DNA of 64,000 nucleotides from Patescibacteria group bacterium (GTDB lineage Bacteria > Patescibacteriota > WWE3 > UBA101185 > UBA10185), in contig JAUMAA010000003.1 in the NCBI GenBank assembly GCA_032117075.1, forward strand, positions 41,574-105,573, read 5' to 3'. Positions 1 to 64,000 of this stretch are shown in pieces; position 1 is the first letter of the stretch; the number at the start of each line of letters is the position of its first letter. The notes beneath the pieces are model-generated. The model was not told the origin of the DNA. It ran no database searches and saw nothing but the letters and a program-made list of their open reading frames with translations. A program made the position numbers and the translations under genes.

Positions 1-1028
1 TTTTCGCTCTAGTAATAGCGGTATCATATTTTGTAATTTACAGTAATGGTATTCAAAAAACAGTTGAAATTGGAATTTTAATTATTGTTTTTACAACATA
101 TGAAAGATTATTCCATGCTTTCAATAACATCTTAAGATTATCAAGTAGTTTTACTAAAAATTATTTGGACATGGTTTATTTAAGAAAATTTTTTGACTAT
201 ACCTTTGTACCAAGAAATTATGAAAAAATAGAAAACGAAAAGAATTTAGAAATAGAATTCAAAAATGTATATTTTAAATACCCGAGTTCAAATAAATATG
301 CACTCAAAAATATTAATTTTAAAATCTCATCAGGGGATATTTTAGCAATAATTGGTAATAATGGAGCAGGAAAGTCAACTTTAATGAAACTTATATTTAA
401 AATTTTCGAACCTACTAAAGGTCAAATCTTAATTAATGGAATTAATATTCAAAATATCAAAGATTCAGAATACTTAAAATTTTTTCATATCCTTCCACAG
501 GAATTTGATTTAGAGGACACATTAACGGTAGAAGAACTAATTTATCTTGGAAACACTGAGAAAAGGATAAATGTTAAAAATATACTTTGGTCAGCCAAAA
601 ATTCTACGGCACACAATTTTATAAAAGATTTAAAATATGGTTATAAACAAAAAATTTTTACTGAAGATTGGATTGATTGGATGAATAAAAATCTGAAGGA
701 AGAGATGGTAGATCTATCCGCAGGTCAGATTAGAAAAATACAAATTGCCAGACTTTTCTATAGCGAGAAACCTGTTATTTTTATGGACGAAGCCACTAGT
801 AACGTAGACTCCGAGTCTACTGCAGCAATTTTCGAAAATTTAAAAAAACTGAAAAATAATCATATTTTAGGTTTTATTACACACAATTTATTAAACATTA
901 GTCTAGCAAATAAGATTTTAATTATTAAAGAAGGTCAAGTGGTTGAATTCGATAATAAAGAAAACTTAACGAAGAAGAAAGATTCGGAATTAAATAAACA
1001 ATTAAAACTTCTTAAATTACAAAATTAA
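1..1028 (+). CDS. ABC transporter ATP-binding/permease fusion, C-terminal part (5' partial; reading frame open to the window start)
   Basis: Frame 3 is open from nt 3. Walker A GNNGAGKST, ABC signature LSAGQIRKIQIARL, Walker B IFMDEATSNVD. A hydrophobic segment upstream of the ATPase domain suggests an exporter-type TMD-NBD fusion. Confidence 0.85.
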   Translation, partial: FALVIAVSYFVIYSNGIQKTVEIGILIIVFTTYERLFHAFNNILRLSSSFTKNYLDMVYLRKFFDYTFVPRNYEKIENEKNLEIEFKNVYFKYPSSNKYALKNINFKISSGDILAIIGNNGAGKSTLMKLIFKIFEPTKGQILINGINIQNIKDSEYLKFFHILPQEFDLEDTLTVEELIYLGNTEKRINVKNILWSAKNSTAHNFIKDLKYGYKQKIFTEDWIDWMNKNLKEEMVDLSAGQIRKIQIARLFYSEKPVIFMDEATSNVDSESTAAIFENLKKLKNNHILGFITHNLLNISLANKILIIKEGQVVEFDNKENLTKKKDSELNKQLKLLKLQN

Positions 1029-1036
1029 TTAAGAAA

Positions 1037-1066
1037 ATGCGGGAGGTTTGAAAAACCTCCCGCATT
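1037..1066. terminator. GC-rich hairpin (atgcgggaggttt...aaacctcccgcat) between convergent genes; bidirectional terminator
   Basis: Perfect inverted repeat with A/T-rich flanks immediately after the ABC gene stop. Confidence 0.6.
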
Positions 1067-1082
1067 ATCTCTCTCAGCTCTC

Positions 1083-1790
1083 TTACTTCCAGTAAGTCTC
1101 CATCGAATCCCACAAATGTGTGTAATGCATTCTCCCAATCTCAGCAACAGCCTCTGCATATTCCCTAATCTCAGCTTGAGCATCAGGTTTGTTACGAAGA
1201 CTTACGAAGTGCATAACAGCTTGAGGACTGACGGTCCAGTAAAAACTCGTGTATGTAGAAAGCGGTAGAGTAAGACGAGCTTGCTCCATAGCTATACCGG
1301 CCGCTGCCATCTCCTTGTAGAGTGCGATGGAAGCCTCTTGAACTTCATCATACCTACGCTTGAAATTTTCGCTTTGAGGATGAACCTCGTCGGTCCGACC
1401 CTGTTTGCGATTCTTTGCCTGGAAATAGAAATACTGTGGTGTGTAAAAACTACTATATTCTACATACCTACCAGAAAGTTCATTCCAAGGCAAATCTTTA
1501 TAGGAGTAATCGGACCCAACCACATGTTTGAACCACTGCCTAGCTACAACCTCTGGACAATGAACATACAAAGTGATGTAACTGTGGCGAAAAGGCGAAC
1601 TGTGCAAGTTTTGTGCAAGCCAATCAAGAAATTTCTTGTCTTTAGAAAAGTCAAAAGTGGTTTGCCTTTTCCCAAAACTAGCTCTAGCGACGTTGACCGC
1701 CTTAAGACTTGGGTCCATACTCATCCAGTCATACAACTCAACCAAACCAACACCATCCCTCATGTAAATAGGGTCAGTTTTATTAGACAT
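1083..1790 (-). CDS. thyX: Flavin-dependent thymidylate synthase (ThyX)-like protein, divergent
   Basis: Aligns by eye to T. maritima ThyX blocks (GLVEL..RASF; H..PF.H...T.....P..VARQWF.H; ELSGRY; ARLTLPLSTYTSFYWTV...HFVSLR). The RHR motif is replaced by KHV and a 12-aa insert precedes ELSGRY. The likely start is the internal ATG (MSNKTD) preceded by the TAGGAGGA RBS; the ORF track extends to 1823. GC is about 45-48% versus about 30% in the surroundings. Confidence 0.65.
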   Translation of the reverse strand: MSNKTDPIYMRDGVGLVELYDWMSMDPSLKAVNVARASFGKRQTTFDFSKDKKFLDWLAQNLHSSPFRHSYITLYVHCPEVVARQWFKHVVGSDYSYKDLPWNELSGRYVEYSSFYTPQYFYFQAKNRKQGRTDEVHPQSENFKRRYDEVQEASIALYKEMAAAGIAMEQARLTLPLSTYTSFYWTVSPQAVMHFVSLRNKPDAQAEIREYAEAVAEIGRMHYTHLWDSMETYWK

Positions 1791-1857
1791 AAATCCTCCT
1801 ATATAAGCATCTCGTCCCATCAAGAAGTATACTTTAATTTTTGAAATCTACAAGAAA

Positions 1858-2733
1858 TTATTTCTTATTACCTGCATGTGAATTAGCTATCTCCTGACCA
1901 TTTCTATCTCCATAAGGATAGACAATTACAGTAGATCCAGCTCTAGCAATATCAGCTAAAATTTGCATCTCTCTTAACTTCATAGCTTCAGGATTTTTAG
2001 CTAAAATTTCCGATGCTTCAGAGAGTTTTTGAGCAACTAATACCTCAGCCGAGGCCTCAATTTGTTTTGCTTCGGCAGATCTTCTTGATCTAGCAATAGC
2101 TGCAAGTTCTTCTACCAAACTTTGAGGGGTGTCTATGTCAGTAATTCTCACTGCTCTTACATCTATTCCATAAACTTGTGCACCATCGTCAATCTGGACC
2201 TTAAGATTTGAAGCAATTTCTTCTCTCTGGTTTAGTAAGTCTTTCAAATCAAGATTACCAATAGTATTTTTCAAAGCCTCAGTCGATAACCAAATTACTG
2301 ATTGTCTATAATTTTGTACATCAAGTGTAGCTTTTCTTGGATCTTCAACTTTATATTCAACAGCTGCAGTTACTTTGGTAGGAACATTATCCTTTGTAAG
2401 AGTTGCAGTTGCTTCTACTTGATTGGTCTCGATTCTAGTATCAACAATCGAAGCAACGGAATAAATAAAAGGAGGAATGATAAAAAAACCAGGACCTTTC
2501 ACAGAATCAAATTTACCTAATTTTAAAATTACTATTCTTGTCCATTCTGGCAAGATATAAAACATAGAAGCAATAATCCAGGAAATTATAAAGTTTAGAA
2601 TTAATCCAAATCCAAAACCAGCTTCTCCAAAAATTGAGAGTACAAAACTAAGTGATAGAAGAAAAACAAATGAAATAAGAAAAATAATAAACCTAATAAA
2701 TAATTGTACTGATCCTGTGTTACCTGAATTCAT
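1858..2733 (-). CDS. SPFH/band-7 (stomatin/prohibitin-like) membrane protein
   Basis: N-terminal TM segments followed by an SPFH-like core (IVDTRIETNQVEA..., QSLVEELAAIARSRRSAEAKQIEASAE). AAAGGA RBS upstream. Confidence 0.8.
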   Translation of the reverse strand: MNSGNTGSVQLFIRFIIFLISFVFLLSLSFVLSIFGEAGFGFGLILNFIISWIIASMFYILPEWTRIVILKLGKFDSVKGPGFFIIPPFIYSVASIVDTRIETNQVEATATLTKDNVPTKVTAAVEYKVEDPRKATLDVQNYRQSVIWLSTEALKNTIGNLDLKDLLNQREEIASNLKVQIDDGAQVYGIDVRAVRITDIDTPQSLVEELAAIARSRRSAEAKQIEASAEVLVAQKLSEASEILAKNPEAMKLREMQILADIARAGSTVIVYPYGDRNGQEIANSHAGNKK

Positions 2734-2791
2734 AAAAATCCTTTAATAAAATACTTATTATAGTTTACAAAAAGGTCGACAAATTGAAAAG

Positions 2792-2816
2792 AGGGGAGGT
2801 GCTTTGCACCTCCCCG
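2792..2816 (-). terminator. Rho-independent terminator for the downstream minus-strand gene
   Basis: Hairpin ggggaggtgc-tttg-cacctcccc; on the minus strand it is followed by a U-rich tract. Confidence 0.5.
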
Positions 2817-2835
2817 TATCCTAACTTAGAACTAA

Positions 2836-3183
2836 TTAATAAACAGCGAAAGGATCGGAAGTCTTTCGCAATTTAAATCTTAGTAAGCGGTATTCATCGC
2901 TGTTCATTTGATGATAAGCAACCATGTATGTATGGTAGACAAACATCTTTAGCATCATATAAACTAAATTATAATCTGTTGAATTATTTCTAATCAAGTC
3001 AATCAATAATTTAGTTGATTCCGGATCAAATGTCTCAAAAGTTACAACATGATTTTGAAGTACTCGGCGGTACCTTTCAATCAAATAACTTTTTAGAGAA
3101 GCAGGATCAGAATCACTACTGACTAAATGAACAACTATACTTACTTCATTAGGATTAACAATCTCTACCCATTCACCATACAT
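2836..3183 (-). CDS. Hypothetical protein
   Basis: ORF with an AAGGAGAG RBS 5 nt before the internal ATG (MYGEWVEIV...). The track ORF extends to 3258, but the upstream part lacks an RBS. Confidence 0.5.
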   Translation of the reverse strand: MYGEWVEIVNPNEVSIVVHLVSSDSDPASLKSYLIERYRRVLQNHVVTFETFDPESTKLLIDLIRNNSTDYNLVYMMLKMFVYHTYMVAYHQMNSDEYRLLRFKLRKTSDPFAVY

Positions 3184-3293
3184 TTCAACTCTCCTTTGAG
3201 TAGTAAAAACTATCTTATTATAACTTAAATATGCTGACAAAAAAAGAAACCCTCTCAAATTTGAGAGGGTTTCAGGATTTAAAGAATTGTTAA

Positions 3294-3674
3294 TTATTTT
3301 TTATCATCTTCTGATTCATCTGAGTCTACTGATTCACTTGAATCTTCATCTTCTTCACTTATTTCTTCATATATAAAATCATCTTCGTACCTTAAATCAA
3401 TGATAGGATTGTTAAGAATTACTTTAGAAACTAAATATGCAGAAGTTGCTAAGAAAACTAGACCATATACAACTGTTTCAACAAATTTATATTTAAAACC
3501 TGGATCTTGAAGTGCTTCAAGGTTTACTAATGAAATACCGTAAAGGGTGTATGTGTAATAAATATATACGAAAGAAAGTAGAGCAGAGATAACAGCAAGT
3601 ACTATTGATAAATGTTTGTGTAAATAAATTTTTGTCATATGTATAAAATATAATACTAAATTATAATTTGTCAA
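3294..3674 (-). CDS. Small membrane protein with a poly-acidic C-terminal tail
   Basis: Two predicted TM helices, then EEISEEDEDSSESVDSDESEDDKK. Start uncertain (possibly the internal Met). Confidence 0.5.
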   Translation of the reverse strand: MTNYNLVLYFIHMTKIYLHKHLSIVLAVISALLSFVYIYYTYTLYGISLVNLEALQDPGFKYKFVETVVYGLVFLATSAYLVSKVILNNPIIDLRYEDDFIYEEISEEDEDSSESVDSDESEDDKK

Positions 3675-4214
3675 TTATCTAACTACCGAGGAAAAATGTT
3701 CCATAAATTTTTTTAATTTTGGATCTATTACTACAGTACAATAAGGGTAGTTTTGGTTGTTGATATAAAAGTTTTGATGATAATCTTCAGCTGAATAAAA
3801 TTTTTCAAATTTTTTTAGTTCGGTAACTAAAGGAGAATTATATTTCCCAGACTCATTCAACTCTGCAATTTTTTTCATAGTTAGGGCGAGCTGTTCGGGA
3901 GAATTAACCAATACAATTGATCTATATTGAGTACCAACATCATTTCCCTGTCTATTTAAAGAAGTAGGGTCATGAATTTCAAAAAATATATCTAAAATTG
4001 AATCTAACGAAATTTGATTTTTATTGAAAGTTACCTCCACAACTTCAGCATGCCCCGTAACACCCGAAGAAACTTCATCATAAGTTGGATTATCGGTCTT
4101 ACCTCCGCTATAACCACTCACAACTTTCTCAATGCCTCTAACTCTTTGAAATACAGCTTCTAAACACCAAAAGCAACCTCCGCCTAAATAAATTTTTTCA
4201 AAATTTTCATTCAT
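3675..4214 (-). CDS. msrA: Peptide methionine sulfoxide reductase MsrA
   Basis: GCFWC active-site motif near the N-terminus and the conserved MsrA core (HDPTSLNRQGNDVGTQYRS). Confidence 0.9.
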   Translation of the reverse strand: MNENFEKIYLGGGCFWCLEAVFQRVRGIEKVVSGYSGGKTDNPTYDEVSSGVTGHAEVVEVTFNKNQISLDSILDIFFEIHDPTSLNRQGNDVGTQYRSIVLVNSPEQLALTMKKIAELNESGKYNSPLVTELKKFEKFYSAEDYHQNFYINNQNYPYCTVVIDPKLKKFMEHFSSVVR

Positions 4215-4283
4215 AAAATAATTATTGCATTAGAAAACAAAATTAGTATAAGATTAATAAAGTAAAAATTTATTAAGGAGATT

Positions 4284-5000
4284 ATGCCCACAATAAAAAA
4301 TAATCATGGATTTGGAGCAGTTCCTTTCCTAGCAGTATTTGCTTTAGTTCTTACAGGTACATATATTGGATACAGTTATTACAACAATAATTCTCAGGTT
4401 TCTATAGAACCTATAAATTTAGAAAATCTCTCTGCAGTAAGCACTGCAGAAAATCCATTAATGAACTAAGGGGGTGTTCTTCAAGCTAACACAGGAAACT
4501 TTAATCCAGGAAATCAACCATTTTACTGGTCATATATTGATGATAGAAAACCTGGAATTTGGAATATTACTTACTATTTTACTGGAAGAAATGTCAAAAC
4601 TCTTGAAAAAGCTATGGAAAAAATAAAAAGTTCAGGTTTTATCTCTTTTAGAGATTCAAAAAAACCTTGCTACCCAGTAACTTCAAGACTAGGAATATGG
4701 GATACTTATCCAGTTGAAATTAAAAAGCTTGCGGATGATTTCTATCTAATGACAGTAAAAAATGTTAAAACTTACTTTAATTCTGAAGAAGACAAAAGAT
4801 GTAGAGTAAATAATACTGTAGTAGCATTCTTCTATGGACTAAAAAATAATGAATATGTTACAGCACCAAAAAATTCTTTCCCTATTCCCGCTTCTATATA
4901 CTTTAAAACTCCTTCAAATTCTAGGTCTGGAGTTGCATCACCAGCAGCTGTTGATAATGCACCAAAAGTTGATGTAAGTGGATTAAAAAGGATCGAGTAA
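4284..5000 (+). pseudogene. Secreted/membrane-anchored protein ORF interrupted by one in-frame TAA (4467-4469); the two ORF-track pieces 4284-4469 and 4614-5000 are in the same frame
   Basis: Translation continues without any further stop for 48 codons between the TAA and the next ATG. The N-terminal piece has a signal/TM segment and the distal piece is hydrophilic. Confidence 0.4.
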
Positions 5001-5020
5001 TTTAATTTCTCTTTCCAAGA

Positions 5021-5052
5021 AAGCGGTTGGGTTTTACCCAACCGCTTTTTTA
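5021..5052 (+). terminator. Rho-independent terminator
   Basis: aagcggttgggt-ttta-cccaaccgctt followed by TTTTTAT. Confidence 0.7.
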
Positions 5053-5103
5053 TTTAATGTTTTTTCAATTTACTTATTAGTAAATTTTTGATAGATTAAA
5101 GTA

Positions 5104-5790
5104 ATGTCTAAGTTAGATGTTTTTCTCGATTTTATAGTTAAGTTATATCTTAAACTTTACTTTATAAACAAAAAAATAAATAAATTTTTTTCATTAATTT
5201 TTAACTTTATTTTAGAAAAAAGAACTTTCATTTTTGCTGTTATTTTTGTTTTCTTTTTTGTAGCATTAATTGACTTTCAAACTAAAAATCAAAAGCCCAC
5301 TAGAATGCAAGTTTCAAAATACAATATTTATACTGCTGAACCTTTAGTTTTAGGATCTTCAAGTGTGAGTTTGCATGGAATGGATTCAAGGGCTAAAAAA
5401 ATTGAGGGAGTTTTTAGAGCATACAACTGTCCCATGGCAGGAACTGGGCAGTATATCGTAGAACAAGCCGACAAAAATGGAATACCTTACTGGATTGTAG
5501 CTGCAATTGCCTTTCAAGAATCAATTTGTGGGAAGCTGACCCCTGAGAAGAATGGTGTAGAAAGCTATAATTCCTGGGGATGGGCGGTATATGGATCTTC
5601 AAGTAAGGCATTTAATAGCTATGAGCACGGGATTAAAGTTGTTTCAGAATACCTCTCTAAGCGATTTTTCAAGCAGGGTATTACCGAAACATGCGATATT
5701 ATGAAAGTTTATACCCCTCCAAGCAAAGGATCTTGGTGTAGAGGAGTGAATTATTTTGGTGAAAAAATACAAAATTTTGGAACTAAATAA
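5104..5790 (+). CDS. Membrane-anchored putative peptidoglycan hydrolase (GH73 glucosaminidase-like / lysozyme-like fold)
   Basis: N-terminal TM. AIAFQESICGK ... NSWGWAVYG ... YTPP blocks resemble the GH73 A.Q..ESGWG / N.FGI pattern. Paralogous to 5941-6450. Confidence 0.45.
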   Translation: MSKLDVFLDFIVKLYLKLYFINKKINKFFSLIFNFILEKRTFIFAVIFVFFFVALIDFQTKNQKPTRMQVSKYNIYTAEPLVLGSSSVSLHGMDSRAKKIEGVFRAYNCPMAGTGQYIVEQADKNGIPYWIVAAIAFQESICGKLTPEKNGVESYNSWGWAVYGSSSKAFNSYEHGIKVVSEYLSKRFFKQGITETCDIMKVYTPPSKGSWCRGVNYFGEKIQNFGTK

Positions 5791-5879
5791 GCATTTTTAG
5801 GGTTAGATATCCTAATACCTAAAATTGCCCTAAAGTGTTGTATTTTCGCCTTTTTCTCAAAGTTTTAACACCCTTAAAT

Positions 5880-5908
5880 TTGACCAAACACCATAAAATT
5901 GGTATAAT
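5880..5908 (+). promoter_or_regulatory. Near-consensus sigma70 promoter (TTGACC-17nt-TATAAT) for 5941-6450
   Basis: Seen directly: TTGACC at 5880-5885, 17-nt spacer, TATAAT at 5903-5908, about 30 nt before the ATG. Confidence 0.5.
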
Positions 5909-5940
5909 TACACTAACAAATTTACCTCCCCTAAAAATAT

Positions 5941-6450
5941 ATGAAAAAATTATTAATTGTTATAAACTTTTTGTTGTTACCATTTGCGGTATTTGCTTCT
6001 TCAAAAGATTCATTAGATTCTTCGGATGCAAGAAACACCTATAAGGTAGAGTATAAAAAGGTCAATAGAAAAGAAGCTTTAACTAAGTTCTTTGAAAAAT
6101 ATAACTCTCCGTTAGCCAAAAATGTTGATACATTTATTACAACGGCTGATAAATACGGGATTGATTATAGATTGATACCTTCTATCTCATGTATGGAGTC
6201 AACCTGCGCTAAGTTTTTAATCGAAGGATCATATAACCCATTTGGATGGGGTATCTACGGAACAAATGTTATTTACTTCAAAAACTACGATGAAGCTATT
6301 ACTACTGTAGGTGAAGGACTTAACAAAGGATATTTCGCAAAAGGTTTTGACACCTTAGAAGAAATAGCACCAATCTATACACCACCAAACCATGTTAATT
6401 GGAAAAATGGAGTTTCATTCTTTATGAACGAAATTTCAAAGTTCGAATAA
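5941..6450 (+). CDS. Secreted putative peptidoglycan hydrolase (GH73-like), paralog of 5104-5790
   Basis: Signal peptide (MKKLLIVINFLLLPFAVFASS). Shares the GIDY..IPSISCMES ... NPFGWGIYG ... EEIAPIYTPP blocks with the upstream gene. Confidence 0.45.
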   Translation: MKKLLIVINFLLLPFAVFASSKDSLDSSDARNTYKVEYKKVNRKEALTKFFEKYNSPLAKNVDTFITTADKYGIDYRLIPSISCMESTCAKFLIEGSYNPFGWGIYGTNVIYFKNYDEAITTVGEGLNKGYFAKGFDTLEEIAPIYTPPNHVNWKNGVSFFMNEISKFE

Positions 6451-6466
6451 AAATAAATGGATGAAA

Positions 6467-6500
6467 GAGGGGCGGGTTTTTAACCCGCCCCTATTTTGTT
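6467..6500 (+). terminator. Rho-independent terminator
   Basis: aggggcgggttt-ttaa-cccgcccct followed by ATTTTGTTGTTTG. Confidence 0.6.
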
Positions 6501-6598
6501 GTTTGTAAGTTCTTACTTAAATATTAATTATTTAAAATTATAAATTTTCATTGTAAAATGCGTTCGTAGTAGATATTACCTATAGAGAGGGGTATTCT

Positions 6599-7210
6599 AT
6601 GAAGATCTTTACTGTGGCCGGGTCTCAGAATTTTATTGGCGCTGAAGTTTCCTTCATGCCTAACTATGATTCGGGAATCCAAGGATTAATAGTCGGTAAT
6701 GAGACTAACGGGTGTAAACTAGGGGTAGTTAAACTTTCCTTAGGAACAGAAAAGAAAACCTTACTTCACTGCGAAGTGATAGAGGGGAAAACACCGTATA
6801 TCAAACCAACTAATTCTTCCAAGGATGACTCATCAGCATTAGTGGTATTTCGGACTCCTGTTTTTAAAGGAGGTCGGAACTTCCACACTGGGGACAAAAC
6901 TCACGGAGCTTGCTTCAATTGTGAAGTAGAATTCGACAAAATGGTAGATCTCTGTAATTACTGTGGGCGAAAGCTAAAAGTATATTATAAAGATTTTCCT
7001 GGTCGTACCATTGCCCGTGGAACAGTTAGGAATTCGAAGAAGCCAGTTTTTGGCGATCAGTTAATCTGTATCGTTAAAAAAGGTATTATCTTCCGAACTT
7101 CCTACAATGGATATTTATATCCACATCCAGGTGCACATTTTCATGTCTTTGATGGCACGAGAATTGTTACTGCCACCTGGGATGAAAGGAAGAAGGGTTA
7201 CCTTCGGTGA
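6599..7210 (+). CDS. Hypothetical Cys-rich protein (CxxC...CxxC zinc-ribbon-like motif)
   Basis: AGAGAGGGG RBS. CFNCEVEFDKMVDLCNYCGR motif. GC-enriched (about 43%) relative to flanks. No family recognised. Confidence 0.5.
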   Translation: MKIFTVAGSQNFIGAEVSFMPNYDSGIQGLIVGNETNGCKLGVVKLSLGTEKKTLLHCEVIEGKTPYIKPTNSSKDDSSALVVFRTPVFKGGRNFHTGDKTHGACFNCEVEFDKMVDLCNYCGRKLKVYYKDFPGRTIARGTVRNSKKPVFGDQLICIVKKGIIFRTSYNGYLYPHPGAHFHVFDGTRIVTATWDERKKGYLR

Positions 7211-7311
7211 GAGCGATTAAGGTGGTGGGCAATTTTATTGCCCACCACCAAAATCAAAATTCATTTTTATCAAATTTTTTATTTTTCAAGAATACTCTAA
7301 AAAAGGAATAT

Positions 7312-7340
7312 TTGACTAAACTATTATAGGTTAGTATAAT
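7312..7340 (+). promoter_or_regulatory. Consensus sigma70 promoter TTGACT-17nt-TATAAT
   Basis: TTGACT 7312-7317, 17-nt spacer, TATAAT 7335-7340. Drives the 7375-7962 two-gene unit. Confidence 0.5.
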
Positions 7341-7374
7341 TGAAGTCCGTTATAGTGATAAGAGAGGTGCGGTA

Positions 7375-7560
7375 GTGAGATACCAGATTTGGTACCAGCC
7401 TAAGGAAGAAGGTTTAATCTTTTTGATTCAATTAATTCTTCAAATTCTAGGGTGGAGTTCATTTCCCAAGAGGAAATTCAGGGGAACCTGGTCCGAATGG
7501 CAAAAGTTCTCCAAAACAAACCGTATTTTGCGGATTTGTAAGGTCACAAAATTGAACTAG
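7375..7560 (+). CDS. Small basic protein (61 aa), GTG start; possibly a leader ORF translationally coupled to 7570-7962
   Basis: AGAGAGG RBS 7 nt before the GTG. Its TAG stop is embedded in the TAGGAGG RBS of the next gene. Confidence 0.3.
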   Translation: MRYQIWYQPKEEGLIFLIQLILQILGWSSFPKRKFRGTWSEWQKFSKTNRILRICKVTKLN

Positions 7561-7569
7561 GAGGTTCCA

Positions 7570-7962
7570 GTGTCAAACAAAGATGTGAAAATCTTTACAC
7601 TTGATAATAAGGGAAACCTTTTATTAGGTGCAAGAATTGGACTGGGACAAGGAAAATGGGCACGGTACCCATCTATTGGGAGTGTCAGTCCTATCAGGGT
7701 TGATATCCTTAAACCTGGGGATATCATTTGGTTTGCCCACTTTATGGAATTCCAATTTCCTGGAGAGCAAAATTGGGAGCATGAAAAACTTCTAATTCCC
7801 TTACCAGAAAATATGGTTGCTGTAGAAAAGATTGGGACTGAAAGATGCATTCTTGTAACCCCGAAAGAGACACAAATCATCAAGTTAGGTGAGGTTAAGT
7901 TTCTTTCAGACCAAACAGCAGTGTTTTTTCAAGAACCTGGAATCAGACCATCGCTACATTAA
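7570..7962 (+). CDS. Hypothetical protein (GTG start)
   Basis: AGGAGG RBS 6 nt upstream of the GTG. GC-enriched. No family recognised. Confidence 0.5.
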   Translation: MSNKDVKIFTLDNKGNLLLGARIGLGQGKWARYPSIGSVSPIRVDILKPGDIIWFAHFMEFQFPGEQNWEHEKLLIPLPENMVAVEKIGTERCILVTPKETQIIKLGEVKFLSDQTAVFFQEPGIRPSLH

Positions 7963-7975
7963 TCACTTTGCGAAG

Positions 7976-8006
7976 CGGGACGAGTGCGACAAAAGCACCC
8001 GTCCCG
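7976..8006 (+). terminator. GC-rich hairpin (cgggacgagtgc...gcacccgtcccg); putative terminator
   Basis: Stable inverted repeat after the stop, but the U-tail is weak. Confidence 0.4.
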
Positions 8007-8068
8007 ACAATCTAAATTATTAAAATATTTTCAAAAATACAAAGTTTGGTGATAAAATATAGAAGTTT

Positions 8069-8153
8069 GGGCGAGTGGTGGAATTGGTATACACGCATGC
8101 CTTAGGAGCATGTTCCGCAAGGATTGAGAGTTCGAGTCTCTCCTCGCCCACCA
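8069..8153 (+). tRNA. tRNA-Leu (anticodon UAG), 85 nt with long variable arm, CCA encoded
   Basis: Folded by hand: acceptor GGGCGAG/CTCGCCC, anticodon stem catgc/gcatg with loop cuUAGga, long variable arm, T-arm gagag-TTCGAGT-ctctc, terminal ACCA. Confidence 0.9.
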
Positions 8154-8207
8154 AAAATTATTATCAAATTTCTTAAACAATATTAACTTAAATCAATTTC
8201 TAAGTTC

Positions 8208-8714
8208 ATGAATTTGTTATATAATTACAATATGAATCCTGAAATTTTAATCTTTATTCTACTAATTTTGTGTCTTATTCAGTTAGGAGTATTAATGCTC
8301 TTTTTATCAAAAGGGTTTAATGATTTACATAAAAATGACATAAAACTCTATAATATATTTAAAAATAATATAGAGCCCCAAAATGTAACATTTACTCCAG
8401 AAGTCAAAAATTTAGTAAGTTTGTCAAATGATATATGGAGATTTTCTAAGCATGTAGACAAAAACAATGACAAACTAGTTAATTTATCGGAGAGATTAAT
8501 TAGAGGATTGGATAAATTCGATATAAAAATAACTGATTTTACAGGTCAAAAAATTAGCGAAGATTTAAATGTAAAATCAGAGGTGATAAAAAATGACTCC
8601 AGTCTGGAAGATAACTATGTAATTAGTACAGAGTCACCGGCAATTTTTTATAAAGATAAAATGTATCAGCAGGGATTTGTTTTAATTAATAAAATAAATA
8701 AATCAGAAAGTTAA
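8208..8714 (+). CDS. Membrane-anchored protein; C-terminal half weakly GrpE-like (speculative)
   Basis: N-terminal TM. The C-terminal region (GLDKFDIKITDFTGQKISEDLN ... MYQQGFVLINK) loosely matches the GrpE C-terminal pattern. Its stop is 1 nt before the Hsp70 ATG. Confidence 0.5.
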   Translation: MNLLYNYNMNPEILIFILLILCLIQLGVLMLFLSKGFNDLHKNDIKLYNIFKNNIEPQNVTFTPEVKNLVSLSNDIWRFSKHVDKNNDKLVNLSERLIRGLDKFDIKITDFTGQKISEDLNVKSEVIKNDSSLEDNYVISTESPAIFYKDKMYQQGFVLINKINKSES

Positions 8715-8715
8715 T

Positions 8716-11226
8716 ATGGATAGTAAGAATATAAAAATAGGTATAGATTTAGGTACAACCAACTCAGAAGTATGTATTAGCAATAAAGGAAATCTTGAAA
8801 TAATCAAGAATAGATTTGGAAATGAGTTTACCCCCTCAGTTCTTTGGATTGATAAATCTTTAAATAAGCAAATAGGACAAAAAGCTTATGAAAATTTCTT
8901 TAACCTATTAGAACAGCAAAATGTTAAATCAGAAATTAAAAGACTGATGGGAACTAATGAAAAAGTCAAATTTCCTAGACTTGATAAAGAAATGACTCCT
9001 GAAGAGATTTCTGCAGAAATTTTAATCTCTCTAAAAGAAGATATTAAAAGAAAATATAATGATTTTGATTTAAACTATGCTGTTATAACAGTACCGGCAT
9101 ATTTTAGTATTCTTCAATCAGAAGCTACTAAAAGGGCTGGTGAAATTGCTGGTTTTAAGCACGTAGTTTTATTACAGGAGCCGATTGCGGCTGCAGTAGC
9201 ATACGGATTTATGAATTCAACTAACGAAACTTGGGTTGTTTATGACTTAGGTGGAGGAACTTTTGATGTAGCTTTAGTTAACTCTAAAGACGGGCTGCTT
9301 TCTGTTATAGCTCATAATGGAGATAACTTTTTAGGTGGAAAAGATTTTGATGCAGAAATTGTTTATCAGAAAGTTATTCCAGAATTAAAAGAACAGTTCA
9401 ACTTAGAAAACCTTTCAATTGAGGATGAAGAATTTAAAAAAATATTTAATATTTTGAAATATAGAGCTGAACAAGCCAAAAAAGAACTAACTTCTTATGA
9501 AGAAACTTCTATCGATATTGATAATATCGGTGAAGACGAAGATGGGGTAGAAATTAATACCACTATTAAACTCACAAAAAAAGAATTTGAAAATATTATT
9601 AGAGATAAAGTTTCAAAAACTATAGAATTAACCAAAGAGACTATAAAATCCTCAGGAATTGATCAAAACATGATTAAAAAAGTAATTTTAGTAGGGGGAC
9701 CTACTCAAATTCCTTATATTAGAGAAAGAATTGCCAAAGAATTAAAAATTGAGGTTGACACCTCATTAGACCCACTTTCTGCGGTTGCTAAAGGAGCTTG
9801 TATCTATGCCATGAGTCAAAATGTCCCAGATACTGTTTTTGATAAAAATAAAAAACAATTAATGGAGGGGGAGATGAGCTTAAAATTGGAATATAGGTCA
9901 TTATCGTCAGAAATTGAAGAAAATATTTATGGTTTATTAGAAAATATAGAACAAGATAAAGAGTATTTTGTACAAATACAATCAGATTCAAATCATTTCA
10001 GCAGTCCAAAAACCAAAATAAATAATGGAAAGTTTTTTAAAGAAGTTAATTTAGAAAAAAATAAAACAAATATTTTTTATATTTATATCTTCGATGAAAA
10101 AGGTAATATTATCAAAACTTCCCCAGATTCATTTTCAATAACTCAAGGCTTATCAATTGCAGGAGCACCTATTTCACATTCAATTGGTATTGTAGTAGCC
10201 GATAGAAATGAAAGCTTAGGAGAAAAAGAATTTAGAGATACATATTTAGTAGTTTTTGAAAAAGGATCAATTCTTCCTTTAAAAGATACTAGGACATTTA
10301 AAACAGTTAAAAAACTAGTGAAGAATGAAAAGAATGCAACATTAGATATTGTAGTAGGAGAGGGGGAGTCTAAAATTCCAGATAGAAATACATTTATTTG
10401 TACACTAGGAATAAATGGCCAAGAACTTCCGTACGATCTTCCATCAGGAACTGAAGTTGAAATCACAATTGAAGTAAACGAATCAAGGGAGGTATCAGTA
10501 GCTGCTTACTTCCCATTAATAGATAAAAAGTATAACGGCAGATCTTCTTTACTTTCTAGAGAAGTGGATTTAGAAAAAATTGAAGAAGAATTAGAAACTG
10601 AAAGCATGCGAATTGATGACATCTCAAAAAATATATCAGAGAATGCTTCAGACGAACTTAGAGAAAAACTTAGAAGTGTATACCATACAGTAAGAGGAGC
10701 TACAAGCGGTGTAGAGGAGAAAGAAAAAGCCGATAAAGAACTTAGAGAATTAAAAGTTTCTATTGATGAGCTTCAAGAGAAATCTGAAATGCCAAAACTA
10801 ACCAATCTATTCAGTGAATTAGTAAAGGATTCTAAAGAGTTTATTGAAACATATGCTTCGGAAGAAAAAAAAGATATATTTACTAAAAAACTTACACATT
10901 TAGAGACAGACGGGAACGAGGCTATAAAAAATAAAGACAAAAGAAAAATAAATCAAGTAATTGAATTACTTGAAGATTTAAAAGGAGAAATCATCTATTC
11001 TAACGATGCAACATGGATTTATCAGTTTAGAAAACTCTCAACTGAAGTTCTAAATTATACAAACTATTCAGATGCTCAATATTATATTAAAAAGGGCAAC
11101 GATGCTTTAATAAAAAACGATGTCGAAGAAATTAAAAGATGTGTTAGAAATTTATTACAGCTTCTAGAGAGGCCAGAAACCTTTGAGGGAAGTGATAGAA
11201 ACACAATATCTGGTATAAGAAAGTAA
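8716..11226 (+). CDS. Atypical Hsp70-family protein (836 aa): complete actin-like NBD, about 100-aa insertion, SBD-beta-like region, long helical C-terminal extension
   Basis: IGIDLGTTNS, VITVPAYF, DLGGGTFDV, LVGGPTQIPYIRE, DPLSAVAKGA Hsp70 NBD motifs. A later segment (IVVGEGESKIPDRNTFICTLGINGQ..PSGTEVEITIEVNESREVSVAAY) resembles the DnaK SBD-beta motif (V.qGER......LG.F.L.GI.....G.P.IEVTFDID.NG). Confidence 0.85.
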   Translation: MDSKNIKIGIDLGTTNSEVCISNKGNLEIIKNRFGNEFTPSVLWIDKSLNKQIGQKAYENFFNLLEQQNVKSEIKRLMGTNEKVKFPRLDKEMTPEEISAEILISLKEDIKRKYNDFDLNYAVITVPAYFSILQSEATKRAGEIAGFKHVVLLQEPIAAAVAYGFMNSTNETWVVYDLGGGTFDVALVNSKDGLLSVIAHNGDNFLGGKDFDAEIVYQKVIPELKEQFNLENLSIEDEEFKKIFNILKYRAEQAKKELTSYEETSIDIDNIGEDEDGVEINTTIKLTKKEFENIIRDKVSKTIELTKETIKSSGIDQNMIKKVILVGGPTQIPYIRERIAKELKIEVDTSLDPLSAVAKGACIYAMSQNVPDTVFDKNKKQLMEGEMSLKLEYRSLSSEIEENIYGLLENIEQDKEYFVQIQSDSNHFSSPKTKINNGKFFKEVNLEKNKTNIFYIYIFDEKGNIIKTSPDSFSITQGLSIAGAPISHSIGIVVADRNESLGEKEFRDTYLVVFEKGSILPLKDTRTFKTVKKLVKNEKNATLDIVVGEGESKIPDRNTFICTLGINGQELPYDLPSGTEVEITIEVNESREVSVAAYFPLIDKKYNGRSSLLSREVDLEKIEEELETESMRIDDISKNISENASDELREKLRSVYHTVRGATSGVEEKEKADKELRELKVSIDELQEKSEMPKLTNLFSELVKDSKEFIETYASEEKKDIFTKKLTHLETDGNEAIKNKDKRKINQVIELLEDLKGEIIYSNDATWIYQFRKLSTEVLNYTNYSDAQYYIKKGNDALIKNDVEEIKRCVRNLLQLLERPETFEGSDRNTISGIRK

Positions 11227-11227
11227 A

Positions 11228-12655
11228 ATGTCATTTCATAATAATTCTTATTTTATACTAGACTTAAATTCTAATTCAACCGATAAACAAATTCTAAAAA
11301 AATCAAACAATATGCTTTTAAAGATTAAAGCAGAAATAGATATAAATGAAGAAATTCATCATGAATTAGATTTAAGAATTGAAAGAAACGAACATACTAT
11401 AAATGAAGCGACTAAAAAACTAACTTTTCCAAAGAAAAAATTAGAAGAATTTTTTTTCTGGTTTGAGCTAGAGAATGAAACAGACCATCATTTCTATAAA
11501 CTTCTTTCACAAAAAAACTTCATCCAAGCTATTAAATTTTTAAAAAAAGGAATTGAAGAAGATGAGTTAAGAAAATTTAAATACGAGAAAAACTTAGCAC
11601 TATGTTTTCTACTTATGCTAAATATTGATTATGATGAATCTATACTTTTAGAATCGATAAATTTATGGAAAAAATTAATTCATAATTCAAGTTTTTGGGC
11701 TGAGTTTTTTGATAAATATAGAACAAAAGAAGAGGGACTGGTTAATAAAGATTTAATGATTGAATTTAAATCTGAAATAGAAAATTTGATCTTTGAAGAA
11801 TATGAACATATTTCTAGCAGCTATCCAAAAGAAAGAATTATTGAAAAATTATTTACAATTTTAAAACCTCAAAATACTAGTATCTTTTCAAAATATTTAG
11901 AAAAATATATCTCTAAAGTTAACTCAATTTTAGAAAAATTTAATTCAATGGAATTCAAAGATAATAAAATAGGACAAATACAGAAAAATAAAATATCTGA
12001 AAATTTAGATAAATTAAAAGAATTATTTAATTATTTTGAATCTTTAGGGCTAGAAAATGAATCATCTATTAAAATACTGGGGGACGAGGTAGCCCAAAAT
12101 CTAGAGAGCCTATCTATTAAAATTAACAATCAGATTAAAGATTATGAAACATCTTATAAAATACTATCTATAGCATTGAAGTTTGTTGAAAGCAGCTCTA
12201 TTAAAAAAGGTATTGAAACAAATCTTGCAATAATAATTGAAAATAGAGAAGTTATAGCATTAAACACAATATATGAACTAATAAGAAGTGCAAAATTTGC
12301 ATCTGCATTAGTTTCAATTGATTATTTACTAAAGGATAGAAACACAAAAGATGAAACCAAAAAAACTTTAAGGGAACTAAAAGATAAAATTAAAGTGAAC
12401 AGAGATATGGATAAAACACTAATGAAAAACAAACCACTTTTATTTGATATTTTTGGGTTTGGGTTATTGTTGTATGGAGATATTAGATATCTTACATTTT
12501 TTTACATTCCAGTCTGCCCAATTTCAAGCTATAATACAATTAATAATTATGATGGTTCTACTTCATTTTTAGGAGAAAAGGAACTGGATTCCTTTTACTA
12601 TGGTTGGAAAGTAGTCTTCATAGCAGGAGTAATAATTTGGTTGTTAAGTAACTAA
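11228..12655 (+). CDS. Hypothetical helical protein with two C-terminal TM helices; N-terminus resembles a J-domain with degenerate HPD (speculative)
   Basis: YFILDLNSNSTDKQILKKSNNMLLKIKAEID aligns to the J-domain consensus YYEILGVSKTAS..EIKKAYRKLAMKYHPD, with HPD replaced by AEI. Hydrophobic C-terminus. Confidence 0.5.
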   Translation: MSFHNNSYFILDLNSNSTDKQILKKSNNMLLKIKAEIDINEEIHHELDLRIERNEHTINEATKKLTFPKKKLEEFFFWFELENETDHHFYKLLSQKNFIQAIKFLKKGIEEDELRKFKYEKNLALCFLLMLNIDYDESILLESINLWKKLIHNSSFWAEFFDKYRTKEEGLVNKDLMIEFKSEIENLIFEEYEHISSSYPKERIIEKLFTILKPQNTSIFSKYLEKYISKVNSILEKFNSMEFKDNKIGQIQKNKISENLDKLKELFNYFESLGLENESSIKILGDEVAQNLESLSIKINNQIKDYETSYKILSIALKFVESSSIKKGIETNLAIIIENREVIALNTIYELIRSAKFASALVSIDYLLKDRNTKDETKKTLRELKDKIKVNRDMDKTLMKNKPLLFDIFGFGLLLYGDIRYLTFFYIPVCPISSYNTINNYDGSTSFLGEKELDSFYYGWKVVFIAGVIIWLLSN

Positions 12656-12657
12656 AA

Positions 12658-13152
12658 GTGGGAAAATACGAATACGATACAAATTTAAATAATGATATAC
12701 CCTTTGAGACAAATCCTAATGTTACAAATAAAAAAGAACCTAATAGATTTGGTAGTGGAATAATTGTTTTAGTTATCATAGGAATTTTAGGTTACTTAAT
12801 CTCAACAAATAAAAACACTTCTATAAACAGTTCAAACAATGGTTCCAGCGATTCGAGTATTGTAGAATCAGGAAACGATACATATATTTGTTCTAAATAT
12901 AATATTTCTAAACTAAAAGATCTTACCCCAAGCTCAATCCTAAAAAATGAAATTGACGATTTAGAAAATAAACAAAATAAACTTGAAAGAGAATTGGATT
13001 CTATAGATCCTGATAGCAATCCTTATTTATATAATTCCAAAGTTGACGAATATAATGATATTGTTAGTAAATTAAAAGTAAAACTAAGCAACTACAATCA
13101 ACAAGTTGATAACTATAATGATTATTTAATTAAAAATTGTAATAAAAAATGA
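12658..13152 (+). CDS. Membrane-anchored coiled-coil protein
   Basis: Single TM (GIIVLVIIGILGYLIST), then a Ser/Asn-rich linker and a heptad-like helical region. Overlaps the next gene by 4 nt. Confidence 0.5.
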   Translation: MGKYEYDTNLNNDIPFETNPNVTNKKEPNRFGSGIIVLVIIGILGYLISTNKNTSINSSNNGSSDSSIVESGNDTYICSKYNISKLKDLTPSSILKNEIDDLENKQNKLERELDSIDPDSNPYLYNSKVDEYNDIVSKLKVKLSNYNQQVDNYNDYLIKNCNKK

Positions 13153-14216
13153 AACCCTTACTTTATAATAATTATAAAATTTCAGAAAACCTATTTGTAG
13201 TGAAAAGAGAAGAAAAAATTTTCTTTACTGAAATTTATAGTCTTTCAGATGGAAATTATCTTTTCTTATTTTTAAATATTAAACCAGATGAAGTGGTAAA
13301 TATAAATCAAGAATTAGAAATTGTAAAATTAAACATTGGAGGAGAAAACTATTTAGGTGTAATAGCTGACAGCTTTTCAGGAGAAAAAATTTATGAAATT
13401 TCTGAAAAACTCACTCAAATAAAAGGTTTGGATAGTGTTGCTGGAATGAAAGAATTGAAAAATCTTTTATATAATGAGGTCATAGAACCCTTAAGAAACC
13501 CAGAAAAGTTTAAAAAATTTAAAATATCAATACCTAACGGAATTTTACTTTTTGGACCTCCAGGCTGTGGTAAAACTTATATTGTAAAAAAATTGGCCGA
13601 AGAGTTAGGTTATTCGTTTATAGAACTTAACCCTTCTTCAGTTGCATCCCCCTATATTCACGGTGCAGTTTCAAATATCGGAAAAGTTTTTGAGATGGCA
13701 AGACTTCAAGCACCGTCTATTATCTTCATTGATGAAATAGAAGGATTACTTCCAAAAAGAGAAGATTTAGGATCCCATGCAGATACTAAAAAAGAGGAAA
13801 TAAATGAATTTTTACTCCAGCTAAATAATTCCAGTGAGAGCAATGTTTTAGTTGTAGGAGCTACAAATAGACCATCTATTATTGATTCGGCAATTTTAAG
13901 ATCAGGAAGAATGGACAAAAGAATATATGTAGGTCCACCGGATTATGAGTCAAGAAAAGAGTTGTTCAAACTTTCTCTATTAGGCAGACCTTTTGATAAT
14001 AAAATTAATTTGGACAAACTAGCTAAAGTTACTGAAAATTATGTAAGTTCTGATATATCTTTGATAGTTAATCAATCCGCAAGAAATGCACTTCAAAATA
14101 ACCAAGAGTATATAACAGAAGAAAATATTTTAAATATAATAAAAAATACTATTCCATCCATCTCAGAAGAGGATTTGAACTACTATCAGAACTATAGAAA
14201 TCTTGAAAGGTGGTAA
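13149..14216 (+). CDS. AAA+ ATPase, classical clade (Vps4/katanin/FtsH-like single AAA domain) with an N-terminal domain of about 120 aa
   Basis: Walker A GPPGCGKT, Walker B IIFIDEIE, SRH ATNRPSIIDSAILRSGRMDKRIYVGPPD. Confidence 0.85.
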   Translation: MKPLLYNNYKISENLFVVKREEKIFFTEIYSLSDGNYLFLFLNIKPDEVVNINQELEIVKLNIGGENYLGVIADSFSGEKIYEISEKLTQIKGLDSVAGMKELKNLLYNEVIEPLRNPEKFKKFKISIPNGILLFGPPGCGKTYIVKKLAEELGYSFIELNPSSVASPYIHGAVSNIGKVFEMARLQAPSIIFIDEIEGLLPKREDLGSHADTKKEEINEFLLQLNNSSESNVLVVGATNRPSIIDSAILRSGRMDKRIYVGPPDYESRKELFKLSLLGRPFDNKINLDKLAKVTENYVSSDISLIVNQSARNALQNNQEYITEENILNIIKNTIPSISEEDLNYYQNYRNLERW

Positions 14217-14265
14217 AATAATTCTTTGAAACCTTCTGAAAGAATTTAATTTTTGAATTGGTTAA

Positions 14266-14997
14266 TTATTTCTTTTTGATAATCATTAAAATTTCTTTAG
14301 TTTCAGAACCTTGACTTTGAGGTATTTCTTTAAAACTTACTTCGCAAGAAAGACCCAGGGCTTCAATAATATCTAAATAATATTTTTGAGATTTATTCCT
14401 TAATTCTTCAAGATTTCTATATCTAAGATTTGATTTGATAACAGGAAATATCCTAACCTCACCACCTACCTTTAAAATATTAAAAACATTTGTTAAATAC
14501 TTTTTAAATTCTTTTTCGCCTTCCTCATGAAGGTAGAGTCCAGGCCCAAAAGTATCGACAATTAAATCAAAAGCCCCATCCTTAAAGGGCAAGTTTGGAG
14601 CAAAGGCAGCCACAGCCAACCCATCACTTCCTTTAAGCCTTTCTTCTCTTACCTTTTGAGGATCCTCATCTTTTCCTGCAAAGTAATAATCTTTATTGTT
14701 ATCAATAATTTTATTAGTGTAATAAATTGACTGGATATCTCCTTTTTGATCTCTTTCAACCACACTTAAAAAATCTTTTTTGCTAATAGCTAGTGTTGGG
14801 TCCAAAGAAATAACTTGTAAATCAGGTCTTTTAGCAGAAAGACCCGCTGCAAAATTTCTAAAAACACCGCTTCCAACTTCAAGAACTCTAGCTTTTTCTG
14901 GTAAATTTTGAATAAAGGCATCTGACAGATCTAAATAAGGGGAGAGCTGTTCAAAACTTCTATTGGTTACATAAAAACTTGTTTCTTTATTTATCAT
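14266..14997 (-). CDS. Class I SAM-dependent methyltransferase-like protein
   Basis: Motif I VLEVGSGV, acidic end of beta2 (SLDP), FDLIVDTFGPGLYL, LKVGGEVRIF. Paralog of 15008-15808. Confidence 0.55.
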   Translation of the reverse strand: MINKETSFYVTNRSFEQLSPYLDLSDAFIQNLPEKARVLEVGSGVFRNFAAGLSAKRPDLQVISLDPTLAISKKDFLSVVERDQKGDIQSIYYTNKIIDNNKDYYFAGKDEDPQKVREERLKGSDGLAVAAFAPNLPFKDGAFDLIVDTFGPGLYLHEEGEKEFKKYLTNVFNILKVGGEVRIFPVIKSNLRYRNLEELRNKSQKYYLDIIEALGLSCEVSFKEIPQSQGSETKEILMIIKKK

Positions 14998-15007
14998 AAA
15001 TTTATTA

Positions 15008-15808
15008 TTAAACTGTTTTCTTTAAAACTAATACTAATGCTTCTTCTTTACTAATAGTATCTTGAATTATTTTAAAATTTAAATCGAAATTTAGGTTATC
15101 TTTTTGGCAAATATTTTTATAAAATTCATGTGTCGTTTGTATGTCTAATTTAATATCGTCATCTTGATCTAGATTGCCATTTATTTTATCAACTTGAACC
15201 TGAACATCTACGGCTGGAAAAATTCTTGCTACACCTCCCGGTTTTAAAATTCGATAAATTTCCTTCAAATATTTATCAAGTGAAGGATTTTCTTTTGTTT
15301 GCAAATAAATACCTGGTCCATAAATATCAATTATTAAATCTATAGATTCATCTCTAAGGGGAATCTGAGGTGCCAGTGCTGCAATAGGAAAACCAGTCTC
15401 GTGTGCTCTTTGGATTCTTGTTTTGGAAAATTCTTTTTGGTTTTCAACCTTAATTGAATCTTTTTCAGGTTTTAATTTTCTATCTTGGTACCATTTAACC
15501 TTTCTAAGGTATTGGGCATACTTAAACTTACCGCTATTCTTTGGGTCTTTTCTATAGTAAATATCAAAAGAATTTTTATTATCTGATCCAATTATAATTG
15601 TAGGATCAATAGTAATTGGCTTAATATCAGGTCTTAATTTCTTCACTCCTTCAGCAAAATTTTGGTCCAATCCACCCCCAATTTCTAAAACAACGGCATT
15701 TTCAGGTAATGATTTGATATAGTTTTCGCTTAACCCTGACATCCAGAGGAGCTCTTTTAATTCTCGGTTAGTTAAATAAAATTCAGGTATATTTGACATT
15801 TCTGACAT
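15008..15808 (-). CDS. Class I SAM-dependent methyltransferase-like protein (tandem paralog)
   Basis: VLEIGGGL, TIDP, IDLIIDIYGPGIYL, LKPGGVARIF. Same architecture as 14266-14997. Confidence 0.55.
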   Translation of the reverse strand: MSEMSNIPEFYLTNRELKELLWMSGLSENYIKSLPENAVVLEIGGGLDQNFAEGVKKLRPDIKPITIDPTIIIGSDNKNSFDIYYRKDPKNSGKFKYAQYLRKVKWYQDRKLKPEKDSIKVENQKEFSKTRIQRAHETGFPIAALAPQIPLRDESIDLIIDIYGPGIYLQTKENPSLDKYLKEIYRILKPGGVARIFPAVDVQVQVDKINGNLDQDDDIKLDIQTTHEFYKNICQKDNLNFDLNFKIIQDTISKEEALVLVLKKTV

Positions 15809-15859
15809 ATATTAGTTATAATATGCTCCCGTTCGTTTTTCAATCTAGGGAGACTAAGT

Positions 15860-16048
15860 ATGTACTGCAAGTTCTGCAGGCAAAAGTTGCGAGAGAAAAT
15901 TTGCCATTATTGCATGGCAAATATCGACAAACATTTTTGTATCTTTTGCAGAGAAGATGCGAGAGAAGGGAACCATAATTTCTGTAGATTAGTTATCTCC
16001 GAGATGGCAAGAATCGTCCCTAGAGAAAAGAAACATATTAGAAAGTAG
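15860..16048 (+). CDS. Small Cys-rich zinc-ribbon-like protein (62 aa)
   Basis: CKFC...CHYC...CIFC...NFC spacing. GGGAGA RBS. Followed by a strong hairpin. The overlapping alternative-frame ORF 15793-15978 is judged less likely. Confidence 0.4.
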   Translation: MYCKFCRQKLREKICHYCMANIDKHFCIFCREDAREGNHNFCRLVISEMARIVPREKKHIRK

Positions 16049-16061
16049 AGTAGAGATAGAA

Positions 16062-16087
16062 GGGGCGGGTCACAAGTGACCCGCCCC
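16062..16087. terminator. Bidirectional GC-rich hairpin (ggggcgggtcac-aa-gtgacccgcccc) between convergent genes
   Basis: Perfect 12-bp stem. Confidence 0.5.
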
Positions 16088-16108
16088 AAAACCCAAAATA
16101 TTTAATTT

Positions 16109-16423
16109 CTATTCAGTTATTTTGTATTTTTGTAAATCTTTAAATTGTTTATCACCATGTTGTTTATTAAATGCCTCTGTCATGTCTTCATTGCATTTGA
16201 AGATATTTCCACCTTTATGTTTGTTTCTAAAATCAGAAACATCGTATTTTTCACCTCTAACAATAATTACACATTTCTCAACATTAGAATTTGCAACCTC
16301 GTTCTGAATTCTAAATAAAGGAGCTTTTCCCATGGAGGAATTATTGTAAATAAAATAAGCAGCAACAGCTCCTAATGTTACTAAAATACCAGCTATGATT
16401 AAAATTATTTTTTGATTATTCAT
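16109..16423 (-). CDS. Membrane-anchored cytochrome b5-like heme-binding domain protein (tentative)
   Basis: N-terminal TM. YDVSDFRNKHKGG...NEDMTEAFNKQHG resembles the cyt-b5 pattern YDVT.F...HPGG...G.DAT..F...HS. Confidence 0.45.
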   Translation of the reverse strand: MNNQKIILIIAGILVTLGAVAAYFIYNNSSMGKAPLFRIQNEVANSNVEKCVIIVRGEKYDVSDFRNKHKGGNIFKCNEDMTEAFNKQHGDKQFKDLQKYKITE

Positions 16424-16452
16424 AAAATTATTATATATTATACTGTTGCTAT

Positions 16453-17142
16453 ATGAATCAAATAATTATATTTCACGAATTTGAAATTGAAATCATCCGA
16501 AAAAGAATTAAAAATATTCATCTTAGAATAAATCTTGAAGGCCAGATTACTTTAAGCACCCCAAAAAATATCAAGGAAGACTATTTGTTAGAGTTTCTTG
16601 AGTCAAAAATAGAATGGATCCGAACTTCTTTAAAAAAAACAGAAGCAAAAATAAAATACAGTAATAAAAAACTAACACACGGAGAAAAACATTATCTTTT
16701 TGGAAAAGAGCTCGTTTTAAACCTTCAAGAAGAAAAAGTTAAAAAAAGTGAAATATTTCTTTTAAATAATACTAATCTAGTAATGAGGGTACACCCTACA
16801 GTTAGTCAAAGAACTAGAGAAAAGTATATGCAAAAATGGTACGAAGAAAAATTAATTTTAGAAACAGAGAAATTTTTTGAAAAATGGGAAGAAGAATTAG
16901 GAGTAAGTAAAAAAGAATTAGTAATTAAAAAAATGAAAGGTAAATGGGGCTATTGTGAATGTAGAAGAAAGGTTATTTGTTTAAACACAGAGTTAGCTAA
17001 AAGAAACATTGATTTTGTTGAATATGTTGTCCTCCACGAACTGTGCCATTTGCTTGTCCCTAACCACGGACCAGACTTTAAAAAACTACTTAATATTCAT
17101 ATGCCTAAGTGGAAAATTATTAAAAACTCTGAAGAAATCTAG
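16453..17142 (+). CDS. YgjP/DUF45-like (M48/WLM-type) metal-dependent hydrolase
   Basis: C-terminal HExxH (VVLHELCHLLVPNHGPDF) typical of the YgjP family. Confidence 0.7.
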   Translation: MNQIIIFHEFEIEIIRKRIKNIHLRINLEGQITLSTPKNIKEDYLLEFLESKIEWIRTSLKKTEAKIKYSNKKLTHGEKHYLFGKELVLNLQEEKVKKSEIFLLNNTNLVMRVHPTVSQRTREKYMQKWYEEKLILETEKFFEKWEEELGVSKKELVIKKMKGKWGYCECRRKVICLNTELAKRNIDFVEYVVLHELCHLLVPNHGPDFKKLLNIHMPKWKIIKNSEEI

Positions 17143-17155
17143 TAACCTATAATAT

Positions 17156-17183
17156 TTGCAAAGGTAGAAAATTTTGTTATAAT
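17156..17183 (+). promoter_or_regulatory. Sigma70-like promoter TTGCAA-16nt-TATAAT for small peptide cassette A
   Basis: TTGCAA 17156-17161, TATAAT 17178-17183. The predicted TSS falls at the start of the GTTGCTGAGGT box (17190-17200). Confidence 0.45.
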
Positions 17184-17213
17184 ACTGGGGTTGCTGAGGT
17201 AGAGGGAGGTGCT

Positions 17214-17444
17214 ATGAGTTTGATATACTCGATAATTGGTTTTTGTTGGAAGTTTTTGCTAGCCATCTACAATATAGCCATCAAATTGGGGATTGTAGCA
17301 TCAGCTGTAGGATCAATAACTTTGTTGATGATTTTCTTAATGGGATATATCTCATTAGATTATCTCTGGAAAGGAGAAATAGTTATACTTGTAAGTGGCC
17401 TAATTTTAGGCTTTTTAAACAAGGTACTATTTGACGATCTTTAA
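17214..17444 (+). CDS. Small hydrophobic membrane peptide (76 aa), family with 21751-21924 (shared Y..KGEI motif)
   Basis: GAGGGAGG RBS. Two or three TM helices. Flanked by GTTGCTGAGGT (17190-17200) and its perfect complement ACCTCAGCAAC (17471-17481). Confidence 0.5.
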   Translation: MSLIYSIIGFCWKFLLAIYNIAIKLGIVASAVGSITLLMIFLMGYISLDYLWKGEIVILVSGLILGFLNKVLFDDL

Positions 17445-17511
17445 AAAAATTACTCCAAACTAATCTATTAACCTCAGCAACAACACAATTTTTCCTATAT
17501 AATGATTAAAT

Positions 17512-18231
17512 ATGAATAAAGAATATAATATTTCCAGAAGTAAAATTGATTTATTTATTGAATGTCCAAGATGTTTTTATCTTGATGTAAACGGGATTGT
17601 AAAAAGACCATCAGGACCTGGTTTTTCATTAAATTCTGCCGTAGACGAACTTTTAAAAAAAGAATTCGATTTACTTAGAGAAGAAAAAAAACCTCACTCA
17701 TTAATGGAGAAATTTGGAATAAGAGCAATCCCATACCAACATCCAGAATTAGATAAATTTCGACACAACTTTACCGGAGTTAGATATAAACATCCAAACG
17801 GAATTACTTTTTTTGGAGCTGTTGATGACCTTTGGATCAATGAAAATGGAGAAATTCATGTTGTTGACTATAAAGCAACCTCTACATCTGCGGAAGTTAC
17901 TTTAGAAGGGGAATACAAAGAAGGATACAAAAGACAAATTGAAATTTACCAATATCTTTTATCTAAAAATAATTTTCCTATTTCAAATATTGGATATTTT
18001 GTCTATGCAAATGCTAGAAAAGATTTAGATGCTTTCAATGAAAAATTGATTTTTGATGTCAAAATTTTACCTTACGAAGCAAATAATTCTTGGATTGAGG
18101 AGGTAATTAGTAATCTTTACAAAACATTAAGTAGCGAAGAGATACCTCTGCCAAATGAAACTTGTAAATATTGTGATTACATCAAAAAATATAATCAAAG
18201 TTTAAATAATCAACAATTGAGATTGTTTTAG
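17512..18231 (+). CDS. Cas4-like PD-(D/E)xK nuclease (DUF83/RecB-family) with four Cys
   Basis: N-terminal ECPRCFYL (Cas4-like CPR..YL), motif II VDDLW, motif III VVDYKAT, QxxxY (RQIEIYQYLL), C-terminal CKYCDY. Confidence 0.65.
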   Translation: MNKEYNISRSKIDLFIECPRCFYLDVNGIVKRPSGPGFSLNSAVDELLKKEFDLLREEKKPHSLMEKFGIRAIPYQHPELDKFRHNFTGVRYKHPNGITFFGAVDDLWINENGEIHVVDYKATSTSAEVTLEGEYKEGYKRQIEIYQYLLSKNNFPISNIGYFVYANARKDLDAFNEKLIFDVKILPYEANNSWIEEVISNLYKTLSSEEIPLPNETCKYCDYIKKYNQSLNNQQLRLF

Positions 18232-18245
18232 AAAATTAAGTAGAT

Positions 18246-18274
18246 GGCGGGAGTTGGCTATACCAACTCCCGAT
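18246..18274 (+). terminator. Rho-independent terminator
   Basis: ggcgggagttgg-ctata-ccaactcccg followed by ATTTTCGG. Confidence 0.6.
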
Positions 18275-18284
18275 TTTCGGTCTC

Positions 18285-18413
18285 TTAGCAAGTTCCTTGA
18301 CATTCTTCTTGAGTATTAGAAAAAGTCATCGAAATTAATTTCTTGCACTCCTTGTTAAGATAGTATAAAGAAATAATAGAACTTACCATCGCGAGAACCA
18401 CAAAAATAGTCAC
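18285..18413 (-). CDS. Possible small ORF (42 aa, GTG start; hydrophobic N-terminus, Cys-rich C-terminus) not in the ORF track
   Basis: GGGAGG RBS 7 nt before the GTG. Preceded by a leader of about 45 nt that is about 80% identical to the leader of the 25674-26177 gene. GC-enriched. Confidence 0.3.
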   Translation of the reverse strand: MTIFVVLAMVSSIISLYYLNKECKKLISMTFSNTQEECQGTC

Positions 18414-18466
18414 CTCGTCACCTCCCTAAGTTATTAAAATCTCCCAATTAATTTTACACCCAAAAT

Positions 18467-19042
18467 CTAGTTATAAAAGTAAGCCATTGTTAAAGCAGTA
18501 ATTAAAAAAAATACTGGTAAAAAAATTATAATTCCTATATTTCTTAATTTGAAAATAAAATAAGAAGATACTAATAAAATTAGAAACTCAGGAAGAAGAT
18601 ACCAAGATAAAAAATAGTAATTAAAAAAACTATCGGGGTAGTCAAAATAAATATCAAAACCATAAATACCGCTATTAAAAGGTGCTAGAAGAGAAATCCC
18701 ACCAACTAAAAAATCCAGAAAAAGGTGGGATAAAACCCCTACCAAAAATACTAAATTTACTATTTTCCAGAATTTTTGATTTTTATTTAGTAAATAATAA
18801 ATCATAAAATTTACAAATAAATAAAAAAATAAGTAGGGAAGGACAGAATGTGAGAAAAGTTTTCTGTGATCTAAGTCATTTATAAAAAAGCCTAAAATTA
18901 AATCAAAATCAGGAAACACTGAGCCAACAATTCCAACTAGAAATATAAAATTTGATTGAAATTTATCAAGTAAAATATCTTTTTTATTTCGAACAAGTAA
19001 ATAGGTTAATGGGACCCCTATTAAAGAATGAGATAAAACCAT
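18467..19042 (-). CDS. Polytopic membrane protein (possibly DUF457/YdjM-like membrane-bound metal-dependent hydrolase)
   Basis: Five to six TM helices. The N-terminal MVLSHSLIG pattern resembles the DUF457 start (M..THxxxG). Confidence 0.5.
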   Translation of the reverse strand: MVLSHSLIGVPLTYLLVRNKKDILLDKFQSNFIFLVGIVGSVFPDFDLILGFFINDLDHRKLFSHSVLPYLFFYLFVNFMIYYLLNKNQKFWKIVNLVFLVGVLSHLFLDFLVGGISLLAPFNSGIYGFDIYFDYPDSFFNYYFLSWYLLPEFLILLVSSYFIFKLRNIGIIIFLPVFFLITALTMAYFYN

Positions 19043-19063
19043 AATTAGATTATATCAATAAAA

Positions 19064-19086
19064 AGGGGTGCCTTTCAGGCACCCCT
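19064..19086 (-). terminator. Rho-independent terminator for the upstream minus-strand gene
   Basis: aggggtgcc-tttca-ggcacccct; the minus strand is followed by TTTTTATT. Confidence 0.5.
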
Positions 19087-19103
19087 CAATTTCAAATTAA
19101 TAA

Positions 19104-19361
19104 TTATCTAGCAGGCTCTGTTTCTTCTTCAACAACTGGTTGAGACATGTTGTTCATTTCTTTCACAACATTTACAGTTGCAGCTTCCATTCTTGACAAT
19201 CTTTCATTTAAATTATCAATACTGTCGAGTAAAAAATAAATAAGTAAGAAATTAATAACTGTTAAAAGACCTACGAAACCAACATTTTTGGCAAAGAAAG
19301 ACAAAACTTTTTCGGAATTATGAGTTTTTTTCATAATAAACCTTTCTTGGAGCAAATCCAA
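19104..19361 (-). CDS. Small membrane protein
   Basis: ORF with one TM helix; no family recognised. Confidence 0.4.
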   Translation of the reverse strand: MDLLQERFIMKKTHNSEKVLSFFAKNVGFVGLLTVINFLLIYFLLDSIDNLNERLSRMEAATVNVVKEMNNMSQPVVEEETEPAR

Positions 19362-19393
19362 AAATTACTACTTAATTAAATATACACAATTAA

Positions 19394-19648
19394 TTATCTA
19401 ATGTCATCAACTTCTAAACTTTTATCATTAAGGATTTCACTATTTTTTAATGAATTTTTTATATCATCAAGTGACATTTTGGAATTTTGAGGATCTGGTT
19501 TCTGAACCTCTAAGGGATTACTGGAAGATTTTAGTATTATTTTAGGTTCTAAAGAATTTTGGTATTTTATCCAAACAAAAAAACCCAAAATAAATAAACA
19601 AAAAATGAAGAAAAAGAAAAAAAGTTTCATTTCTTTAGAAATTGTCAT
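19394..19648 (-). CDS. Small membrane/secreted protein
   Basis: N-terminal TM/signal segment; the ATG overlaps the upstream stop. Confidence 0.4.
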   Translation of the reverse strand: MTISKEMKLFFFFFIFCLFILGFFVWIKYQNSLEPKIILKSSSNPLEVQKPDPQNSKMSLDDIKNSLKNSEILNDKSLEVDDIR

Positions 19649-20133
19649 TTTTTTAACTCCTTTAATTTTTCATAGATATCTTTATCAAAGTCTTCTATTA
19701 ATCTAATTTCTTTCCTGACATGATTCTTATAGTTATTATTAAAAATGCTTAGTTTCACAAAATAACTTCTTTTATCACTTTCACAATCTAAAAGAAGTAA
19801 AGCATCAATCTTAGATATAAAATCTTCTCTCTCCAAAATTAAAATATCAAATTCTTCGTAAAAACTATTAATATTTTCTCTGTCTTTTACAGACAAAATA
19901 TTTTGTGAATTAGTTAAATGAAATTCTTCAATAGAGGATTTGATATCGGACATTTGTTGCTTTTTATTTAAGACCGAACTTTGAAGATAATTTTTTCTAG
20001 TTATAAATAAATTTTTAATCTCAACACAACCTTTAATAATTTGATCCCTCTTTTTATCCTGAGAATAGGTTAACAAACTATAGGTCAGAGTTAGAGACAA
20101 TAAAAGGGTAAAAATCAATGCTTTTTGCTTCAT
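19645..20133 (-). CDS. Secreted hypothetical protein
   Basis: Signal peptide MKQKALIFTLLLSLTLTYS. Confidence 0.45.
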   Translation of the reverse strand: MKQKALIFTLLLSLTLTYSLLTYSQDKKRDQIIKGCVEIKNLFITRKNYLQSSVLNKKQQMSDIKSSIEEFHLTNSQNILSVKDRENINSFYEEFDILILEREDFISKIDALLLLDCESDKRSYFVKLSIFNNNYKNHVRKEIRLIEDFDKDIYEKLKELKK

Positions 20134-20169
20134 ATTAAGTTTATCTTATCATAAGATTATGATAGAATA

Positions 20170-21057
20170 ATGCCACTTATGAATATAAATGTAACCAAAC
20201 AACCAAATGCAGAATTACTTATACATGCAACTATTGAAAAAGAAAAAGTAGCCTCAATTTATGAAAAAATCGTAGATAACATAGTACTAGATAGTGAAAT
20301 TAAAGGATTTAGAAAAGGAAAAGCACCAAAATCAGTTGTTTTAGAGAAAATAGATATCTCTAAAGTACACGGTGAAGTTATTTCAGCCTTATTAAAAGAA
20401 TATTACCCACAAATTATGAAAGAAAAATCAATTTTCCCTTATTCAAGCCCTAAAGTAGATGTTAAAGAATTTGAAATTGGCAAAGACTTCGTTTTTGAGG
20501 CAACCGTTGCAGTTAAACCTGAGATAACCATGCCAAAATACGAAAAAATTATCGAAAAGAAGTCAAAAGAAAAATCAATGACTTCTGAAGAAATTGTTGA
20601 TGCAATTCTAGAAGATACAAAATTTGAACTTTCAGAATTAATGATTAATGAAGAAACTGACAGATTACTTGAAAGATTTATCTCTCAAATTAGAACATTA
20701 AATCTTAATGTAGACCAATTACTAAAAGCTCAAAACAAAACCTATGATGATCTTCTTGCAGATCATAAGACCATTGCTGAAAAAAATATCAAATCTGAAT
20801 TTATCTTGATGGAGGTTGTAAAAGATCAAAAATTAGATGCAACTGAAGAAGAAATTGCCGATTTTGTTAAAAATTTAGGAGACGAAAATCTAGCAAATAG
20901 ACTGCTATCTACAGATGAAAAATGGTATGTTAAAGGTGTAATTGAGAAAAACAAAGCTCTGGATTACCTTAAGTCACTAATGGTTTTTAAAGATCCAGAA
21001 GTAAAAGAAGAAAGCAAAAAAGAAATTACAGAGGAGAAACAAAATGATGAAAAATAA
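20170..21057 (+). CDS. tig: Trigger factor (short form)
   Basis: Ribosome-binding signature GFRKGKAP in the N-terminal domain. Conserved tig-clpP gene order. Confidence 0.8.
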   Translation: MPLMNINVTKQPNAELLIHATIEKEKVASIYEKIVDNIVLDSEIKGFRKGKAPKSVVLEKIDISKVHGEVISALLKEYYPQIMKEKSIFPYSSPKVDVKEFEIGKDFVFEATVAVKPEITMPKYEKIIEKKSKEKSMTSEEIVDAILEDTKFELSELMINEETDRLLERFISQIRTLNLNVDQLLKAQNKTYDDLLADHKTIAEKNIKSEFILMEVVKDQKLDATEEEIADFVKNLGDENLANRLLSTDEKWYVKGVIEKNKALDYLKSLMVFKDPEVKEESKKEITEEKQNDEK

Positions 21058-21655
21058 AGATTTATTCAATACTTTAGTTCCTGTAGTTGTTGAAAAAGAA
21101 GGTAATTACGAGAGATCGTACGATATCTACTCAAGACTACTTAAAGATTTTATTATTTTCGTTACAGGACCTATAGATATGGCAACAGCCAATACATTTA
21201 TTGCTCAAATGTTATTTTTAGAAGCAACTGACCCTACCAGAGACATAAAAATTTATATCAATTCTCCAGGAGGGGAAGCTTATTCTGGAAGAGCTATGTT
21301 TGATACAGTTAGACATGTAAAAAATGATGTTGTTACTATCAATACAGGACTTTGTGCATCTGCTGCCGCTTTACTTTTATGTTCTGGAACTAAAGGTAAA
21401 AGATACTCACTTCCAGGTGCTCATACTATGATTCACCAAACATTGGGTGGGGCAGAAGGACAAGCAACTGATGTTGAGATTTATGCAAAACAAATGGTTA
21501 AAATGAAACATGATTATGCCAAACTAATTGCAGTAGCCTCAGGAAAATCTTTTGAAGAGGTCTTAAAAGACATTGAAAGAGACAACTGGATGGACTCACA
21601 AGAAACTAAAGATTACGGAATCATAGATGAAGTAATTGAACCTGCAAAGAAATAA
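21044..21655 (+). CDS. clpP: ATP-dependent Clp protease proteolytic subunit ClpP
   Basis: Catalytic Ser context GLCASAAALL, His MIHQ, typical ClpP length. Confidence 0.9.
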   Translation: MMKNKDLFNTLVPVVVEKEGNYERSYDIYSRLLKDFIIFVTGPIDMATANTFIAQMLFLEATDPTRDIKIYINSPGGEAYSGRAMFDTVRHVKNDVVTINTGLCASAAALLLCSGTKGKRYSLPGAHTMIHQTLGGAEGQATDVEIYAKQMVKMKHDYAKLIAVASGKSFEEVLKDIERDNWMDSQETKDYGIIDEVIEPAKK

Positions 21656-21679
21656 TCTAAATAAAAATAACCTATAATT

Positions 21680-21708
21680 TTGACTTGACCTTGAATTTGA
21701 GGTATAAT
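21680..21708 (+). promoter_or_regulatory. Consensus sigma70 promoter TTGACT-17nt-TATAAT for small peptide cassette B
   Basis: TTGACT 21680-21685, TATAAT 21703-21708, followed 6 nt later by GTTGCTGAGGT (21715-21725). Confidence 0.5.
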
Positions 21709-21750
21709 ATATTCGTTGCTGAGGTTAGATCATACGAGAGGAGATCTAAT

Positions 21751-21924
21751 ATGAGACTGTTAGATATACTGGTTTGGGGCCTAAGATGGTCAATTACCTT
21801 AATCTTTTTCCTTCTTTTGGTAAGTATGTCTATGACATATTTTACAAAAGGGGAGATAATGAGTGTGGAACCACTGTTTAGTTCCGGGGTAACAACGGCG
21901 GTACTCTGGTACTTCAAAGACTAA
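21751..21924 (+). CDS. Small hydrophobic membrane peptide (57 aa), homolog of 17214-17444 (Y.TKGEI motif)
   Basis: GAGAGGAG RBS. Same flanking boxes: GTTGCTGAGGT upstream, ACCTCAGCAACAACACAA at 21941-21958. The track ORF begins further upstream (21685), but the RBS supports 21751. Confidence 0.5.
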   Translation: MRLLDILVWGLRWSITLIFFLLLVSMSMTYFTKGEIMSVEPLFSSGVTTAVLWYFKD

Positions 21925-22009
21925 CCAACAAAACTATCAAACCTCAGCAACAACACAAATTTCAATTTCTAATCAATTCTTAATAATATTGTATAATTAA
22001 CCATACTGT

Positions 22010-22086
22010 GGTCTGTTAGCTCAGTTGGTTAGAGCGCTTCAGTGACATTGAAGAGGTCATTGGTTCGAATCCAATACGGACCACCA
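22010..22086 (+). tRNA. tRNA-Val (anticodon GAC), 77 nt, CCA encoded
   Basis: Hand-folded: acceptor ggtctgt/acggacc (one G-U), D-arm gctc..gagc, anticodon stem cttca/tgaag with loop guGACau, T-arm attgg-TTCGAAT-ccaat, terminal ACCA. Confidence 0.85.
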
Positions 22087-22102
22087 TAAAAAATCACAAA
22101 AT

Positions 22103-22714
22103 ATGGATCAAGAGGTTGTAGATAATAAAATAACTAAGAATCTTGCCCATTCTAATCAAATTTCTGCCATAGAATTACCATCTTTAAATATAGTGACTAA
22201 TTTAAGTAGTCAGGACCTTGAGTATATTGAAAACGAAGTAATACCTTATTCAATTTTCAAACATCTTGAAAATAGATTTTCAGATTTTTCTGAGGAATGG
22301 CATGAAATCACTGAGGAAGGAATTATCAATAAAACTGCCAAGTCAAGTAAAGTTTTATTTAGATTCTTCCATCTGAAATCTATTAATGCTAACTTCAAAA
22401 ATAAATTGATTACAAATATTTACCAATCAAAGGATACTTATAAAATAAAAGCCCATGAATACAGAAATGAGGTAATTATTACCGATGGAGAAGTGTTTAA
22501 ATCAGAAAAAAATGAAATCAAATCAGTTGATAACTGCTTTATTGAAACTCATCAAGAGATAGAAATATTTAATGCAAGCTACCTTGTAACACTTAACAGA
22601 GAAAAGAAGACGACACCTTTTGGAAAATGGGAACATCATGACGAAATTCATTTCTTTATGATGGATAGGATAAAACTTGACTATCTAAGAATGTATATCG
22701 GATCTAAATTTTAA
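22103..22714 (+). CDS. Hypothetical protein
   Basis: ORF directly after tRNA-Val; no motif recognised. Confidence 0.45.
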   Translation: MDQEVVDNKITKNLAHSNQISAIELPSLNIVTNLSSQDLEYIENEVIPYSIFKHLENRFSDFSEEWHEITEEGIINKTAKSSKVLFRFFHLKSINANFKNKLITNIYQSKDTYKIKAHEYRNEVIITDGEVFKSEKNEIKSVDNCFIETHQEIEIFNASYLVTLNREKKTTPFGKWEHHDEIHFFMMDRIKLDYLRMYIGSKF

Positions 22715-23751
22715 TTTTCTTTTCTCAGAAATAACTTGTGACTAAAATAAAAACCAACTAAAAGCGGGACATAGAAATATATTAGTCTAAAGATTGTAAT
22801 TATAATAAGCGAATTTGCAAAATCAATTCCAATACTTCTCATAAATTCAGGAACAAATACCTCAATTATTCCTATCCCGTTTGGAGTAGGTGAGACAGTT
22901 TCTAGGGTGTTTAGTACTACATAACTAGAAACTACCTTGGAGACAGGTATAAGCTCTTTAAATGCCCAAGCAACTGTAGCTAGGGAAAGAATATTTAATA
23001 TATGGAAAAGTAGTCCGATTAGTATGGGTTTAAGATAAAATCTCGGGTCATGCTTTATATCTATAAAGCATTCATGAGCTAAATGAACATTTCTGTGGGC
23101 CCATTTTTCATCTAGATGTACCTTTTTATGAATTTTATGAGAAACAAAATTTAGTAGTCTTTGAATCTGGTGAAAAAATTTTATTAAAAAATCTTTTGTA
23201 AAGATTGATAGAAAAACTAATGTTAGGAGCAGGCCTCCAAATCCAAGCATGGCATAGAGATAATTTACAGGAAAATCGTCTATAGAGTCCCTAAAGAAAA
23301 TTAATGAAAACAAAATAATTAAGAAGAAACCTAAATAGTCAGCTAGTAATGCTAAAAAAGCACCGGCTGCAGTTTTGATTCTATTAAACTCCTTATGACC
23401 AGCATGATCTACAAAAGCAAGCAAACCTCCAGCACCTATAAATGGGGTGGAAACAGAAACAAACATATAAACAAAAGTGACCTTTAAAACCTCTCTATAG
23501 GTAAAATTAACTCCTGCTTTTTGGAAGTTAATATAAAAGTTATATGCTAATACTAGGTATTTAATAATTTGTATTACAACAGCAAGAAATAACAAAAGTA
23601 ATTTTGCTTTAAGAAGATCCTGAGGAACACTATCTAGTAAATGATAGTTTTTATAAATTATCCCGATAAAGAAAAATAAGGAGACAACATAAACAATTTT
23701 TGAAAACATAATCTTATTATACCAAGAGGGAATTTTCAGTTTGAGACTCAT
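22711..23751 (-). CDS. Polytopic membrane protein (MprF/flippase-like, UPF0104-type; tentative)
   Basis: Eight or more TM helices. Confidence 0.5.
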   Translation of the reverse strand: MSLKLKIPSWYNKIMFSKIVYVVSLFFFIGIIYKNYHLLDSVPQDLLKAKLLLLFLAVVIQIIKYLVLAYNFYINFQKAGVNFTYREVLKVTFVYMFVSVSTPFIGAGGLLAFVDHAGHKEFNRIKTAAGAFLALLADYLGFFLIILFSLIFFRDSIDDFPVNYLYAMLGFGGLLLTLVFLSIFTKDFLIKFFHQIQRLLNFVSHKIHKKVHLDEKWAHRNVHLAHECFIDIKHDPRFYLKPILIGLLFHILNILSLATVAWAFKELIPVSKVVSSYVVLNTLETVSPTPNGIGIIEVFVPEFMRSIGIDFANSLIIITIFRLIYFYVPLLVGFYFSHKLFLRKEN

Positions 23752-24364
23752 TAACTGAAAATTCCCCGACCTTTGTTCTTTTTAAATGAAAAAGTACTCC
23801 TTTTGTTCCATATCTCAACCCTATCTCATTGGCCAATGTTCTAATATAAGTCCCAGAAGAGCAAGAAATAACGATTTTAATAAGAGGATAGTTATGACCA
23901 AAATAGTCAAAATTTGAAATTTCTAATATCTTAATTTCGTAGATATTTGAGTTCATTTTAGGCATTTCAGCTACTTCCTGACCACTTCTCGCATATTTAT
24001 AAAGTCTTTTTCCAGAAACTATCTTTGCAGAAAAAATAGGCACATTTAAAGAAATTTCACCCATTAATGATTTTAAAACTTCCTCAAATTTTAACAAATC
24101 AAAGATAGGAGGAGACCCCTCAAATTCGAGTGGTTTTTCAAGATCAAAACTTTCAGAAAATGCACCAAGAAGTATTGAGGCCTCGTATTCTTTATCCTTT
24201 TTCATAAAACTATCCTGAATCTTACAATCTTTGTCTGTTAAAACTATCATCACTCCTTCAGCCAGAGGGTCCAATGTGCCGGCATGGCTGATTTTTTTAA
24301 CTCCTAAAACTCTCTTTAATCGGTAAATAAAATTAAACGAAGATATTTTAGTTGGTTTATACAT
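23717..24364 (-). CDS. truB: tRNA pseudouridine(55) synthase TruB
   Basis: HAGTLDPLAEG motif. The likely start is MYKPTKISS; the track ORF extends 4 codons further. Confidence 0.85.
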   Translation of the reverse strand: MYKPTKISSFNFIYRLKRVLGVKKISHAGTLDPLAEGVMIVLTDKDCKIQDSFMKKDKEYEASILLGAFSESFDLEKPLEFEGSPPIFDLLKFEEVLKSLMGEISLNVPIFSAKIVSGKRLYKYARSGQEVAEMPKMNSNIYEIKILEISNFDYFGHNYPLIKIVISCSSGTYIRTLANEIGLRYGTKGVLFHLKRTKVGEFSVNESQTENSLLV

Positions 24365-24497
24365 ATTTAAAATCATTAGAATATTATATATTCTTTCCTG
24401 TCAATTGAGAAAAAGGCATGTTTATTGTATAATTACAGTATTAAAATCTTATTTTAAGTAGTAAATAAAAGATTATTAGTAAAAAGTTAAAGGAAAA

Positions 24498-25004
24498 ATT
24501 ATAAAAATTTATAGAATAAATGAAAGAATAAAGGCACCTACTCTTAGAGTAATTGGGCCTACTGGTGAAAATTTTGGTGTTATAACCTTAGATGAAGCTA
24601 AGAAAAAAGCGGAGGAGTTAGAAAAAGACTTGGTATTAATTGCGGAAGAAGCAAAGCCCCCAGTAGCTAAAATTCTTGATTTTAATAAATTTTTATACGA
24701 AGAGAGAAAAAAAGAATCAGCAGCAAAAGCTAAATCCAAAAAGAGTGAGTTAAAAGAGTTAAGACTGTCATCAACTATTGGAGAAGGAGACTTGATGCAA
24801 AGAGTTAATAGGGCTAAAGAGTTCTTATCAGAGAATAATAGGGTCAAATTCAATCTAAAACTAAGAGGTAGAGAATTTATGAACCCAAAGTTAGCTTTTG
24901 AGAAGGTTAACAGGGTTCTTTCAGAACTATCAGAGGTTGGGAGAGCGGAAGAAGAGCCAAAAGTAGTAAATAAGAGCATAATAGTAGTTGTTTTAAAAAA
25001 GTAA
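24498..25004 (+). CDS. infC: Translation initiation factor IF-3, with non-AUG (AUU/AUA) start
   Basis: The frame is open from 24483 with no ATG. The N-terminal INERIKAPTLRVIGPTGENFGVITLDEA..LVLIAEEAKPPVAKILDFNKFLYE matches IF3. AAGGA RBS precedes ATT (24498)/ATA (24501). Followed by rpmI-rplT. Confidence 0.8.
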   Translation: MIKIYRINERIKAPTLRVIGPTGENFGVITLDEAKKKAEELEKDLVLIAEEAKPPVAKILDFNKFLYEERKKESAAKAKSKKSELKELRLSSTIGEGDLMQRVNRAKEFLSENNRVKFNLKLRGREFMNPKLAFEKVNRVLSELSEVGRAEEEPKVVNKSIIVVVLKK

Positions 25005-25023
25005 TGTTATAAAATAGAGACTT

Positions 25024-25224
25024 ATGGGAAAACTAAAAACCAAAAAAACTTTAATAAAAAGAGTAAAAATTTCTAAAAACGGTAAATTAATTAAGAAAGC
25101 AACCGGATCATCTCATAATAAGAGAAAATGGAGTGCTTCTAAAAGATTTAGAAAGATTAGCGAATCAGTTATTACTACTGAAGGGTACATTAAAAAGTAC
25201 AAAAAACTTCTACCTGGTAAATAA
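25024..25224 (+). CDS. rpmI: 50S ribosomal protein L35
   Basis: MGKLKTKKTLIKRVKISKNGKL... characteristic L35 sequence. Confidence 0.9.
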   Translation: MGKLKTKKTLIKRVKISKNGKLIKKATGSSHNKRKWSASKRFRKISESVITTEGYIKKYKKLLPGK

Positions 25225-25245
25225 TCTGGTATAATACAAATCACT

Positions 25246-25599
25246 ATGACAAGAGTAAAAGGCGGCTTTAGAGCACACAGAAAACACAAAAAAATCCTTG
25301 ATTTAGCAAAGGGTTATAGATTATCTAGAAGAACAAATTTTAAAAGAGCACAAGAAGCTGTTTTAAGAGCTGGTGAACATATTTTTCATGGTAGAAAACT
25401 AAGAAAAAGAGATATGAGATCCCTCTGGATTACTAGAATTTCAGCAGGATTATTTGACTCTGATCTGAATTATTCAAGATTTATTGCAGGTTTAAAGAAA
25501 TTAAATATCGATTTGAATAGAAAAATGCTTGCTGAACTAGCATTAAACAATAGGGAAACTTTTGCTTCCTTAGTAGAAAAAGTAAAAGCAGCAAAATAA
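25246..25599 (+). CDS. rplT: 50S ribosomal protein L20
   Basis: MTRVKGGFRAHRKHKKILDLAKGYR... L20 signature. Confidence 0.9.
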   Translation: MTRVKGGFRAHRKHKKILDLAKGYRLSRRTNFKRAQEAVLRAGEHIFHGRKLRKRDMRSLWITRISAGLFDSDLNYSRFIAGLKKLNIDLNRKMLAELALNNRETFASLVEKVKAAK

Positions 25600-25614
25600 A
25601 TTAAATAATACGAT

Positions 25615-25650
25615 AAATGGCGAGGGCAAAATGCCCTCGCCATTTTTTTA
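25615..25650 (+). terminator. Rho-independent terminator after rplT
   Basis: aaatggcgagggc-aaaat-gccctcgccattt followed by TTTTTA. Confidence 0.7.
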
Positions 25651-25673
25651 TCTCCTCAACTCAAACCAAGCTA

Positions 25674-26177
25674 TCAATCCTCACCAAGATCTGCAAGAAA
25701 GTTCCATGTCGACTCACCAATGCCTTTGCGAAAGTCTTCGTCAGTCTTTGCTTTCCAGGCATTCTTGGAATGAAATACTTTCTTTGACTGAGGATCGTAC
25801 TGATCTAAACTCAGCGAGAGCTTGAGATTTGCCTTTTTTCCTTCTACAAGCTTGTAATGAAGCTTTTCGAAAAGATTATTGGCCTCATCTAAGTAGGTAA
25901 GCATGTTAAGAACATCCCTTGGAATCCTAGCTCCCTTGGTTAAGAATCCTAGCTCCTCGACAATAAAAAACCGGAAGTTCTTCACCTTTCTTCTACGGGG
26001 ATACAAGGGGGACAGCTTGCCAAAACGAATCTTAAACAGCATCAAATACAAAACTGTTTGACCATCAAAAGTCTCTAATAAATCGTAAATTACCTCCAAG
26101 ATCTCAACAAAGCGGTCATTGCGGATAAGCTTTCCATTAGGAAATACTGAGTACTCCTTAACATTTGACCTACCCAT
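25674..26177 (-). CDS. Hypothetical protein (GC-enriched, inserted between rplT and pheS)
   Basis: ORF with GGAGG RBS. About 42% GC. Preceded by a conserved leader shared with the 18285-18413 ORF. No family recognised. Confidence 0.5.
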   Translation of the reverse strand: MGRSNVKEYSVFPNGKLIRNDRFVEILEVIYDLLETFDGQTVLYLMLFKIRFGKLSPLYPRRRKVKNFRFFIVEELGFLTKGARIPRDVLNMLTYLDEANNLFEKLHYKLVEGKKANLKLSLSLDQYDPQSKKVFHSKNAWKAKTDEDFRKGIGESTWNFLADLGED

Positions 26178-26244
26178 CTCTCTACCTCCTATAATTATTA
26201 AATCTCCCCATTAAATTTAATATTTTTTGATAAAATAGCAAGAG

Positions 26245-27225
26245 ATGAATATTTCAAACCAAATTGAACAAATTTTAAACACATTTGCCGAAGACTACAT
26301 CAACTTAAATAAAGATGTACTTTATCTTAAATACTTTTCTAAGAGTAATGGGTTAGTTACAAATTTAATCAAACAAATACCCTCACTATCAAAAGAGGAT
26401 AAAAAAATTTACGGACAAAAAATTAATGAGTTATCAAAAGATTTAGAAAATAGAATAAGTAGCTTAAATGTTAATGAAAAAACTAACCTAGACGAAACAA
26501 TTAAAGTAACAGATATTAAAAGAGGCGGTCACTTACATCCTGTAACCGAAACAATCAGAGAAATGAATAACTTTTTTAAATTTTATGGATTTTCAGTCTA
26601 CGAGGGACCTGAAATTGAAACAGAGGAATACAATTTTAGAAAACTAAATTTACCAGAAAACCATCCTGCAACAGACTTGCAGGATTCGCTCTATATCAAA
26701 CCAGGAGTACTTCTTAGAACCCACACTTCAAGCATTGAAACTAGGGTGCTAACCAATGAACAGCCCCCAATTAGAGTTATAATGCCTGGAACAGTCTTTA
26801 GAAATGAAACACCCAGTGCAACCAATGCTAGTTTTTTTCATCAATACCAAGGTGTTGTTGTGGACAAAAACATTACTATCAAAAATCTTGTTTCTACACT
26901 TACTGAATTTCATAAGCATTTATTTGGGCCCGATGTTGTTATAAGATTTAGATATAAATATTACCCTGAGGTTTCACCAGGACTTGGAACAGATATCCGA
27001 TGCTTATTTTGTAAAGGTGAAGGATGTAAGGTTTGTAAGTACAGAGGATACATTGAGGTTTTAGGAAGCGGCATGATTCATTACAACACTCTTAAAATGT
27101 GCGGCATAGATCCTAATGAGTACACTGGATTCGCTTTTGGCATGGGGTTATCAAGATTAGTTATGCAAAGACATAAAATAGATTCAATTAAAAAACTATA
27201 CGGAGGAGAAATAAGCTACCAATGA
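26245..27225 (+). CDS. pheS: Phenylalanine--tRNA ligase alpha subunit
   Basis: Class II aaRS motifs (LLRTHTSSIE, GTVFRNE, FHQ.QG), typical PheS length. Overlaps pheT by 4 nt. Confidence 0.9.
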   Translation: MNISNQIEQILNTFAEDYINLNKDVLYLKYFSKSNGLVTNLIKQIPSLSKEDKKIYGQKINELSKDLENRISSLNVNEKTNLDETIKVTDIKRGGHLHPVTETIREMNNFFKFYGFSVYEGPEIETEEYNFRKLNLPENHPATDLQDSLYIKPGVLLRTHTSSIETRVLTNEQPPIRVIMPGTVFRNETPSATNASFFHQYQGVVVDKNITIKNLVSTLTEFHKHLFGPDVVIRFRYKYYPEVSPGLGTDIRCLFCKGEGCKVCKYRGYIEVLGSGMIHYNTLKMCGIDPNEYTGFAFGMGLSRLVMQRHKIDSIKKLYGGEISYQ

Positions 27226-29093
27226 TTGTTCCAATAAAGTGGATTAAAGATTATCTAACTACACATAAATCACCAAAAGAAATTGCTAAATCTTTTACTG
27301 AGATAGGCCTAATGCTTGATAGACCTATTCTAGGGGAAGTCTTGGACTTAGAACATAGAATGGATAGAGCAGATTGGTTATCTATTTTAGGCTGTGCCAG
27401 AGATTTTGCTGCATTTGAAAATATTAAATTTGAAGAACCTGAACTTATATCAACTAATCTTGAAAAGAAAAATGAAATTGAAATACAAGTTAAATCAGAT
27501 AAAGTTAATAAATTCAGAACTAGAATCATTAGAAATATAAAAGTAGGTGAGAGTCCAAAATTCATACAAGAAAGATTAATTGATTACGGATTACCAGTTA
27601 TTAACAATATTGTAGATATAACTAATTTTGTAATGGTGGAATACGGCCAACCACTTCATGCACAAGACATTGAAAAATTCCAAACCAAAGAAATTGTATT
27701 AAGAGATTCGGAAGAAGGGGAGTCAATTCAGACCTTAGACTGTACAACTACTAAACTAATAGAAGGAACTTTAGTACTTTCTGAAACCAAAAGACCAATT
27801 TGTATTGGAGGAATTGTAGGTGGTCTAAGAACAGGAGTAACAGAAGATACCAAAAACATTGTATTGGATGGAGGTAACTACGATCAGGCAAGTATCAGAA
27901 AAGCATCAAGAGAATTAAATATCAGAAATGAAACTGTTTCTAGATCTGAAAAATTTCTTTCACCAGAATTAGTGGATTTAGCAATTATCAGAGCAACAGA
28001 TTTAATCCTGGAATATGCTGGAGGGGAGGCATTTGAAAATGATGATTATGAAAATTACCACCCAACTTCTAGAAAAATGATTTTAACAAAAGAAAGATTA
28101 GAAAAAATTTCAGGAGAAGATTTTTATTTTGAAAAAGCAGCAGAAATTTTCGATAGATTAAACTATGAAATAATTTCAAAAGATGAAGATAAAATTCATG
28201 TTAAAACACCTTATTTTAGAACTGACATAGAAGTAGAGGATGACTTAATTTCAGATGTTCTAAGAATTTATGGTTACTCAAAAATTACAGCAGAGCCAAT
28301 TAATAATTTTCCTCCTAAAAATATAACTCCTTCAATCTTAAAAGTGCAGGATGAAATTACAGATTATTTAGTTTCAATTGGATTAGATGAGCATATTACT
28401 GACCCATTCTTAAGATATGATGGAAATACAAATAGAGTGCTACTTTTTAATTCAGTCAACTCTGATAAAGATTCATTAAGGATTTCCATAAAAGAATCTT
28501 TAAAAAATGCCTTAGAATTTTCTCAAAAAATAGGGAAAGAAAATATACAAATTTTTGAAATAGGAAATGTTTATTTCAAAAGAAATGAAAATCTTGAAGA
28601 AGAAAGAAGGTTAGGTATTTTATTAAATTACGGAAATGCTAATTCAAATAGTTATGAAATAAGAAGGGTTTTAAATAGTTTACTCTCTTTCTTAAATATT
28701 GATTATTCATTAATTCATTCTAAAAACGGAATTAGTATCATAAAAAAAGAAATGGAATTAGGATTTTTTGCAGAGAATTATGCAGAATTTTATCTTGATA
28801 AAATTCTGCAATTATCGACTTTTAAAACTCAAATTATATCCGATTTTGAAAACTTATCAAAAGAAGATTTAACCTTTACTGCACATATAGATGCCACAAA
28901 TGGGGAGGTAATTGAATATATGAGATCTTTAAACCCACTTGTAACTAAGATTGACTTTATTGATGAGTATCAAAATGAAAATCAAAGAAAAGTTACAGTG
29001 AGATTTTTCACCAGTTACCCAGCTGAAATGAAAAAAATTAGAGAAGAATTAATTAACAATACCTCCAAAAAATTTGGTGTAACTTTTTATTAA
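27222..29093 (+). CDS. pheT: Phenylalanine--tRNA ligase beta subunit (short form)
   Basis: N-terminal MIVPIKWIKDYL... The B3/4 and B5 regions are recognisable. Follows pheS. Confidence 0.85.
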   Translation: MIVPIKWIKDYLTTHKSPKEIAKSFTEIGLMLDRPILGEVLDLEHRMDRADWLSILGCARDFAAFENIKFEEPELISTNLEKKNEIEIQVKSDKVNKFRTRIIRNIKVGESPKFIQERLIDYGLPVINNIVDITNFVMVEYGQPLHAQDIEKFQTKEIVLRDSEEGESIQTLDCTTTKLIEGTLVLSETKRPICIGGIVGGLRTGVTEDTKNIVLDGGNYDQASIRKASRELNIRNETVSRSEKFLSPELVDLAIIRATDLILEYAGGEAFENDDYENYHPTSRKMILTKERLEKISGEDFYFEKAAEIFDRLNYEIISKDEDKIHVKTPYFRTDIEVEDDLISDVLRIYGYSKITAEPINNFPPKNITPSILKVQDEITDYLVSIGLDEHITDPFLRYDGNTNRVLLFNSVNSDKDSLRISIKESLKNALEFSQKIGKENIQIFEIGNVYFKRNENLEEERRLGILLNYGNANSNSYEIRRVLNSLLSFLNIDYSLIHSKNGISIIKKEMELGFFAENYAEFYLDKILQLSTFKTQIISDFENLSKEDLTFTAHIDATNGEVIEYMRSLNPLVTKIDFIDEYQNENQRKVTVRFFTSYPAEMKKIREELINNTSKKFGVTFY

Positions 29094-29127
29094 TATTTTT
29101 TTGGAACTTTTCAAAAATTAAAAATTA

Positions 29128-31785
29128 TTACTCTGGTTTAATTGTGTTTACAACATTAAGTATAATCTCGTCCGAGCTTTCGTTTCCATCTCTATCAGTA
29201 ACTTTTGCTTTAAACTTATGATTTCCTAGATTTCCTTCATTAAGTTTAAATGTAAATCCAAATGGATAAGACGAGTCCTCACCAACCTGGACATCATCAA
29301 AATAAAATTTAACATTTCTTATTTTCTCAGAAGCAGATATTTCGGTAGAAATTCTAAATTTTAAAGGAACATTGGTATTTGGTGCAGGAGCTACAATTTT
29401 AATATAAGGTTCAATATCATCTAACTCATCTCCATCGTATTTAAGTCTAGAAGTAATTGTTGGAGGGAAGTAGGTGTCATCTTTAGAAAAATTTTCTTGT
29501 AACCAAGCATCTGTGTAAATCTGCCAATCTGGATAGTAATCTTTAATTCCAATAAATGTCTTTGTTTCTGTCTCATCAGCATTTTTACAATCATCATTGG
29601 CAATTCGTCCGTCAACTTCACAAATCTCAATAGTTTGGTACCAATCACTTATTGATAGAGGTTCTGTTCCTTTCACAAACCACTCTGATCTCTTAGGAAA
29701 ATCTTTGTACGGAAGCATGCCTGTTCTTTCATCAATTTCAACTTTTTTAACTGTTTCAGGAGCTACAAATTTTTCTACTGAGTCCCCTGTAGTAGGTTTA
29801 CCTTTTAATAAAGATTTCATGGTTTCAGCCCAAATTGGAGTCGCACCAGATACACCAGAGGCAATAGATTCATTCAGCGGTTCATTGTTTGAGTTTCCTA
29901 CCCAAACTCCAACTGTGTATGAAGGAGAATATCCAACGGCATAGTTATCTCTTTTATTATTTGTTGTACCTGTTTTAACGGCTACTTGATGATTTGGAAT
30001 TTTTAATAAAGAATTAGTACCGAATACAGCACTTCTAGCAAAATCATCAGATAGCATTTCTGAGATCAAAAAGGCAGTTTCTTCTGATACAGCTTTCTCA
30101 CCCGACTGATTAGGAGTATAAATTACCTCTCCTTTTCTATTTTTAATTTCTAAGATGCTTACTGGTTTGTTATAAGTACCCTTATTACCAAACACTGTAT
30201 AAGAAGATGTTAATTCTAGTAGCTGTGTTTCCCCACCTCCTAAAGTAATTGATAAACCATATTTCGATTTATCACCAAAAGAATTAATTCCCATTTTTTT
30301 TGATAAATCTAAAAAGTTTTGTAAACCTAAAATTTTTAATGCTTTTACAGCGGGAATGTTTAAAGAGTTTGCTAATGATTTTCTCATTGAAACAGGTCCT
30401 TTGTAGGTACCGTCATAATTAACAGGAACATAAGCACCCTCCTCACCAACACCTTCTCCAGTAAAAGTAGTAGGAACATCTAAAAATGAGAAGGCTGGTG
30501 TAAATCCTCGTTCAAGAAGACCTGCATATGTAACAGGCTTAATAGCAGAACCAGGCTGTCTATTGGCTACAGCTACATTAAAAAAAGGGTCAAATTTACA
30601 TCCTTTTGATCCTGCAGTTGCAGATTCACAACCTTGTGGTTCGGGCTTTCCAAAGTAGTTTTTAGAACCAATCAAAGAAAGAATCTCACCAGTTTTAGTA
30701 TCCATAACAACCATTGCAGCATTGCCGACACCGAATTTTGCTTCTGTTTCTAAAACTTTAGTCATAATTTTTTCTGATTCTTCTTGCTTATCGATATCTA
30801 AGGAAGTTCTTACTTCTAGACCTCCAGACTCAACAACATCCTCACCAAACATCTTAATCAATTCATCTTTAACATAAAACACAAAGTGTGGGGCTTTAAA
30901 AATAGCAGCAGATGGCTTAAAATCTAATTTTTCATTGATTGCCTGATTGTATTCATCCTCAGAAATATATTGCCTATTTCCATCTTTATCAGCCCAACCT
31001 TTTGTCCTCATTAAACTTAAAACGAAGTTTCTTCTCTCAACCCCAGCTTCTTTGTTCGAGGAATAAGGGGAGTAATACGAGGGTCTTTGAGGAAGTCCGG
31101 CAAGATAAGCTGATTCGGAAAGTGTAAGATCTTTTGGCTCTTTAGCAAAGTATGCTTTTGCTGCTGCATAAATTCCATAGTTTTGACCGCCATAAGGTGT
31201 TTCATTAAAATACATCTGTAAGATTTCGTCTTTAGAATATTTAGACTCAATTTGAAGAGATAAAATTAATTCTTTAATCTTTCTATCAATTGTTCTATCT
31301 TGTGTTAGAAGTGCATTTTTTACAACCTGTTGAGTAAGTGTGGATCCACCTTGTAATCCCTCTCCTGTTGCGGTGTTTCTAACAGCCCTAGCCATACCTC
31401 TGATAGAAAATCCGCTATGTATAAAAAACTCTGCATCTTCTGCGGAAAGGGTTGCATGTAACACATTTGGGGAAACATCTTCAAGTTTAATTAAAACTCT
31501 ATTCTTATCCCCATATAATTCAAAAATAGGTTTCCCATTTCGGTCTAAAATCTTACTTCCACTTTCATTTCCTTTTGAACTTAGTCTATTAGGATCTGGA
31601 AGGTCCTTAGAGTAAAGTATAAAAACAATATAAATCAAAATAAGTACTAAGGCCAAAGAAGAACTTAAAAAATTAAACAATAAAGATAGCCTTTCGTACC
31701 TTATATCGGAGTCAGAAAGTTTAGGTTTTGACTTAAAGTTCTTACTAAAATTGCTGTATTTTGAATTTTTAAACCCACTTTTCAT
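29128..31785 (-). CDS. Class A penicillin-binding protein (PBP1A-type transglycosylase/transpeptidase) with C-terminal extension
   Basis: N-terminal TM. GT51 motif EDAEFFIHSGFS. Transpeptidase SxxK (GSAIKP), SLN, KTG(T) motifs. C-terminal region of about 150 aa beyond the TP domain. Confidence 0.9.
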   Translation of the reverse strand: MKSGFKNSKYSNFSKNFKSKPKLSDSDIRYERLSLLFNFLSSSLALVLILIYIVFILYSKDLPDPNRLSSKGNESGSKILDRNGKPIFELYGDKNRVLIKLEDVSPNVLHATLSAEDAEFFIHSGFSIRGMARAVRNTATGEGLQGGSTLTQQVVKNALLTQDRTIDRKIKELILSLQIESKYSKDEILQMYFNETPYGGQNYGIYAAAKAYFAKEPKDLTLSESAYLAGLPQRPSYYSPYSSNKEAGVERRNFVLSLMRTKGWADKDGNRQYISEDEYNQAINEKLDFKPSAAIFKAPHFVFYVKDELIKMFGEDVVESGGLEVRTSLDIDKQEESEKIMTKVLETEAKFGVGNAAMVVMDTKTGEILSLIGSKNYFGKPEPQGCESATAGSKGCKFDPFFNVAVANRQPGSAIKPVTYAGLLERGFTPAFSFLDVPTTFTGEGVGEEGAYVPVNYDGTYKGPVSMRKSLANSLNIPAVKALKILGLQNFLDLSKKMGINSFGDKSKYGLSITLGGGETQLLELTSSYTVFGNKGTYNKPVSILEIKNRKGEVIYTPNQSGEKAVSEETAFLISEMLSDDFARSAVFGTNSLLKIPNHQVAVKTGTTNNKRDNYAVGYSPSYTVGVWVGNSNNEPLNESIASGVSGATPIWAETMKSLLKGKPTTGDSVEKFVAPETVKKVEIDERTGMLPYKDFPKRSEWFVKGTEPLSISDWYQTIEICEVDGRIANDDCKNADETETKTFIGIKDYYPDWQIYTDAWLQENFSKDDTYFPPTITSRLKYDGDELDDIEPYIKIVAPAPNTNVPLKFRISTEISASEKIRNVKFYFDDVQVGEDSSYPFGFTFKLNEGNLGNHKFKAKVTDRDGNESSDEIILNVVNTIKPE

Positions 31786-31822
31786 ACTCTAAGTATAACA
31801 ATTTAATGTTAAAATACGAAAT

Positions 31823-33016
31823 ATGGAACAAGAAAAAATTCATGAACTTTTATTTAGAAATATCGATGAAATATTACCTTCCAAAGAATTTCTTCTTTCA
31901 AAAGTAGAGAAGGGCGAAAAGATTAAAATTTACCACGGAATAGACCCTACCTCAGAAACATTACATATAGGACATTTGGCAGCTTTAAAGAAAATGAAAC
32001 ATTTTCAAGAACTAGGATGGGAAGTTATTATTTTAATGGGCGGGATGACAGCAACAATTGGGGACCCGAGTGGAAAATCAAAAGTAAGAAATAAACTTAC
32101 AGTTTCAGATGTAAATAAAAATATTGAAAAAATTAAGAAACAAATTGAAAAAGTAATCTCATTTGATGGAGCAAACAAAGCATCTCTTCTTAACAACTAT
32201 GATTGGCTATCAAAATTAAATTTTGAAGAGATAGTTGAATTATCATCAAATATTACTCATGAACAAATGATTGAGAGAGACATGTTTCAAGAAAGAATGA
32301 AAAATCACGAACCAATATACATGCATGAATTTATGTACCCACTCATGCAGGGATTTGATTCAGTAGAAATGGATGTCGATGCGGAATTAGGAGGAAGTGA
32401 CCAACTTTTCAATATGATGATGGGAAGAACTTTACTTAAAAAAATTAAGGGTAAAGAAAAATTTGTAATTACAATTCCACTATTAACAGATTCGAATGGG
32501 AAAAAAATTGGAAAATCAGAAGGAAATATAATTCCTTTTGCAAACGGTAATCCTTACGAAACATTTGCTGGAATTATGACCTTAGGAGATAGTGTAATAA
32601 TCAAATGTTTTGTAGCACTTACCGATGTATCTTTGGAAGAAGTTTCAATCATGGAGATTGACATGCAAAAAAATGGAGCCAATCCTATGGTCTATAAAAA
32701 GCTTTTAGCCTTCACCTTAGTTAAGGAAATTTACAACGAAGAAGAAGCTAAAAAATGCCACGAAGAATTTGAAAAAACAGTACAAAATAAAGAATTTTCC
32801 GAGAACCAATCTGTAGAAATTGAAGTACAGGAGGAAGAAAAAGTATTAGATTTTTTAAAAAGAAATTTAACAGGATTCTCCAACTCTGAAATTAAACAAG
32901 TAATTGAACAAAACGGTCTTTTAATAAATAATGAAAAAGTATCCGATTTAAACTTTTTAATTAAAAAAGGAGACGAAATTAAATTTGGGAAGAAAAACTT
33001 TTTTAGATTAAAATAA
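31823..33016 (+). CDS. tyrS: Tyrosine--tRNA ligase
   Basis: HIGH motif (TLHIGHL), KMSKS-like KIGKSEGN, C-terminal S4-like domain. Confidence 0.8.
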   Translation: MEQEKIHELLFRNIDEILPSKEFLLSKVEKGEKIKIYHGIDPTSETLHIGHLAALKKMKHFQELGWEVIILMGGMTATIGDPSGKSKVRNKLTVSDVNKNIEKIKKQIEKVISFDGANKASLLNNYDWLSKLNFEEIVELSSNITHEQMIERDMFQERMKNHEPIYMHEFMYPLMQGFDSVEMDVDAELGGSDQLFNMMMGRTLLKKIKGKEKFVITIPLLTDSNGKKIGKSEGNIIPFANGNPYETFAGIMTLGDSVIIKCFVALTDVSLEEVSIMEIDMQKNGANPMVYKKLLAFTLVKEIYNEEEAKKCHEEFEKTVQNKEFSENQSVEIEVQEEEKVLDFLKRNLTGFSNSEIKQVIEQNGLLINNEKVSDLNFLIKKGDEIKFGKKNFFRLK

Positions 33017-33153
33017 ATTATGGATTTTTTGAAAAAATTTAAAAATAAAGAATATAGAAAAAAAGTTTTTATTGTAATCCTTGCAATCCTTTTCTTGGCT
33101 GGAACTTTTTTACCAACTTTGGTTTTTCTCCTTTAAGGTAAAGCTAAACTATT

Positions 33154-35175
33154 ATGTTAAAACTAAATAGCCATATCTCTAAAATTTCAGGAATTGGCCC
33201 TAGTTACGAAAAATTATTTCAAAATATTGGAATTAACACTGTAGGCGAGTTACTTTTGCATCTCCCATTTAGATTAGAAAAATTTTCTACTCATAAAAAA
33301 ATCGAGGATTTAATACCTGGGGAGCAAGCTATTTTTGAAGCAGAGCTTTTTTCCATAGACAATATTAGAACTAGAACTGGAAAAAGATTGACCAAAGGTG
33401 TAGCAAAAGATGAAACAGGAAAAATTGATTTGACTTGGTTTAATCAGCAGTACCTTACCAAAAGTTTAAAGTTCGGAAAAAAGTATAAATTTATTGGTAA
33501 GGTTGATATTTTTGGAAAAAAACTTTCTCTCGTCGCACCGAAAGTAGAAGAAATTAAAAATGAAGAAAATTTTGAACTAGTAAACCAAGGAGAAATTATC
33601 CCTGTGTATCCTGAAACTAAAGGCCTCTCATCAAAATTTATATCATCAAAAATGAAAATTGCTTTAGAAGAATTGGTGGATGAAGATTTTCTTCCCCAGG
33701 AAATAATTGAGAAGTATGGATTTTTGAAATTAAAGGATAATTTTTCAAAAATCCACTTCCCAGACACTGTAGAAGAAAATCCAAAACTCTTAGAAAAACT
33801 ACAGTTTGAAGAACTTTTTTTACAGATGATTAAAATTGAAAAAAGAAGAGAAGAGTGGGGAGAGAAATTAAATTCATTCATAGTTAAGAACTTCTATGAA
33901 AAAACTCAAGAATTGGAAAAGTCACTTCCTTTCCCGCTCACTGAATCTCAGAAAAAAGCTATCCATGAAATTTCTGAAGATTTAATTTCTCAAAAACCTA
34001 TGAATAGGTTGCTTGAGGGAGATGTGGGAACTGGAAAGACTTTAGTTGCTGTCTTTGCATCTTATTTAGTAGCTGAAAATGGGTATCAGACTCTTTACTT
34101 AGCCCCGACTGAAATTTTAGCTAAACAACATTATGAAACTTTTAAAAAGTATCTTGAACCGATGGGAATCAGAATTGTACTCAAAACAGGGGGAAGTAAA
34201 ACTAATTTGGAAAATTTGGACTTTGATATCTGTATTGGAACACATGCGATTTTGTTTGATTTTGAACATTTAAACAAAATCGCACTAGTAATAGTAGACG
34301 AACAACACAGATTTGGTGTAGAGCAGAGATCAAAAATTTTGAATATTTATAATCATCAAGTTACACCAAATCTTTTAACGATGACAGCAACGCCAATTCC
34401 AAGAACTCTAGCTCTTACAATCTACGGAGATTTAGATATTTCTATACTAGGTGCACCTCCAAATAAGGATAAAAAAATTACAACTTATGTGGTGCAACCA
34501 AATAAAAGAGATGAGATGTATCAATGGATTATAGAAAAAAATGAGCCTGCTTTTATTGTCTGTCCATTTATTAATGAATCTGAAAATGAAGATTTTGCTC
34601 AAGTAAAATCAGCAATAAAGGAGCATGAAAACCTCTCAAAAGGTATATTTAAAAATAAAAAGGTCGGACTGCTTCATGGAAAATTAAAACCCGCTGAAAA
34701 AGAGGGGATTCTAACATCCTTTAGGTCTGGTGAATTTGACATCTTAGTATCAACACCAGTTATCGAAGTCGGAGTTGATATTCCAGATGCCAACATCATT
34801 GTAATTGAATCTGCAGAAAGATATGGATTGGCATCACTCCATCAATTAAGAGGCAGGGTCGGTAGAGGACAAAAAGAAGGGTTTTGCATTGTAATACCCT
34901 CCACCTTTTCTAAACCTTCATATGAAAGATTAAAAAATTTAGAAAAAACAAATAATGGATTAAAATTAGCAGAACTTGATTTGAAAAATAGAGGAGAAGG
35001 GGATATTCTAGGAAAATCTCAATCAGGAGTTAAGACACTTAGATTTGTGGATTTAAGTAACCTTGAATTAATTGAAAAAGTAAAATCAGATGCAAAAAAG
35101 TATTCCAAGCTTTTAAATGAAAATCCTAAGTTGAAAGCTGTTCTTGACGAAGTTCAGATAACTTGGAACAATTAA
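33154..35175 (+). CDS. recG: ATP-dependent DNA helicase RecG
   Basis: N-terminal wedge/OB region. Helicase motifs GDVGTGKT, DEQHRFG, TATPIPRT, and the C-terminal RecG domain. Confidence 0.9.
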   Translation: MLKLNSHISKISGIGPSYEKLFQNIGINTVGELLLHLPFRLEKFSTHKKIEDLIPGEQAIFEAELFSIDNIRTRTGKRLTKGVAKDETGKIDLTWFNQQYLTKSLKFGKKYKFIGKVDIFGKKLSLVAPKVEEIKNEENFELVNQGEIIPVYPETKGLSSKFISSKMKIALEELVDEDFLPQEIIEKYGFLKLKDNFSKIHFPDTVEENPKLLEKLQFEELFLQMIKIEKRREEWGEKLNSFIVKNFYEKTQELEKSLPFPLTESQKKAIHEISEDLISQKPMNRLLEGDVGTGKTLVAVFASYLVAENGYQTLYLAPTEILAKQHYETFKKYLEPMGIRIVLKTGGSKTNLENLDFDICIGTHAILFDFEHLNKIALVIVDEQHRFGVEQRSKILNIYNHQVTPNLLTMTATPIPRTLALTIYGDLDISILGAPPNKDKKITTYVVQPNKRDEMYQWIIEKNEPAFIVCPFINESENEDFAQVKSAIKEHENLSKGIFKNKKVGLLHGKLKPAEKEGILTSFRSGEFDILVSTPVIEVGVDIPDANIIVIESAERYGLASLHQLRGRVGRGQKEGFCIVIPSTFSKPSYERLKNLEKTNNGLKLAELDLKNRGEGDILGKSQSGVKTLRFVDLSNLELIEKVKSDAKKYSKLLNENPKLKAVLDEVQITWNN

Positions 35176-35200
35176 GAATAGAAAATTAAACACATACCTC

Positions 35201-36067
35201 ATGAAAAGATTATCAGAACATTTAGAAAATATTAAAAAGACAGACGATTCAGAACTTTATCAAAAATCAGTAATTGCAATAAATAGCATAAGAGGAGAAC
35301 ACTCTGAGGATATAAATATAATAAACGAGATTAATGCCGAATATTCAAAGGAAGAAATAGAGCTAGCATTTAATCCTTCTATTCTTTCTGTAAATGAACA
35401 ATCAAATCTTTCGGAGGAATCAAAAGTTAGAATGGTTAAAATTTTAGCTTCTTACTACGATATTGATTTACCTAAAAAAATCTCACCTATGGACTTAAAA
35501 GACAAATACGAAGTAGTAACATCTGCATACAGAATTGACAGAAATACCAAGGAAAGTTCCTCAGCTGTTGCCCTATCCAATTCCGATGATGAAGAAAACG
35601 ATTACTCACTTCTTGAAAACCTCATAGGTGAGCAAAAATCAAAATTCTTTGATGAAAATGTTGAATTAACTGCTCAAGCTATAGGATTTAACTACCACGA
35701 ACTTCTTATTCTTTGCAAAAGTAAAGCAAAAAACGAAGCACAAATGGAAAAATGTGATGATTTTTTTGAAAAATTATTTAATAACTTACTTACCTTCATC
35801 AAATTTGAATTTTCAAAAATGAATGAAAATTTACAATGGTACTACCATATGAGTTATGAGAAAGCTTTACCAATTAAACATGCGATGACTTACTTCTCAA
35901 GTCTAGATTTATTTGACGAAATTCTTCTGGAATTAAATCCCGTAGAATATAAAAAAATTCTAATAGCCCTTGAAGATATTAGAAAAATGGATGATGAGCT
36001 TAGCAATTACCCTAGCTGGTATGCCCACTATCAAAAGGTCCAGAGGGACAGCAAGATGATAGAATAA
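35201..36067 (+). CDS. Hypothetical protein
   Basis: ORF; acidic, helical; no motif recognised. Confidence 0.45.
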   Translation: MKRLSEHLENIKKTDDSELYQKSVIAINSIRGEHSEDINIINEINAEYSKEEIELAFNPSILSVNEQSNLSEESKVRMVKILASYYDIDLPKKISPMDLKDKYEVVTSAYRIDRNTKESSSAVALSNSDDEENDYSLLENLIGEQKSKFFDENVELTAQAIGFNYHELLILCKSKAKNEAQMEKCDDFFEKLFNNLLTFIKFEFSKMNENLQWYYHMSYEKALPIKHAMTYFSSLDLFDEILLELNPVEYKKILIALEDIRKMDDELSNYPSWYAHYQKVQRDSKMIE

Positions 36068-36071
36068 GGGC

Positions 36072-36632
36072 ATGATATTTAACTCACCTAGAATAAGTTC
36101 CGGAGAACTAAGAAATAGAAAACTAAAATTACCTAAGTTTAACGAATTAAGAGTAGTCAGAGATTTAGTAAGACAAGCTATCTTTATGATTATTGGAGAA
36201 AAAATTATAGATTCCAGAGTTATGGACCTATTTGCTGGAAGCGGGATTTTAGGTTTTGAAAGCATAAGTAGAGGAGCTAAATTTGTCGATTTCGTAGATG
36301 AAAACTACTCATGTTCCCAAACAATACTAGAAAATGCAAAAAATATGGGTGTTTCTGAAAAAGTAGCCAGTCATCAAATAAAAGCAATAGGATTTGTTGG
36401 AAATGCCTTCGAAAAATATGATGTGGTGTTTTTGGATCCTTTCTATGAAGATCATAAACATAAGTTCTTACTTCAATTAATTCACGATTCCCTAGAAGAA
36501 GAGGGTATTGTGGTGTTCCTTCACGGAGGTACTGATATTAAAGAACTTATTCAAAATATTCCTTTGGAGGTTTTTGACGAAAGAAAATATGCTAAAACAA
36601 TAGTAACTTTTCTTAAAAAGAGAGCAATCTAA
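36072..36632 (+). CDS. rsmD: 16S rRNA (guanine966-N2)-methyltransferase RsmD-like
   Basis: LDLFAGSGILGFE motif I and DPPY-like LDPFYE. Confidence 0.7.
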   Translation: MIFNSPRISSGELRNRKLKLPKFNELRVVRDLVRQAIFMIIGEKIIDSRVMDLFAGSGILGFESISRGAKFVDFVDENYSCSQTILENAKNMGVSEKVASHQIKAIGFVGNAFEKYDVVFLDPFYEDHKHKFLLQLIHDSLEEEGIVVFLHGGTDIKELIQNIPLEVFDERKYAKTIVTFLKKRAI

Positions 36633-36687
36633 ACTTTTTATTGACAAAACAAACCTCAAAAGGTATATTCAACCAAAGGACTAAATT

Positions 36688-36837
36688 ATGGCAGTACCAA
36701 AAAGACGACATAGTAAATCAAGAACAAAGAAAAAAAGAAATGCTCATTTCTTTACCTCAGTTGTTAACTCAATAAAATGTAAAGATTGCGGCAAATACAA
36801 ATTACCCCACAGAGTTTGTGCTAATTGTGGTAAATAA
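36688..36837 (+). CDS. rpmF: 50S ribosomal protein L32 (49 aa; not in the ORF track)
   Basis: MAVPKRRHSKSRTKKKRNAHF... with a C-terminal CxxC...CxxC zinc ribbon (CKDCGKYKLPHRVCANCG). Confidence 0.85.
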   Translation: MAVPKRRHSKSRTKKKRNAHFFTSVVNSIKCKDCGKYKLPHRVCANCGK

Positions 36838-36843
36838 TCTTTA

Positions 36844-37254
36844 ATGACATATAAAATCAATTTAAGACATAACTCAAGAATTGTGGCCTTGACCTCACTT
36901 TTTAGTTATATGTTTGCTGAAGAAGAGGATATTTACAATATTAGTCTTTTCAAGGATGAATTTGGGGATATTGATTATGAAGTTGAATTCTATGAAGTGC
37001 TTTACAAAGGTGTAACTCAAAATATTGAAGATATTGATAAAATAATTACTAGAAGTGCCACTGATTGGCCAATAAAAAATATTTCGAAGATTGATTTAGT
37101 AATTTTGAGAATGGGTGTTTTTGAATTAGAATTTAAGAAAGATACACCTAAAAATGTAGTAATAGACGAAGCAGTAGAATTAGCCAAAAAATTTGGTAAT
37201 GATTCGTCAAGTAAATTTATTAATGGAGTTTTAGATAATTTAGAAAGGAAATAA
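36844..37254 (+). CDS. nusB: Transcription antitermination factor NusB
   Basis: RSRIVALTSLFS... and C-terminal FINGVLD motif. Confidence 0.8.
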   Translation: MTYKINLRHNSRIVALTSLFSYMFAEEEDIYNISLFKDEFGDIDYEVEFYEVLYKGVTQNIEDIDKIITRSATDWPIKNISKIDLVILRMGVFELEFKKDTPKNVVIDEAVELAKKFGNDSSSKFINGVLDNLERK

Positions 37255-37259
37255 AAATT

Positions 37260-37535
37260 ATGTATAAAATGTCAAAAGATGGCTTATACGAAGAGATATC
37301 AAACCTACTTGTTAACAAATTTGGAGTCGATGAAGGAGATATAAAAGTTTCTTCAATTTTAGGTGACGATCTAAACCTCGGGCCTGCGGAGATTGAAGAA
37401 TTAATATTGGATGTGTGTGAAAAACATAGTGCAGACCACGACAGAGTGATAGACTCTTTGGATCACGACGAGTTAGAAGAAGTGACTGTTGCAGATCTTG
37501 TTGATACTTTTGCCGATATCTTAAAATTCGACTAA
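37260..37535 (+). CDS. Acyl carrier protein-like protein lacking the conserved phosphopantetheine-attachment Ser
   Basis: Aligns to ACP (DLGADSLDTVEL) as DLNLGPAEIEEL, with Ser replaced by Pro. Conserved position immediately upstream of rnc. Confidence 0.55.
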   Translation: MYKMSKDGLYEEISNLLVNKFGVDEGDIKVSSILGDDLNLGPAEIEELILDVCEKHSADHDRVIDSLDHDELEEVTVADLVDTFADILKFD

Positions 37536-37540
37536 ATAAA

Positions 37541-38227
37541 ATGGATATACTGAGTAAACTAAATGAACAATTAAAATTGGATTTAACAAATAATGAGTTG
37601 TTTATGACAGCTTTTACCCATAGGTCATATTTAAACGAACATCCAACCTACCAGTTACCTTCAAATGAAAGATTAGAATTTTTAGGAGATGCTGTTTTAC
37701 AATTTCTCTCCTCAAAACATTTATTTCAATCCTATTCCTCATTACCTGAGGGGGATCTTACCAATTTAAGAGCATCGATTGTTAAGACTCAGTCTTTATC
37801 AGAAGAGGCTAAAAAACTCAATTTTGGTCAATTTCTTTTAATGTCCAAGGGGGAGGAAGTGACTGGGGGAAGGGATAGAGAATACCTTTTAGCTAATACA
37901 TTTGAGTCATTTCTTGGAGCCCTTTATCTTGAAAAAGGTATTGAGGCTTGTGAGAAATTTCTTGAAAATAACTTATTTTATAAACTAGAAAATATTTTTA
38001 AAGAAGATGCCTATAAAGACTTTAAAACAAGATTTCAGGAAAAGGTTCAAGAGCTTAAAAAAGGAACACCAACATACAAAATCCTAGAAACTTCCGGACT
38101 AGAACATGAAAAAATCTTCAAAGTAGCAGTTCTTGTTGAAAATGAGGAGTTCACAAAGGGAGAGGGTACCTCAAAACAAAGAGCAGAGCAGGATGCTGCC
38201 AAAAAAGGATTAGACAAATTAAAGTAA
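37541..38227 (+). CDS. rnc: Ribonuclease III
   Basis: ERLEFLGDAVL RNase III signature, C-terminal dsRBD. Confidence 0.9.
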   Translation: MDILSKLNEQLKLDLTNNELFMTAFTHRSYLNEHPTYQLPSNERLEFLGDAVLQFLSSKHLFQSYSSLPEGDLTNLRASIVKTQSLSEEAKKLNFGQFLLMSKGEEVTGGRDREYLLANTFESFLGALYLEKGIEACEKFLENNLFYKLENIFKEDAYKDFKTRFQEKVQELKKGTPTYKILETSGLEHEKIFKVAVLVENEEFTKGEGTSKQRAEQDAAKKGLDKLK

Positions 38228-38248
38228 ATCCTGTATAATCACAGAATT

Positions 38249-38569
38249 ATGTCAGTATCTATAAGACTTGCAAAAATTGGAAAAAAGTTCGCACCTACTT
38301 ATAAAGTAGTCGCTTCTACTACAAGAAACAAAAGAACAGGTAAATACCTAGATATTCTAGGAACCTTCAATCCGAATATAAAACCATTTGATTTCAAACT
38401 TGATCAAGAAAAGTTTGATAAGTGGTCAAAAAATGGAGCTATTATCTCTCAAGCAGTTAAAGACATAATTGCCGGTAAGTATGAATTTAAAACATACAAT
38501 CCAAAAGCAGAGAAAAAAGCAGCTGAACTAGCAGCTAAAAAAGCAGCTAGCGAAGAATCTAATGCCTAA
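38249..38569 (+). CDS. rpsP: 30S ribosomal protein S16
   Basis: MSVSIRLAKIGKKFAPTYKVV... S16 signature. Confidence 0.9.
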   Translation: MSVSIRLAKIGKKFAPTYKVVASTTRNKRTGKYLDILGTFNPNIKPFDFKLDQEKFDKWSKNGAIISQAVKDIIAGKYEFKTYNPKAEKKAAELAAKKAASEESNA

Positions 38570-39206
38570 AATTAAGATTAATATCATTACATTATTTCCA
38601 AATCTATTTAACGAATTCAAAAGTGTACTCCCATTTAAAAGGGCACTTGAAAAAAATTTAATTGAATTAAATATTATCAATCTCAGAGATTTCGCAATTG
38701 ATGAAAGAGGAACAGTGGATGATAAGCCTTACGGAGGAGGGACAGGGATGATATTAAGAGTAGAACCAATTGTTAAGGCCTTAGAAACAATTGAAGAAAA
38801 AGAAGAAATAATCGTTTTAAATCCCAAAGGACAACTATTTAATCAAAACTTAGCTAAAGAATTTAAAGAAAAAACTTCACTAACTTTTATTTGCGGAAGG
38901 TATGAAGGAATTGATCAAAGAATAATAGACAACTATGCTACAAAGGAAGTCTCAATAGGAGAATATGTTTGCAGTGGTGGTGAAGCTCCAACTATTGTCA
39001 TGTTAGAGGCAATAATAAGATTATTACCTGAAGTTTTAGAAGAAGAAGTTACAAATGATGAATCATTTGAAGATAGTACATTTGAGTACCCTCAATACAC
39101 TAGACCTGAAAATTTTAATGGATTAAAAGTTCCAGATGTTTTAATTTCAGGCAACCACAAAGAAATTGAAAAGTGGAAAAAAGATAATTCGAGAAAATTA
39201 AATTAA
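38562..39206 (+). CDS. trmD: tRNA (guanine37-N1)-methyltransferase TrmD
   Basis: DDKPYGGGTGMIL and the SPOUT-fold core. rpsP-trmD synteny. Confidence 0.9.
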   Translation: MPKIKINIITLFPNLFNEFKSVLPFKRALEKNLIELNIINLRDFAIDERGTVDDKPYGGGTGMILRVEPIVKALETIEEKEEIIVLNPKGQLFNQNLAKEFKEKTSLTFICGRYEGIDQRIIDNYATKEVSIGEYVCSGGEAPTIVMLEAIIRLLPEVLEEEVTNDESFEDSTFEYPQYTRPENFNGLKVPDVLISGNHKEIEKWKKDNSRKLN

Positions 39207-39859
39207 TTTTGAGAAACAGTTTCTTCTAAATATCTATTGATAAAATCAGTAAATTTCATATCATTTAAAATATCATTTATAGGTGCATCTATTGAGGACT
39301 GAACTTTGGTCTTATTAAATACTGTTCTAGCAACAAACGAAACTCTGTAATATTTATTATCTCGATCATCAAATAACTCCAAATCTCTAATATTTATAAT
39401 CTTTCCTTTATTACTATTTAGAGATGTGAGGTAATTTAATGCAGATAGGGGACCAACTGTTCTACCATTAAACCTTACTTCAATAACTCCTTGGTTGCTT
39501 AAATTCTGATCCGCTATATTTTTGTTTTCATCTATCTTATTGAAATTAAATTTCTCGGCTTCTGCTCCTAAATTTGCAACTAATGGAGCAGGGGACTCAT
39601 CGTTAGGAACTAGCTCTACCATCTTTTCTTCGTATCTATTTAAATCATCAGCTTTATCTCTAGCATTTTGCAGGATATTTAATTTAGTTTGATAATTTGT
39701 AATTTGTAAATTTTTACCATCCCTGGTTGAATCTAATTCAGATTTAATATTTAAGTAAGGCATTATAAGTAACAAATTTATTATTGCAATTAAAGTAATA
39801 AAAATTACTGGAAAAATGAAGTATTTTAAATAAATAGTGAAGTCTTTTTTATCTGACAT
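39203..39859 (-). CDS. Type IV pilus assembly protein PilO-like (bitopic)
   Basis: N-terminal TM plus periplasmic domain; position after PilM/PilN. Confidence 0.5.
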   Translation of the reverse strand: MSDKKDFTIYLKYFIFPVIFITLIAIINLLLIMPYLNIKSELDSTRDGKNLQITNYQTKLNILQNARDKADDLNRYEEKMVELVPNDESPAPLVANLGAEAEKFNFNKIDENKNIADQNLSNQGVIEVRFNGRTVGPLSALNYLTSLNSNKGKIINIRDLELFDDRDNKYYRVSFVARTVFNKTKVQSSIDAPINDILNDMKFTDFINRYLEETVSQN

Positions 39860-40418
39860 TTAAGAGTCCTTTATTATATTTTACAGTAACAACATATTCT
39901 TTGGAAACCTCATTAACATCCTCAGGCACACCAGAGTTGCTAAATAAGTTTTCAATATTTGAGTCATTTACTTTAGAAGCTTTTAAGTTATCAACAAATC
40001 TTTTAAATGCAGTTGAGTCAGCGGTAACTCTTACCGAAACAAGGTCTTTATCGGTATCTACCGTAATAGTTTTAATAACCACACCTCCAGAAATATTTCG
40101 TTCATAAATATCTCTCATAACTTTTTCGTATAAAACCTTATCTCCTTCAAATTTTTGAGCAGCATCAAATCTAGCTTTAATATCTCTTAACTGAATTTCT
40201 TCCTTAGAATATTCCGCAATGTCTTTTCTCAAGGAAGTTAGTTTTGAATCTAGACTATCTTTTTCATTTTTCAATGGCTGTAAAAGAGTATTAAAATAGT
40301 AGCCCAAACTCCCGACCGCAAGCATTGTTAATATCAAAAAAATATTCGCAATCTTGGTATAAAGCTGAATTTTTTGCTCTAATTTCTCTTCTGATGTTAG
40401 TAAATTTATTTCACTCAT
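39849..40418 (-). CDS. Type IV pilus assembly protein PilN-like (bitopic, coiled coil)
   Basis: Short N-terminus, TM, coiled coil; directly downstream of pilM. Confidence 0.55.
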   Translation of the reverse strand: MSEINLLTSEEKLEQKIQLYTKIANIFLILTMLAVGSLGYYFNTLLQPLKNEKDSLDSKLTSLRKDIAEYSKEEIQLRDIKARFDAAQKFEGDKVLYEKVMRDIYERNISGGVVIKTITVDTDKDLVSVRVTADSTAFKRFVDNLKASKVNDSNIENLFSNSGVPEDVNEVSKEYVVTVKYNKGLLNVR

Positions 40419-41440
40419 AAAATCTCAATTCCTGATAGACCTATTGGTGCAGATAGAGAGGAGGATAATTCTTTTAAACTTCCTTCATACTTACTTAAAT
40501 CAGAATTGACTTTAACTTTATTAAAAGGATTAAATACCTCTACAGGTATATTTAAATTTTTCTGCAAGTAATCCTCAAGACCAGGTAATTTAGCCATTCC
40601 CCCTGTTAGATAAATTTTAGAAATATTCATGTTTTTATTCTTATCCATAAAATAAATTACTGACCTCTTAATATCAAGTATATATGAATCTATTAAAGGT
40701 TTTAAGAAATTAAAAATCTTTCCCTCCGCGACTTGAGGATTTAGACCGTAAGCCTTTTTATAATTCTCAGCTTGGATATTTGTTAGATTTAAATTCTGAA
40801 TTAAAGCTTTATTTAAGGAATTAGATCCTATTGAGATAGTTTTAATAAATCTTGGAACTCTTTTATAAGAAACATGTAAAGTAGAGAACTGGTACCCAAA
40901 ATCAAGAATCATAACAGCATCTTTACCATCTTTAATATCTATAATTCTAGATAAGGAAATTGTTTTTGCTTCAAATACTTTAGGGGTTAGGCCTGCTTTT
41001 TTAATTAAATCAACATATCTTTCGATTCTTTCTTTTTTAGCTGCCACAATTAAAATTTCAACATTAGTAGAATCTTTTTGATCAATAATTTTGTAATCAT
41101 AAGTTAAATTAGCAATATTCTCGGGAAAAATCTCAGCTGCTTGGAGATTAATATAGTTTCGGATTTCTTTATCACTCATCTTAGGAATGACTTTTACATT
41201 CAAATAAACATCTGTCTCGGGTAACGATAAAGAAACTTCATTAGTAGGAAAATCAAGTTCTTTAAAAAATTCCTTTAACTTGAAAGAATATAAATTTATA
41301 GCTTCTTCGTTATTGAAATCCAATTTTAATTTTTCTGATTCATATATTGCAAAATTTAAAATAGTAGGGGACTTTGAAACCAAACCAACCTCAACACATT
41401 TGATGCTATGATTTCCTAAATCTATTCCAATATGAGTCAT
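40415..41440 (-). CDS. pilM: Type IV pilus assembly ATPase-like protein PilM (actin fold)
   Basis: N-terminal IGIDLGNHSIKCVEV and the actin-like ATPase fold length. Confidence 0.8.
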   Translation of the reverse strand: MTHIGIDLGNHSIKCVEVGLVSKSPTILNFAIYESEKLKLDFNNEEAINLYSFKLKEFFKELDFPTNEVSLSLPETDVYLNVKVIPKMSDKEIRNYINLQAAEIFPENIANLTYDYKIIDQKDSTNVEILIVAAKKERIERYVDLIKKAGLTPKVFEAKTISLSRIIDIKDGKDAVMILDFGYQFSTLHVSYKRVPRFIKTISIGSNSLNKALIQNLNLTNIQAENYKKAYGLNPQVAEGKIFNFLKPLIDSYILDIKRSVIYFMDKNKNMNISKIYLTGGMAKLPGLEDYLQKNLNIPVEVFNPFNKVKVNSDLSKYEGSLKELSSSLSAPIGLSGIEIL

Positions 41441-41464
41441 ATAATTTATTATACTTAATTTTAG

Positions 41465-41947
41465 TTATTGTTGATATGTTTTATTCAAAGTAATTCTTTT
41501 TTCAAATTTAACTTCTGTTTTTAATCTTGAATTATTAAAATCTTTAGAAATACCAAAGGAAATATAAACAACTTGTGGGTTAGTTCCAGTTACTGTAAGA
41601 ACAAAAGGTGCTGATTTACCTATCTCTGAATCAGTTAATTGAATATTATCTAGTACCAACATGCTACTTGATTCTATAAAGGAAAGAGTAAAAGTTTTAG
41701 TTGGGTAAACAATCGATAACTTTTTACTTACAGAATTGTATGAAACAGAGTCAGAATCTTGAATTAATTTAGTAAGTTTAACATTTAGAAATGAGTACTC
41801 CTCTTCAAGAGAAATTTTATTTTGAATTTTAGTTGAGGTGGATGTTAGGCTAATAATCATATCTGAAGAAATTACGGATACGACTGTAATTAGTAAAACT
41901 ACTACCAAGAGTTCGACTAGAGTAAAACCCTTATTATTTAATCTCAC
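41465..41947 (-). CDS. Prepilin-type minor pilin/pseudopilin
   Basis: NKGFTLVELLVVVLLI class III signal peptide (G-F-T-L-x-E). Confidence 0.7.
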   Translation of the reverse strand: MRLNNKGFTLVELLVVVLLITVVSVISSDMIISLTSTSTKIQNKISLEEEYSFLNVKLTKLIQDSDSVSYNSVSKKLSIVYPTKTFTLSFIESSSMLVLDNIQLTDSEIGKSAPFVLTVTGTNPQVVYISFGISKDFNNSRLKTEVKFEKRITLNKTYQQ

Positions 41948-42414
41948 TGTCTAGTCCTCCAATTTGTAAAAATAGTATCAGTAGAAGATGAGAAGAGAAT
42001 TTTATTGGTTTCATAATAACTAACTACTTGAATATTTATTTCCACTATAGGTAAAGATGAGAGTGGTTCTGTGGTTACCTTAAAGCAAGTAAGTCCTTTT
42101 TGAACTGGAGAAGGGCAACTTGTAAAATTATTAGTCGATGGATTAGGAAAATAACAATAAGTATTAGTACATCTACTATTTAATTCTGTCGAAAAAGAAT
42201 CAAACCCAGTATCTTTGATAACTCTTAATTTTTCTAAAACATTTGATGAGTTTTTAGTTGCTTCTTGTCTCTCTGTAACATTAAGTGAATTTTGAATATT
42301 GAAAGTGGTGAGAGAAAGGAGTGCAACCACTAATACAACTGCAAATGCTATAGCTAAGACAGCTTCAACTAATCCTATTCCTTTATTATTTACTTTGAGC
42401 ATAGATTCTTCCAA
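41944..42414 (-). CDS. Prepilin-type minor pilin (PilV-like)
   Basis: NNKGIGLVEAVLAIAF prepilin N-terminus. Confidence 0.6.
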   Translation of the reverse strand: MEESMLKVNNKGIGLVEAVLAIAFAVVLVVALLSLTTFNIQNSLNVTERQEATKNSSNVLEKLRVIKDTGFDSFSTELNSRCTNTYCYFPNPSTNNFTSCPSPVQKGLTCFKVTTEPLSSLPIVEINIQVVSYYETNKILFSSSTDTIFTNWRTRQ

Positions 42415-42820
42415 ATTTATTAATAATTACATTAAATGATGGGAAATTGATTGTTACAGAAATCAAATTATTATTTTGATCAACTAAGTTACCATATCTA
42501 TCTATAAAAAAATTTGAGGTACTTGATCCTGAAATAAAGTCATAGTTTGTTTCTTTACATTCATTTAACTCAACAGAGCAAGTAGTTACTTTCAAACCGG
42601 CAAAGTTCATAGAATATTTGTTATCCGTTGTTAAGGCAAGGTTTTGAGTTGTTCTAAATGTAGAAATAAAATTTTTAACTTCTTCGTTTTCAGCTTGTTT
42701 TCTCTGATAATTTAAAATAGAAGGAATCGAAAGACCTGCAATTACAATTATCAATACAATCACAACAAGAAGTTCGATAAATGTAAAACCAGAATTTGAA
42801 TTAAGCTTCTTTATCTGCAT
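42386..42820 (-). CDS. Prepilin-type minor pilin
   Basis: NSGFTFIELLVVIVLI. Confidence 0.7.
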   Translation of the reverse strand: MQIKKLNSNSGFTFIELLVVIVLIIVIAGLSIPSILNYQRKQAENEEVKNFISTFRTTQNLALTTDNKYSMNFAGLKVTTCSVELNECKETNYDFISGSSTSNFFIDRYGNLVDQNNNLISVTINFPSFNVIINKFGRIYAQSK

Positions 42821-43335
42821 TAAGGACCTGTAACAGGAGCCAGACCTCCACTAACCTTAAATACATTACTTTTAACTAAATCGCAACTAGAAAACAGCCC
42901 TGAGGTAGGATCCATACTTTCTTTAGGTATCTCTAGGATAAATTCTTGACCTCTGGGGATTCCAAAATTACTACTTTCTTTAATTGAATAAACCTCATAA
43001 TAACTTTGAGTTATATTAGTTACATAAATGTAATCGCAGGAAGTATTTTCAGATGGATCGTATAAGGAAACTTTAACATTAAAAGAACTTAGCTCCGAGA
43101 TAGCTGAAGGGTATCTTTTGTATTCAGAGTAGTAGAGTTCTAAAGCAGAAGCAATCTGTGAAAGAGAAGATACTCTTAGAGCGTCCCTTTGTTCCCTTTG
43201 TTTTTCGGCTGGATTAAAGATGACAATAGAAGTAGCTGCAAGTATCACCATTATTCCAACTACAATCATTAACTCTAGCAAAGTAAAACCTTTATTACTT
43301 ACATTAAATTTTTTGGTATATGAGCAGTTTTTCAT
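42820..43335 (-). CDS. Prepilin-type pilin
   Basis: NKGFTLLELMIVVGIMVILA. Confidence 0.7.
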   Translation of the reverse strand: MKNCSYTKKFNVSNKGFTLLELMIVVGIMVILAATSIVIFNPAEKQREQRDALRVSSLSQIASALELYYSEYKRYPSAISELSSFNVKVSLYDPSENTSCDYIYVTNITQSYYEVYSIKESSNFGIPRGQEFILEIPKESMDPTSGLFSSCDLVKSNVFKVSGGLAPVTGP

Positions 43336-43348
43336 TTTTTTCCTTTAA

Positions 43349-44218
43349 TTAATTATCTAAAAATAGAGCATAATCATAAATAGATGATGGTGTATCCAGA
43401 TATTTAAATGCCTCAACTCTTCTGGAGGTTTTATCAACTCCGTCAGTAAATACTCCTTTTGCAGTAATTTTGTACCCTTGAATTACATTTCTTACATTTG
43501 TACTGGTTGAAAAAACTTTAAGAGTACTTACTTCGTTGGAAAGAGGTTGAAATCTTATCATGTAAGAATTTGTAACTCTAAAGTAACCAGAGGCACAATT
43601 TCCTGTAATAGGAGAGATATTTTTATAAGAACTACCATCAAATAAATAGTTTTCAAGTAAATATTCGTTAGTTTTAACTCTGTTTACATTTGTAGTAGTT
43701 AGTGAATCTTCTACAGGTTCAAAAATTTGAATACTTGGGTTTGATGTAACAATACCAAGTCTATATGATGTATTTGGAGGGGACACTTCCAATTTAATAC
43801 ATGCAGTTTGAGGTAAAAGTACTCCGGCTCCTGAAAACTCGGTGGTTAAAAAAGTGACCGTCTCAGAAGGTTTAATTTTTTCGTAAACCATACCGGTACT
43901 TGAATTTGCATTTAATTTATCAACAGTAATGATTGCGGAAGTTCCGTTGTTTACAAAATCAATAGCTTCACTAAATTCCGTATTATCTACTAATAGATCT
44001 AAATCGGAGTCACTCTTTAATAAAAATTTTTCAAGGCCGCCTTCGGCGGCCGCTGTTACTTTTTGTAATGAATCCAAATTTCCAGTTCTTTTAAGGGATT
44101 CTGTACTTCTTGAGGTAATTCCTAAACCTACACCCAGTGTTACTGCCATTGCTACTACAACAATTAAGAGAACCTGACCTTTATTATCTAAATTGTTTGA
44201 CATATCTTTATTAATCAT
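43349..44218 (-). CDS. Pilus-associated protein with hydrophobic N-terminus (PilX-like?)
   Basis: NKGQVLLIVVVAMAVTLGVGLG hydrophobic helix lacking the Glu5; Thr/Ser/Val-rich. Confidence 0.4.
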   Translation of the reverse strand: MINKDMSNNLDNKGQVLLIVVVAMAVTLGVGLGITSRSTESLKRTGNLDSLQKVTAAAEGGLEKFLLKSDSDLDLLVDNTEFSEAIDFVNNGTSAIITVDKLNANSSTGMVYEKIKPSETVTFLTTEFSGAGVLLPQTACIKLEVSPPNTSYRLGIVTSNPSIQIFEPVEDSLTTTNVNRVKTNEYLLENYLFDGSSYKNISPITGNCASGYFRVTNSYMIRFQPLSNEVSTLKVFSTSTNVRNVIQGYKITAKGVFTDGVDKTSRRVEAFKYLDTPSSIYDYALFLDN

Positions 44219-44229
44219 ACTAGTAACTT

Positions 44230-47200
44230 TTAATCATTAAAATACTTAAATATTGTTTTGCTTCTTGTAACATTAAACATCTTATAAGACCTCAGGTCTT
44301 GTTGTAAATAAATTAATACATCTGGGTTTTGAGAAATATTTATAAAGGATCTATCTTCATTTTGAGTACTTAAATTTCCAATTAATTTAAAGTCTCCATA
44401 GATACCACCTTTTAAGTGATAAACTGCTCTATTGCCACAAATAAGAGAATAGTTCTCTAAATCAGAACAATCCACATGGAAAACAATTCTCTCTTTGATA
44501 TTTGATTTATCAGTTGAAACAAAGTAAACATTTTCTAAGTTGTTATAAATATTTAAATCTGTAAGATCAAAGTATAGTTGTTTATTTTTTGCAACATAAA
44601 TTATTGTTGGAGTTGCAGATACTGGAACACTGTTAAAAGCATCAATTTTATTGAAATTATTTACAGAGCCCGATGGTTTCGTGTCTGTTAGTAGTAAAGA
44701 AGTAACTTGTGTTTCAGGTAAGGCATAGTCAACTAAATTTTCAGTATAACTAAAATTAAATGCCTTAGTCAGCTTATCAAAATAAGGAATATTAAAATAA
44801 GAAGGACCCATCAAAGTATTACTTAATCTAAAATTTTTACCGCCCTGAGCAGAACCTGAAACATAAACACCTTCATACCTTTTATCCACATCAGAAGTAG
44901 TATAAAACTTTACATCACTTGATCTTTTTATCATTGTATTTCCGTTAACTCTAAAATTTAAGTAAGAGGTAGGAGGCTGAACATTTCCGGAGGTTAAATA
45001 AATATCTAAAGATTGAGGAACTAAATTATAACTATTAACTACATTTGATTTATAAAACAAATCCAAACATCCATTATTGATTGTTCCGGTAAAGTAGTTA
45101 TTAGAAATAGAGCTGGTTGATGTAGTTGTTGAATTTGTAAATCCAATTCTACTTACTTTAGTATCAGCAGTATTGGTAAAACAAATTTTATATTTCACAT
45201 TATCAATCAAAGTATTACCTGATTTACTTAGGTCATGATCCCAGAAAAAATTAGAAAAGGTATCTTTATGCAGTGTGAATGAAGATTCACCGTCGGGTGC
45301 GGTAAGATTTCTTTGTTGAGGAGTAACATTTTTGAAAGTTTTGGTTACAACCATTTTGGCATCGGCAAAAGGATCCTGATCTTGATTATCTAAATAAGTA
45401 AATATATTTATGAAACTTTGAAGTGTGTAATACCTATTAGGATCTATACCTAAAGATGGGTAATTATAGACAGTTCCGTTGTAATTAAAACTTATTTTAT
45501 AAAAATATTTCTCAAAATTAGGTGACTTAACATTTAAAAAATTAAAAGATTTTCTATCAGACAATAAATTTGCAGCTAAAGTTGTCGGAAGTGGGGCAGA
45601 GGTAATGCCGTCATAAAGAGTAAGATACATTTTAGTTCCAGCGGGAACATTTACTATACCTGAGGGGCAGCTTAAATTAATAGCCGAATTAAATGTGTAA
45701 TTTAGGTTATAAGTAGAAGTTGTTGTATCAATAGCAGAGGGTACTATTCCTTTATTTATAGAATTTGGATCTGTATTTATAAGAGTTAAACCACCCGCAA
45801 CTAGATTGTAATTAGGCACACACTCTGGGGTAGTTGGAGGGACTTTTGAAGTTAGAACATAGTTTCTAGAAACAAAAATTGCATAATCATTATCTGTATT
45901 TGCATCATCGTTATTGTAATATCTAAATGTTAATGGAGCATTATTTCCGGGCCCAAGAGAAGGGAATTTGTAACCTCCGTTTGTTTCATTTAATTCAAAG
46001 AGTCTGTGTGTTCCAGTGGGTGAATTAAATTTTTCAGCCCTAAACATTCTAGACTTTGCACTTAAGTTATTCTTAGAATCTACAAAATTAGGAGCAATTA
46101 AAATATCGACATCATTTCCAGAATTTACACTAAAGCTAACATTCTTCAAGTAACTCAGAGAAACATTTCGTAGTGCAATAAATTTTGTTTGAGTTGGCTG
46201 ATTCCCCATGTACCCACTAAATTCAAACCTCTTAAATACTAAATTGCTGTTGGCATACTGAAGGGTGAAGTAGTATTTATCTGAGACATAATCAGCCAAG
46301 ACACCTGATCCTACACCTAATTTTGGTACAACCTCGAAGGTTAGAAGGGAGGGTACCGGTTCAAATTTATAGTTTTCTATTCTATACTTGTAGTACCAGT
46401 CACTAGAACCTGGGAAATAGATTCTTACTAGATCAACTCTATTTTTAAGGTTATAGGCTGCTAACGGAGAATCGTAACCCCCAAATACCCAATTTAAGGA
46501 ACTCTGATTCTGAAGTGTAGGATTGAACCCGTAATAGACTCTATTATAAAAGTCTTTGTAGTCCCCTTTGTTATCTTTAAATATCCCATAATTTGGAAAT
46601 TTTATAGCTGATGCGTTACTCCACTCATGTCTATTATCTCCACTTGAGCTAACCCTTAAAACCATATTAATACCGTATTCAAGTTCTGAAAAAGGAGCGG
46701 CACAGTTATTTTTCGACTTCCCAATACAATATGACTTAGCATCCCTAGTGGCACTTCCTCCAGAACTTGGACCCTGGTTTACAAATATATTAGGGTTTAA
46801 AGATAATCTAGGTCCAGAAAAAGAAGAAGGAGCTACATTGAAGGACATCCTGGTAATGTTTGGATAGTTGTAGTACTGACTGTAACCTTCTTTATTCAAA
46901 GTAACACATTGATACCTCCTATCCCAGCATGATTCAGTAGCTGAAAGACGACAATTACTTTCTAGAGGTACACCAAGAGTTTGAGCCCTTCTTAAGCATT
47001 CAACATTTCCCCTATATGTAGTTCCCCAACCACCTTGCGGATCCTTTCTTTCATAACATCTATTCTCCAACAGATCTTCAAGACCTCCGCCTCCAAAAAT
47101 AACGGTATTATTTTTTTTGGCTATAGAAGAAGGAAACCAGCTAGACTTACATCCAGCTGTATAGCCAACATTTCCAAATGTTTTAAAAGACCTAGTGATA

Positions 47201-47781
47201 TTAACGACACTTTGAGGGTTTGTATTTAAAAGAATTTCATAAAAACCACCATAATAAACAAGTAATGGGACCCCACTAATATTTTCTAAGACAGGATTAC
47301 CATAATATTCAATTCCTGAACTATTTATTTGGACATTAGGCACTGCTACAGTTGATGTAACTGTAGTGGAAACCGCATAACTAGTAGTATAGGTATTATT
47401 AAAAGAGGTGTTAGATGAAAAATCAGAAACAGAAGACACTCCGAAAGTTGGTAATCTATTTACAGTTACAATATTTGTAATCTGTTGATCAACAGTTTTA
47501 ATAGAGTAGGTGGTTTTAGTACAAAAGAAATCCATAAATGGCTGACTATCGTCACACTCAGGTCTAATAACATCTTTCATAAGATAGTTAGTGACTTTAT
47601 AAACATCTTCTGTTTCAGTAGTAGCGGCTAATACTTGAGACCAATCATCTTCCTGGTTAGTGTTTTGATTTGAAATTAAATTAGGGTAGAAGTAGTATCC
47701 AGTAAAAATTAAAACGGATAACATAAATAATTTTATGATCGTCCAATTTGAAATTTTACTAGGAAGTGTAATTCTACCCAT
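44230..47781 (-). CDS. Very large (1183 aa) N/S/T/Y-rich secreted/surface protein encoded within the T4P locus (PilY1-like tip adhesin role possible)
   Basis: Single N-terminal TM/signal anchor, beta-rich low-complexity composition, sits between the pilD and minor pilin genes. Confidence 0.55.
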   Translation of the reverse strand: MGRITLPSKISNWTIIKLFMLSVLIFTGYYFYPNLISNQNTNQEDDWSQVLAATTETEDVYKVTNYLMKDVIRPECDDSQPFMDFFCTKTTYSIKTVDQQITNIVTVNRLPTFGVSSVSDFSSNTSFNNTYTTSYAVSTTVTSTVAVPNVQINSSGIEYYGNPVLENISGVPLLVYYGGFYEILLNTNPQSVVNITRSFKTFGNVGYTAGCKSSWFPSSIAKKNNTVIFGGGGLEDLLENRCYERKDPQGGWGTTYRGNVECLRRAQTLGVPLESNCRLSATESCWDRRYQCVTLNKEGYSQYYNYPNITRMSFNVAPSSFSGPRLSLNPNIFVNQGPSSGGSATRDAKSYCIGKSKNNCAAPFSELEYGINMVLRVSSSGDNRHEWSNASAIKFPNYGIFKDNKGDYKDFYNRVYYGFNPTLQNQSSLNWVFGGYDSPLAAYNLKNRVDLVRIYFPGSSDWYYKYRIENYKFEPVPSLLTFEVVPKLGVGSGVLADYVSDKYYFTLQYANSNLVFKRFEFSGYMGNQPTQTKFIALRNVSLSYLKNVSFSVNSGNDVDILIAPNFVDSKNNLSAKSRMFRAEKFNSPTGTHRLFELNETNGGYKFPSLGPGNNAPLTFRYYNNDDANTDNDYAIFVSRNYVLTSKVPPTTPECVPNYNLVAGGLTLINTDPNSINKGIVPSAIDTTTSTYNLNYTFNSAINLSCPSGIVNVPAGTKMYLTLYDGITSAPLPTTLAANLLSDRKSFNFLNVKSPNFEKYFYKISFNYNGTVYNYPSLGIDPNRYYTLQSFINIFTYLDNQDQDPFADAKMVVTKTFKNVTPQQRNLTAPDGESSFTLHKDTFSNFFWDHDLSKSGNTLIDNVKYKICFTNTADTKVSRIGFTNSTTTSTSSISNNYFTGTINNGCLDLFYKSNVVNSYNLVPQSLDIYLTSGNVQPPTSYLNFRVNGNTMIKRSSDVKFYTTSDVDKRYEGVYVSGSAQGGKNFRLSNTLMGPSYFNIPYFDKLTKAFNFSYTENLVDYALPETQVTSLLLTDTKPSGSVNNFNKIDAFNSVPVSATPTIIYVAKNKQLYFDLTDLNIYNNLENVYFVSTDKSNIKERIVFHVDCSDLENYSLICGNRAVYHLKGGIYGDFKLIGNLSTQNEDRSFINISQNPDVLIYLQQDLRSYKMFNVTRSKTIFKYFND

Positions 47782-47829
47782 ACTATTATTAAAACATATT
47801 TTATGAAAATAATTTTATAAAAACTAATT

Positions 47830-48588
47830 TTAAAAAGAAAAAATTGAAAAGATAAAGGAAAAAAGAGCACCTATCACCAAAAAAGGACCAAAAGGAATTT
47901 GGGATTTTAGTTTTTTTAATTTGAAAATTAAAACTAAAATCCCAAACACACCCCCTAAAATAAATCCAAAATAAAGTGCAGAAATGTTTGCTGGGTAACC
48001 AACTACAATGGAGATAAAACATGCTAGTTTTAAATCCCCACCACCCATACCACCTTTAGATAAAAGTATGATTAGATAAAAAATTGTAAAAATAATAAAA
48101 ACCGATAAAAATTCGGTAAATAAATTATCAAGTGATAAATTTTGCAATATTAAACTTCTATATAAAATTGAAAAAATACTTCCAAAAACAATTATTTCAA
48201 AAGGAATCTCATAAAATTTAAAATCAGTAAAACTAATAATTAAAAATAATGAAAAAATAATTAACAGATATATAAGAAAATTTATTTCAAAATTTTGAAT
48301 CACGGTAATGTAGTATGCAAAAACAAAACTAACACCAGTTAGAATTTCAGAAACAGGGTAGAGTAGTGATAATTTATGACCGCAATAAGAACATCTTCCT
48401 TTTTGGAGTATAAAACTAATAATTGGAATTAGGTTGATAGCCTCAAGCTGATGTCCGCAATGATCACATTTGGATCTGTCTGTAAGAAAGTTTTCCTTAC
48501 GATAAAGGCGGTCGGAAACAACATTAAGGAATGATCCAAGGAATATTCCTAAGAAAAATAATGTTGTTCCGACCGCCCAATCAAACAT
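47830..48588 (-). CDS. pilD: Prepilin peptidase (A24 family)
   Basis: N-terminal tetra-Cys (CDHCGHQL..CSYCGHKL) plus a polytopic membrane domain with GGMGGGDLKL. Confidence 0.8.
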   Translation of the reverse strand: MFDWAVGTTLFFLGIFLGSFLNVVSDRLYRKENFLTDRSKCDHCGHQLEAINLIPIISFILQKGRCSYCGHKLSLLYPVSEILTGVSFVFAYYITVIQNFEINFLIYLLIIFSLFLIISFTDFKFYEIPFEIIVFGSIFSILYRSLILQNLSLDNLFTEFLSVFIIFTIFYLIILLSKGGMGGGDLKLACFISIVVGYPANISALYFGFILGGVFGILVLIFKLKKLKSQIPFGPFLVIGALFSFIFSIFSF

Positions 48589-48600
48589 CTTAAAACCTAA

Positions 48601-49167
48601 CTATTGACCAAACTTATCTGTTCCGCAAGCAGAAAGATCTGTACCAACCTCATAAGCTGTTACATCATCACCACCATCATTTTGCATTTTTGGTGCATCA
48701 TTATCTAGCATAGAATTTATTTCAAATCCTGTAGCAGAAACACAAAAAACATACCTAGCTGTAGCTGTTTTAAGACCTTCAGATGTGGTGTAAGTTACAC
48801 TAGCTGTACCATTCTTAGGGTCTAAAGGTAATACTGCTAAATTTGAAAACTTATAAGGAACTGGTGCGACAGCTGTTGGAACAAACTTTACCCAACCGGT
48901 ACCATCTACTGCCTGGTTATTAGGATTTGCTGTATCCGCTGAATTATACTTTCCAGGTGTTAAAGTAATAAATCCTTGAGCTTGCTCTCTTAATATTCCA
49001 TCTTGGATACTTCTTAAGTCAGAAACTCTCTTGGTATCATTTCCCCTTCCAGTCAATCTTCCTACATCGATATTAGTAAACACAATTGCTACTAATATTC
49101 CAAGAATTACCATGACAATTAGTAATTCTATAAGTGTAAAACCTTTATTGTTGTTGATTTTACTCAT
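48601..49167 (-). CDS. pilA: Type IV major pilin (PilA-like)
   Basis: NNKGFTLIELLIVMVILGILVAIVF class III signal and pilin helix. Confidence 0.75.
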   Translation of the reverse strand: MSKINNNKGFTLIELLIVMVILGILVAIVFTNIDVGRLTGRGNDTKRVSDLRSIQDGILREQAQGFITLTPGKYNSADTANPNNQAVDGTGWVKFVPTAVAPVPYKFSNLAVLPLDPKNGTASVTYTTSEGLKTATARYVFCVSATGFEINSMLDNDAPKMQNDGGDDVTAYEVGTDLSACGTDKFGQ

Positions 49168-49169
49168 AT

Positions 49170-50381
49170 TTATAATCCTCCTACGGTGCCGATAATACTA
49201 TAGATTGGGGTAATCACCGATAAAATTATTCCCCCAACACTAACTCCTAATACTATTAATATAATAGGTTCAATTGCTGCTGACAATCCTTTGATTGCAT
49301 AACTGGATTCATTTGCATAATTGTCTGCAACTTTATCTAGTAGTTCATCTACTTTACCAGTTTCTTCTCCGATTTTAATCATAGAAGGAATAATTGGATC
49401 AAAAAATTTATTGGATCTAAAATAATCAGATAAGTTATTTCCTTTTTCAATATATTTTGAAGCCTCTAAAGAGGCAGTGATAATAATAATGTTAGAAGAA
49501 ACTCTTGCAGAGATTATCAATGCTTCTGTAATCTGAACTCCAGAACCAATTAGCAAAGATAAAATTCTCATATAACTTGAAAGTTCTGTTTGTTTTAAAA
49601 CTTTTCCAATAACTGGAATTTTGAAAAGTATTGTTGACATTATTGATTTTCCTTCAGGAGAAATCAAAAATAATCTTAAAAGAATTCCTCCTGCAATAAT
49701 GACAATTAGAAAAACATACCAGTAATTGATTAACACATTTGATAAATTAATTAAAAATTGAGTATGCCAAGGAAGTTCTTTATCTAATGATTTAAAAATT
49801 TCAGTAAGTTTAGGAACTACATAAACAATTAAAACTAAAATAACAATAATCATTACAACTAAAATTATGGCAGGGTAAATCAAAGCTGCTTTAAGTCTAG
49901 ATTGCAAATCCCTGTTTGATTCATATGTCTCTGCAATTCTTGCAAGAATGCTATCTAACTTACCAGATGATTCTCCTGCTTTTATTAAAGCAGTATAAGA
50001 AGAGTCAAAAATTGCAGGAAACCTAGACATGGCACCAGAAAGGGAAGTACCGGCATCAACATCTTTACTTATTTCAGTTAGTATTTTTTTAAAGTTGTTA
50101 TTAGTGGTTTGGTCAATACAAATCAATAAAGATTTGGTGATAGTTAAACCTGAATTAATCATGGTAGAAAATTCCCTAGAGAATTCAGTAACTTCTTCAA
50201 AACTAACACCTCCAATAGAGGAGAGGGTATCCAAAAAAGATGCATGTTTTTCAGCAATTGAAACAACTATTAAGGATTGAGATTTGAGAATAGTAAGGGC
50301 ATCTTGTTGTGATTTTGCTTCAACTGTACCTGTTTTAGAGTTTCCAAGGGAATCTTTAGCTGAAAAATCATATATCGGCAT
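49170..50381 (-). CDS. pilC: Type IV pilus platform protein PilC (GspF family)
   Basis: Two T2SSF-like repeats with three TM segments; about 400 aa. Confidence 0.85.
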   Translation of the reverse strand: MPIYDFSAKDSLGNSKTGTVEAKSQQDALTILKSQSLIVVSIAEKHASFLDTLSSIGGVSFEEVTEFSREFSTMINSGLTITKSLLICIDQTTNNNFKKILTEISKDVDAGTSLSGAMSRFPAIFDSSYTALIKAGESSGKLDSILARIAETYESNRDLQSRLKAALIYPAIILVVMIIVILVLIVYVVPKLTEIFKSLDKELPWHTQFLINLSNVLINYWYVFLIVIIAGGILLRLFLISPEGKSIMSTILFKIPVIGKVLKQTELSSYMRILSLLIGSGVQITEALIISARVSSNIIIITASLEASKYIEKGNNLSDYFRSNKFFDPIIPSMIKIGEETGKVDELLDKVADNYANESSYAIKGLSAAIEPIILIVLGVSVGGIILSVITPIYSIIGTVGGL

Positions 50382-50383
50382 AA

Positions 50384-51445
50384 TTATTTTTTAATAAGTC
50401 TTTGTAAATTCTCAGGATTTAAAGAATACTTAATAGCAGTATTCAAAGCTACTTTTCCTGTATTTACAAGCTCAGCTAAAGAATTATCCATACTTAACAT
50501 TCCTACATTTGCTGATGTAGCAATAACATTATCAATTGAGAAAATCTTTCCTTCTCTAATAAGACTTCTAGATGCAGAGGTTGCAATTAAAACTTCAGTT
50601 GCAGGGACTAAGTCGTTAGTTACTGTTTCAATTAATCTTTGAGAAACAACCATTTCAAGAGTTAAAGATAATTGATTTCTAATTTGCTCTTGCATTGTTT
50701 GAGGACAGGAAGACAAAATTCTGTCAATTGTTTGAGCTGCCGAATTAGTATGAAGAGTAGAGAATACTAAATGCCCGGTCTCTGCCAAGTTCATCACAGC
50801 TAGCATTGAATCAAAATCGTTAATTTCACCAACCATTATAATGTTAGGGTCAACTCTAGTAATTGATTTTAAAGAAGAAGTCCAGTTAACAGTATCTAAA
50901 GATAACTCTATTTGCTGCACAAAACTTTTTTTTGATTCAAATAAAAATTCAATTGGATCCTCAATTGTAACAATATGTTCAGATCTTGTTTGGTTTATCT
51001 TTTCCATAATACCTGCAATAGTAGTTGATTTTCCCTGACCTGTTGGTCCCGTAACTAAAATCAGACCCTGTTTAAGTTCAATAGCATGATTTAAAACAGG
51101 AGGAAGATTTAGTTTTTCAAGTTCTGGAACTTTGAATGGAATACTCCTTAATGCAACAGCAGGATAACCTTTTTGATTAAAAACTGTTACCCTAAACCGG
51201 ATATTATTTCCAAAATTTACTGATAGATAAAGTTCTTTATTTATTTCAAAAATTTTTCTCTGATCTTGTGTCAAAACTTGAGAAAGAAAATACTCAATAT
51301 CATCAACACTTAAAGGTTGATAGCTTTCTTTAATTAATAATTGTTTTTTAATTCTAAAAATTGGAGGAAGACCTACAGACAAATGTAAGTCTGAAGCACC
51401 ATCTGATATAACTGAATTTACTAACTCTTTTAAATTAATTGCCAT
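50384..51445 (-). CDS. pilT: Twitching motility/retraction ATPase PilT
   Basis: Walker A GPTGQGKSTT, about 350 aa PilT-size secretion ATPase. Confidence 0.8.
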   Translation of the reverse strand: MAINLKELVNSVISDGASDLHLSVGLPPIFRIKKQLLIKESYQPLSVDDIEYFLSQVLTQDQRKIFEINKELYLSVNFGNNIRFRVTVFNQKGYPAVALRSIPFKVPELEKLNLPPVLNHAIELKQGLILVTGPTGQGKSTTIAGIMEKINQTRSEHIVTIEDPIEFLFESKKSFVQQIELSLDTVNWTSSLKSITRVDPNIIMVGEINDFDSMLAVMNLAETGHLVFSTLHTNSAAQTIDRILSSCPQTMQEQIRNQLSLTLEMVVSQRLIETVTNDLVPATEVLIATSASRSLIREGKIFSIDNVIATSANVGMLSMDNSLAELVNTGKVALNTAIKYSLNPENLQRLIKK

Positions 51446-51511
51446 ATTATAATTTACCTACTAAATTAATTGCCATATTTTAAATCTATATTATTTTCAA
51501 ATTAAATACAA

Positions 51512-53305
51512 CTAACTGAGTGCTACCCTCATAACTTCAGAAATATTTGTTTGACCTTCAACTGATTTTAAAAAACCATCCTGCATTAAAGTTACCATTC
51601 CCTGAGAAATAGCAATCTCTTCAATCTCTTGTGCAGATTTTCTTTCGATAGTGGCCTTAGAAATTTCAGGACTCATTGGAAAAAATTCATAAATTCCAAT
51701 TCTTCCTTGATAACCAATATTGTTACACTTATCACAACCAACTGGTCTGAATAATTTAAAGTCACCTTTTTCGATTAACTGGATGCTATCAAATATTTTT
51801 TTATCTTTACTTTCTAAAATATGATTATCTTGAAGTTTCTTTAAGGAATCTTTAACCAAAAGTTTAATATCCTCAGGAGGATCGTATTCTTGTTTACAAT
51901 TAACACAAAGTTTTCTAACTAATCTTTGAGCTAACACTCCGTTACAAGTAGAGGAGAGAAGGTAATTCTCAACATTCATATCTAAAAGTCTCGGTATAGC
52001 ACCAGTTGCGGAATTTGTGTGTAAAGTTGATAGAACCAAGTGACCTGTTAGAGCCGCTTGTATGGCGAGACCTGCGGTCTCGCCATCTCTAATTTCTCCA
52101 ACCATTATTATATTAGGATCTTGCCTTAAAAAACTTCTCAAAGCAGAAGCAAAAGTAAGCCCTGCTTTCACATTTACTTGAACTTGATTTACACCTGGAA
52201 CTCTAATTTCAACCGGATCTTCAATAGTTACAATATTAACTCTAGAGGTATTTAACTTCTGTAATGCCGAGGCTAAAGTCACAGTTTTACCAGAACCTGT
52301 TGGTCCGGTTACTAAAATTATTCCAGTTGGTTTAAGTAGTGCCTCTTCAAACCTTCTTAAGGTCAAGCCTCTCATACCTAAGTCTTGAAAAGAATAAACT
52401 GTAGATTGTTCTTTAAGTAACCTAATCACTACCTTCTCACCAAAAACAGTTGGAAGAGTAGAGACTCTTAAATCGGTAAAAGTATTTCCAACTTGGACTT
52501 TAAATCTTCCATCCTGAGGAATTCTTTTTTCATCAATTTTTAATCCAGATAAAACCTTAATTCTCGCAACTATTGAATCACTCATTTCTTTTGGAAAAGT
52601 CCTTCTTTCCTCTAAAACTCCGTCGATTCTATATCTTAGTCTTACTTTTTCTTCCGAGGGTTCTAAGTGAATATCTGAGGCACCTAGCTTAACTGCTGTT
52701 TCTACAATCATACCGACAATTCTCGCCACAGGAGCATCTTTTAAAACTTCATCATCTTTGGTTAATGTACCGCTACCATCAATCCTTAATGCTTGGGTAG
52801 TTGCGGAAATCTCTTCCATTGCTTTAGTAACATCTTCACCCAAATTCTTAGATCTAGCATCTTCTAAAACATCTTCAATATCCCTTTTGGTAGCTACATA
52901 TGGAACAACTTTTAAATTAGTTTTCTTTTCTAAAAATTCTATAATTTCTAAATTCATCGGATCAGACATAGCGACTTGAAGAATTTCGGACATTTGATTA
53001 AAAGGTGCTAATTCATATTTTTTGGCTAAATCTAATGGGACAAGTTCAAAAAGTTTAGGACTAATCTTCTTTCCTTTGAGAACAACATATTCCATTCCAT
53101 ATACTTGGGAGTAGGCGAGAGCATATTCTTCGCCAGAAACTAAATTTGATTCTTTCAAAACCTCACGAGTAGATTTACCTGTATTGGTGCTTTCTATTCT
53201 CAAAGCATCATATTGCTGTTGATTTATTTTTCCAGCAACAAGTAAAACATCTTCAATAGTCTTGAAATTAGTATTTTGATTTGTACTATAATTCAAATCA
53301 GGCAT
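51512..53305 (-). CDS. pilB: Type IV pilus assembly ATPase PilB (GspE family)
   Basis: N-terminal T2SSE_N-like domains, Walker A GPTGSGKT, tetra-Cys (CVNCK...CDKCNNIGYQG) zinc motif. Confidence 0.85.
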   Translation of the reverse strand: MPDLNYSTNQNTNFKTIEDVLLVAGKINQQQYDALRIESTNTGKSTREVLKESNLVSGEEYALAYSQVYGMEYVVLKGKKISPKLFELVPLDLAKKYELAPFNQMSEILQVAMSDPMNLEIIEFLEKKTNLKVVPYVATKRDIEDVLEDARSKNLGEDVTKAMEEISATTQALRIDGSGTLTKDDEVLKDAPVARIVGMIVETAVKLGASDIHLEPSEEKVRLRYRIDGVLEERRTFPKEMSDSIVARIKVLSGLKIDEKRIPQDGRFKVQVGNTFTDLRVSTLPTVFGEKVVIRLLKEQSTVYSFQDLGMRGLTLRRFEEALLKPTGIILVTGPTGSGKTVTLASALQKLNTSRVNIVTIEDPVEIRVPGVNQVQVNVKAGLTFASALRSFLRQDPNIIMVGEIRDGETAGLAIQAALTGHLVLSTLHTNSATGAIPRLLDMNVENYLLSSTCNGVLAQRLVRKLCVNCKQEYDPPEDIKLLVKDSLKKLQDNHILESKDKKIFDSIQLIEKGDFKLFRPVGCDKCNNIGYQGRIGIYEFFPMSPEISKATIERKSAQEIEEIAISQGMVTLMQDGFLKSVEGQTNISEVMRVALS

Positions 53306-53320
53306 TATTATTACTATATC

Positions 53321-54001
53321 ATGACTGAAAAAAAATTAATTTTTAAAACTTATTTAATATATGGAACAAGTAAATCTTTAAGGGAACAAAAGATTAAAAC
53401 ATTGTTTCCAGATAAATTTAAAATTGAAAACAATCCAGACTTTTTACAAATAAAATTAAGCGATAAAAAAAAGAGTATTGGTATCGAAGAAGTAAAATTT
53501 ATTGGGCAATTTTTACAAACAAAACCACTTTCTCATAAAGTAAAAATTGCCCTTATCTCAGAAGCCAACTCGCTCACTACTGAAGCTCAAAATTCCTTAT
53601 TAAAAACATTAGAGGAACACACAGACAACTCAATAATAATTCTTGAAGATTCTTATATCAATTTTTTACTTCCAACAATTATTTCAAGGTGTATTTTAGA
53701 AAAAGTAGAAAGTAAGATTGATGAAAATGAAAAAATTCCAAGTAACTTTTTTGAGATGAATGTAACTGATAAATTAAATTTCATTGAAACGATTAATAAA
53801 CTTGAAAAAGAAGAAATAATTTCGATTTTAAATTCCAGTTTAAAACAATTAAAAGAAGGGAAGTATCAAAATTTTAAAAAAGAGAATACATTTAATATTA
53901 ATTTAATTGCTAAAACCTGTGAAAATTTAGAAAAATATAATTTAAATACAAGATTAGCCCTAGAAAATTTAGCACTTAACTTACTACCTGTAATGATATA
54001 A
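53321..54001 (+). CDS. holB: DNA polymerase III delta-prime-like clamp-loader subunit (degenerate P-loop)
   Basis: AAA+ clamp-loader-like LIYGTSKS and SEANSLTTEAQNSLLKTLEE (sensor/box VII-like). The track ORF starts 15 codons earlier. Confidence 0.6.
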   Translation: MTEKKLIFKTYLIYGTSKSLREQKIKTLFPDKFKIENNPDFLQIKLSDKKKSIGIEEVKFIGQFLQTKPLSHKVKIALISEANSLTTEAQNSLLKTLEEHTDNSIIILEDSYINFLLPTIISRCILEKVESKIDENEKIPSNFFEMNVTDKLNFIETINKLEKEEIISILNSSLKQLKEGKYQNFKKENTFNINLIAKTCENLEKYNLNTRLALENLALNLLPVMI

Positions 54002-54012
54002 TATGTTGGTCT

Positions 54013-55971
54013 ATGAGTAACAATAACTATTCTTCCGAGCAATTACAAATTCTAGAAGGTTTAGAAGCGGTCAGAAAAAGACCTGGAATGTATATTGGTT
54101 CAACTGGCCAAGTTGGACTTCATCACTGTGTTACTGAAATCGTAAACAACTCAATGGACGAAGCTTTAGCTGGTTTTGCTAACCATATAAGAGTGACATT
54201 TTTTGAAGACGGATCAGTTGGAGTTTACGATAATGGAAGAGGAATTCCCTTTGACTTAAATAAAAAATACAACAAAACCGGACTAGAAATTGCTTTCACA
54301 GTTTTGCACGGAGGAGGTAAATTCGGTGGAGGAGGGTACAAAGTTTCCTCCGGTCTTCACGGAGTAGGTGCTTCTGTTGTTAATGCCTTATCTGAATACT
54401 GTAGAGTTATTTCAAGAAGAGGTGAAGAAATTGTAATTCAGGAATATAAAGACGGTGGAAATGTATTAGGGCCAGTTAGACCTTATAAAGAAGGAGAAAC
54501 TCTACTTAAAGGAATTGAAAGTCCTTTAAACCCACTTGATTGGAATTACTCATCAGGAACAATTGTTCAATTCAAACCAGATAAAACAATATTTGATACT
54601 GTGGATTTCAAATATGAACATTTTGAAAATCAATTAAGAGAGTATGCATATCTTACAGCAAAAGTAAAATTTGAAATTATTGACTACAGATCAGATAAAC
54701 AATATGTTTATTACTTTGAAGGTGGAGTAAAAACATTTCTTAAAAATCTAAATAGAAATAAAAAAGTTATTAATCAATCTCCATTCTATGTTCTTAAAGA
54801 TACCGAGGAACTTTATGTAGAAGCTGCTTTTCAATATAACGATTCATTTAATGAAAATTTTTTAAGTTTTGCAAACCACATTAAAACAGGAGAGGGTGGA
54901 ACCCATTTAACAGGATTTAGAACAGCATTAACTAGAACAATAAATGATTATGCTAAAAAAACAGGGTATTTAAAAGATTCAGAATCTCTAACACCTGACG
55001 ATATTAATGAAGGTTTAACAGCTGTTATCTCTGTCAAATTACAATCTGAGGAACTTCAGTTTGAAGGGCAAACAAAAAACAAATTAGGAAATACTTTTGT
55101 AAGACCATTAGTAGAAAAAATTACTAAAGATGCTATTACAGAATATTTTGATGAGAATCCAAAAGAAGCCAAAGCTATTTTAGAAAAAAATGTTTTAGCG
55201 ATGAAAGCCAGAATGGCTGCAAAAGCTGCAAGAGAAACTGTTATTAGAAAAACATTTTTAGAAGGTGGAGGAGTTCTGCCAGGAAAATTAGCAGACTGCT
55301 CCGAAAAAGATGCTAAAAAAACTGAACTATTTATTGTTGAGGGAGACTCTGCGGGCGGATCTGCAAAACAAGGAAGAGATAGAAAAACACAAGCAATTTT
55401 GCCTTTATTTGGAAAAGTTATTAATACCGAAAGAGCTAGACTTGATAAAGTAGTCTCTTCCGATAAATTTAAGAATTTAATTATCGCTATTGGTTCTGGA
55501 ATTGGGGACCACTATAATCCAGACAAACTCAGGTACCACAAGATTGTTATTATGGCCGATGCTGATATTGATGGAAGTCACATTATGACCCTTTACCTAA
55601 CATTTTTCTTTAGACATATGAGACCACTAGTTGAAAATGGTCATATCTATGTTGCCGTACCTCCTTTATACAAAGCAACTTGGGGTAAAAATAAAAAATA
55701 TCTTTTCACTGATGCCGAAAGAATTGATTTTTTAAAAGCTCATGCAGATAAAAAAATTATTACTCAAAGATTTAAAGGTTTAGGAGAAATGAATTCTGAT
55801 GAATTATGGGAAACTACTATGAACCCAAAAACCAGAAGATTAAAGCAAATAACCGTCTCAGATGCCACAAGAGCTGATATAGTATTTACAACATTAATGG
55901 GCGATGAAGTTCTTCCTAGAAAGAAATTTATCCAAACCAATGCTAAAAAAGCAAATATTGATGTTGCTTAA
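54013..55971 (+). CDS. gyrB: DNA gyrase subunit B
   Basis: GLEAVRKRPGMYIGST, GHKL ATPase, TOPRIM (EGDSAGGSAKQGRDR), C-terminal tail. Adjacent gyrA supports gyrase rather than topo IV. Confidence 0.9.
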   Translation: MSNNNYSSEQLQILEGLEAVRKRPGMYIGSTGQVGLHHCVTEIVNNSMDEALAGFANHIRVTFFEDGSVGVYDNGRGIPFDLNKKYNKTGLEIAFTVLHGGGKFGGGGYKVSSGLHGVGASVVNALSEYCRVISRRGEEIVIQEYKDGGNVLGPVRPYKEGETLLKGIESPLNPLDWNYSSGTIVQFKPDKTIFDTVDFKYEHFENQLREYAYLTAKVKFEIIDYRSDKQYVYYFEGGVKTFLKNLNRNKKVINQSPFYVLKDTEELYVEAAFQYNDSFNENFLSFANHIKTGEGGTHLTGFRTALTRTINDYAKKTGYLKDSESLTPDDINEGLTAVISVKLQSEELQFEGQTKNKLGNTFVRPLVEKITKDAITEYFDENPKEAKAILEKNVLAMKARMAAKAARETVIRKTFLEGGGVLPGKLADCSEKDAKKTELFIVEGDSAGGSAKQGRDRKTQAILPLFGKVINTERARLDKVVSSDKFKNLIIAIGSGIGDHYNPDKLRYHKIVIMADADIDGSHIMTLYLTFFFRHMRPLVENGHIYVAVPPLYKATWGKNKKYLFTDAERIDFLKAHADKKIITQRFKGLGEMNSDELWETTMNPKTRRLKQITVSDATRADIVFTTLMGDEVLPRKKFIQTNAKKANIDVA

Positions 55972-56028
55972 TTCAAATTAAAATTATTAAAGATTACATT
56001 AAACACATTTTTTAGTTATCATGGTTGT

Positions 56029-57231
56029 ATGCCCAGGATATTTTTATACTTATTATTAATTTTAATAGCCCTTGGCATGCTTGGGTTTAGTTATCAAAAT
56101 GAACTTAAAAATTATTACCTTCTTTATTCAAATCAAATCTCAAACGAGGAATTAACCAAATTTAATCAAAAAAAGATTTTTATTAATTTTCCAAATAAAA
56201 GTCATCAATATAGTCTAGAAGAGATAGGTATCTCATTTAACAATAAAAAAGATAGGCAGATTGATGAAAATAAATTTAATTCTTTCAGAACAAATTTAGA
56301 AAAAGAACTTCAGTATCTAACCCAAAACCCTAATATTAATCTAGAAAAAAATGAATTTTATATTCTTGGAATAGATAGCAAAATTTTTCTTGATGAAGAA
56401 AAGTTTCTAAATGAATTAAATTTTAATAATCTTTTACAAAATAATGAGATTAGAATTTCTCCAAAATTTAGAGAGTCTTTTTCATTAAAACAAAATATTG
56501 ATGCTAACCAAAAACTTATTAATAAAATGACAAATAACTCCCTAACCATAAAAATAGGGAGGCAAATATTCATCTTAGATTCTCAGAAATTACAAACATT
56601 TCTTACAAAATATCAGGATCAAAATAATAAAGAGATTATTATTGTAGAAAAAAAGAAAATTGAAGATTATTTATCTAATTTAAAAAAAACACAAAAACTG
56701 CCTGCAGAATTTAATTTAAGTGAGTCTTCTCAAAAACTTACTTCTCATTTACTATTTAGATTAACAGAGGAAGTTCATACTAAAACTTTAGTACTTCCCA
56801 TCACCAGTTCATACACCTTAAATCCAGATTTACATAAAAAATTTATTGAAGTAAATAAATCAAATCAGAGAGCATACCTTTTTGAAAATGGAAATTTAAT
56901 TAAAGAATATGTTATTTCTACTGGGATTACCTGGGAAACTCCGACAGGTAGTTTTAAAGTTTTAAATAAAGTTCCAATGACTATTTCTTACTCATATATC
57001 TGGTACATGCCTTGGTACTTACCAATAGGAACTATCAACGGTCCATTCTACTTTGGGTTTCATGAGGTACCTTATCAAGTAAGTTATAACGGAATGATTT
57101 ATTCTAGGGATCCTGAGACTATAGGAAGTCCTGCGACAGGGGGGTGTATTCAACTCCTTAAAGGACAAGCTAAAGAAGTTTACGACTGGGCTGAAGTGGG
57201 AATGCCTGTTTATATAACTGAAAATAAGTAG
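56029..57231 (+). CDS. L,D-transpeptidase (YkuD domain) protein with N-terminal TM
   Basis: C-terminal YkuD catalytic motif HE...SPATGGCIQL. Confidence 0.75.
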   Translation: MPRIFLYLLLILIALGMLGFSYQNELKNYYLLYSNQISNEELTKFNQKKIFINFPNKSHQYSLEEIGISFNNKKDRQIDENKFNSFRTNLEKELQYLTQNPNINLEKNEFYILGIDSKIFLDEEKFLNELNFNNLLQNNEIRISPKFRESFSLKQNIDANQKLINKMTNNSLTIKIGRQIFILDSQKLQTFLTKYQDQNNKEIIIVEKKKIEDYLSNLKKTQKLPAEFNLSESSQKLTSHLLFRLTEEVHTKTLVLPITSSYTLNPDLHKKFIEVNKSNQRAYLFENGNLIKEYVISTGITWETPTGSFKVLNKVPMTISYSYIWYMPWYLPIGTINGPFYFGFHEVPYQVSYNGMIYSRDPETIGSPATGGCIQLLKGQAKEVYDWAEVGMPVYITENK

Positions 57232-57268
57232 TAAAATAGTAAAGGAGATGGCATAAATCAAGGAGGAT

Positions 57269-57460
57269 GTGGTGTGGGAATTAATTAAGTACGGACTGTT
57301 TGCCTTCTTTGGGGTTTTTTATTCCTGTCTCCTTTTGTTAGTTTTGATTAGAGTGGTGAGGGCCTTACTGACCCCAGTTGATGAAGTTGATTTAATTGAC
57401 TACATTAACACCAAAAACAACAACGAATCCCTCAAGAGTTGGGAGGAGAGAGAAAGTTAG
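57269..57460 (+). CDS. Small hydrophobic protein (63 aa), GTG start
   Basis: AAGGAGG RBS, one or two TM helices, followed by a strong terminator. GC-enriched. Confidence 0.4.
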   Translation: MVWELIKYGLFAFFGVFYSCLLLLVLIRVVRALLTPVDEVDLIDYINTKNNNESLKSWEERES

Positions 57461-57465
57461 AATTA

Positions 57466-57497
57466 AAGCGGGTTCGTAAATTTATTACGAACCCGCA
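57466..57497 (+). terminator. Rho-independent terminator
   Basis: aagcgggttcgtaa-atttat-tacgaacccgc. Confidence 0.55.
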
Positions 57498-57553
57498 ATT
57501 CAAAACATCACCATTTCATTTGACTATCATCTCTTTTCTAGTAAAATAAAAAC

Positions 57554-58102
57554 ATGTCAAATTCAAACTTATTTCATATCATAAAACAAGATAAAGCCCC
57601 TCAAGTAATTAGCGTACTAGTTGAAATTGCAAAAGGCGACTTCACTAAATACGAGTTTAATCACGAGTATGGAATACTCGAATTAGATAGGGTTCTTTAT
57701 GGGCCTCTTTTCTACCCAGTTGCTTATTGCGATGTTCCTGGTACTTGGAATGAAGGGGATAATGACCCATTAGATGCTGTTGTATTCTGTTCAGGAAATT
57801 TACTTCCTGGTACTTTGGTCAAAGGAAGAGTAATCGGAGTTATGGAAATGGAAGATAACGGTGAAGCAGATTCAAAAATTATCTGTGTAGCAGATAAGGA
57901 CCCAAGATACAAAAATGTAAATTCCATCAATGATTTAACAGAGTATGAAAGAAAAGATTTAAAATCTTTTATGGAACTTTATAAAATTCCTCAAACTGGA
58001 AAAGATACTGTTAAAGTAGGTGAGTTTAAAGACAAAGAAGCAGCTTTCGAACTAATCGAAAATTGTGTAAAAACCTACCAAGAAAAATTTGGTAACCAAT
58101 AA
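57554..58102 (+). CDS. ppa: Inorganic pyrophosphatase (family I)
   Basis: Conserved DNDPLDAVV and EFNHEY.LE core. Confidence 0.9.
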   Translation: MSNSNLFHIIKQDKAPQVISVLVEIAKGDFTKYEFNHEYGILELDRVLYGPLFYPVAYCDVPGTWNEGDNDPLDAVVFCSGNLLPGTLVKGRVIGVMEMEDNGEADSKIICVADKDPRYKNVNSINDLTEYERKDLKSFMELYKIPQTGKDTVKVGEFKDKEAAFELIENCVKTYQEKFGNQ

Positions 58103-58104
58103 AC

Positions 58105-60720
58105 ATGGACGATAACATTAAAGATCAAAATGTAGATAACTCACATGAGTTAGAGAATGAAGAAACACTTGATATAGAACAAGGTGGTATCGAACCTATT
58201 GAAATTTCTGGTGAAATGGAAAGAGCTTACCTTGACTATGCAATGTCGGTTATTGTTTCAAGAGCTTTACCAGATGTAAGAGATGGTTTGAAACCAGTTC
58301 AAAGAAGAATTATCTATGCGATGCACGAACAAAACATGCATCATGATTCAAAATTTTCCAAATGTGCTGCAGTTGTAGGTGAAGTGTTAAAGAGTTATCA
58401 CCCTCATGGAGATATGTCTGTATATGAAGCCTTAGTAAGAATGGCTCAGGACTTCTCATTGAGATATCCTCTCATTATTGGGCAAGGAAATTTTGGTAAT
58501 GTTGACGGGGACGGTGCTGCGGCAATGAGGTATACAGAAAGTAAGTTAGCTAAATTAGCTGATGAACTACTAAGAGATATCGATAAAGATACAGTAAATT
58601 TTGAAATTAATGACTTGCAAAACGAAGAGCCTGACTATTTACCTTCTGCAATTCCAAATATTCTATTAAATGGTGCGGTAGGAATTGCTGTCGGAATGGC
58701 TACAAATATTCCTCCTCATAATCTTTCTGAGGTATGTGATGGAATTAATGAGCTTATAGAAAAAGCTGATTATATTGGAGATGTACCTTCAAAAGATGAT
58801 CCAGATCAAGTAGCTAAAGTTGATTTTACTTCTCATGCGACAGTGGAGGAGTTAGTAAAATTTATCAAAGGACCTGATTTCCCAACTGGAGGAATTATCT
58901 ACGATCAAAGAGATATAATGCAAATCTACTCAGTAGGAAAGGGTAGGGTAGTAGCAAGAGCAAAAATGGAAATTGAGGATGATAAAAAAGGAAAAACACA
59001 AATTGTTGTGACAGAAATACCTTATCAAGTAAACAAGTCCACTTTACTTGAGAAAATCTCTGAATGTGTCAAAGATAAGAAAATAATTGGTATTTCGGAT
59101 CTTAGAGATGAATCGAACAAGTTAGGAATTAGAGTAGTCATAGAATTAAAAAAAGATGCTGCTCCTCAAAAGGTTCAGAATCAATTATATAGATATACTC
59201 AATTACAAACTGCATTTAATGCCAATATGGTCATGTTAGTCCATAGAGAACCAAAACTCATGGGATTAAAACCAATACTTGAAGAATTTATCAAACACAG
59301 ACAAATTGTAGTAATTAGAAGAACAAAATATTTATTAAGAAAAGCATTAGATAGAGAACATATTTTACTTGGACTTAAAATTGCAGTTGATTTCATAGAT
59401 GAAGTCATTAAGATAATTAGAGGAGCTAAAGATACAGAAGAGGCGAAAGTTAATTTAATTAAAAGATTTAGCTTTTCAGACCTTCAAGCTCAAGCTATTT
59501 TAGATCTTCAATTAAGAAGACTTTCAGCACTTGAAAGATATAAGATTGAAGAGGAATTGAATCAGATTCAACAAATAATTAAGGATTGTAAGGAACTTCT
59601 CGCAAGTCCTGTCAAAATAATCGAAACAATTAAGAAAGAAAATTTAGAAATTAAGGAAAAATTCGGTGATGCAAGAAAAACTAAAGTTATCAAAGGAAAA
59701 TTAGGCGAACTTACTGATGAAGACTTAGTTGTAAATGAATCATGCATTATTTCAATTTCTGAAAATGGCTATATTAAAAGATTAAAACCAGATACATATA
59801 GAAAACAAGGTAGGGGAGGAAAGGGAGTTAACGGACAAACATTGAAAGAAGAAGATAACATAGATCAAATCAGAATAGCATCAACCCATGATGCTGCGAT
59901 GTTTTTTACCAATAAGGGTAAGGTATTTAAATTAAAAGTTTGGGATATTCCAGAATCCTCAAGAACAGCAAAGGGTACCTCAATTGTTAATTTCTTAAAT
60001 ATCTCGCAAGATGAAAGAGTAGAAGCTTTTATCACTGCAGATAATCAAATATTTGACGATAATAATTGTTTCGTAGTATTAGCAACTGTTCAAGGAAAGA
60101 TCAAGAAAACCCCAATTTCAGACTTTGCTAATATTAGAAACAATGGAATTATAGCCATCAACCTTACAGATGGAGATACTTTAATTGCAGCTAAGTTATC
60201 CTGTGGATCTGACGATGTTATCTTGATTTCAGACAAGGGTCAATCAATTAGATTTCACGAAAAAGAAGCTAGACCTATGGGAAGAGCTGCATCAGGAGTA
60301 GCTGGAGTTAAATTACTACCAAAACATAAACTAATCGCAATGGATATCATTTCAAAAGCACAAAAAGACGGATGTTTGGCTGTGGTAACTGAGCAAGGAT
60401 ACGGAAAGAAGACACCTCTTGAAGAGTATAAAGCTCAGGCAAGAGGAGGGTCAGGAATAATTACTTATAAGGTTTCTGATAAAACCGGGGATGTAGTTGC
60501 AGCCAGAATTGCTGAGAGAGATTTTGATAACGATGTATTACTTGCATCAAAATCAGGAAAAATCATCAGACTAGAATACAAAGGGATTCCTGAACAAGGC
60601 AGGTCAACAATTGGAGTAAGACTTATCAGATTGGATGCTAGCGACAAGTTAGTTGGGGCTGCTTTCATGGATATTAACGAAGAAATGGTAAACTCTATTA
60701 CACAAGAAGAAGAGGAATAA
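58105..60720 (+). CDS. gyrA: DNA gyrase subunit A
   Basis: AAMRYTE active-site Tyr motif, GyrA-box region, beta-pinwheel CTD. Confidence 0.95.
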   Translation: MDDNIKDQNVDNSHELENEETLDIEQGGIEPIEISGEMERAYLDYAMSVIVSRALPDVRDGLKPVQRRIIYAMHEQNMHHDSKFSKCAAVVGEVLKSYHPHGDMSVYEALVRMAQDFSLRYPLIIGQGNFGNVDGDGAAAMRYTESKLAKLADELLRDIDKDTVNFEINDLQNEEPDYLPSAIPNILLNGAVGIAVGMATNIPPHNLSEVCDGINELIEKADYIGDVPSKDDPDQVAKVDFTSHATVEELVKFIKGPDFPTGGIIYDQRDIMQIYSVGKGRVVARAKMEIEDDKKGKTQIVVTEIPYQVNKSTLLEKISECVKDKKIIGISDLRDESNKLGIRVVIELKKDAAPQKVQNQLYRYTQLQTAFNANMVMLVHREPKLMGLKPILEEFIKHRQIVVIRRTKYLLRKALDREHILLGLKIAVDFIDEVIKIIRGAKDTEEAKVNLIKRFSFSDLQAQAILDLQLRRLSALERYKIEEELNQIQQIIKDCKELLASPVKIIETIKKENLEIKEKFGDARKTKVIKGKLGELTDEDLVVNESCIISISENGYIKRLKPDTYRKQGRGGKGVNGQTLKEEDNIDQIRIASTHDAAMFFTNKGKVFKLKVWDIPESSRTAKGTSIVNFLNISQDERVEAFITADNQIFDDNNCFVVLATVQGKIKKTPISDFANIRNNGIIAINLTDGDTLIAAKLSCGSDDVILISDKGQSIRFHEKEARPMGRAASGVAGVKLLPKHKLIAMDIISKAQKDGCLAVVTEQGYGKKTPLEEYKAQARGGSGIITYKVSDKTGDVVAARIAERDFDNDVLLASKSGKIIRLEYKGIPEQGRSTIGVRLIRLDASDKLVGAAFMDINEEMVNSITQEEEE

Positions 60721-60721
60721 A

Positions 60722-61756
60722 ATGATTTCCTTGCCTGAGTTTTCACAAAATATTCAAAAAAAAATTCAATTAGCTAAAAGAGTAATTCTTTTCCTACATA
60801 AATCTCCCGATCTTGATTCAATTGGTTCTAATTTTGGATTTGTGGATTACATAAAAAATCTAAATTCAACTGCAGAAATCATTATACTTTCAACAGATAT
60901 CCCGTCTGAGAGTTTAAATTTAATAATTAATAATTATTCAGAGATTAACTTATCAATTATCGAAGTAGCAAATTTTGAATTTCAAAATGGGGACTTGTCA
61001 GTTTCAATTGATTTTTCAGAAATTCATCGAGCAAGTAGAGTAGAGGGATTTATTATTCCAGAGTTTGTAGATCAAGCAATAATTGATCACCATGTTATTC
61101 CAGAAATAAAAAGTAAATTAAATTTTATCGAAACTCAAAATATCTCAGCTTCAACTATCATTTTTAAATTATACAAAGAAGCTAAAATAGAAATTTCTTT
61201 AAATACATATAAATTTTTAATTTTTGGCATTCTTGGTGATTCAGGAAGCTTAAGATACAAAGATAATAATTTTTTAACATCACTAGAAATTATTAGAGAA
61301 TTCTGCGAAAAATATGGAACTATTAATTATTTTGAGATTGTAGAAATGATGGAAAGAAATATGCCGGTACAGGAATATATTCTTGAGGGTATTTATCTAA
61401 ACAATCTAGTTTACGATGAAGAAAAGAAATATGCTTACACATACATGACATTAGAAGATAGACAAAAAAAGGGAATTCCCACTCATTATGTTGAATTCTT
61501 AAACGGAGCAACTGTTATTAAAAACATTGGGTTATCAAATTTTACATTTTCTGTTACAGAAGACAAAAAAGAAGCAAATAAGTTTAACCTAAGCTTTAGA
61601 TCATGCTCTGGAACAGGTTTTGTAGTCAGAGATATTGCTGCAAAATTAGGCGGGGGAGGGCATCTGGCCGCTGCGGGAGCTCAGATTGAAGCTAAAAGTC
61701 TAAATGAAGCTTTAGAAAGGGTTAAAACTGCCATTCATGAGCTTGATGCAATTTGA
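60722..61756 (+). CDS. DHH/DHHA1 family phosphoesterase (NrnA-like)
   Basis: DHH motif (IIDHHV) and GGGH motif (GGGGHLAAAG). Confidence 0.8.
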   Translation: MISLPEFSQNIQKKIQLAKRVILFLHKSPDLDSIGSNFGFVDYIKNLNSTAEIIILSTDIPSESLNLIINNYSEINLSIIEVANFEFQNGDLSVSIDFSEIHRASRVEGFIIPEFVDQAIIDHHVIPEIKSKLNFIETQNISASTIIFKLYKEAKIEISLNTYKFLIFGILGDSGSLRYKDNNFLTSLEIIREFCEKYGTINYFEIVEMMERNMPVQEYILEGIYLNNLVYDEEKKYAYTYMTLEDRQKKGIPTHYVEFLNGATVIKNIGLSNFTFSVTEDKKEANKFNLSFRSCSGTGFVVRDIAAKLGGGGHLAAAGAQIEAKSLNEALERVKTAIHELDAI

Positions 61757-62399
61757 AATTAACCTACACCAAAGTCAAGGTTATAAATATATTGGAGGTA
61801 TTGATGAGGTGGGAAGGGGATGTCTCGCAGGACCTTTGGTAACTGCTATTGTGGTTTATGATATTGAAAAATTAAAGAATATTTCAGAAGTAAAAGTTTT
61901 AAAAAAAATTAATCAAATCAAAGATTCAAAAAAATTATTAGAACAAAGAAGAGAAGAGTTATCTGAATTTATTAATGAATTGGCAACATTTATTCATATT
62001 CAAGAAACATCTAATAACGAAATAGATAAATTATTAATTTCAAAATCAACAAATAATTCTTTTTTAGAAAATTTTAATCAGGCTAAAAGAAATAATTATT
62101 TAGATTTTGTATTAACAGATGCTTTTAAAATTAAGGGGGTGGAGGAAAGTACTCAGAAAAGTTTGATAAAAGGAGATAACACATCCTTAGCAATAGCCTC
62201 AGCTTCGATAGTTGCCAAAGTTTATAGGGACAACTTAATGAAAAAAATTGCAGAAGAGGAAAGATACAAAAATTACGAATTTGAAAAACACAAAGGTTAC
62301 GGAACAGCTGCACATCTAGATGCAATCAAAAAATACGGTATCTCAGATTTACACAGAAAATCTTTTGAACCTATTAAATCAATTATTAGTAATAACTAA
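61737..62399 (+). CDS. rnhB: Ribonuclease HII
   Basis: IGGIDEVGRGCLAGPLV N-terminal catalytic motif. Confidence 0.9.
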   Translation: MSLMQFEINLHQSQGYKYIGGIDEVGRGCLAGPLVTAIVVYDIEKLKNISEVKVLKKINQIKDSKKLLEQRREELSEFINELATFIHIQETSNNEIDKLLISKSTNNSFLENFNQAKRNNYLDFVLTDAFKIKGVEESTQKSLIKGDNTSLAIASASIVAKVYRDNLMKKIAEEERYKNYEFEKHKGYGTAAHLDAIKKYGISDLHRKSFEPIKSIISNN

Positions 62400-62438
62400 A
62401 TCATTGACTTAAAAATTTATTCAATTCATAATCAATAT

Positions 62439-62795
62439 ATGCCTCAAAATGAAAATTTAAACGAAAAACCTAAATTAAGCGAAATTACAGTTAAGGAACT
62501 TAACAATAAAATTCTAACTCAATACATTAGGGGGGTTGAGGCACTTGCAAATAACACTAGAGTTGGGCAAAACGAAAGTTTAAAGACTAAGGTAGTAAAG
62601 GGCTTAGACTCCTTAGGAAATTCATACAAAAAACAACTTGAAAGAAGGGGGATTGATGGAACTTATAATGAAAATTATGCACTATGGACATTAATAGACG
62701 ATACTAGAGTTTATATAGAATCCACCTTACCGACCCATGAAGTTAGCAGAGATTTTCTTGAACATCAATTGAGAAAAGCAAGGGAACTTTTATGA
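62439..62795 (+). CDS. Hypothetical protein (paralog of 62792-63145)
   Basis: Shared C-terminal block (RGIDGTYNENYALWTLIDDTRVYIE vs RGLRDPYDINSAVWSLVNGTKVYLE). Confidence 0.45.
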   Translation: MPQNENLNEKPKLSEITVKELNNKILTQYIRGVEALANNTRVGQNESLKTKVVKGLDSLGNSYKKQLERRGIDGTYNENYALWTLIDDTRVYIESTLPTHEVSRDFLEHQLRKARELL

Positions 62796-63145
62796 ATGTT
62801 AACACGAAAAGTTCAGAAAAAGATTCTCTAAAAATTCCAATAGAGGAAGTAAACAAAGAAGTTATCTCCAAATATAAAACAGGATTAATGTTGCTTATAA
62901 AAAACATAGGGGACAAAGAAACTGAAATAGGGGTGATGGAAGATTTTATCAAACTGGAAAATTACTATACCAATCAATTAAATGTCAGAGGTCTAAGAGA
63001 TCCTTATGATATAAACAGCGCTGTATGGAGTTTAGTTAATGGAACTAAAGTCTATTTAGAAGTATCAAACAAAATAGGGAGTATGGACAAGAATTACCTA
63101 GAGTATTTGTTACAAAAAGCAGATAATTTATTTAAGGAGGAGTAA
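62792..63145 (+). CDS. Hypothetical protein (tandem paralog; ATGA overlap with the upstream gene)
   Basis: See the paralog; overlapping stop/start. Confidence 0.45.
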   Translation: MNVNTKSSEKDSLKIPIEEVNKEVISKYKTGLMLLIKNIGDKETEIGVMEDFIKLENYYTNQLNVRGLRDPYDINSAVWSLVNGTKVYLEVSNKIGSMDKNYLEYLLQKADNLFKEE

Positions 63146-63645
63146 TGAAAAACCTCGAACCGGAAACCAACAACGATAGATTCAAAAATATTTTTAGTAT
63201 TATTGAGGAACAAGCAAATAAACCAAAAGAAGAAGTAGATTTCTCAGACTTAACTAAACTTGTTGATGTTAAAAAAGATATTAAGAAATTAAGTGTTCAA
63301 ACAGGTGAGGATCTTGATAATAAAGATTTTGTTGTTAGTACTTTAAATACCTTACTTAATAAAACATTGCTTCAACTCTGCTTTAAAGAAACACCTTCAA
63401 AATTAAGTCCGGAAGCTTTAGAAAAAGCACAAGTTAATTTGGAAACAAAACTAGACGAACTTCATAAATTAATTGGAAATAGACAACAAATAACTCAAGA
63501 AGAGTTAGAAAAACTAGAAGCAAATTTATTTAGAAGTTACTCACAAATAGTTTTAAATAAGATCACCAATAGTCAAATTGTTTTAAATGTTGCCATGATT
63601 GAAAATGCCGTTAAAACTATCAAAGATTTGGATCTAGTTAAATAA
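63145..63645 (+). CDS. Hypothetical helical protein
   Basis: ORF with overlapping start; no motif recognised. Confidence 0.45.
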   Translation: MKNLEPETNNDRFKNIFSIIEEQANKPKEEVDFSDLTKLVDVKKDIKKLSVQTGEDLDNKDFVVSTLNTLLNKTLLQLCFKETPSKLSPEALEKAQVNLETKLDELHKLIGNRQQITQEELEKLEANLFRSYSQIVLNKITNSQIVLNVAMIENAVKTIKDLDLVK

Positions 63646-63676
63646 TTTCATTGACTTTTTAATTTTTTAAAACTAT

Positions 63677-64000
63677 ATTTAATATCGTGCATATTGAAAC
63701 AACATACTCTTACGACGATGTTTTGTTAGTTCCGCAAAAATCAAAAGTAAAATCACGAAGTGATGTTTCTCTCCAAACAAACTTAACTCCAAATTTTAAT
63801 TTAAATTTACCTGTAATTTCATCAAATATGGACTCAGTAACTGGAACTGAAATGGCAATAAAATTAGCGATGTACGGAGGCCTAGGAGTACTTCCAAGAT
63901 TTGGGAATATAGATGAAGAAGTCGAAATGCTAATGCAAGTAAAAAAAGAAAATGTAAAAGTTGGGGCTTCTTTAGGAATAAAAGATGAGTTCAAAGAAAG
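63677..64000 (+). CDS. guaB: IMP dehydrogenase/GMP reductase family, N-terminal part (3' partial; GTG start; not in the ORF track)
   Basis: The open frame to the window end translates to YSYDDVLLVPQKS...LPVISSNMDSVTGTEMAIKLAMYGGLGV, the conserved IMPDH N-terminus. TTGACT-17-TATATT promoter upstream. The minus-strand ORF 63710-63994 is rejected. Confidence 0.75.

What the first reader, a model, noticed from the sequence alone, without database searches (positions are those of the whole stretch)
17156..17481. Small membrane-peptide cassette A whose mRNA 5' and 3' ends are perfectly complementary (GTTGCTGAGGT ... ACCTCAGCAAC)
A near-consensus promoter (TTGCAA-16-TATAAT) places the TSS at the first nucleotide of an 11-nt box, GTTGCTGAGGT (17190-17200). 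After the 76-aa hydrophobic ORF (17214-17444), the exact reverse complement ACCTCAGCAAC occurs (17471-17481), followed by AACACAA. The transcript termini can therefore form an 11-bp end-to-end stem enclosing the ORF. This resembles the 5'/3' fold-back pairing of type I toxin mRNAs such as hok, and the product is a small hydrophobic peptide. An identical arrangement recurs at 21680-21958 (next finding), so the boxes are a conserved element rather than chance.
Basis: seen in the sequence. Interest (0 to 1): 0.7.

Follow-up and report, generated by a model that had tools for sequence, protein, structure and literature searches.

The report
Small-protein mRNA with base-paired ends
Two small membrane-protein genes in an uncultured Patescibacteria genome are each bracketed by a short sequence at the predicted transcript start and its exact complement just after the stop codon; related genomes keep the two halves complementary while changing their letters, so the pairing is selected, most likely as a clasp joining the two ends of the mRNA.

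Summary
GTTGCTGAGGT (17190-17200, 21715-21725) and its complement inside an identical 18-mer, ACCTCAGCAACAACACAA (17471-17488, 21941-21958), bracket two small hydrophobic ORFs. Each 5' box starts 6 nt after a near-consensus -10.

Ten distinct cassette sequences from related metagenomic Patescibacteria (trigger factor 64-90% identical) show five stem versions. All are complementary within a cassette. Seven of 13 pairs changed on both sides (0/500 shuffles). In one genome, cassettes A and B carry different but internally matched boxes. RNAalifold recovers the same closing stem.

ORF A is truly coding (dN/dS 0.11-0.26) and is predicted to be a two-helix hairpin. Its family is an orphan: 10 proteins among 5.8 billion.

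The hok-like toxin reading is not established. I found no conserved antisense promoter, no conserved Shine-Dalgarno sequestration and no homology to known toxins.

Neither transposon nor inverton explanations fit. The indel boundaries do not coincide with the repeats, no recombinase is in the window, and only one orientation was seen.

Best reading: an mRNA 5'/3'-UTR clasp, functionally closest to B. subtilis hbs. It forms part of a conserved expression chassis around a fast-evolving small membrane protein. The function of the clasp (stability, 3'-end definition or translational gating) is inferred, not shown.

The parts
17143..17153 (+). Cassette A: conserved upstream element TAACCTATAAT, directly 5' of the -35
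   Evidence: Identical in cassette B at the same spacing. Kept as TAACCTATA(AT/GC) or TAACCCATAG in orthologues L063, L065, L071-L079 while the surrounding intergenic DNA has diverged. Its role is unknown.
17156..17183 (+). Cassette A promoter-like site, TTGCAA-16-TATAAT
   Evidence: 10/12 matches with TG before the -10. Orthologues have TTGACT-17-TATAAT at 11/12.
17190..17200 (+). Cassette A 5' arm GTTGCTGAGGT, starting 6 nt after the -10 (inferred transcript 5' end)
   Evidence: It pairs with 17471-17481 in both MFE and centroid folds. Covariation is shown.
17202..17209 (+). Cassette A Shine-Dalgarno sequence GAGGGAGG, 4 nt before the ATG and 1 nt after the 5' arm
   Evidence: Read directly from the sequence.
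17214..17444 (+). ORF A, 76 aa, a two-helix hydrophobic protein from an orphan family
   Evidence: dN/dS is 0.11-0.26 across orthologues. AlphaFold2 gives helices at residues 2-42 and 48-74 with pLDDT 77. No Pfam, NCBIfam or PHROG hit. Only 10 relatives in 5.8 billion proteins and 4 clusters in 1.84 billion representatives.
17471..17481 (+). Cassette A 3' arm ACCTCAGCAAC, 26 nt after the stop codon
17482..17493 (+). Cassette A conserved unpaired tail AACACAA followed by TTTTT
   Evidence: The 18-mer is identical in A and B. An AACAC-containing tail follows the 3' arm in every clade. The T-run is absent in L079.
21668..21678 (+). Cassette B: upstream element TAACCTATAAT
21680..21708 (+). Cassette B promoter-like site, TTGACT-17-TATAAT
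   Evidence: 11/12 matches, the best in the scanned 7 kb.
21715..21726 (+). Cassette B 5' arm GTTGCTGAGGTT (12 bp here; 15 perfect bp in L065/L067, 17 if extended through one G.U pair)
21725..21749 (+). Cassette B local 5'-UTR hairpin (TTAGATC...GATCTAA) presenting the Shine-Dalgarno sequence GAGAGGAG in its loop
   Evidence: Present in both MFE and centroid folds and read from the sequence.
21751..21924 (+). ORF B, 57 aa, a paralogue of A that lacks the middle hydrophobic stretch
   Evidence: It is recovered as P0126 in the profile searches.
21940..21951 (+). Cassette B 3' arm AACCTCAGCAAC, 15 nt after the stop codon
21952..21958 (+). Cassette B unpaired tail AACACAA
   Evidence: The near-identity to L065/L067 ends within a few nt of the 3' arm's end.

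Best explanation
Each cassette is a self-contained, probably strongly expressed gene for a lineage-specific small two-helix membrane protein. The first 11-16 nt of its mRNA base-pair with a 3'-UTR segment that starts 9-26 nt after the stop codon. This closes the whole message into a panhandle.

Shown here: the two arms are kept complementary by selection across at least five sequence versions, cassette by cassette. The 5' arm always starts 5-7 nt after the -10, which is at the expected transcript start. The ORF is coding and under purifying selection.

Inferred: the duplex leaves almost no single-stranded 5' end and buries the 3' arm. This would shield both ends from end-dependent RNases and mark the functional 3' boundary of the unit, because sequence conservation stops there. 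A strong, exposed Shine-Dalgarno sequence right next to the stem would keep the message translated.

[quoted passage not shown] The promoter-upstream element, promoter, clasp and AACAC tail together form a conserved expression chassis around a fast-evolving small membrane protein.
For: Covariation. Arms-only alignment of 10 distinct cassettes: 13 pairs, 92% of cells paired, 7 pairs changed on both sides, none changed on one side only. 0/500 column shuffles reach the observed values. Sliding the 3' partner by 1-3 columns drops pairing to 28-56% (9-sequence version).

Stem versions:
- GTTGCTGAGGT / ACCTCAGCAAC (window A and B, L065 B)
- GTTGCTGCG / CGCAGCAAC (L065 A)
- GTTGTTGTGGG / CCCACAACAAC (L063)
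- GTGTTGCTGTACCT / AGGTACAGCAACAC (L071 clade)
- AATGTTGCGGTAGC / GCTACCGCAACATT (L079)

In L065, cassettes A and B of one genome carry different inner stem sequences, each matched to its own partner. This argues for intramolecular pairing rather than a shared protein-binding site.

RNAalifold on full-length alignments predicts the same closing helix independently. Single-sequence centroid folds keep it.

The 5' arm begins 5-7 nt after the TATAAT in every version.

The ORF is coding (dN/dS 0.11-0.26). The Shine-Dalgarno sequences are consensus-like and lie outside the stem.

The cassettes have no local G+C-rich hairpin terminator, although neighbouring genes do.

Near-identity of cassette B between two genomes stops within a few nt of the end of the 3' arm.

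Precedent: a 14-bp 5'/3'-UTR interaction modulates RNase Y cleavage of hbs mRNA (PMC5737220).
Against: No transcript ends are mapped, so the TSS and the 3' end are inferred.

No G.U pair occurs within the 13 core pairs. The covariation therefore cannot by itself separate RNA pairing from DNA-level inverted-repeat maintenance. The only wobble pair is in the L065 B extension.

The outer 7 bp (GTTGCTG/CAGCAAC) are more conserved than pairing alone requires, with only two covarying exceptions. Something sequence-specific may also read them.

Stabilisation is an analogy. The RNase repertoire of this lineage was not examined, apart from an RNase III gene at 37541-38224.

L076 carries an internal A.A mismatch. 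L073 and L075 carry an innermost U.C mismatch.
Confidence: 0.5

Rival explanations
1. Type I toxin-like fold-back inhibition, as in hok or aapA1. The full-length mRNA would be held translationally inert by the 5'/3' clasp. It would become active only after 3' trimming, and the small hydrophobic protein would be a membrane toxin controlled by an RNA antitoxin that has not been seen.
For: A 5'/3' long-distance interaction is a recognised key determinant of type I toxin mRNAs (PMC8594479; PMC5416894).

The products are small, hydrophobic and fast-evolving. ORF A is 62% identical between genomes whose trigger factor is 90% identical.

The cassettes are gained and lost between close relatives.

In the L071 clade, RNAalifold pairs the Shine-Dalgarno sequence with codons 13-16, with a few G.U variants.
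Against: Neither the window nor L073 nor L063 has a conserved antisense promoter in or next to the cassette.

Shine-Dalgarno sequestration is not conserved between clades. In cassette B the Shine-Dalgarno sequence sits in a hairpin loop.

The proteins are 57-99 aa helical hairpins rather than single-helix peptides under 60 aa.

Cassette A is syntenic and under purifying selection across a 64-90% trigger-factor range.

There is no Rfam, Pfam, NCBIfam or PHROG similarity.
Confidence: 0.2
2. The long-range stem is the hairpin of an unconventional transcription terminator or 3'-processing signal. It would insulate the strong cassette promoter from the downstream gene (the PD-(D/E)XK nuclease gene or tRNA-Val), each of which has its own promoter. 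This could coexist with the best explanation.
For: The cassettes have no local terminator hairpin, whereas their neighbours do.

In most versions the 3' arm is followed by a G-poor, A/C-rich 7-11 nt spacer and a T-run.

A separate promoter for the next gene follows immediately (TTCAAA-17-TATAAT at L073 6327-6355; window TATAAT at 17498-17503).

Conservation of cassette B ends at the arm.
Against: The T-run is 7-11 nt away from the stem rather than adjacent, and it is absent in L079.

The terminator scan reports nothing there.

A hairpin with a 215-340 nt loop is not known to act as an intrinsic terminator (my own knowledge).
Confidence: 0.12
3. The pairing matters at the DNA level. The arms would be inverted-repeat recombination sites of an invertible segment (an inverton that flips the ORF relative to the fixed promoter), or the ends of a mobile element. 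Complementarity would then be kept by recombination rather than by RNA folding.
For: All stem changes are Watson-Crick to Watson-Crick, with no G.U in the core.

The outer core GTTGCTG/CAGCAAC is conserved like a protein recognition site.

The cassettes show presence/absence polymorphism. Cassette B lies in a recent recombination tract.
Against: Pfam hits to the 64 ORFs of at least 110 aa found by my ORF scan, from my searches or the precomputed hits for the same genes in L062, include no recombinase, transposase or reverse-transcriptase domain. About a third have no Pfam hit at all, and the 156-aa ORF at 24509-24979 was not checked.

Every assembly examined shows the same orientation. These comprise ten distinct cassette sequences from the window and nine loci, plus identical copies in five further loci (L062, L066, L067, L074, L078).

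The promoter lies outside the repeats.

The empty sites in L063, L069 and L071 show that the indel covers the whole intergenic region, including promoter and downstream spacer. It is not bounded by the repeats and has no target duplication.

The 5' arm is locked to the predicted transcription start in all versions, which a DNA site has no reason to be.

No copies were found in the viral, plasmid or phage collections.
Confidence: 0.08
4. The two arms are operator half-sites for a DNA-binding regulator that loops the DNA over the small gene.
For: The outer 7 bp are highly conserved. A further conserved element lies upstream of the -35.
Against: The inner, variable half of the arms is still complementary in every cassette. 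It differs between cassettes A and B of one genome. A shared regulator would not require this.
Confidence: 0.03

Closest known systems
B. subtilis hbs mRNA 5'/3'-UTR interaction (Braun, Durand and Condon 2017, PMC5737220)
   Same: Both are short monocistronic mRNAs for a small protein with a strong Shine-Dalgarno sequence. Both have a long-range duplex of about 14 bp between the 5' UTR and 3' UTR of the same molecule. In hbs the duplex modulates RNase access and so mRNA stability.
   Different: There is no sequence or protein homology. In hbs the pairing lies inside a long structured leader and overlaps an RNase Y site. Here the 5' arm is at the very 5' end, 1-11 nt before the Shine-Dalgarno sequence. 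The RNases and the effect on stability are untested here.
hok/sok and aapA1/IsoA1 type I toxin mRNAs (PMC5416894; T1TAdb, PMC8594479)
   Same: All encode a small hydrophobic membrane protein. In all, the 5' and 3' ends of the primary transcript pair. All are compact, stand-alone transcription units.
   Different: No antisense RNA promoter was found. There is no conserved Shine-Dalgarno sequestration and no overlapping leader ORF. The proteins are larger (57-99 aa, two helices). The locus is vertically inherited and syntenic. Toxicity is unknown.
S. aureus icaR mRNA 5'/3'-UTR pairing (PMC3868564)
   Same: Both have intramolecular pairing between a 3'-UTR motif and the 5' UTR. Both organisms encode RNase III (window RNase III gene).
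   Different: In icaR the 3'-UTR motif pairs with the Shine-Dalgarno sequence itself and blocks initiation. Here the duplex is upstream of the Shine-Dalgarno sequence, and at 11-16 bp it is short for an RNase III substrate.
5'-terminal stem-loop mRNA stabilisers (E. coli ompA; B. subtilis ermC and aprE leaders; recalled from memory, not tested here)
   Same: In both, a duplex begins at or within a few nt of the 5'-terminal nucleotide and is followed closely by a strong ribosome-binding site.
   Different: Those are local hairpins. Here the partner strand comes from the 3' UTR, 215-340 nt away, so both ends are engaged at once.

Membership tests
Type I toxin-antitoxin systems (hok/sok-like, aapA/IsoA-like) | 5'-3' long-distance interaction in the toxin mRNA | tested here: met
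   An 11-16 bp end-to-end stem with 7 of 13 covarying pairs.
Type I toxin-antitoxin systems (hok/sok-like, aapA/IsoA-like) | Antisense (cis or nearby) RNA antitoxin gene with its own promoter | tested here: not met
   No conserved minus-strand promoter-like site in or beside the cassette in the window, L073 or L063. A trans-encoded sRNA elsewhere in the genome cannot be excluded.
Type I toxin-antitoxin systems (hok/sok-like, aapA/IsoA-like) | Shine-Dalgarno sequence sequestered in the full-length transcript | tested here: inconclusive
   A Shine-Dalgarno/coding-region helix is predicted only in the L071 clade. It is not conserved in the window/L065/L063 group. The cassette B Shine-Dalgarno sequence lies in a hairpin loop.
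Type I toxin-antitoxin systems (hok/sok-like, aapA/IsoA-like) | Small (typically under 60 aa) hydrophobic toxin, toxic when overexpressed | not testable with these tools
   Sizes are 57 aa (B) and 76-99 aa (A family), with a predicted helical hairpin. Toxicity needs an experiment.
Type I toxin-antitoxin systems (hok/sok-like, aapA/IsoA-like) | Sequence or structure homology to a described toxin or antitoxin family | tested here: not met
   No Pfam, NCBIfam or PHROG hit. Rfam gave only sub-threshold noise.
mRNAs regulated by intramolecular 5'/3'-UTR pairing (hbs, icaR); a functional class, not a homology family | Complementary segments in the 5' UTR and 3' UTR of one transcription unit, maintained by selection | tested here: met
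   That both arms lie on one RNA is inferred from the promoter position and the lack of an intervening terminator.
mRNAs regulated by intramolecular 5'/3'-UTR pairing (hbs, icaR); a functional class, not a homology family | Pairing changes RNase cleavage, half-life or translation | not testable with these tools
   Needs half-life and reporter assays with disruptive and compensatory mutants.
Invertible DNA segments (invertons) | Site-specific recombinase nearby, and both orientations present in populations | tested here: not met
   No recombinase domain among the Pfam hits to the window's ORFs. A single orientation in all assemblies examined. Raw reads could not be examined.
Invertible DNA segments (invertons) | Inverted repeats flanking the switched segment | tested here: met
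   11-16 bp inverted repeats. However, the promoter lies outside them.
MITE / IS-type mobile element | Terminal inverted repeats at the insertion boundaries, with a target-site duplication | tested here: not met
   Filled versus empty sites for cassette B show that the extra DNA runs from the clpP stop to the tRNA-Val 5' end. This is well outside the repeats, and there is no duplication.
Intrinsic (Rho-independent) terminator | G+C-rich hairpin immediately followed by a U-tract | tested here: not met
   No terminator-like site is reported at either cassette end. The T-run lies 7-11 nt beyond the stem and is missing in L079.

The most novel reading that the evidence does not exclude
The conserved upstream element, promoter, 5'/3' clasp (core GUUGCUG/CAGCAAC) and AACAC tail may form a dedicated, portable RNA chassis. 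It would hold the mRNA of a membrane-active small protein inert, or end-protected, until a specific 3' processing event. That would be a type I-toxin-like or otherwise gated module in Patescibacteria that works without a cis-antisense RNA. I know of no type I toxin-antitoxin system described from that group.
Probability: 0.15. Interest if true: 0.75.

Novelty: new variant of a known kind. Interest (0 to 1): 0.55.

Why it matters
Intramolecular 5'/3'-UTR pairing in bacterial mRNAs is known from only a handful of experimentally dissected cases (hok, aapA1, hbs, icaR). It is rarely backed by phylogenetic covariation.

Here a short, clean example is supported by at least five independently changed stem versions. 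It comes from uncultured, reduced-genome Patescibacteria, whose post-transcriptional control has, to my knowledge, been little studied.

The non-coding chassis is better conserved than the protein it expresses, which points to selection on how the message is handled. The system is small enough (about 300 nt) to test directly with compensatory mutants in a heterologous host, and its ends could be mapped in existing freshwater metatranscriptomes.

If the protein proves toxic, this would extend type I-like logic to a new part of the bacterial tree. If not, it adds a second, independent hbs-like stabilising clasp.

Tried and rejected
1. Exact 18-mer scans of genome contigs and metagenome contigs gave 25 and 36 single hits in unrelated taxa, and no hit had a 5' box upstream. 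These are chance-level matches, about 17 being my own estimate of the chance expectation for genome contigs from collection size, so the exact boxes are lineage-private.

2. Peptide A alone found no homologue. Only a profile of peptides recovered through synteny found the family.

3. A viral-contig scan for the -35/-10/GTTGCTG architecture gave 43 hits. None has a matching extended 3' arm or the upstream element.

4. Distant BLAST found nothing for cassette A against plasmids or for cassette B against phages.

5. Rfam at the gathering threshold and at E<=10 gave only tRNAs and sub-threshold snoRNA/miRNA noise.

6. I tested whether end-to-end repeats at promoters are a general habit of this genome. 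They are not. All other promoter-proximal repeats are A+T-rich and within the shuffle range.

7. I considered TAACCTATAAT as a second promoter's -10 and rejected it. It reads TATAGC or CATAGA in other clades, and no -35 partner exists.

8. The MITE or transposon reading was rejected from the empty-site comparison.

9. The full-length MAFFT alignment across clades put gaps into the arms. I therefore counted pairs on an arms-only alignment joined by an artificial CTCTCTCTCT linker. The linker is mine and carries no information.

10. I did not pursue a fold search with the AlphaFold2 model, because a two-helix hairpin matches too many structures to be informative.

Full report
**Observation**

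The window is a 31% G+C chromosomal stretch. Its trigger factor's more distant relatives (about 40% identity) are annotated as candidate division WWE3 or Patescibacteria. The same genome is found at 99.99% identity in Logan assembly SRR22423861.

The finding is accurate.
- GTTGCTGAGGT lies at 17190-17200 and 21715-21725.
- Its reverse complement lies at 17471-17481 and 21941-21951.
- The 3' copies sit inside an identical 18-mer, ACCTCAGCAACAACACAA.
- With up to one mismatch, the 11-mer is found 6 times against 0.4 expected. The 18-mer is found twice against 0.02 expected.

Each 5' box starts exactly 6 nt after a TATAAT. That TATAAT belongs to one of the best promoter-like sites in the region: TTGCAA-16-TATAAT for A and TTGACT-17-TATAAT for B. 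A further shared motif, TAACCTATAAT, sits at identical spacing just upstream of the -35.

Between the boxes lie a strong Shine-Dalgarno sequence and a hydrophobic ORF. ORF A is 76 aa (17214-17444) and ORF B is 57 aa (21751-21924). Folding either putative transcript gives the end-to-end helix in both the MFE and the centroid structure, with z-scores of -3.8 and -5.4.

No other promoter in the window has a G+C-rich end-to-end repeat of this kind.

**Finding relatives**

Exact-match scans of the genome and metagenome collections with the 18-mer gave only scattered single hits in unrelated taxa, none with a 5' box upstream. Peptide A alone had no detectable homologue.

I therefore walked out through the neighbouring trigger factor gene. 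This gave a graded series of relatives from 90% down to 54% identity. I then fetched their loci. I also searched with a profile of the small proteins recovered from those loci. That profile found just 10 proteins in 5.8 billion and 4 clusters in 1.84 billion representatives. Their contigs supplied further cassettes.

**Anatomy across relatives**

Cassette A sits between a YgjP-like metallopeptidase gene and a PD-(D/E)XK nuclease gene in the window, L065/L066 (90% trigger factor), L063 (84%), the L071-L078 clade (about 66-68%) and L079 (64%). In some of these, other genes also intervene between the metallopeptidase gene and the cassette. It is absent from L068 (78%) and L081 (60%).

Cassette B sits between clpP and tRNA-Val. 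It is present only in the window genome and the L065/L067 lineage. In L063, L069, L071, L079 and L081 the tRNA follows clpP directly.

Every cassette has the same order of parts:
- TAACC(T/C)ATA...TTG(A/C), the -35 region
- a 16-17 nt spacer, then TATAAT
- 4-6 nt, then the 5' arm
- 1-11 nt, then the Shine-Dalgarno sequence and the ORF
- 9-26 nt after the stop, the 3' arm
- an unpaired tail containing AACAC

**Covariation**

The arms differ between lineages but stay complementary within each cassette.

| Cassette | 5' arm | 3' arm |
|---|---|---|
| window A, window B, L065 B | GTTGCTGAGGT | ACCTCAGCAAC |
| L065 A | GTTGCTGCG | CGCAGCAAC |
| L063 A | GTTGTTGTGGG | CCCACAACAAC |
| L071 clade | GTGTTGCTGTACCT | AGGTACAGCAACAC |
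| L079 A | AATGTTGCGGTAGC | GCTACCGCAACATT |

I counted pairs on an arms-only alignment of 10 distinct cassettes, joined by an artificial linker.
- 13 pairs, with 92% of cells paired.
- 7 pairs have changes on both sides, and none has a one-sided change.
- 0 of 500 shuffles reach the observed covariation.
- Pairing collapses to 28-56% when the 3' partner is slid by 1-3 columns.

RNAalifold on full-length alignments predicts the same closing helix on its own.

In L065, the two cassettes of a single genome have different inner stem sequences, each matched to its own partner. This is hard to reconcile with a shared DNA-binding protein and is what intramolecular pairing predicts.

The 5' arm starts 5-7 nt after the -10 in all versions, which is at the expected first transcribed nucleotide.

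Imperfections exist. L076 has an internal A.A mismatch. L073 and L075 have an innermost U.C mismatch. L065 A has unpaired inner positions.

**The product**

ORF A orthologues give dN/dS of 0.11-0.26, although synonymous sites are near saturation. It is therefore a real gene.

AlphaFold2 with the family alignment predicts a helical hairpin, with helices at residues 2-42 and 48-74 and pLDDT 77. Nothing matches in Pfam, NCBIfam or PHROGs.

The protein evolves fast. ORF A is 62% identical where trigger factor is 90% identical. The syntenic L079 protein is no longer recognisable to the family profile. The non-coding chassis is nevertheless retained.

**What it is not**

Transposon or MITE. The filled and empty sites for cassette B differ by the whole intergenic region, not by a repeat-bounded segment, and there is no target duplication.

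Inverton. Pfam hits to the 64 ORFs of at least 110 aa found by my ORF scan include no recombinase, transposase or reverse-transcriptase domain. About a third of those ORFs have no Pfam hit at all, and one (24509-24979) was not checked. Every assembly examined has the same orientation, and the promoter lies outside the repeats. One caveat remains: the core stem contains no G.U pair, so covariation alone cannot formally exclude DNA-level maintenance. I give that rival 0.08.

Canonical terminator. The T-run is 7-11 nt from the stem and is missing in L079.

Known RNA family or mobile DNA. No Rfam family matches, and nothing similar is in the phage, plasmid or viral collections.

**Mechanism**

The structural claim is that the transcript's 5' end pairs with its 3' UTR. 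I hold this at about 0.85.

For function I commit to an hbs-like role, with overall confidence 0.5. The reasoning has three steps, all inferred:
- A duplex that begins at the 5'-terminal nucleotide and uses the 3' UTR as its partner leaves neither end accessible to end-dependent RNases.
- A consensus Shine-Dalgarno sequence immediately after the stem keeps ribosomes loading.
- The arm marks the functional 3' boundary of the unit.

The last step has some support. In cassette B, 94-99% identity to L065/L067 stops at the arm, while the next 100 nt are 59% identical.

The precedent is the 14-bp 5'/3'-UTR interaction that modulates RNase Y cleavage of B. subtilis hbs mRNA (PMC5737220).

It lacks its other defining parts:
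- no antisense promoter in three clades
- no conserved Shine-Dalgarno sequestration
- larger two-helix proteins
- stable synteny

A role of the stem as an unconventional terminator or processing signal (0.12) is compatible with the main reading.

**Novelty and verdict**

This is a new variant of a known kind. It is an intramolecular 5'/3'-UTR clasp, a class with few examples, and here it is supported by unusually clean covariation. It is embedded in a conserved expression chassis for an orphan, fast-evolving small membrane protein in Patescibacteria.

The toxin interpretation is only partly supported. The function needs transcript-end mapping and compensatory mutagenesis.

Noticed in passing
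window about 21542-21953 (last ~110 nt of clpP through the end of the cassette B 3' arm), compared with L065 and L067: This roughly 410-nt tract is 94-99% identical between two genomes that are otherwise about 75-86% identical here. Identity falls to 59% right after the 3' arm. Promoter spacer and synonymous sites are also identical (pS 0.055, against 0.72 for ORF A). This looks like a recent recombination or transfer tract rather than selection.
   Followed up: partly
window 17143-17153, 21668-21678 and 7323-7333 (minus strand): The 11-mer TAACCTATAAT lies directly upstream of the -35 of both cassettes and is conserved in orthologues. A third exact copy lies in an intergenic region at 7323-7333 on the minus strand, about 70 nt before a hairpin at 7215-7255. 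The total count is not above chance (5 found, 3.6 expected). It could be an operator or UP-like element.
   Followed up: partly
window 17498-17514; also L073 6327-6364: The PD-(D/E)XK nuclease gene downstream of cassette A has a TATAAT only 8 nt before its ATG and no Shine-Dalgarno sequence. Its mRNA is therefore probably leaderless. The arrangement is conserved in relatives.
   Followed up: no
window 21921-21947 versus 22006-22032: The 3' UTR of cassette B, including the start of the 3' arm, is 78% complementary over 27 nt to the 5' half of the adjacent tRNA-Val (acceptor and D arm). The first 9 nt match exactly. This is borderline for chance. It could reflect the origin of the UTR or pairing with the pre-tRNA.
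   Followed up: no
L063 5001-7004; L068 3106-5172; L081 5437-8189: The interval between the YgjP-like gene and the PD-(D/E)XK gene is a variable spot. A 667-679 aa DUF2298 membrane protein gene is inserted there in some lineages. It occurs with cassette A (L063) or without it (L068, L081). The L071 clade, L079 and L081 carry an extra 71-88 aa gene with its own hairpin terminator.
   Followed up: no
L062 2473-2921; L065 7005-7363; L071 6500-6840: The gene calls stored with the contigs skipped the cassette ORFs in several assemblies. As a result, protein databases under-represent this family, and protein-based counts of its distribution are lower bounds.
   Followed up: partly
L065 11521-11541 with 11747-11763, versus window 21711-21726 with 21936-21951: Three of the roughly 13 differences between the two cassette B copies lie at the edges of the stem. 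They lengthen it from 12 bp to 15 perfect bp, or 17 bp with one G.U pair, in L065/L067. That is the only wobble pair seen in any version.
   Followed up: partly
window 8716-14216: An 836-aa protein has an Hsp70/actin-like ATPase N-terminal domain and an unassigned C-terminal half. It is followed by two proteins with no Pfam hit (475 and 164 aa) and an AAA+ ATPase (355 aa). This is an unusual chaperone-like or possibly defence-like gene cluster.
   Followed up: no
window 37541-38224 and 39206-53305: An RNase III gene could act on the cassette stems. A type IV pilus gene cluster (PilM, pilins, prepilin peptidase, PilC, PilT/PilB) occupies about 14 kb.
   Followed up: no

Follow-up and report, generated by a model that had tools for sequence, protein, structure and literature searches.

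To our knowledge, only a handful of bacterial mRNAs (hok, aapA1, hbs and icaR) have been shown by experiment to pair one end with the other. In B. subtilis, the hbs mRNA's 5′ and 3′ UTRs interact over ~14 fully complementary nucleotides (−19 kcal/mol), an interaction that, as compensatory mutants show, limits both cleavage by RNase Y and the 3′ decay pathway (Braun, Durand & Condon 2017, PMC5737220). The message is short and monocistronic, encodes a small (92-aa) protein and carries a strong Shine-Dalgarno (SD) sequence within a ribosome-binding site (RBS) that is not occluded. The hok/sok system of plasmid R1 and its chromosomal homologues encodes a hydrophobic membrane peptide on a message whose extreme 5′ end pairs with its 3′ end. 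When closed, this message is very stable; its pairing, known as the tac/fbi stem, is backed by phylogenetic covariation. In the aapA1/IsoA1 module of Helicobacter pylori, the full-length transcript for a small membrane peptide is folded by a 5′–3′ interaction, and members of this family were found through the conserved structure of the mRNA and not through the peptide sequence (Arnion et al. 2017, PMC5416894). In Staphylococcus aureus, the 3′ UTR of icaR pairs with its 5′ UTR (Ruiz de los Mozos et al. 2013, PMC3868564). Each of these messages has a likeness to the small-gene cassette described here.

Cassette B occupies positions 21667-21958 of a 64,000-nucleotide stretch of DNA from a Patescibacteria group bacterium (the window; the cassette features and tRNA-Val are on the plus strand) and comprises a promoter, two arms, an SD sequence, a 57-codon ORF and a tail. 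The source is an uncultured, AT-rich bacterium; in a ranking of ClpP proteins, on which this placement rests, its nearest named relatives are WWE3/Patescibacteria. The sigma-70-type promoter (TTGACT-17 nt-TATAAT, 21680-21708) ranks first in the 5.4 kb scanned, with a score of 11/12. It is preceded by the motif ATAACCTATAA (21667-21677), which ends 2-3 nt before the -35 box and is a candidate factor site or a vestigial -10 element. The 5′ arm GTTGCTGAGGTT (21715-21726), which includes the 11-mer GTTGCTGAGGT (21715-21725), starts at the base predicted to be transcribed first, 6 nt past the -10 box. The SD sequence GAGAGGAG (21736-21743) lies 7 nt ahead of the AUG and clear of the helix. ORF B (21751-21924) encodes a hydrophobic 57-aa product, MRLLDILVWGLRWSITLIFFLLLVSMSMTYFTKGEIMSVEPLFSSGVTTAVLWYFKD, which carries a KGEI loop motif and is predicted to be a small membrane protein. 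The 3′ arm AACCTCAGCAAC (21940-21951) lies 15 nt past the stop codon and complements the 5′ arm; it is followed by the (AAC)n-like tail AACACAA (21952-21958) and then a T-run, and the 18-mer ACCTCAGCAACAACACAA (21941-21958) covers the 3′ box and the tail. When the coordinates were re-read from the sequence, the promoter, boxes, RBS, ORF and tRNA all lay where the original prediction had placed them. The arms form a helix of 12 bp (21715-21726 with 21940-21951) plus 3 pairs beyond an A·A mismatch, with a predicted pair probability of 1.00 and a duplex energy of −19.1 kcal/mol; the fold of the whole cassette has z = −4.8. The box match is beyond chance: with at most one mismatch the 11-mer occurs 6 times, where 0.40 are expected (4 occurrences are exact and form two convergent pairs), the 18-mer has 2 matches against 0.02, and the pattern combining promoter, 5′ box and 3′ box has 2 against 0.00.

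The other match is cassette A (17142-17488), a paralogue of B, of which every related contig has an orthologue at the same YgjP-like/PDDEXK site. It has the same layout, with an upstream motif GTAACCTATAA (17142-17152), a promoter (17155-17183), a 5′ arm (17190-17200), an SD sequence (17204-17211), a 76-aa ORF (17214-17444), a 3′ arm (17471-17481) and a tail identical to that of B (17482-17488). The similarity of the two copies had been described for promoter and boxes and even reaches the motif ahead of the promoter. Their boxes, claimed to be identical, are so in this genome and not in its closest relative, where the arms of cassette A (GTTGCTGCG/CGCAGCAAC) differ from those seen here but are compensated; arm identity between A and B is peculiar to this genome. 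Peptides A and B share 37% aligned identity and the motif Y-x-(W/T)-KGEI-(V/M), which is weak evidence of the proposed homology when taken alone; with the relatives added they fall into one family.

Related freshwater metagenome contigs yielded 15 cassettes, which carry 9 distinct arm sequences between them, and cassette B is a member of a lineage-restricted family of self-contained small-gene units. A perfect TATAAT is found in the cassette of every relative, and in all ten relative cassettes read by eye a TTG-type -35 element lies 17 nt before it. An SD sequence of the AGGAG/GGAGG type follows the 5′ arm in all cassettes, and in most relatives AACAC is found 0-3 nt past the 3′ arm. The arms share a conserved core, GTTG(C/T)...(G/A)CAAC. 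The upstream motif has the family consensus A-[ACT]-CC-Y-ATA-R and occurs in A, B, L014, L020, L023, L024, L043 and L107. Elsewhere in the window it is no commoner than expected (8 matches to ATAACCYATAR with 1 mismatch, against 8.5) and gives no sign of a regulon there. Core, AACAC tail and upstream motif are constraints at the level of sequence that a simple pairing of the ends does not explain. A generic scan for a promoter, an inverted repeat and an enclosed ORF returned these units only. Among the related contigs, copy number is variable, with 0-3 tandem units at one site and one dispersed copy, and turnover is rapid. The original prediction would have failed had there been neither further copies nor conservation in related genomes; both are present in the related contigs.

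The second site lies between clpP and tRNA-Val (GAC), which adjoins cassette B as described (22010-22086) and is outside the cassette. An extended -10 element of the TGnTATAAT type, TGTATAAT (21990-21997), 12 nt upstream of the tRNA, is its predicted promoter; with a promoter of its own, tRNA-Val therefore need not depend on read-through from the cassette. In L014, L020 and L109 the tRNA lies within 8 nt of clpP, with neither cassette nor promoter between them. A tract comprising the 3′ end of clpP and the whole of cassette B (21545-21953) is ~97.5% identical to relative L001, against a background of 60-87%, and the identity falls sharply directly past the 3′ arm. By this sequence comparison, cassette B appears to be a recent, lineage-specific insertion between clpP and tRNA-Val. 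It derives from the duplication of an A-type unit into this spacer in a narrow lineage.

A second copy at a new site beside a tRNA gene, with inverted repeats on both sides of an ORF, is also what a MITE would look like if the boxes were its terminal inverted repeats. The similarity of the copies, however, passes the repeats on both sides, running through the promoter and the upstream motif at one end and through AACACAA at the other, and comparison with the empty sites in L014, L020 and L109 reveals no target-site duplication at the insertion of B. There are only two copies in 64 kb and their interiors have diverged, cassette A is syntenic across the whole clade, and there are no true matches in viral contigs or GTDB genomes. 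Homology beyond both arms and the lack of a target-site duplication largely refute the MITE reading, as the original prediction had anticipated, and leave it next to no likelihood. A strict search of GTDB genomes for promoter, both arms and their spacing together returned 6 matches in unrelated phyla, all due to chance and inside coding sequence; this pattern catches arms of the A/B type only, so that absence elsewhere is unproven. In viral contigs, two looser patterns gave ~120 matches each, and in none of them did an arm of 10 bp or longer coincide with a promoter context and an ORF between the arms. These matches hold no evidence for a phage origin of the cassettes.

The arms pair over 10-16 Watson-Crick bp in every cassette. 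Examples include GTTGCTGAGGT/ACCTCAGCAAC, GTTGCGGTAGC/GCTACCGCAAC, GTTGCTGTACC/GGTACAGCAAC, GTTGTTGTGGG/CCCACAACAAC and GTTGCTATAG/CTATAGCAAC, all of which are Watson-Crick pairs throughout. In the covariation check, which used 14 cassettes, 13 of the 17 helix positions have double compensatory changes and none has a one-sided change. There are 41 compensatory cells as compared with 15.6 ± 2.9 in shuffled sets, none of 500 shuffles reaches 41, and slid registers give only 5-17. Since the relatives retain pairing through matched double mutations, the RNA fold itself would be under selection; what is kept is the pairing and not the sequence of the arms. Selection on RNA structure or signals had been proposed from the conserved termini and diverged interior of the two copies, and the covariation across relatives is strong support for it. 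The helix is present in all predicted folds, with a pair probability of 1.00 and duplex energies of −15.6 to −25.9 kcal/mol. An Rfam scan of the whole window at gathering thresholds found two tRNAs only; in E-value mode, both strands of both cassettes gave noise (E 0.76-7.3), far under the gathering scores.

The gap between -10 box and helix is 6 nt in 10 of the 15 cassettes and 3-5 nt in the remainder; an outer end of the complementarity 6 nt past TATAAT is expected if only transcribed bases are selected. In the other five (L001A, L001B, L014, L020 and L107c, with four arm types), complementarity extends 1-3 nt upstream of the predicted start. In all 15 cassettes the helix ends 13-24 nt before the AUG and resumes 10-47 nt past the stop codon, without overlap with the RBS or the ORF. 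No G-U pair is found in any helix, which is unusual for a constraint on RNA only, and an inverted repeat maintained at the level of DNA would also fit. Beyond the helix, a test for RNA-strand bias was uninformative (11 G-U against 14 A-C).

One such DNA-level role would be that of an invertible segment, in which the arms are recombination sites that flip the ORF relative to a fixed promoter. Perfect complementarity without G-T pairs, the common core, the identity of the A and B arms in this genome and a promoter just outside the repeat speak for such an element. The ORF is, however, in the sense orientation in all assembled copies in the related contigs, which come from many samples, and the flipped strand would expose neither RBS nor ORF. 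No recombinase was found among the immediate neighbours or the 20 larger proteins of the window that were scanned. Arm sequences also vary between lineages with pairing kept, which a sequence-specific recombinase would not favor. Inversion is accordingly a very improbable function of the arms.

The cassette helix may instead be an end-to-end clamp on the mRNA of each unit in this lineage-restricted family of small genes, a reading that has about an even chance of being correct. The start site, 3′ end and half-life of the transcript are all inferred. The helix would close the whole message into a loop of ~240-390 nt, with the 5′ end paired and the 3′ side locked in the same helix. RNases that depend on a free end or a single-stranded entry site would then have access to neither end, and the outcome would be a long-lived message, by analogy with hbs of B. 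subtilis. With no less than 13 nt to the AUG and 10 nt to the stop codon, the helix should remain closed through initiation, translation and termination. No intrinsic terminator (GC-rich hairpin and U-run) is found at the end of either cassette. Between the helix and the T-run lie 7-8 non-U bases; canonical terminators occur nearby at 18248-18272 and 19087-19063. With no terminator past it, the 3′ arm may sit within a longer read-through RNA unless this is processed.

Processing could itself be the purpose of the helix. A stem cut by a double-strand-specific RNase of the III or Mini-III type, as in rRNA precursors and phage T7 early mRNAs, would free the small mRNA from read-through and set its ends. 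The helices are perfect Watson-Crick duplexes, no terminator follows the cassettes, and in L043 and L107 tandem units follow one another without terminators between them. Classical RNase III substrates extend over roughly two helical turns, a length that helices of only 10-16 bp do not reach. Each unit also has a promoter of its own, and with the 5′ arm at the predicted start site there is nothing to remove 5′ of the stem. A processing stem is for these reasons a poor candidate, and the clamp remains the preferred reading.

The proteins encoded by the cassettes are real and under purifying selection, as their length is conserved and dN/dS is 0.08-0.22. The family ORFs comprise 55-106 codons, and their hydrophobic products probably have two membrane helices. 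Gene calls on 6 metagenome contigs include P0001, the orthologue of ORF B, and there is a divergent homologue, P0134. The peptides have no significant match to a Pfam, PADLOC or PHROGs family, and searches of 5.8 and 1.84 billion proteins returned the cassette family itself only. An AlphaFold2 model of peptide A from a 17-sequence alignment is one continuous helix (pLDDT 81, pTM 0.41) and was judged uninformative. The cassettes bring to notice small membrane proteins of Patescibacteria that form an orphan family and evolve fast, and whose genes are partly overlooked or given a wrong start by gene callers. Accessory genes like these could play a part in the life of such bacteria attached to a host, or in conflict systems.

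A small hydrophobic ORF on a monocistronic message, with its own promoter and covarying 5′–3′ end pairing, is also the design of a type I toxin. In a system like hok or AapA1, the product would be a toxic membrane protein and end-pairing would keep the full-length mRNA inert and stable, until slow 3′ trimming removes the 3′ arm and the message refolds into a translatable form; an RNA antitoxin may counter it. The layout matches the tac/fbi stem of hok (PMC9841398), the full-length AapA1 transcript (PMC5416894) and the descriptors used in T1TAdb (PMC8594479). Tandem repeats and hydrophobicity have served as a means of finding type I toxins (Fozo et al.), and the cassettes vary in copy number (0-3 in tandem and one dispersed) with fast turnover; cassette B looks recently spread. 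Two characteristic features of type I toxins are thus present, namely a small hydrophobic peptide, at 55-106 aa at or above the usual size range, and a long-distance 5′–3′ interaction (10-16 bp, 13 of 17 positions covarying). No antitoxin RNA gene was found at the cassettes: no minus-strand promoter is conserved in position among 11 of them, and Rfam points to nothing on either strand, although a trans-encoded RNA may lie elsewhere in the genome. The predicted accessibility of the RBS was compared between full-length and 3′-truncated RNA, with local 5′ hairpins and constrained local ensembles considered, and does not change consistently with the 3′ arm (Wilcoxon p = 0.22). In L014, L020/22/103, L043 and L107a/b a local hairpin formed by the inner half of the 5′ arm covers the SD sequence, and other lineages lack it, so there is no consistent effect. 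Where it exists, this alternative hairpin would close the site in RNA that lacks the 3′ arm, a polarity opposite to that of hok. With 55-106 aa, a conserved C-terminal motif and dN/dS of ~0.1-0.2, the proteins are larger and more constrained than typical toxins, and they have no similarity to known toxin families (Pfam, PADLOC, PHROGs) and the RNA no Rfam match. Taken together, a toxin message of this kind is unlikely.

A stronger version of the clamp is a dedicated bacterial 'closed-loop' messenger, in which the helix at the ends, anchored at +1, does not open while ribosomes translate, since its distances to the start and stop codons match the edges of the ribosome footprint. This version is possible but doubtful. 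It would keep the start codon within a few tens of nucleotides of the stop codon, so that terminating ribosomes could re-initiate. If true, the message would be exonuclease-proof and would parallel eukaryotic mRNA circularisation in a prokaryote; Patescibacteria, with their reduced genomes, would use it for fast-evolving membrane proteins of variable copy number. Ligation of trimmed ends through the AACAC tail, to give a truly circular mRNA, is extremely improbable at best. Apart from these extensions, the cassettes constitute an uncurated case of end-pairing with unusually clean covariation (9 arm variants, zero one-sided changes). The simple geometry, with a helix that starts at the first transcribed base and keeps off the RBS and the ORF, makes them an easy system in which to ask if end-pairing by itself is enough to set mRNA lifetime or ribosome recycling.

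The cassettes also differ from each of the systems described above. The 3′ UTR of icaR uses an anti-SD sequence to pair with the SD, which blocks translation and invites RNase III (PMC3868564), whereas the cassette helix avoids the SD in 15 of 15 cassettes. The AapA1 peptide has 30 aa, the antisense IsoA1 is encoded on the opposite strand, and 3′ processing activates translation (PMC5416894); in the cassettes, neither an antisense gene nor consistent sequestration of the SD was found. The hok system includes the Sok antisense RNA, an overlapping mok leader ORF, ucb/dcb boxes by which the SD is sequestered, and a 3′ terminator; the cassettes have no detectable counterpart of any of these, and their peptides are longer and not homologous to Hok. 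The hbs message shares with the cassettes a full complementarity that does not occlude the RBS (in the cassettes the distance is 13 nt or more to the AUG and 10 nt or more to the stop codon) and is of similar extent, with ~14 nt at −19 kcal/mol against 10-16 bp at −15.6 to −25.9 kcal/mol. Its 5′ partner lies within a long structured leader and a normal terminator follows its 3′ partner, whereas the cassette helix starts at the predicted +1 and no terminator follows. The encoded proteins are unrelated, a DNA-binding protein in the one case and membrane proteins in the other, and the hbs interaction is experimental, that of the cassettes being supported by covariation. By analogy, the putative clamp most resembles the 5′/3′-UTR interaction of hbs together with the end-pairing of hok and AapA1.

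Cassette B is a compact unit on the forward strand of the window. Its promoter, TTGACT and TATAAT separated by 17 nt (21680-21708), is the top match in the 5.4 kb scanned. Six nucleotides downstream of the -10 box lies the 5′ arm GTTGCTGAGGT (21715-21725), followed by the Shine-Dalgarno (SD) sequence GAGAGGAG (21736-21743), a hydrophobic ORF of 57 codons (21751-21924), the 3′ box ACCTCAGCAACAACACAA (21941-21958) and tRNA-Val(GAC) (22010-22086). The promoter, both boxes, the ORF and the tRNA gene all lie where the original prediction placed them, and the other cassette of its pair, cassette A (17142-17488, forward strand), has the same layout. The 11-mer GTTGCTGAGGT occurs in four exact copies in the window, arranged as two convergent pairs. 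At up to one mismatch it gives six matches versus 0.40 expected, the 18-mer ACCTCAGCAACAACACAA gives two versus 0.02 and the combined pattern of promoter, arm and arm gives two versus 0.00; these counts rule out a chance origin of the box pattern. Predicted folds of both cassettes pair the arms, with energies well under those of shuffled controls (z = -4.8 and -3.4). Two further sites match the 5′ box with one mismatch, at 1138-1148 and 31949-31959, both on the minus strand; they lie inside genes (thyX and another), have no partner arm and are judged chance matches.

Peptide searches found one protein (P0001, the orthologue of peptide B) among 5.8 billion sequences and two (P0001 and P0002, the orthologue of peptide A) among 1.84 billion representatives. 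Since such searches return almost nothing, relatives were collected by synteny from contigs with close ClpP homologues, from 80 metagenome loci with the PDDEXK/Cas4-like gene found 3′ of cassette A, and from contigs encoding further family proteins detected by profile search. The additional copies that the original prediction looked to in related genomes exist: 15 cassettes with nine different arm sequences were recovered, all within contigs of a close clade whose PDDEXK is at least 69% identical, and loci about 50% identical had no cassette at the corresponding site. Orthologous ORFs have the same length and conservative substitutions. Their dN/dS is 0.08-0.22 across six diverged pairs, and with the kept length this means that they encode real proteins. 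At the N terminus of the family proteins is an amphipathic stretch that contains a conserved Trp; two hydrophobic segments have a short polar loop between them (KGE, EEA or EQG), and the C terminus bears a motif such as LNKVLFDDL, VNGFIDDIL or LNKVFLDEV. The proteins have no curated family match in Pfam, PADLOC or PHROGs. Gene callers perform poorly on these small ORFs. The A orthologue is uncalled in the related contig L001 (5517-5747, equivalent to window 17214-17444), and in the related contig L005 the call (P0002) starts 35 residues further upstream, at a TTG overlapping the promoter.

The arm core GTTG(C/T)...(G/A)CAAC is almost constant, and the surrounding positions vary, always on both sides. 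Covariation was tested on a gapless arm alignment of 14 cassettes and 17 pairs with 500 shuffles. Paired cells amount to 81.5% versus 66.6% in the shuffles, and compensatory cells number 41 versus 15.6 ± 2.9, a value that none of the 500 shuffles attains; slid registers yield 5-17. Double-sided changes occur at 13 of the 17 pairs and one-sided changes at none, which supports the earlier reading of selection on RNA structure or signals. Duplex energies of the 10-16-bp helices run from -15.6 to -25.9 kcal/mol, and their predicted pair probability in full-length transcripts is 1.00. These data show a stable helix under selection, formed by promoter-proximal and post-stop arms around a translated small ORF, and we regard the structure as well supported and very probably correct.

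Several points in the sequences favour action of the helix at the RNA level. Covariation indicates that complementarity is selected rather than a fixed sequence, and this makes a protein-binding operator less likely. The outer end of the complementarity lies 6 nt past the -10 hexamer in 10 of the 15 units. This is the canonical transcription start, as expected if selection acts on transcribed bases only. The helix does not overlap the SD, the AUG or the ORF in any cassette. The ORF is in the sense orientation in all assembled copies, which argues against an invertible segment, and homology between copies extends past both arms, which speaks against a MITE. The original prediction saw no target-site duplications, and none is visible at the insertion of cassette B. 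A role of the inverted repeat in DNA would fit the complete lack of G-U pairs in the helix and the four arm types whose complementarity begins 1-3 nt before the predicted start; its probability is low.

Other signals are shared by the cassettes. TATAAT is perfect in every unit, and a TTG-type -35 sits 17 nt upstream in 10 units checked by eye. The motif A-[ACT]-CC-Y-ATA-R lies 2-3 nt 5′ of the -35 box in every cassette (window 17142-17152 and 21667-21677; also the related loci L014, L020, L023, L024, L043 and L107). It shows no enrichment in the rest of the window; a factor-binding site and a degenerate second -10 are both candidates. The 3′ arm is followed by an (AAC)n-like tail, AACAC(A/T)A, and then a T-run. 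No intrinsic terminator is present at cassette ends; canonical terminators do occur nearby. The stretch from stop codon to tail (window 17445-17488 and 21925-21958, for example) is nearly G-free and C/A-rich, and in the window cassettes the sole G of the 3′ UTR is in the arm itself. This G-poor region may be an unstructured spacer, a Rho-loading site or a protein-binding site, and we favour none of these candidates.

The window has a G+C content of 31%. Its genes are those of an ordinary chromosome, among them trigger factor, ClpP, gyrA/gyrB, RecG and a type IV pilus/secretion cluster. This last, type II secretion-like cluster (39849-53305) encodes PilM, a prepilin peptidase, T2SSF, two T2SSE ATPases and a 1183-aa ORF without a Pfam match. 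A perfect 15-nt inverted repeat, TATAGAAATCTTGAA/TTCAAGATTTCTATA (14193-14207 and 14407-14421, arms 199 nt apart), spans the junction at which an AAA ATPase gene and the adjoining minus-strand gene converge. ClpP homologues form a tight clade at 83-99% identity and then fall to about 70%, the level at which named relatives first appear, all of them WWE3/Patescibacteria MAGs; we assign the source to this group as an uncultured freshwater bacterium. One MAG protein is labelled 'Proteobacteria', apparently through a binning artefact.

Cassette A lies between a YgjP-like peptidase gene and the PDDEXK gene (window 17143-17511). This site is a hot spot with zero (L012), one (the window, L001, L014, L020, L023, L024 and L103), two (L043) or three tandem units (L106/L107) across close relatives, each with a separate promoter. 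In L012 it is occupied by unrelated genes on the opposite strand. Some relatives carry, between the YgjP-like gene and the cassette, a conserved small soluble ORF of about 71-87 aa (MRELPISFEIVILLF...) and then a strong hairpin (L014 5176-5470, L020 5211-5520, L103 9655-9900); this ORF is missing from the window. In all relatives the PDDEXK/Cas4-like gene has a TATAAT 6-8 nt 5′ of its start codon and no SD (window 17489-17514; equivalent positions in L014, L020, L023 and L024). Its mRNA is probably leaderless, with the promoter directly behind the cassette tail.

Locus comparison marks cassette B as recently inserted. In L014, L020, L022 and L109, tRNA-Val begins at most 8 nt past the clpP stop codon. 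Only in the window and L001-L004 (ClpP at least 96%) are the two genes about 350 bp apart, and the insert consists of cassette B and a new TGnTATAAT promoter for the tRNA. Window 21545-21953, the clpP 3′ end and whole cassette B, is about 97.5% identical to L001 9790-10203, against a background of 60-87%. The tract starts inside the clpP 3′ end, and identity collapses right past the 3′ arm (21953). This pattern suggests either that the tract was recently recombined or transferred or that it is under extreme constraint. For cassette A the situation is reversed: at 66-68% identity it is more diverged than its flanks.

The helix would act as an end-to-end clamp on the mRNA. It lies 13-24 nt from the AUG and 10-47 nt from the stop codon, distances that fall just outside the established cover of initiating and terminating ribosomes, and can therefore persist during translation. 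With the paired 5′ terminus and the 3′ side locked in one duplex, the message should resist 5′-end-dependent and 3′-exonucleolytic decay. We give this stabilising function an even chance of being right. The main rival is that the cassettes may work like hok/AapA1-type toxin messages, with which they share a small hydrophobic peptide, an mRNA with covarying end-pairing (PMC9841398, PMC5416894, PMC8594479) and tandem variable loci, one copy having spread recently. However, the cassettes lack the defining partner: conservation of an antisense promoter is not seen across 11 cassettes, and neither strand has an Rfam match. In several lineages a local 5′ hairpin formed with the inner half of the 5′ arm masks the SD, and others have no such hairpin; where it exists its polarity is opposite to that of hok, the SD being closed in RNA that lacks the 3′ arm. 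Removing the 3′ arm shifts predicted SD accessibility in no consistent direction (p = 0.22). The cassettes may thus resemble hok/AapA1 systems in action and are not filed as members. They are an uncurated structured-mRNA element, and the small membrane proteins that go with it form an orphan family within a narrow Patescibacteria-like clade. Their interest lies in clean covariation, simple geometry and a clamp hypothesis directly testable by arm and compensatory mutants. Bacterial mRNA end-pairing is already known, and the cassettes are a variant of it. The closest experimentally proven analogue of the clamp is the B. subtilis hbs mRNA, where a fully complementary 14-nt UTR interaction (-19 kcal/mol) curbs cleavage by RNase Y as well as the 3′ pathway, a result obtained with compensatory mutants (PMC5737220).

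Follow-up and report, generated by a model that had tools for sequence, protein, structure and literature searches.

A rapidly diverging 1183-residue protein encoded in the type IV pilus operon of a WWE3-like CPR bacterium, a candidate pilus-associated attachment protein

The stretch of DNA analysed here (the window; 64,000 nucleotides) carries a complete pilB-pilT-pilC-pilA-pilD-...-pilMNO operon of an ultrasmall, WWE3-like CPR bacterium. Within it lies one uninterrupted ATG-to-stop open reading frame of 1183 residues, here termed BIG, with pilD 48 nt on its 5' side and the gene for the PilX/GspK-like protein p289 11 nt on its 3' side. BIG is most likely a pilus-associated attachment protein. 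Whether it is, more specifically, an extracytoplasmic non-pilin accessory protein of the WWE3/Katanobacteria-like CPR type IV pilus, with an attachment role like that of PilY1 but outside the PilY1 family, is in our judgement an evenly balanced proposition; we infer a location at the pilus tip, binding to a host and the ligand. The initial annotation had placed the gene between pilD and the minor-pilin genes, and this gene order was confirmed from the annotation of the neighbours.

51512-53305, minus strand: pilB (translation; Pfam labels on syntenic orthologues)
50384-51445, minus strand: pilT (translation; Pfam labels on syntenic orthologues)
49170-50381, minus strand: pilC (translation; Pfam labels on syntenic orthologues)
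48601-49167, minus strand: major pilin (Pfam)
47830-48588, minus strand: pilD (Pfam A24 peptidase domains, E 1e-28)
47830-53305, minus strand: upstream operon block, pilD to pilB (syntenic orthologues labelled T2SSE, T2SSF and Peptidase_A24 by Pfam)
44230-47781, minus strand: BIG, whole gene (1183 residues plus stop; open reading frame list and translation)
43349-44218, minus strand: p289, a 289-residue PilX/GspK-like minor (pseudo)pilin (weak N-terminal GspK match)
42820-43335, 42386-42820, 41944-42414 and 41465-41947, minus strand: four prepilin-type minor pilin genes (N_methyl/TIGR02532 matches)
40415-41440, minus strand: pilM (PilM_2, E 4e-40)
39849-40418, minus strand: pilN-like gene (position and synteny only)
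39203-39859, minus strand: pilO-like gene (position and synteny only)

The four minor pilins matched ComGD, ComGE/PilV, ComGF and GspG/H weakly, and none of these matches reached the curated cut-off. This core operon is chromosomal and inherited vertically, with gyrB/holB and trmD/rpsP/rnc as its flanking genes. An open frame of the length of BIG at about 31% GC has a chance probability of about 1e-42 (our own arithmetic), and full-length homologues of the same size exist. The residues N, S, T and Y make up 36% of BIG versus 23% of the other long open reading frames of the window, in agreement with the composition noted earlier. The accompanying description as a low-complexity protein was not borne out, because the mean Shannon entropy in 40-residue windows (3.68 versus a background of 3.66) equals that of the other window proteins and internal repeats were not found by self-BLAST; the entropy fell below the 5th percentile of the background in just two short S/T-rich stretches (residues ~100-160 and ~860-900).

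BIG belongs to a family of unannotated proteins of 660-1280 residues with 28 cluster representatives among 1.84 billion proteins, which fits the earlier suggestion of a probably lineage-specific protein. Searches of Pfam, NCBIfam, PHROG and PDB sequences gave no match to BIG, and p289 had no match beyond chance in the PDB sequence search (the chance matches being cholesterol oxidase, E 1.6, for BIG and androgen receptor, E 0.3, for p289). An enzyme family (Pfam, NCBIfam) was not detected in any of 33 family members, nor was PF05567/IPR008707. A weak Pfam Beta_helix_2 match (E 0.0096; 16 bits, the cut-off being 30) was rejected because it was present in only one of the 33 members. The nearest homologue is 54% identical, and a word-indexed search with a 23-sequence profile returned seven close homologues among the matches listed. 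An exact look-up of the protein gave no record, and a look-up of the clusters yielded neither names nor accessions. Distant members align with BIG over residues ~932-1183 only (34% identity, E 3e-22 and 4e-23), and the distant family matches all span profile positions ~918-1173. A pattern scan of genome contigs with the BIG alignment found no relatives, and a PilC-anchored scan of genome contigs gave a single WWE3 MAG, the three other loci being proteobacterial and irrelevant.

The gene was found directly upstream of a p289 homologue in all nine family members with readable flanks, the rest of the pilus operon being visible in eight of them. In the window and in every such locus it adjoins a run made up of a PilX/GspK-like gene and four prepilin genes, a genetic linkage that extends to lineages whose PilB is only 70-76% identical; the gap to the PilX-like gene is 11-39 nt, and each locus read has one copy per operon. 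Homology to an unrelated enzyme family or absence from the pilus operons of relatives had been named as evidence that would speak against a pilus role. Pfam, NCBIfam and PDB sequence searches gave no such homology and relatives of BIG occur in the pilus operon in every readable locus; neither objection applies, because the family is lineage-specific, always linked to pilus operons and without enzyme homology.

The neighbour p289 has a non-canonical N-terminus, G|QVLLIVVV, without Glu5, and NKG|QVLLIVVV is kept in all homologues. Its match to the GspK equivalog is weak (E 0.059) and confined to the N-terminus; 89 homologous clusters were found, one distant homologue being named PilX by JGI. We propose p289 as the docking partner of BIG. 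Distant p289 homologues are directly preceded by unrelated large proteins of 739 residues (locus L012) and 792 residues (locus L014), which have a common conserved C-terminus and variable N-termini. The 739-residue protein has a Sec-type signal-like N-terminus, and its pair with the PilX-like gene lies outside any pilus operon. A further distant lineage (L013) has a PilX-like gene and pilMNO, and the large protein is absent. Comparison of the C-terminal module of BIG with that of the L012 and L014 proteins gave an hhalign probability of 0.8% (E 0.068) and an hmmsearch E of 0.022; remote homology was not established, and the modules were treated as analogous and not as homologous.

The layout of BIG was assigned as follows.

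47671-47781, minus strand: residues 1-37, basic N-region and hydrophobic helix (Sec-type signal peptide or signal anchor)
47617-47637, minus strand: residues 49-55 (QVLAATT), short linear motif [E/D]-V-L-[A/Q]-[A/S], candidate processing site
47311-47610, minus strand: residues 58-157, small beta domain, then hypervariable S/T-rich linker (predicted strands, identity, entropy)
45832-47304, minus strand: residues ~160-650, head, predicted seven-bladed beta-propeller
44992-45789, minus strand: residues ~665-930, predicted stalk of Ig-like beta-sandwich domains (pLDDT, Foldseek)
44293-44955, minus strand: residues 943-1163, conserved C-terminal module and family signature (alignment to distant members)
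44233-44292, minus strand: residues 1164-1183 (RSYKMFNVTRSKTIFKYFND), basic C-terminal tail (conserved; modelled as disordered)

A single hydrophobic segment, modelled as a helix at residues 12-37, agrees with the one N-terminal anchor given in the initial annotation. The basic residues of the N-region are R3, K9 and K17, and a basic-then-hydrophobic start is present in all N-terminally complete relatives. The stated lack of a prepilin signal was likewise supported: the G/FxxxE motif is absent from BIG, PF07963/TIGR02532 match the neighbouring pilins and not BIG (N_methyl/TIGR02532 in four of the five neighbouring prepilin-type genes), and the pattern G-F/M-x-x-x-E was not found in 19 family N-termini. 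A cryptic prepilin leader was considered and rejected, there being no Gly-1/Glu5 pattern and no conservation of the leader residues beyond the close subfamily. The start of BIG appears to be a Sec-type signal peptide or signal anchor, which would imply export. An obvious signal-peptidase I (AXA-type) site adjoining the hydrophobic segment was not found, so BIG could remain membrane-anchored; an anchored form would be hard to square with riding at the pilus tip unless it were cut elsewhere, as could occur at the VL[A/Q][A/S] motif. Of 19 members with a complete N-terminus, 17 carry the extended motif [E/D]-V-L-[A/Q]-[A/S], which lies at residues 31-57, some 7-25 residues past the hydrophobic segment. 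V50 and L51 of BIG are at least 90% conserved (23 sequences) in a linker that is otherwise variable (residues 38-54, pLDDT <50), and QVLAATT is a candidate processing site. No SLH, LysM, LPXTG or other wall-anchoring domain was found in BIG (Pfam, NCBIfam), and a sorting signal is absent from its C-terminus (...FKYFND).

The predicted structure is almost wholly beta, as the earlier mention of a beta-rich body implied. Residues 58-157 contain a C76-C87 pair, and strands are modelled over 58-111 and 130-136; close homologues share only 18% identity in block 101-150, and the entropy minimum falls in this region. The head is basic (residues 160-650, pI 9.1) and carries a Cys-rich insert at ~242-292. 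A check for a PilY1-like C-terminal domain had been suggested: no PF05567 signal was obtained, and our strand count would place the predicted propeller in the variable N-terminal half. The best fold matches include lectins, PLL/CV39L among them, and receptor ectodomains; other Foldseek matches include Micromonospora sialidase (2ber, 1w8o; propeller, Ig and CBM) and acylaminoacyl peptidase. Identity to the fold matches is only 7-10% and the target-normalised TM-scores are low; the propeller matches are generic and carry no ligand information. Against viral folds, the matches were confined to generic propellers and tail proteins of low TM-score. The stalk is the best-modelled region (pLDDT 80-93) and matches proteins with several Ig domains, among them complement C5 and the shaft pilins of Gram-positive bacteria. 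The C-terminal module was modelled moderately (residues 976-1043, pLDDT <50) and has invariant columns at NGN 946-948, R1098, C1105 and C1115. All 16 cysteines of BIG are invariant among the seven close homologues, and eight disulfides are probable.

No gene of the operon diverges faster than BIG (46/46/17/18% identity versus 94/92/74/73% for PilB and 87/84/59/57% for PilM). One close relative (L015) carries an unrelated head, 8% identical to that of the window but 49% identical to the head found in a distant clade. Its stalk and C-terminal module are 56%, its PilB 94% and its PilT 95% identical to the window. The head is replaced in this locus and in the 814-residue class of the family, and is thus dispensable to the family. 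The opposite end is the most conserved: block 1151-1183 has 70% identity among close homologues, the highest of all blocks, and nearly all C-terminally complete members end in ...LRSKKy..VtsskvnLKY plus 0-3 residues. This tail (pLDDT ~35) is a candidate plug that might add a beta-strand to the PilX-like minor pilin. The 12-residue C-terminal plug of PilC/PilY1 binds PilK by beta-strand augmentation and is disordered in monomer models (10.64898/2026.09.18.752573).

Diderm type IVa pili carry a non-pilin adhesin at the tip, PilC/PilY1 (PilC1/2 in Neisseria, PilY1 in Pseudomonas and Myxococcus). It resembles BIG in its size (~1000-1200 residues), gene position among minor pilins beside a PilK/PilX/GspK-type minor pilin, beta-propeller (predicted in BIG) and short C-terminal tail disordered in monomer models; its Sec-type N-terminus may also have a counterpart in the basic-then-hydrophobic start of BIG. 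The pattern of a variable N-terminal, ligand-binding part and a conserved C-terminal part is also seen in BIG, with the head swap in L015. BIG differs in that none of 33 members has a PF05567/IPR008707 signal, in its Ig-like stalk domains, and in belonging to an organism without an outer membrane or secretin; its predicted propeller is the variable head and not a conserved C-terminal domain. Neither the class III signal peptide of modular type IV pilins nor the pilin lollipop fold was found, the model consisting of a 26-residue helix, the low-confidence linker 38-54 and independent beta domains. PilX2 of Nanosynbacter lyticus TM7x, a proposed adhesin required for efficient host binding, is likewise the largest protein of the pilin locus of a CPR type IV pilus, with no predicted PilD-type signal, a seven-bladed propeller and the same PLL/CV39L lectins as best structural matches (PMC11623550). 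TM7x PilX1 and PilX2, large pilins of Saccharibacteria and candidates for the pilus tip, are described as lollipop pilin domains onto which a C-terminal module is grafted, whereas BIG has no pilin domain in the model and is a separate polypeptide beside p289. Streptococcus sanguinis PilB and PilC, modular minor pilins of monoderm type IVa pili, also present a ligand-binding module on a type IV pilus in a bacterium without an outer membrane (PMC8179133); as true prepilins they have the class III signal peptide and the pilin fold, and BIG has neither. Phage receptor-binding proteins and mosaic adhesins share with BIG a conserved attachment module, distal binding domains that are exchanged horizontally, and a rate of evolution that is the highest in the gene cluster, but BIG is encoded in a chromosomal, vertically inherited core operon and its viral fold matches are weak and generic.

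The invariant cysteines, the signal or anchor, the fastest divergence in the operon, the swapped, predicted propeller head and the conserved C-terminal module and tail encoded next to a PilX-like pilin are indirectly consistent with a pilus-associated adhesin. Its layout would be a signal or anchor, an exchangeable ligand-binding head (here a predicted seven-bladed lectin-like beta-propeller), an Ig-like stalk, a conserved C-terminal module and a conserved short tail. BIG would be exported by Sec, the eight probable disulfides forming outside the cell; MdbA-like disulfide oxidoreductases are enriched in CPR genomes (PMC6744442). The C-terminal module and tail would dock on the minor-pilin priming/tip complex, likeliest on the adjoining p289, and pilus extension would carry the head outwards. 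There it may bind a host or prey surface structure, probably a glycan, and PilT-driven retraction would draw the cells together; rapid divergence and head swapping could retune binding specificity.

We consider it unlikely that BIG is instead a component of the pilus machine in the cell body, fixed to the cytoplasmic membrane by an N-terminal helix that is not cleaved. Such a protein might sit within an envelope-spanning apparatus without the PilQ secretin, for example as a cell-wall/S-layer conduit, gate or 'cork', its C-terminal module touching the priming complex before extension only. The helix at 12-37 without an adjoining AXA-type site and the single copy per operon would suit this role, as would the lack of PilQ in CPR (PMC6744442) and the description of PilY1 as pre-loaded in the machine and cork-like. 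However, among close relatives the machine proteins of the operon are conserved (PilM 84-87%, PilC 80-88%) and BIG is not (46%); exchange of a whole 600-residue head between them fits a ligand-binding surface and no structural conduit; and L013 retains a PilX-like gene and pilMNO with no large protein. A pilus-independent surface protein (an adhesin or S-layer-like coat), merely co-transcribed with the pilus genes, is improbable. The position from pilD to the minor pilins is retained across deep divergence with gaps of 11-39 nt, the conserved tail requires a conserved partner, and the L012 large protein, although its location outside a pilus operon would favour this reading, is still paired with a PilX-like pseudopilin. 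The N/S/T-rich, all-beta, N-terminally anchored character of BIG and the failure to detect a pilin or PilY1 domain in it would agree with a surface coat, but neither SLH nor any other wall-binding domain was detected, and sixteen conserved cysteines would be atypical of S-layer proteins.

Less probable still is a role in natural competence, with BIG as a DNA receptor at the tip in the manner of Thermus ComZ; the geometry would be that of the favoured model, with extracellular DNA in place of a host surface as the ligand. DNA uptake is widely proposed for CPR pili (PMC6744442; PMC9938205) and the basic head would accord with it; against this, the best fold matches include lectins and receptor ectodomains and do not single out a DNA-binding fold, and DNA is an invariant ligand, so its receptor ought not to show the head exchange and the record divergence within the operon that BIG does. 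The matches to Micromonospora sialidase and acylaminoacyl peptidase might point to a secreted or surface propeller-type enzyme, for example a sialidase-like glycoside hydrolase remodelling the host envelope. To this we give very little credence, given the low similarity to the fold matches, the dispensable head and the failure of Pfam and NCBIfam to detect an enzyme family in any of 33 members.

A broader proposal, which we advance tentatively and with some doubt, is that a previously undescribed, PilY1-unrelated family puts a non-pilin adhesin on the CPR pilus, its C-terminal module and tail plugging into a PilX-like pilin and its exchangeable head setting the host range of WWE3/Katanobacteria. 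If this is true, BIG would be a host-range determinant of these bacteria. Monoderm type IVa pili are described as being without PilC/PilY1 and relying on modular pilins (10.64898/2026.09.18.752573); BIG would counter the view that they lack a PilC/PilY1-type tip protein and use modular pilins only, and it suggests that C-terminal docking of a non-pilin on the pilus is not limited to diderm PilC/PilY1 systems. Should the tail dock on the PilX-like protein, tip proteins might be sought in this way in further pilus operons with poor annotation, the unrelated large proteins upstream of PilX-like genes in L012 and L014 being examples. Experimental work on host recognition in CPR/Patescibacteria exists only for Saccharibacteria; BIG offers a concrete, testable candidate recognition molecule for an uncultivated lineage, and the head swap in close relatives a genomic marker of specificity change.

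The large gene inside the type IV pilus operon, designated BIG, was identified from the ORF list and by translation as one uninterrupted 1183-codon frame with an ATG start. At the G+C content of the window DNA (~31%) a stop is expected approximately every 13 codons and, by our own arithmetic, the chance of a 1183-codon frame is ~1e-42. Homologues of full length and similar size were found. Both gene and context are genuine and robust: the ORF, Pfam/NCBIfam matches and orthologous loci agree with the initial annotation in placing a single 1183-aa frame between pilD and the minor-pilin genes. The operon is compact, with every surrounding gene on the minus strand.

Type IV pilus operon of the window (basis of assignment in parentheses)
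51512-53305, minus strand: pilB (orthologous loci)
50384-51445, minus strand: pilT (orthologous loci)
49170-50381, minus strand: pilC (orthologous loci)
48601-49167, minus strand: major pilin
47830-48588, minus strand: pilD (Pfam/NCBIfam)
44230-47781, minus strand: BIG, between pilD and p289
43349-44218, minus strand: p289, 289-aa PilX/GspK-like minor (pseudo)pilin
41465-43335, minus strand: four prepilin-type genes (prepilin motifs by Pfam/NCBIfam)
40415-41440, minus strand: pilM (Pfam/NCBIfam)
39203-40418, minus strand: pilN-like and pilO-like genes

Several operon genes abut or overlap (e.g. 42386-42414 and 41944-41947). The spacers upstream of BIG (47782-47829, 48 nt) and p289 (44219-44229, 11 nt) are nearly pure A/T, and no recognisable Shine-Dalgarno sequence was found in either.

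The pilus operons of relatives were checked for BIG, and a family member occupies the same slot in every locus with readable surroundings (L001, L002/L003, L004, L005, L009, L010 and L015), the gene order being pilD, BIG, p289, four minor pilins and pilMNO. In the short contig L011 only the BIG and p289 homologues are visible. In loci with sufficiently long flanks, the same housekeeping genes enclose the operon, gyrB/holB at one end and trmD/rpsP/rnc/nusB at the other; it is therefore a core operon inherited vertically and not an island. In the 814/843-aa subclade, pilD and the BIG homologue are separated by a further gene of 238 aa [L004 6965-7681 (-) and L005 12505-13221 (-)], which is on the opposite strand, has no match in Pfam and is missing in the window and its close relatives.

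No accepted match to BIG was obtained in Pfam, NCBIfam, PHROGs or PDB sequences; Beta_helix_2, the sole match in the family (16 bits, one of 33 members), was rejected. A word-indexed search with BIG returned an identical entry, six homologues over the full length (44-54% identity) and an 814-aa protein that aligns with the last 250 residues only. When 1.84 billion cluster representatives were searched exhaustively with a profile, just 28 proteins reached E<=1e-3, the complete ones being of 660-1280 aa and the distant ones having only profile positions ~918-1173 in common. Among named genomes, a candidate division WWE3 MAG (PilC 64% identical to that of the window) is nearest; there the slot of BIG holds an 843-aa protein with only the C-terminal module in common. 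These counts indicate a family confined to a narrow CPR lineage, and the lineage specificity supposed initially is upheld.

Of all genes in the pilus operon, BIG diverges fastest.

Identity to the window proteins in L001/L002/L004/L005, in that order
PilB: 94/92/74/73%
PilT: 94/90/72/71%
PilC: 88/80/64/63%
PilM: 87/84/59/57%
PilD: 77/66/50/53%
Major pilin: 62/44/37/36%
p289: 53/55/42/39%
Minor pilins: 43-60% (L001/L002), 32-38% (L004/L005)
BIG: 46/46/17/18%

The same pattern was observed for L009/L010 (PilB 76/70%, BIG 25/25%). Among close homologues the most variable blocks of BIG are residues 101-150 (18%), 301-400 (31-35%) and 451-500 (33%), and the best conserved is the last 33 residues (70% identity).

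The structure of BIG was predicted from a seven-sequence alignment (mean pLDDT 37.7, useless) and from a 33-sequence alignment including distant members (mean pLDDT 71.2, pTM 0.55).

Elements of BIG predicted in the 33-sequence model
Residues 12-37: helix
Residues 38-54: low-confidence linker
Following the linker 38-54: small beta domain
Residues 164-646: ~29 strands
Residues ~665-930: beta-sandwiches, very confident (pLDDT 80-93)
Residues 943-1163: C-terminal module, moderately modelled, 976-1043 of low confidence
Residues 1164-1183: tail, pLDDT ~35

The family member P0012 (L015 9001-12438) comes from a near relative of the window organism (PilB 94%, PilT 95%, PilC 86%). Identity between its residues 615-1145 and BIG 654-1183 is 56%, and its residues 40-615 are unrelated to the BIG head (8% in a forced global alignment) and 47-53% identical to the heads of an 814-818-aa class (e.g. 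L004 7728-10172) from a clade with PilB only 74% identical. The breakpoint, at about residue 654 of BIG, coincides with the predicted propeller/Ig boundary. P0012 is a mosaic orthologue with a distant clade's head class and a window-class stalk and C-terminal module. These identities indicate a modular family, with an exchangeable head of ~600 residues on a stalk and C-terminal module that track the lineage. Head exchange is typical of receptor-binding proteins and not of machine parts.

The N-terminus of BIG is basic and then hydrophobic, and no prepilin motif was found with Pfam/NCBIfam. N, S, T and Y make up 36% of its residues, versus 23% in the other long ORFs of the window. The N/S/T/Y-rich composition and anchor-like segment without prepilin signal described initially were thus recovered, and the term 'low-complexity' has to be dropped: the 40-residue entropy is 3.68 versus a background of 3.66, self-BLAST revealed no internal repeats and entropy drops under the 5th percentile of the background in just two short S/T-rich stretches. 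A conserved motif, [E/D]-V-L-[A/Q]-[A/S], lies 7-25 residues past the hydrophobic segment in 17 of the 19 members with a complete N-terminus, in an otherwise variable, low-confidence linker [BIG residues 49-55, 47617-47637 (-); also L001, L002, L004, L005 and L009-L011]. With a small residue at -1 and an aliphatic one at -3 it resembles a signal-peptidase-type site, at an unusually long distance from the membrane segment, and is a candidate processing site. None of the 16 cysteines varies across seven close homologues, a sign of eight disulfides and of a location outside the cytoplasm; in agreement, CPR have been reported to be enriched in MdbA-like disulfide oxidoreductases (PMC6744442).

Nearly all C-terminally complete members close with ...ENPD(I/L)L..L..(D/E)LRSKKy..V(T/S)s.k(v/i)nLKY and 0-3 more residues (window version RSYKMFNVTRSKTIFKYFND, pI 10.2). 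Because the tail is conserved and strictly C-terminal, yet unstructured in the monomer model, it points to a partner-induced fold. Just such behaviour was shown for PilC/PilY1: its final 12 residues lack order when the monomer is modelled, and this 'plug' binds the PilK minor pilin via beta-strand augmentation and is sufficient and necessary for tip localization (2026 preprint 10.64898/2026.09.18.752573). Directly downstream of BIG, with a gap of 11-39 nt across the family loci, lies p289, the N-terminus of which (NKG|QVLLIVVV) is prepilin-like without Glu5, as in GspK and PilX. p289 has 89 homologous clusters, one labelled PilX by JGI. The end of p289 [43349-43420 (-)] reads ...VEAFKYLDTPSSIYDYALFLDN and that of BIG [44233-44262 (-)] ...KTIFKYFND (KYLN or KYLD in relatives). 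A conserved strand-like element, h-K-Y-L-[D/N], is therefore found near the C-terminus of both families; it could be due to chance or tied to strand pairing between BIG and p289.

In two of three loci with more distant p289 homologues, the adjacent upstream gene encodes another kind of large protein, of 739 aa in L012, where the N-terminus is Sec-type signal-like, and of 792 aa in L014; the third locus, L013, has none. The two proteins have a conserved C-terminal ~300 residues in common (E 8e-28) and divergent N-termini. Homology of this module to that of BIG was not shown (hhalign probability 0.8%), so a large protein with variable N-terminus and conserved C-terminus beside a PilX-like pseudopilin is an architectural parallel and not one family. 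The L012 pair (6779-9894, 2-nt gap) is isolated near Fic/RhuM and radical-SAM genes, outside any pilus operon, and may be an orphan 'tip cassette' for a pilus encoded elsewhere.

The adhesin proposed initially is the best available reading of BIG, given the operon slot, divergence, head swap and conserved tail; its functional steps we infer as follows. BIG would be exported by Sec, folded oxidatively, as its conserved cysteines suggest, and possibly freed from its N-terminal segment, [E/D]-V-L-[A/Q]-[A/S] being one candidate signal. Its C-terminal module and tail would dock on the minor-pilin priming/tip complex, probably on p289, in view of their conservation, the adjacency of the genes and the example of PilC/PilY1. 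The pilus would present the head, which would bind a host-surface structure, plausibly a glycan because the predicted propeller is lectin-like, and PilT-driven retraction would bring the cells together. We consider it likely that BIG is located outside the cytoplasm, is linked to the pilus and has a variable binding head, and give the full mechanism, from Sec export to retraction, an even chance.

A membrane-anchored component of the pilus machine would agree with the lack of an obvious cleavage site beside the hydrophobic segment and with CPR having no secretin, but fits poorly with the extreme divergence and head swap and is rather unlikely. A pilus-independent surface or S-layer protein is improbable in view of the strict linkage to the PilX-like gene, the conserved tail and the lack of a wall-anchoring domain. 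A DNA receptor would have the same proposed geometry as the adhesin; BIG has not evolved as expected with an invariant ligand, however, and we regard this role as very improbable. That BIG is an enzyme is highly improbable: neither family nor motif supports it, and a check of Pfam, NCBIfam and PDB sequences found no homology to an enzyme family. BIG as a modular pilin was rejected, as it has neither a class III signal nor a pilin fold.

Elsewhere in the window, an 836-aa protein [8716-11226 (+)] has an Hsp70/MreB-like ATPase domain at residues 8-365 only (HSP70 E 7e-80, profile positions 2-372 of 599), its remaining ~470 residues being without a Pfam match, and is not a canonical DnaK; a 475-aa ORF without a Pfam match follows [11228-12655 (+)]. 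A class A penicillin-binding protein [29128-31785 (-); transglycosylase and transpeptidase, with a C-terminal bacterial Ig domain, Big_7] and a YkuD L,D-transpeptidase (56029-57231) indicate a capacity for peptidoglycan synthesis and cross-linking in this small genome.

The closest CPR precedent is TM7x PilX2, which was found to be needed for efficient host binding and was proposed as the adhesin; its seven-bladed propeller resembles CV39L/PLL lectins, as does that predicted for BIG, but unlike in BIG this propeller is grafted onto a pilin domain (PMC11623550). Like PilC/PilY1, BIG is a large non-pilin linked to minor pilins, with a variable N-terminus, a conserved C-terminus and a conserved disordered tail. 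Since the defining PF05567/IPR008707 signal was not found in it and its predicted propeller is in the variable part, however, it should not be assigned to the PilY1 family. That CPR might have PilY1-type functions is an idea with some precedent, as 'pilY1' transcripts have been reported, by annotation only, in a metatranscriptomic study of ultrasmall prokaryotes (PMC9938205). The present analysis adds the very small size of the family, figures for the divergence of BIG, a map of its domains, the exchange of the head and the conserved tail beside a PilX-like gene. BIG represents a protein family that is new and unannotated and that probably acts as the tip adhesin of a CPR pilus.
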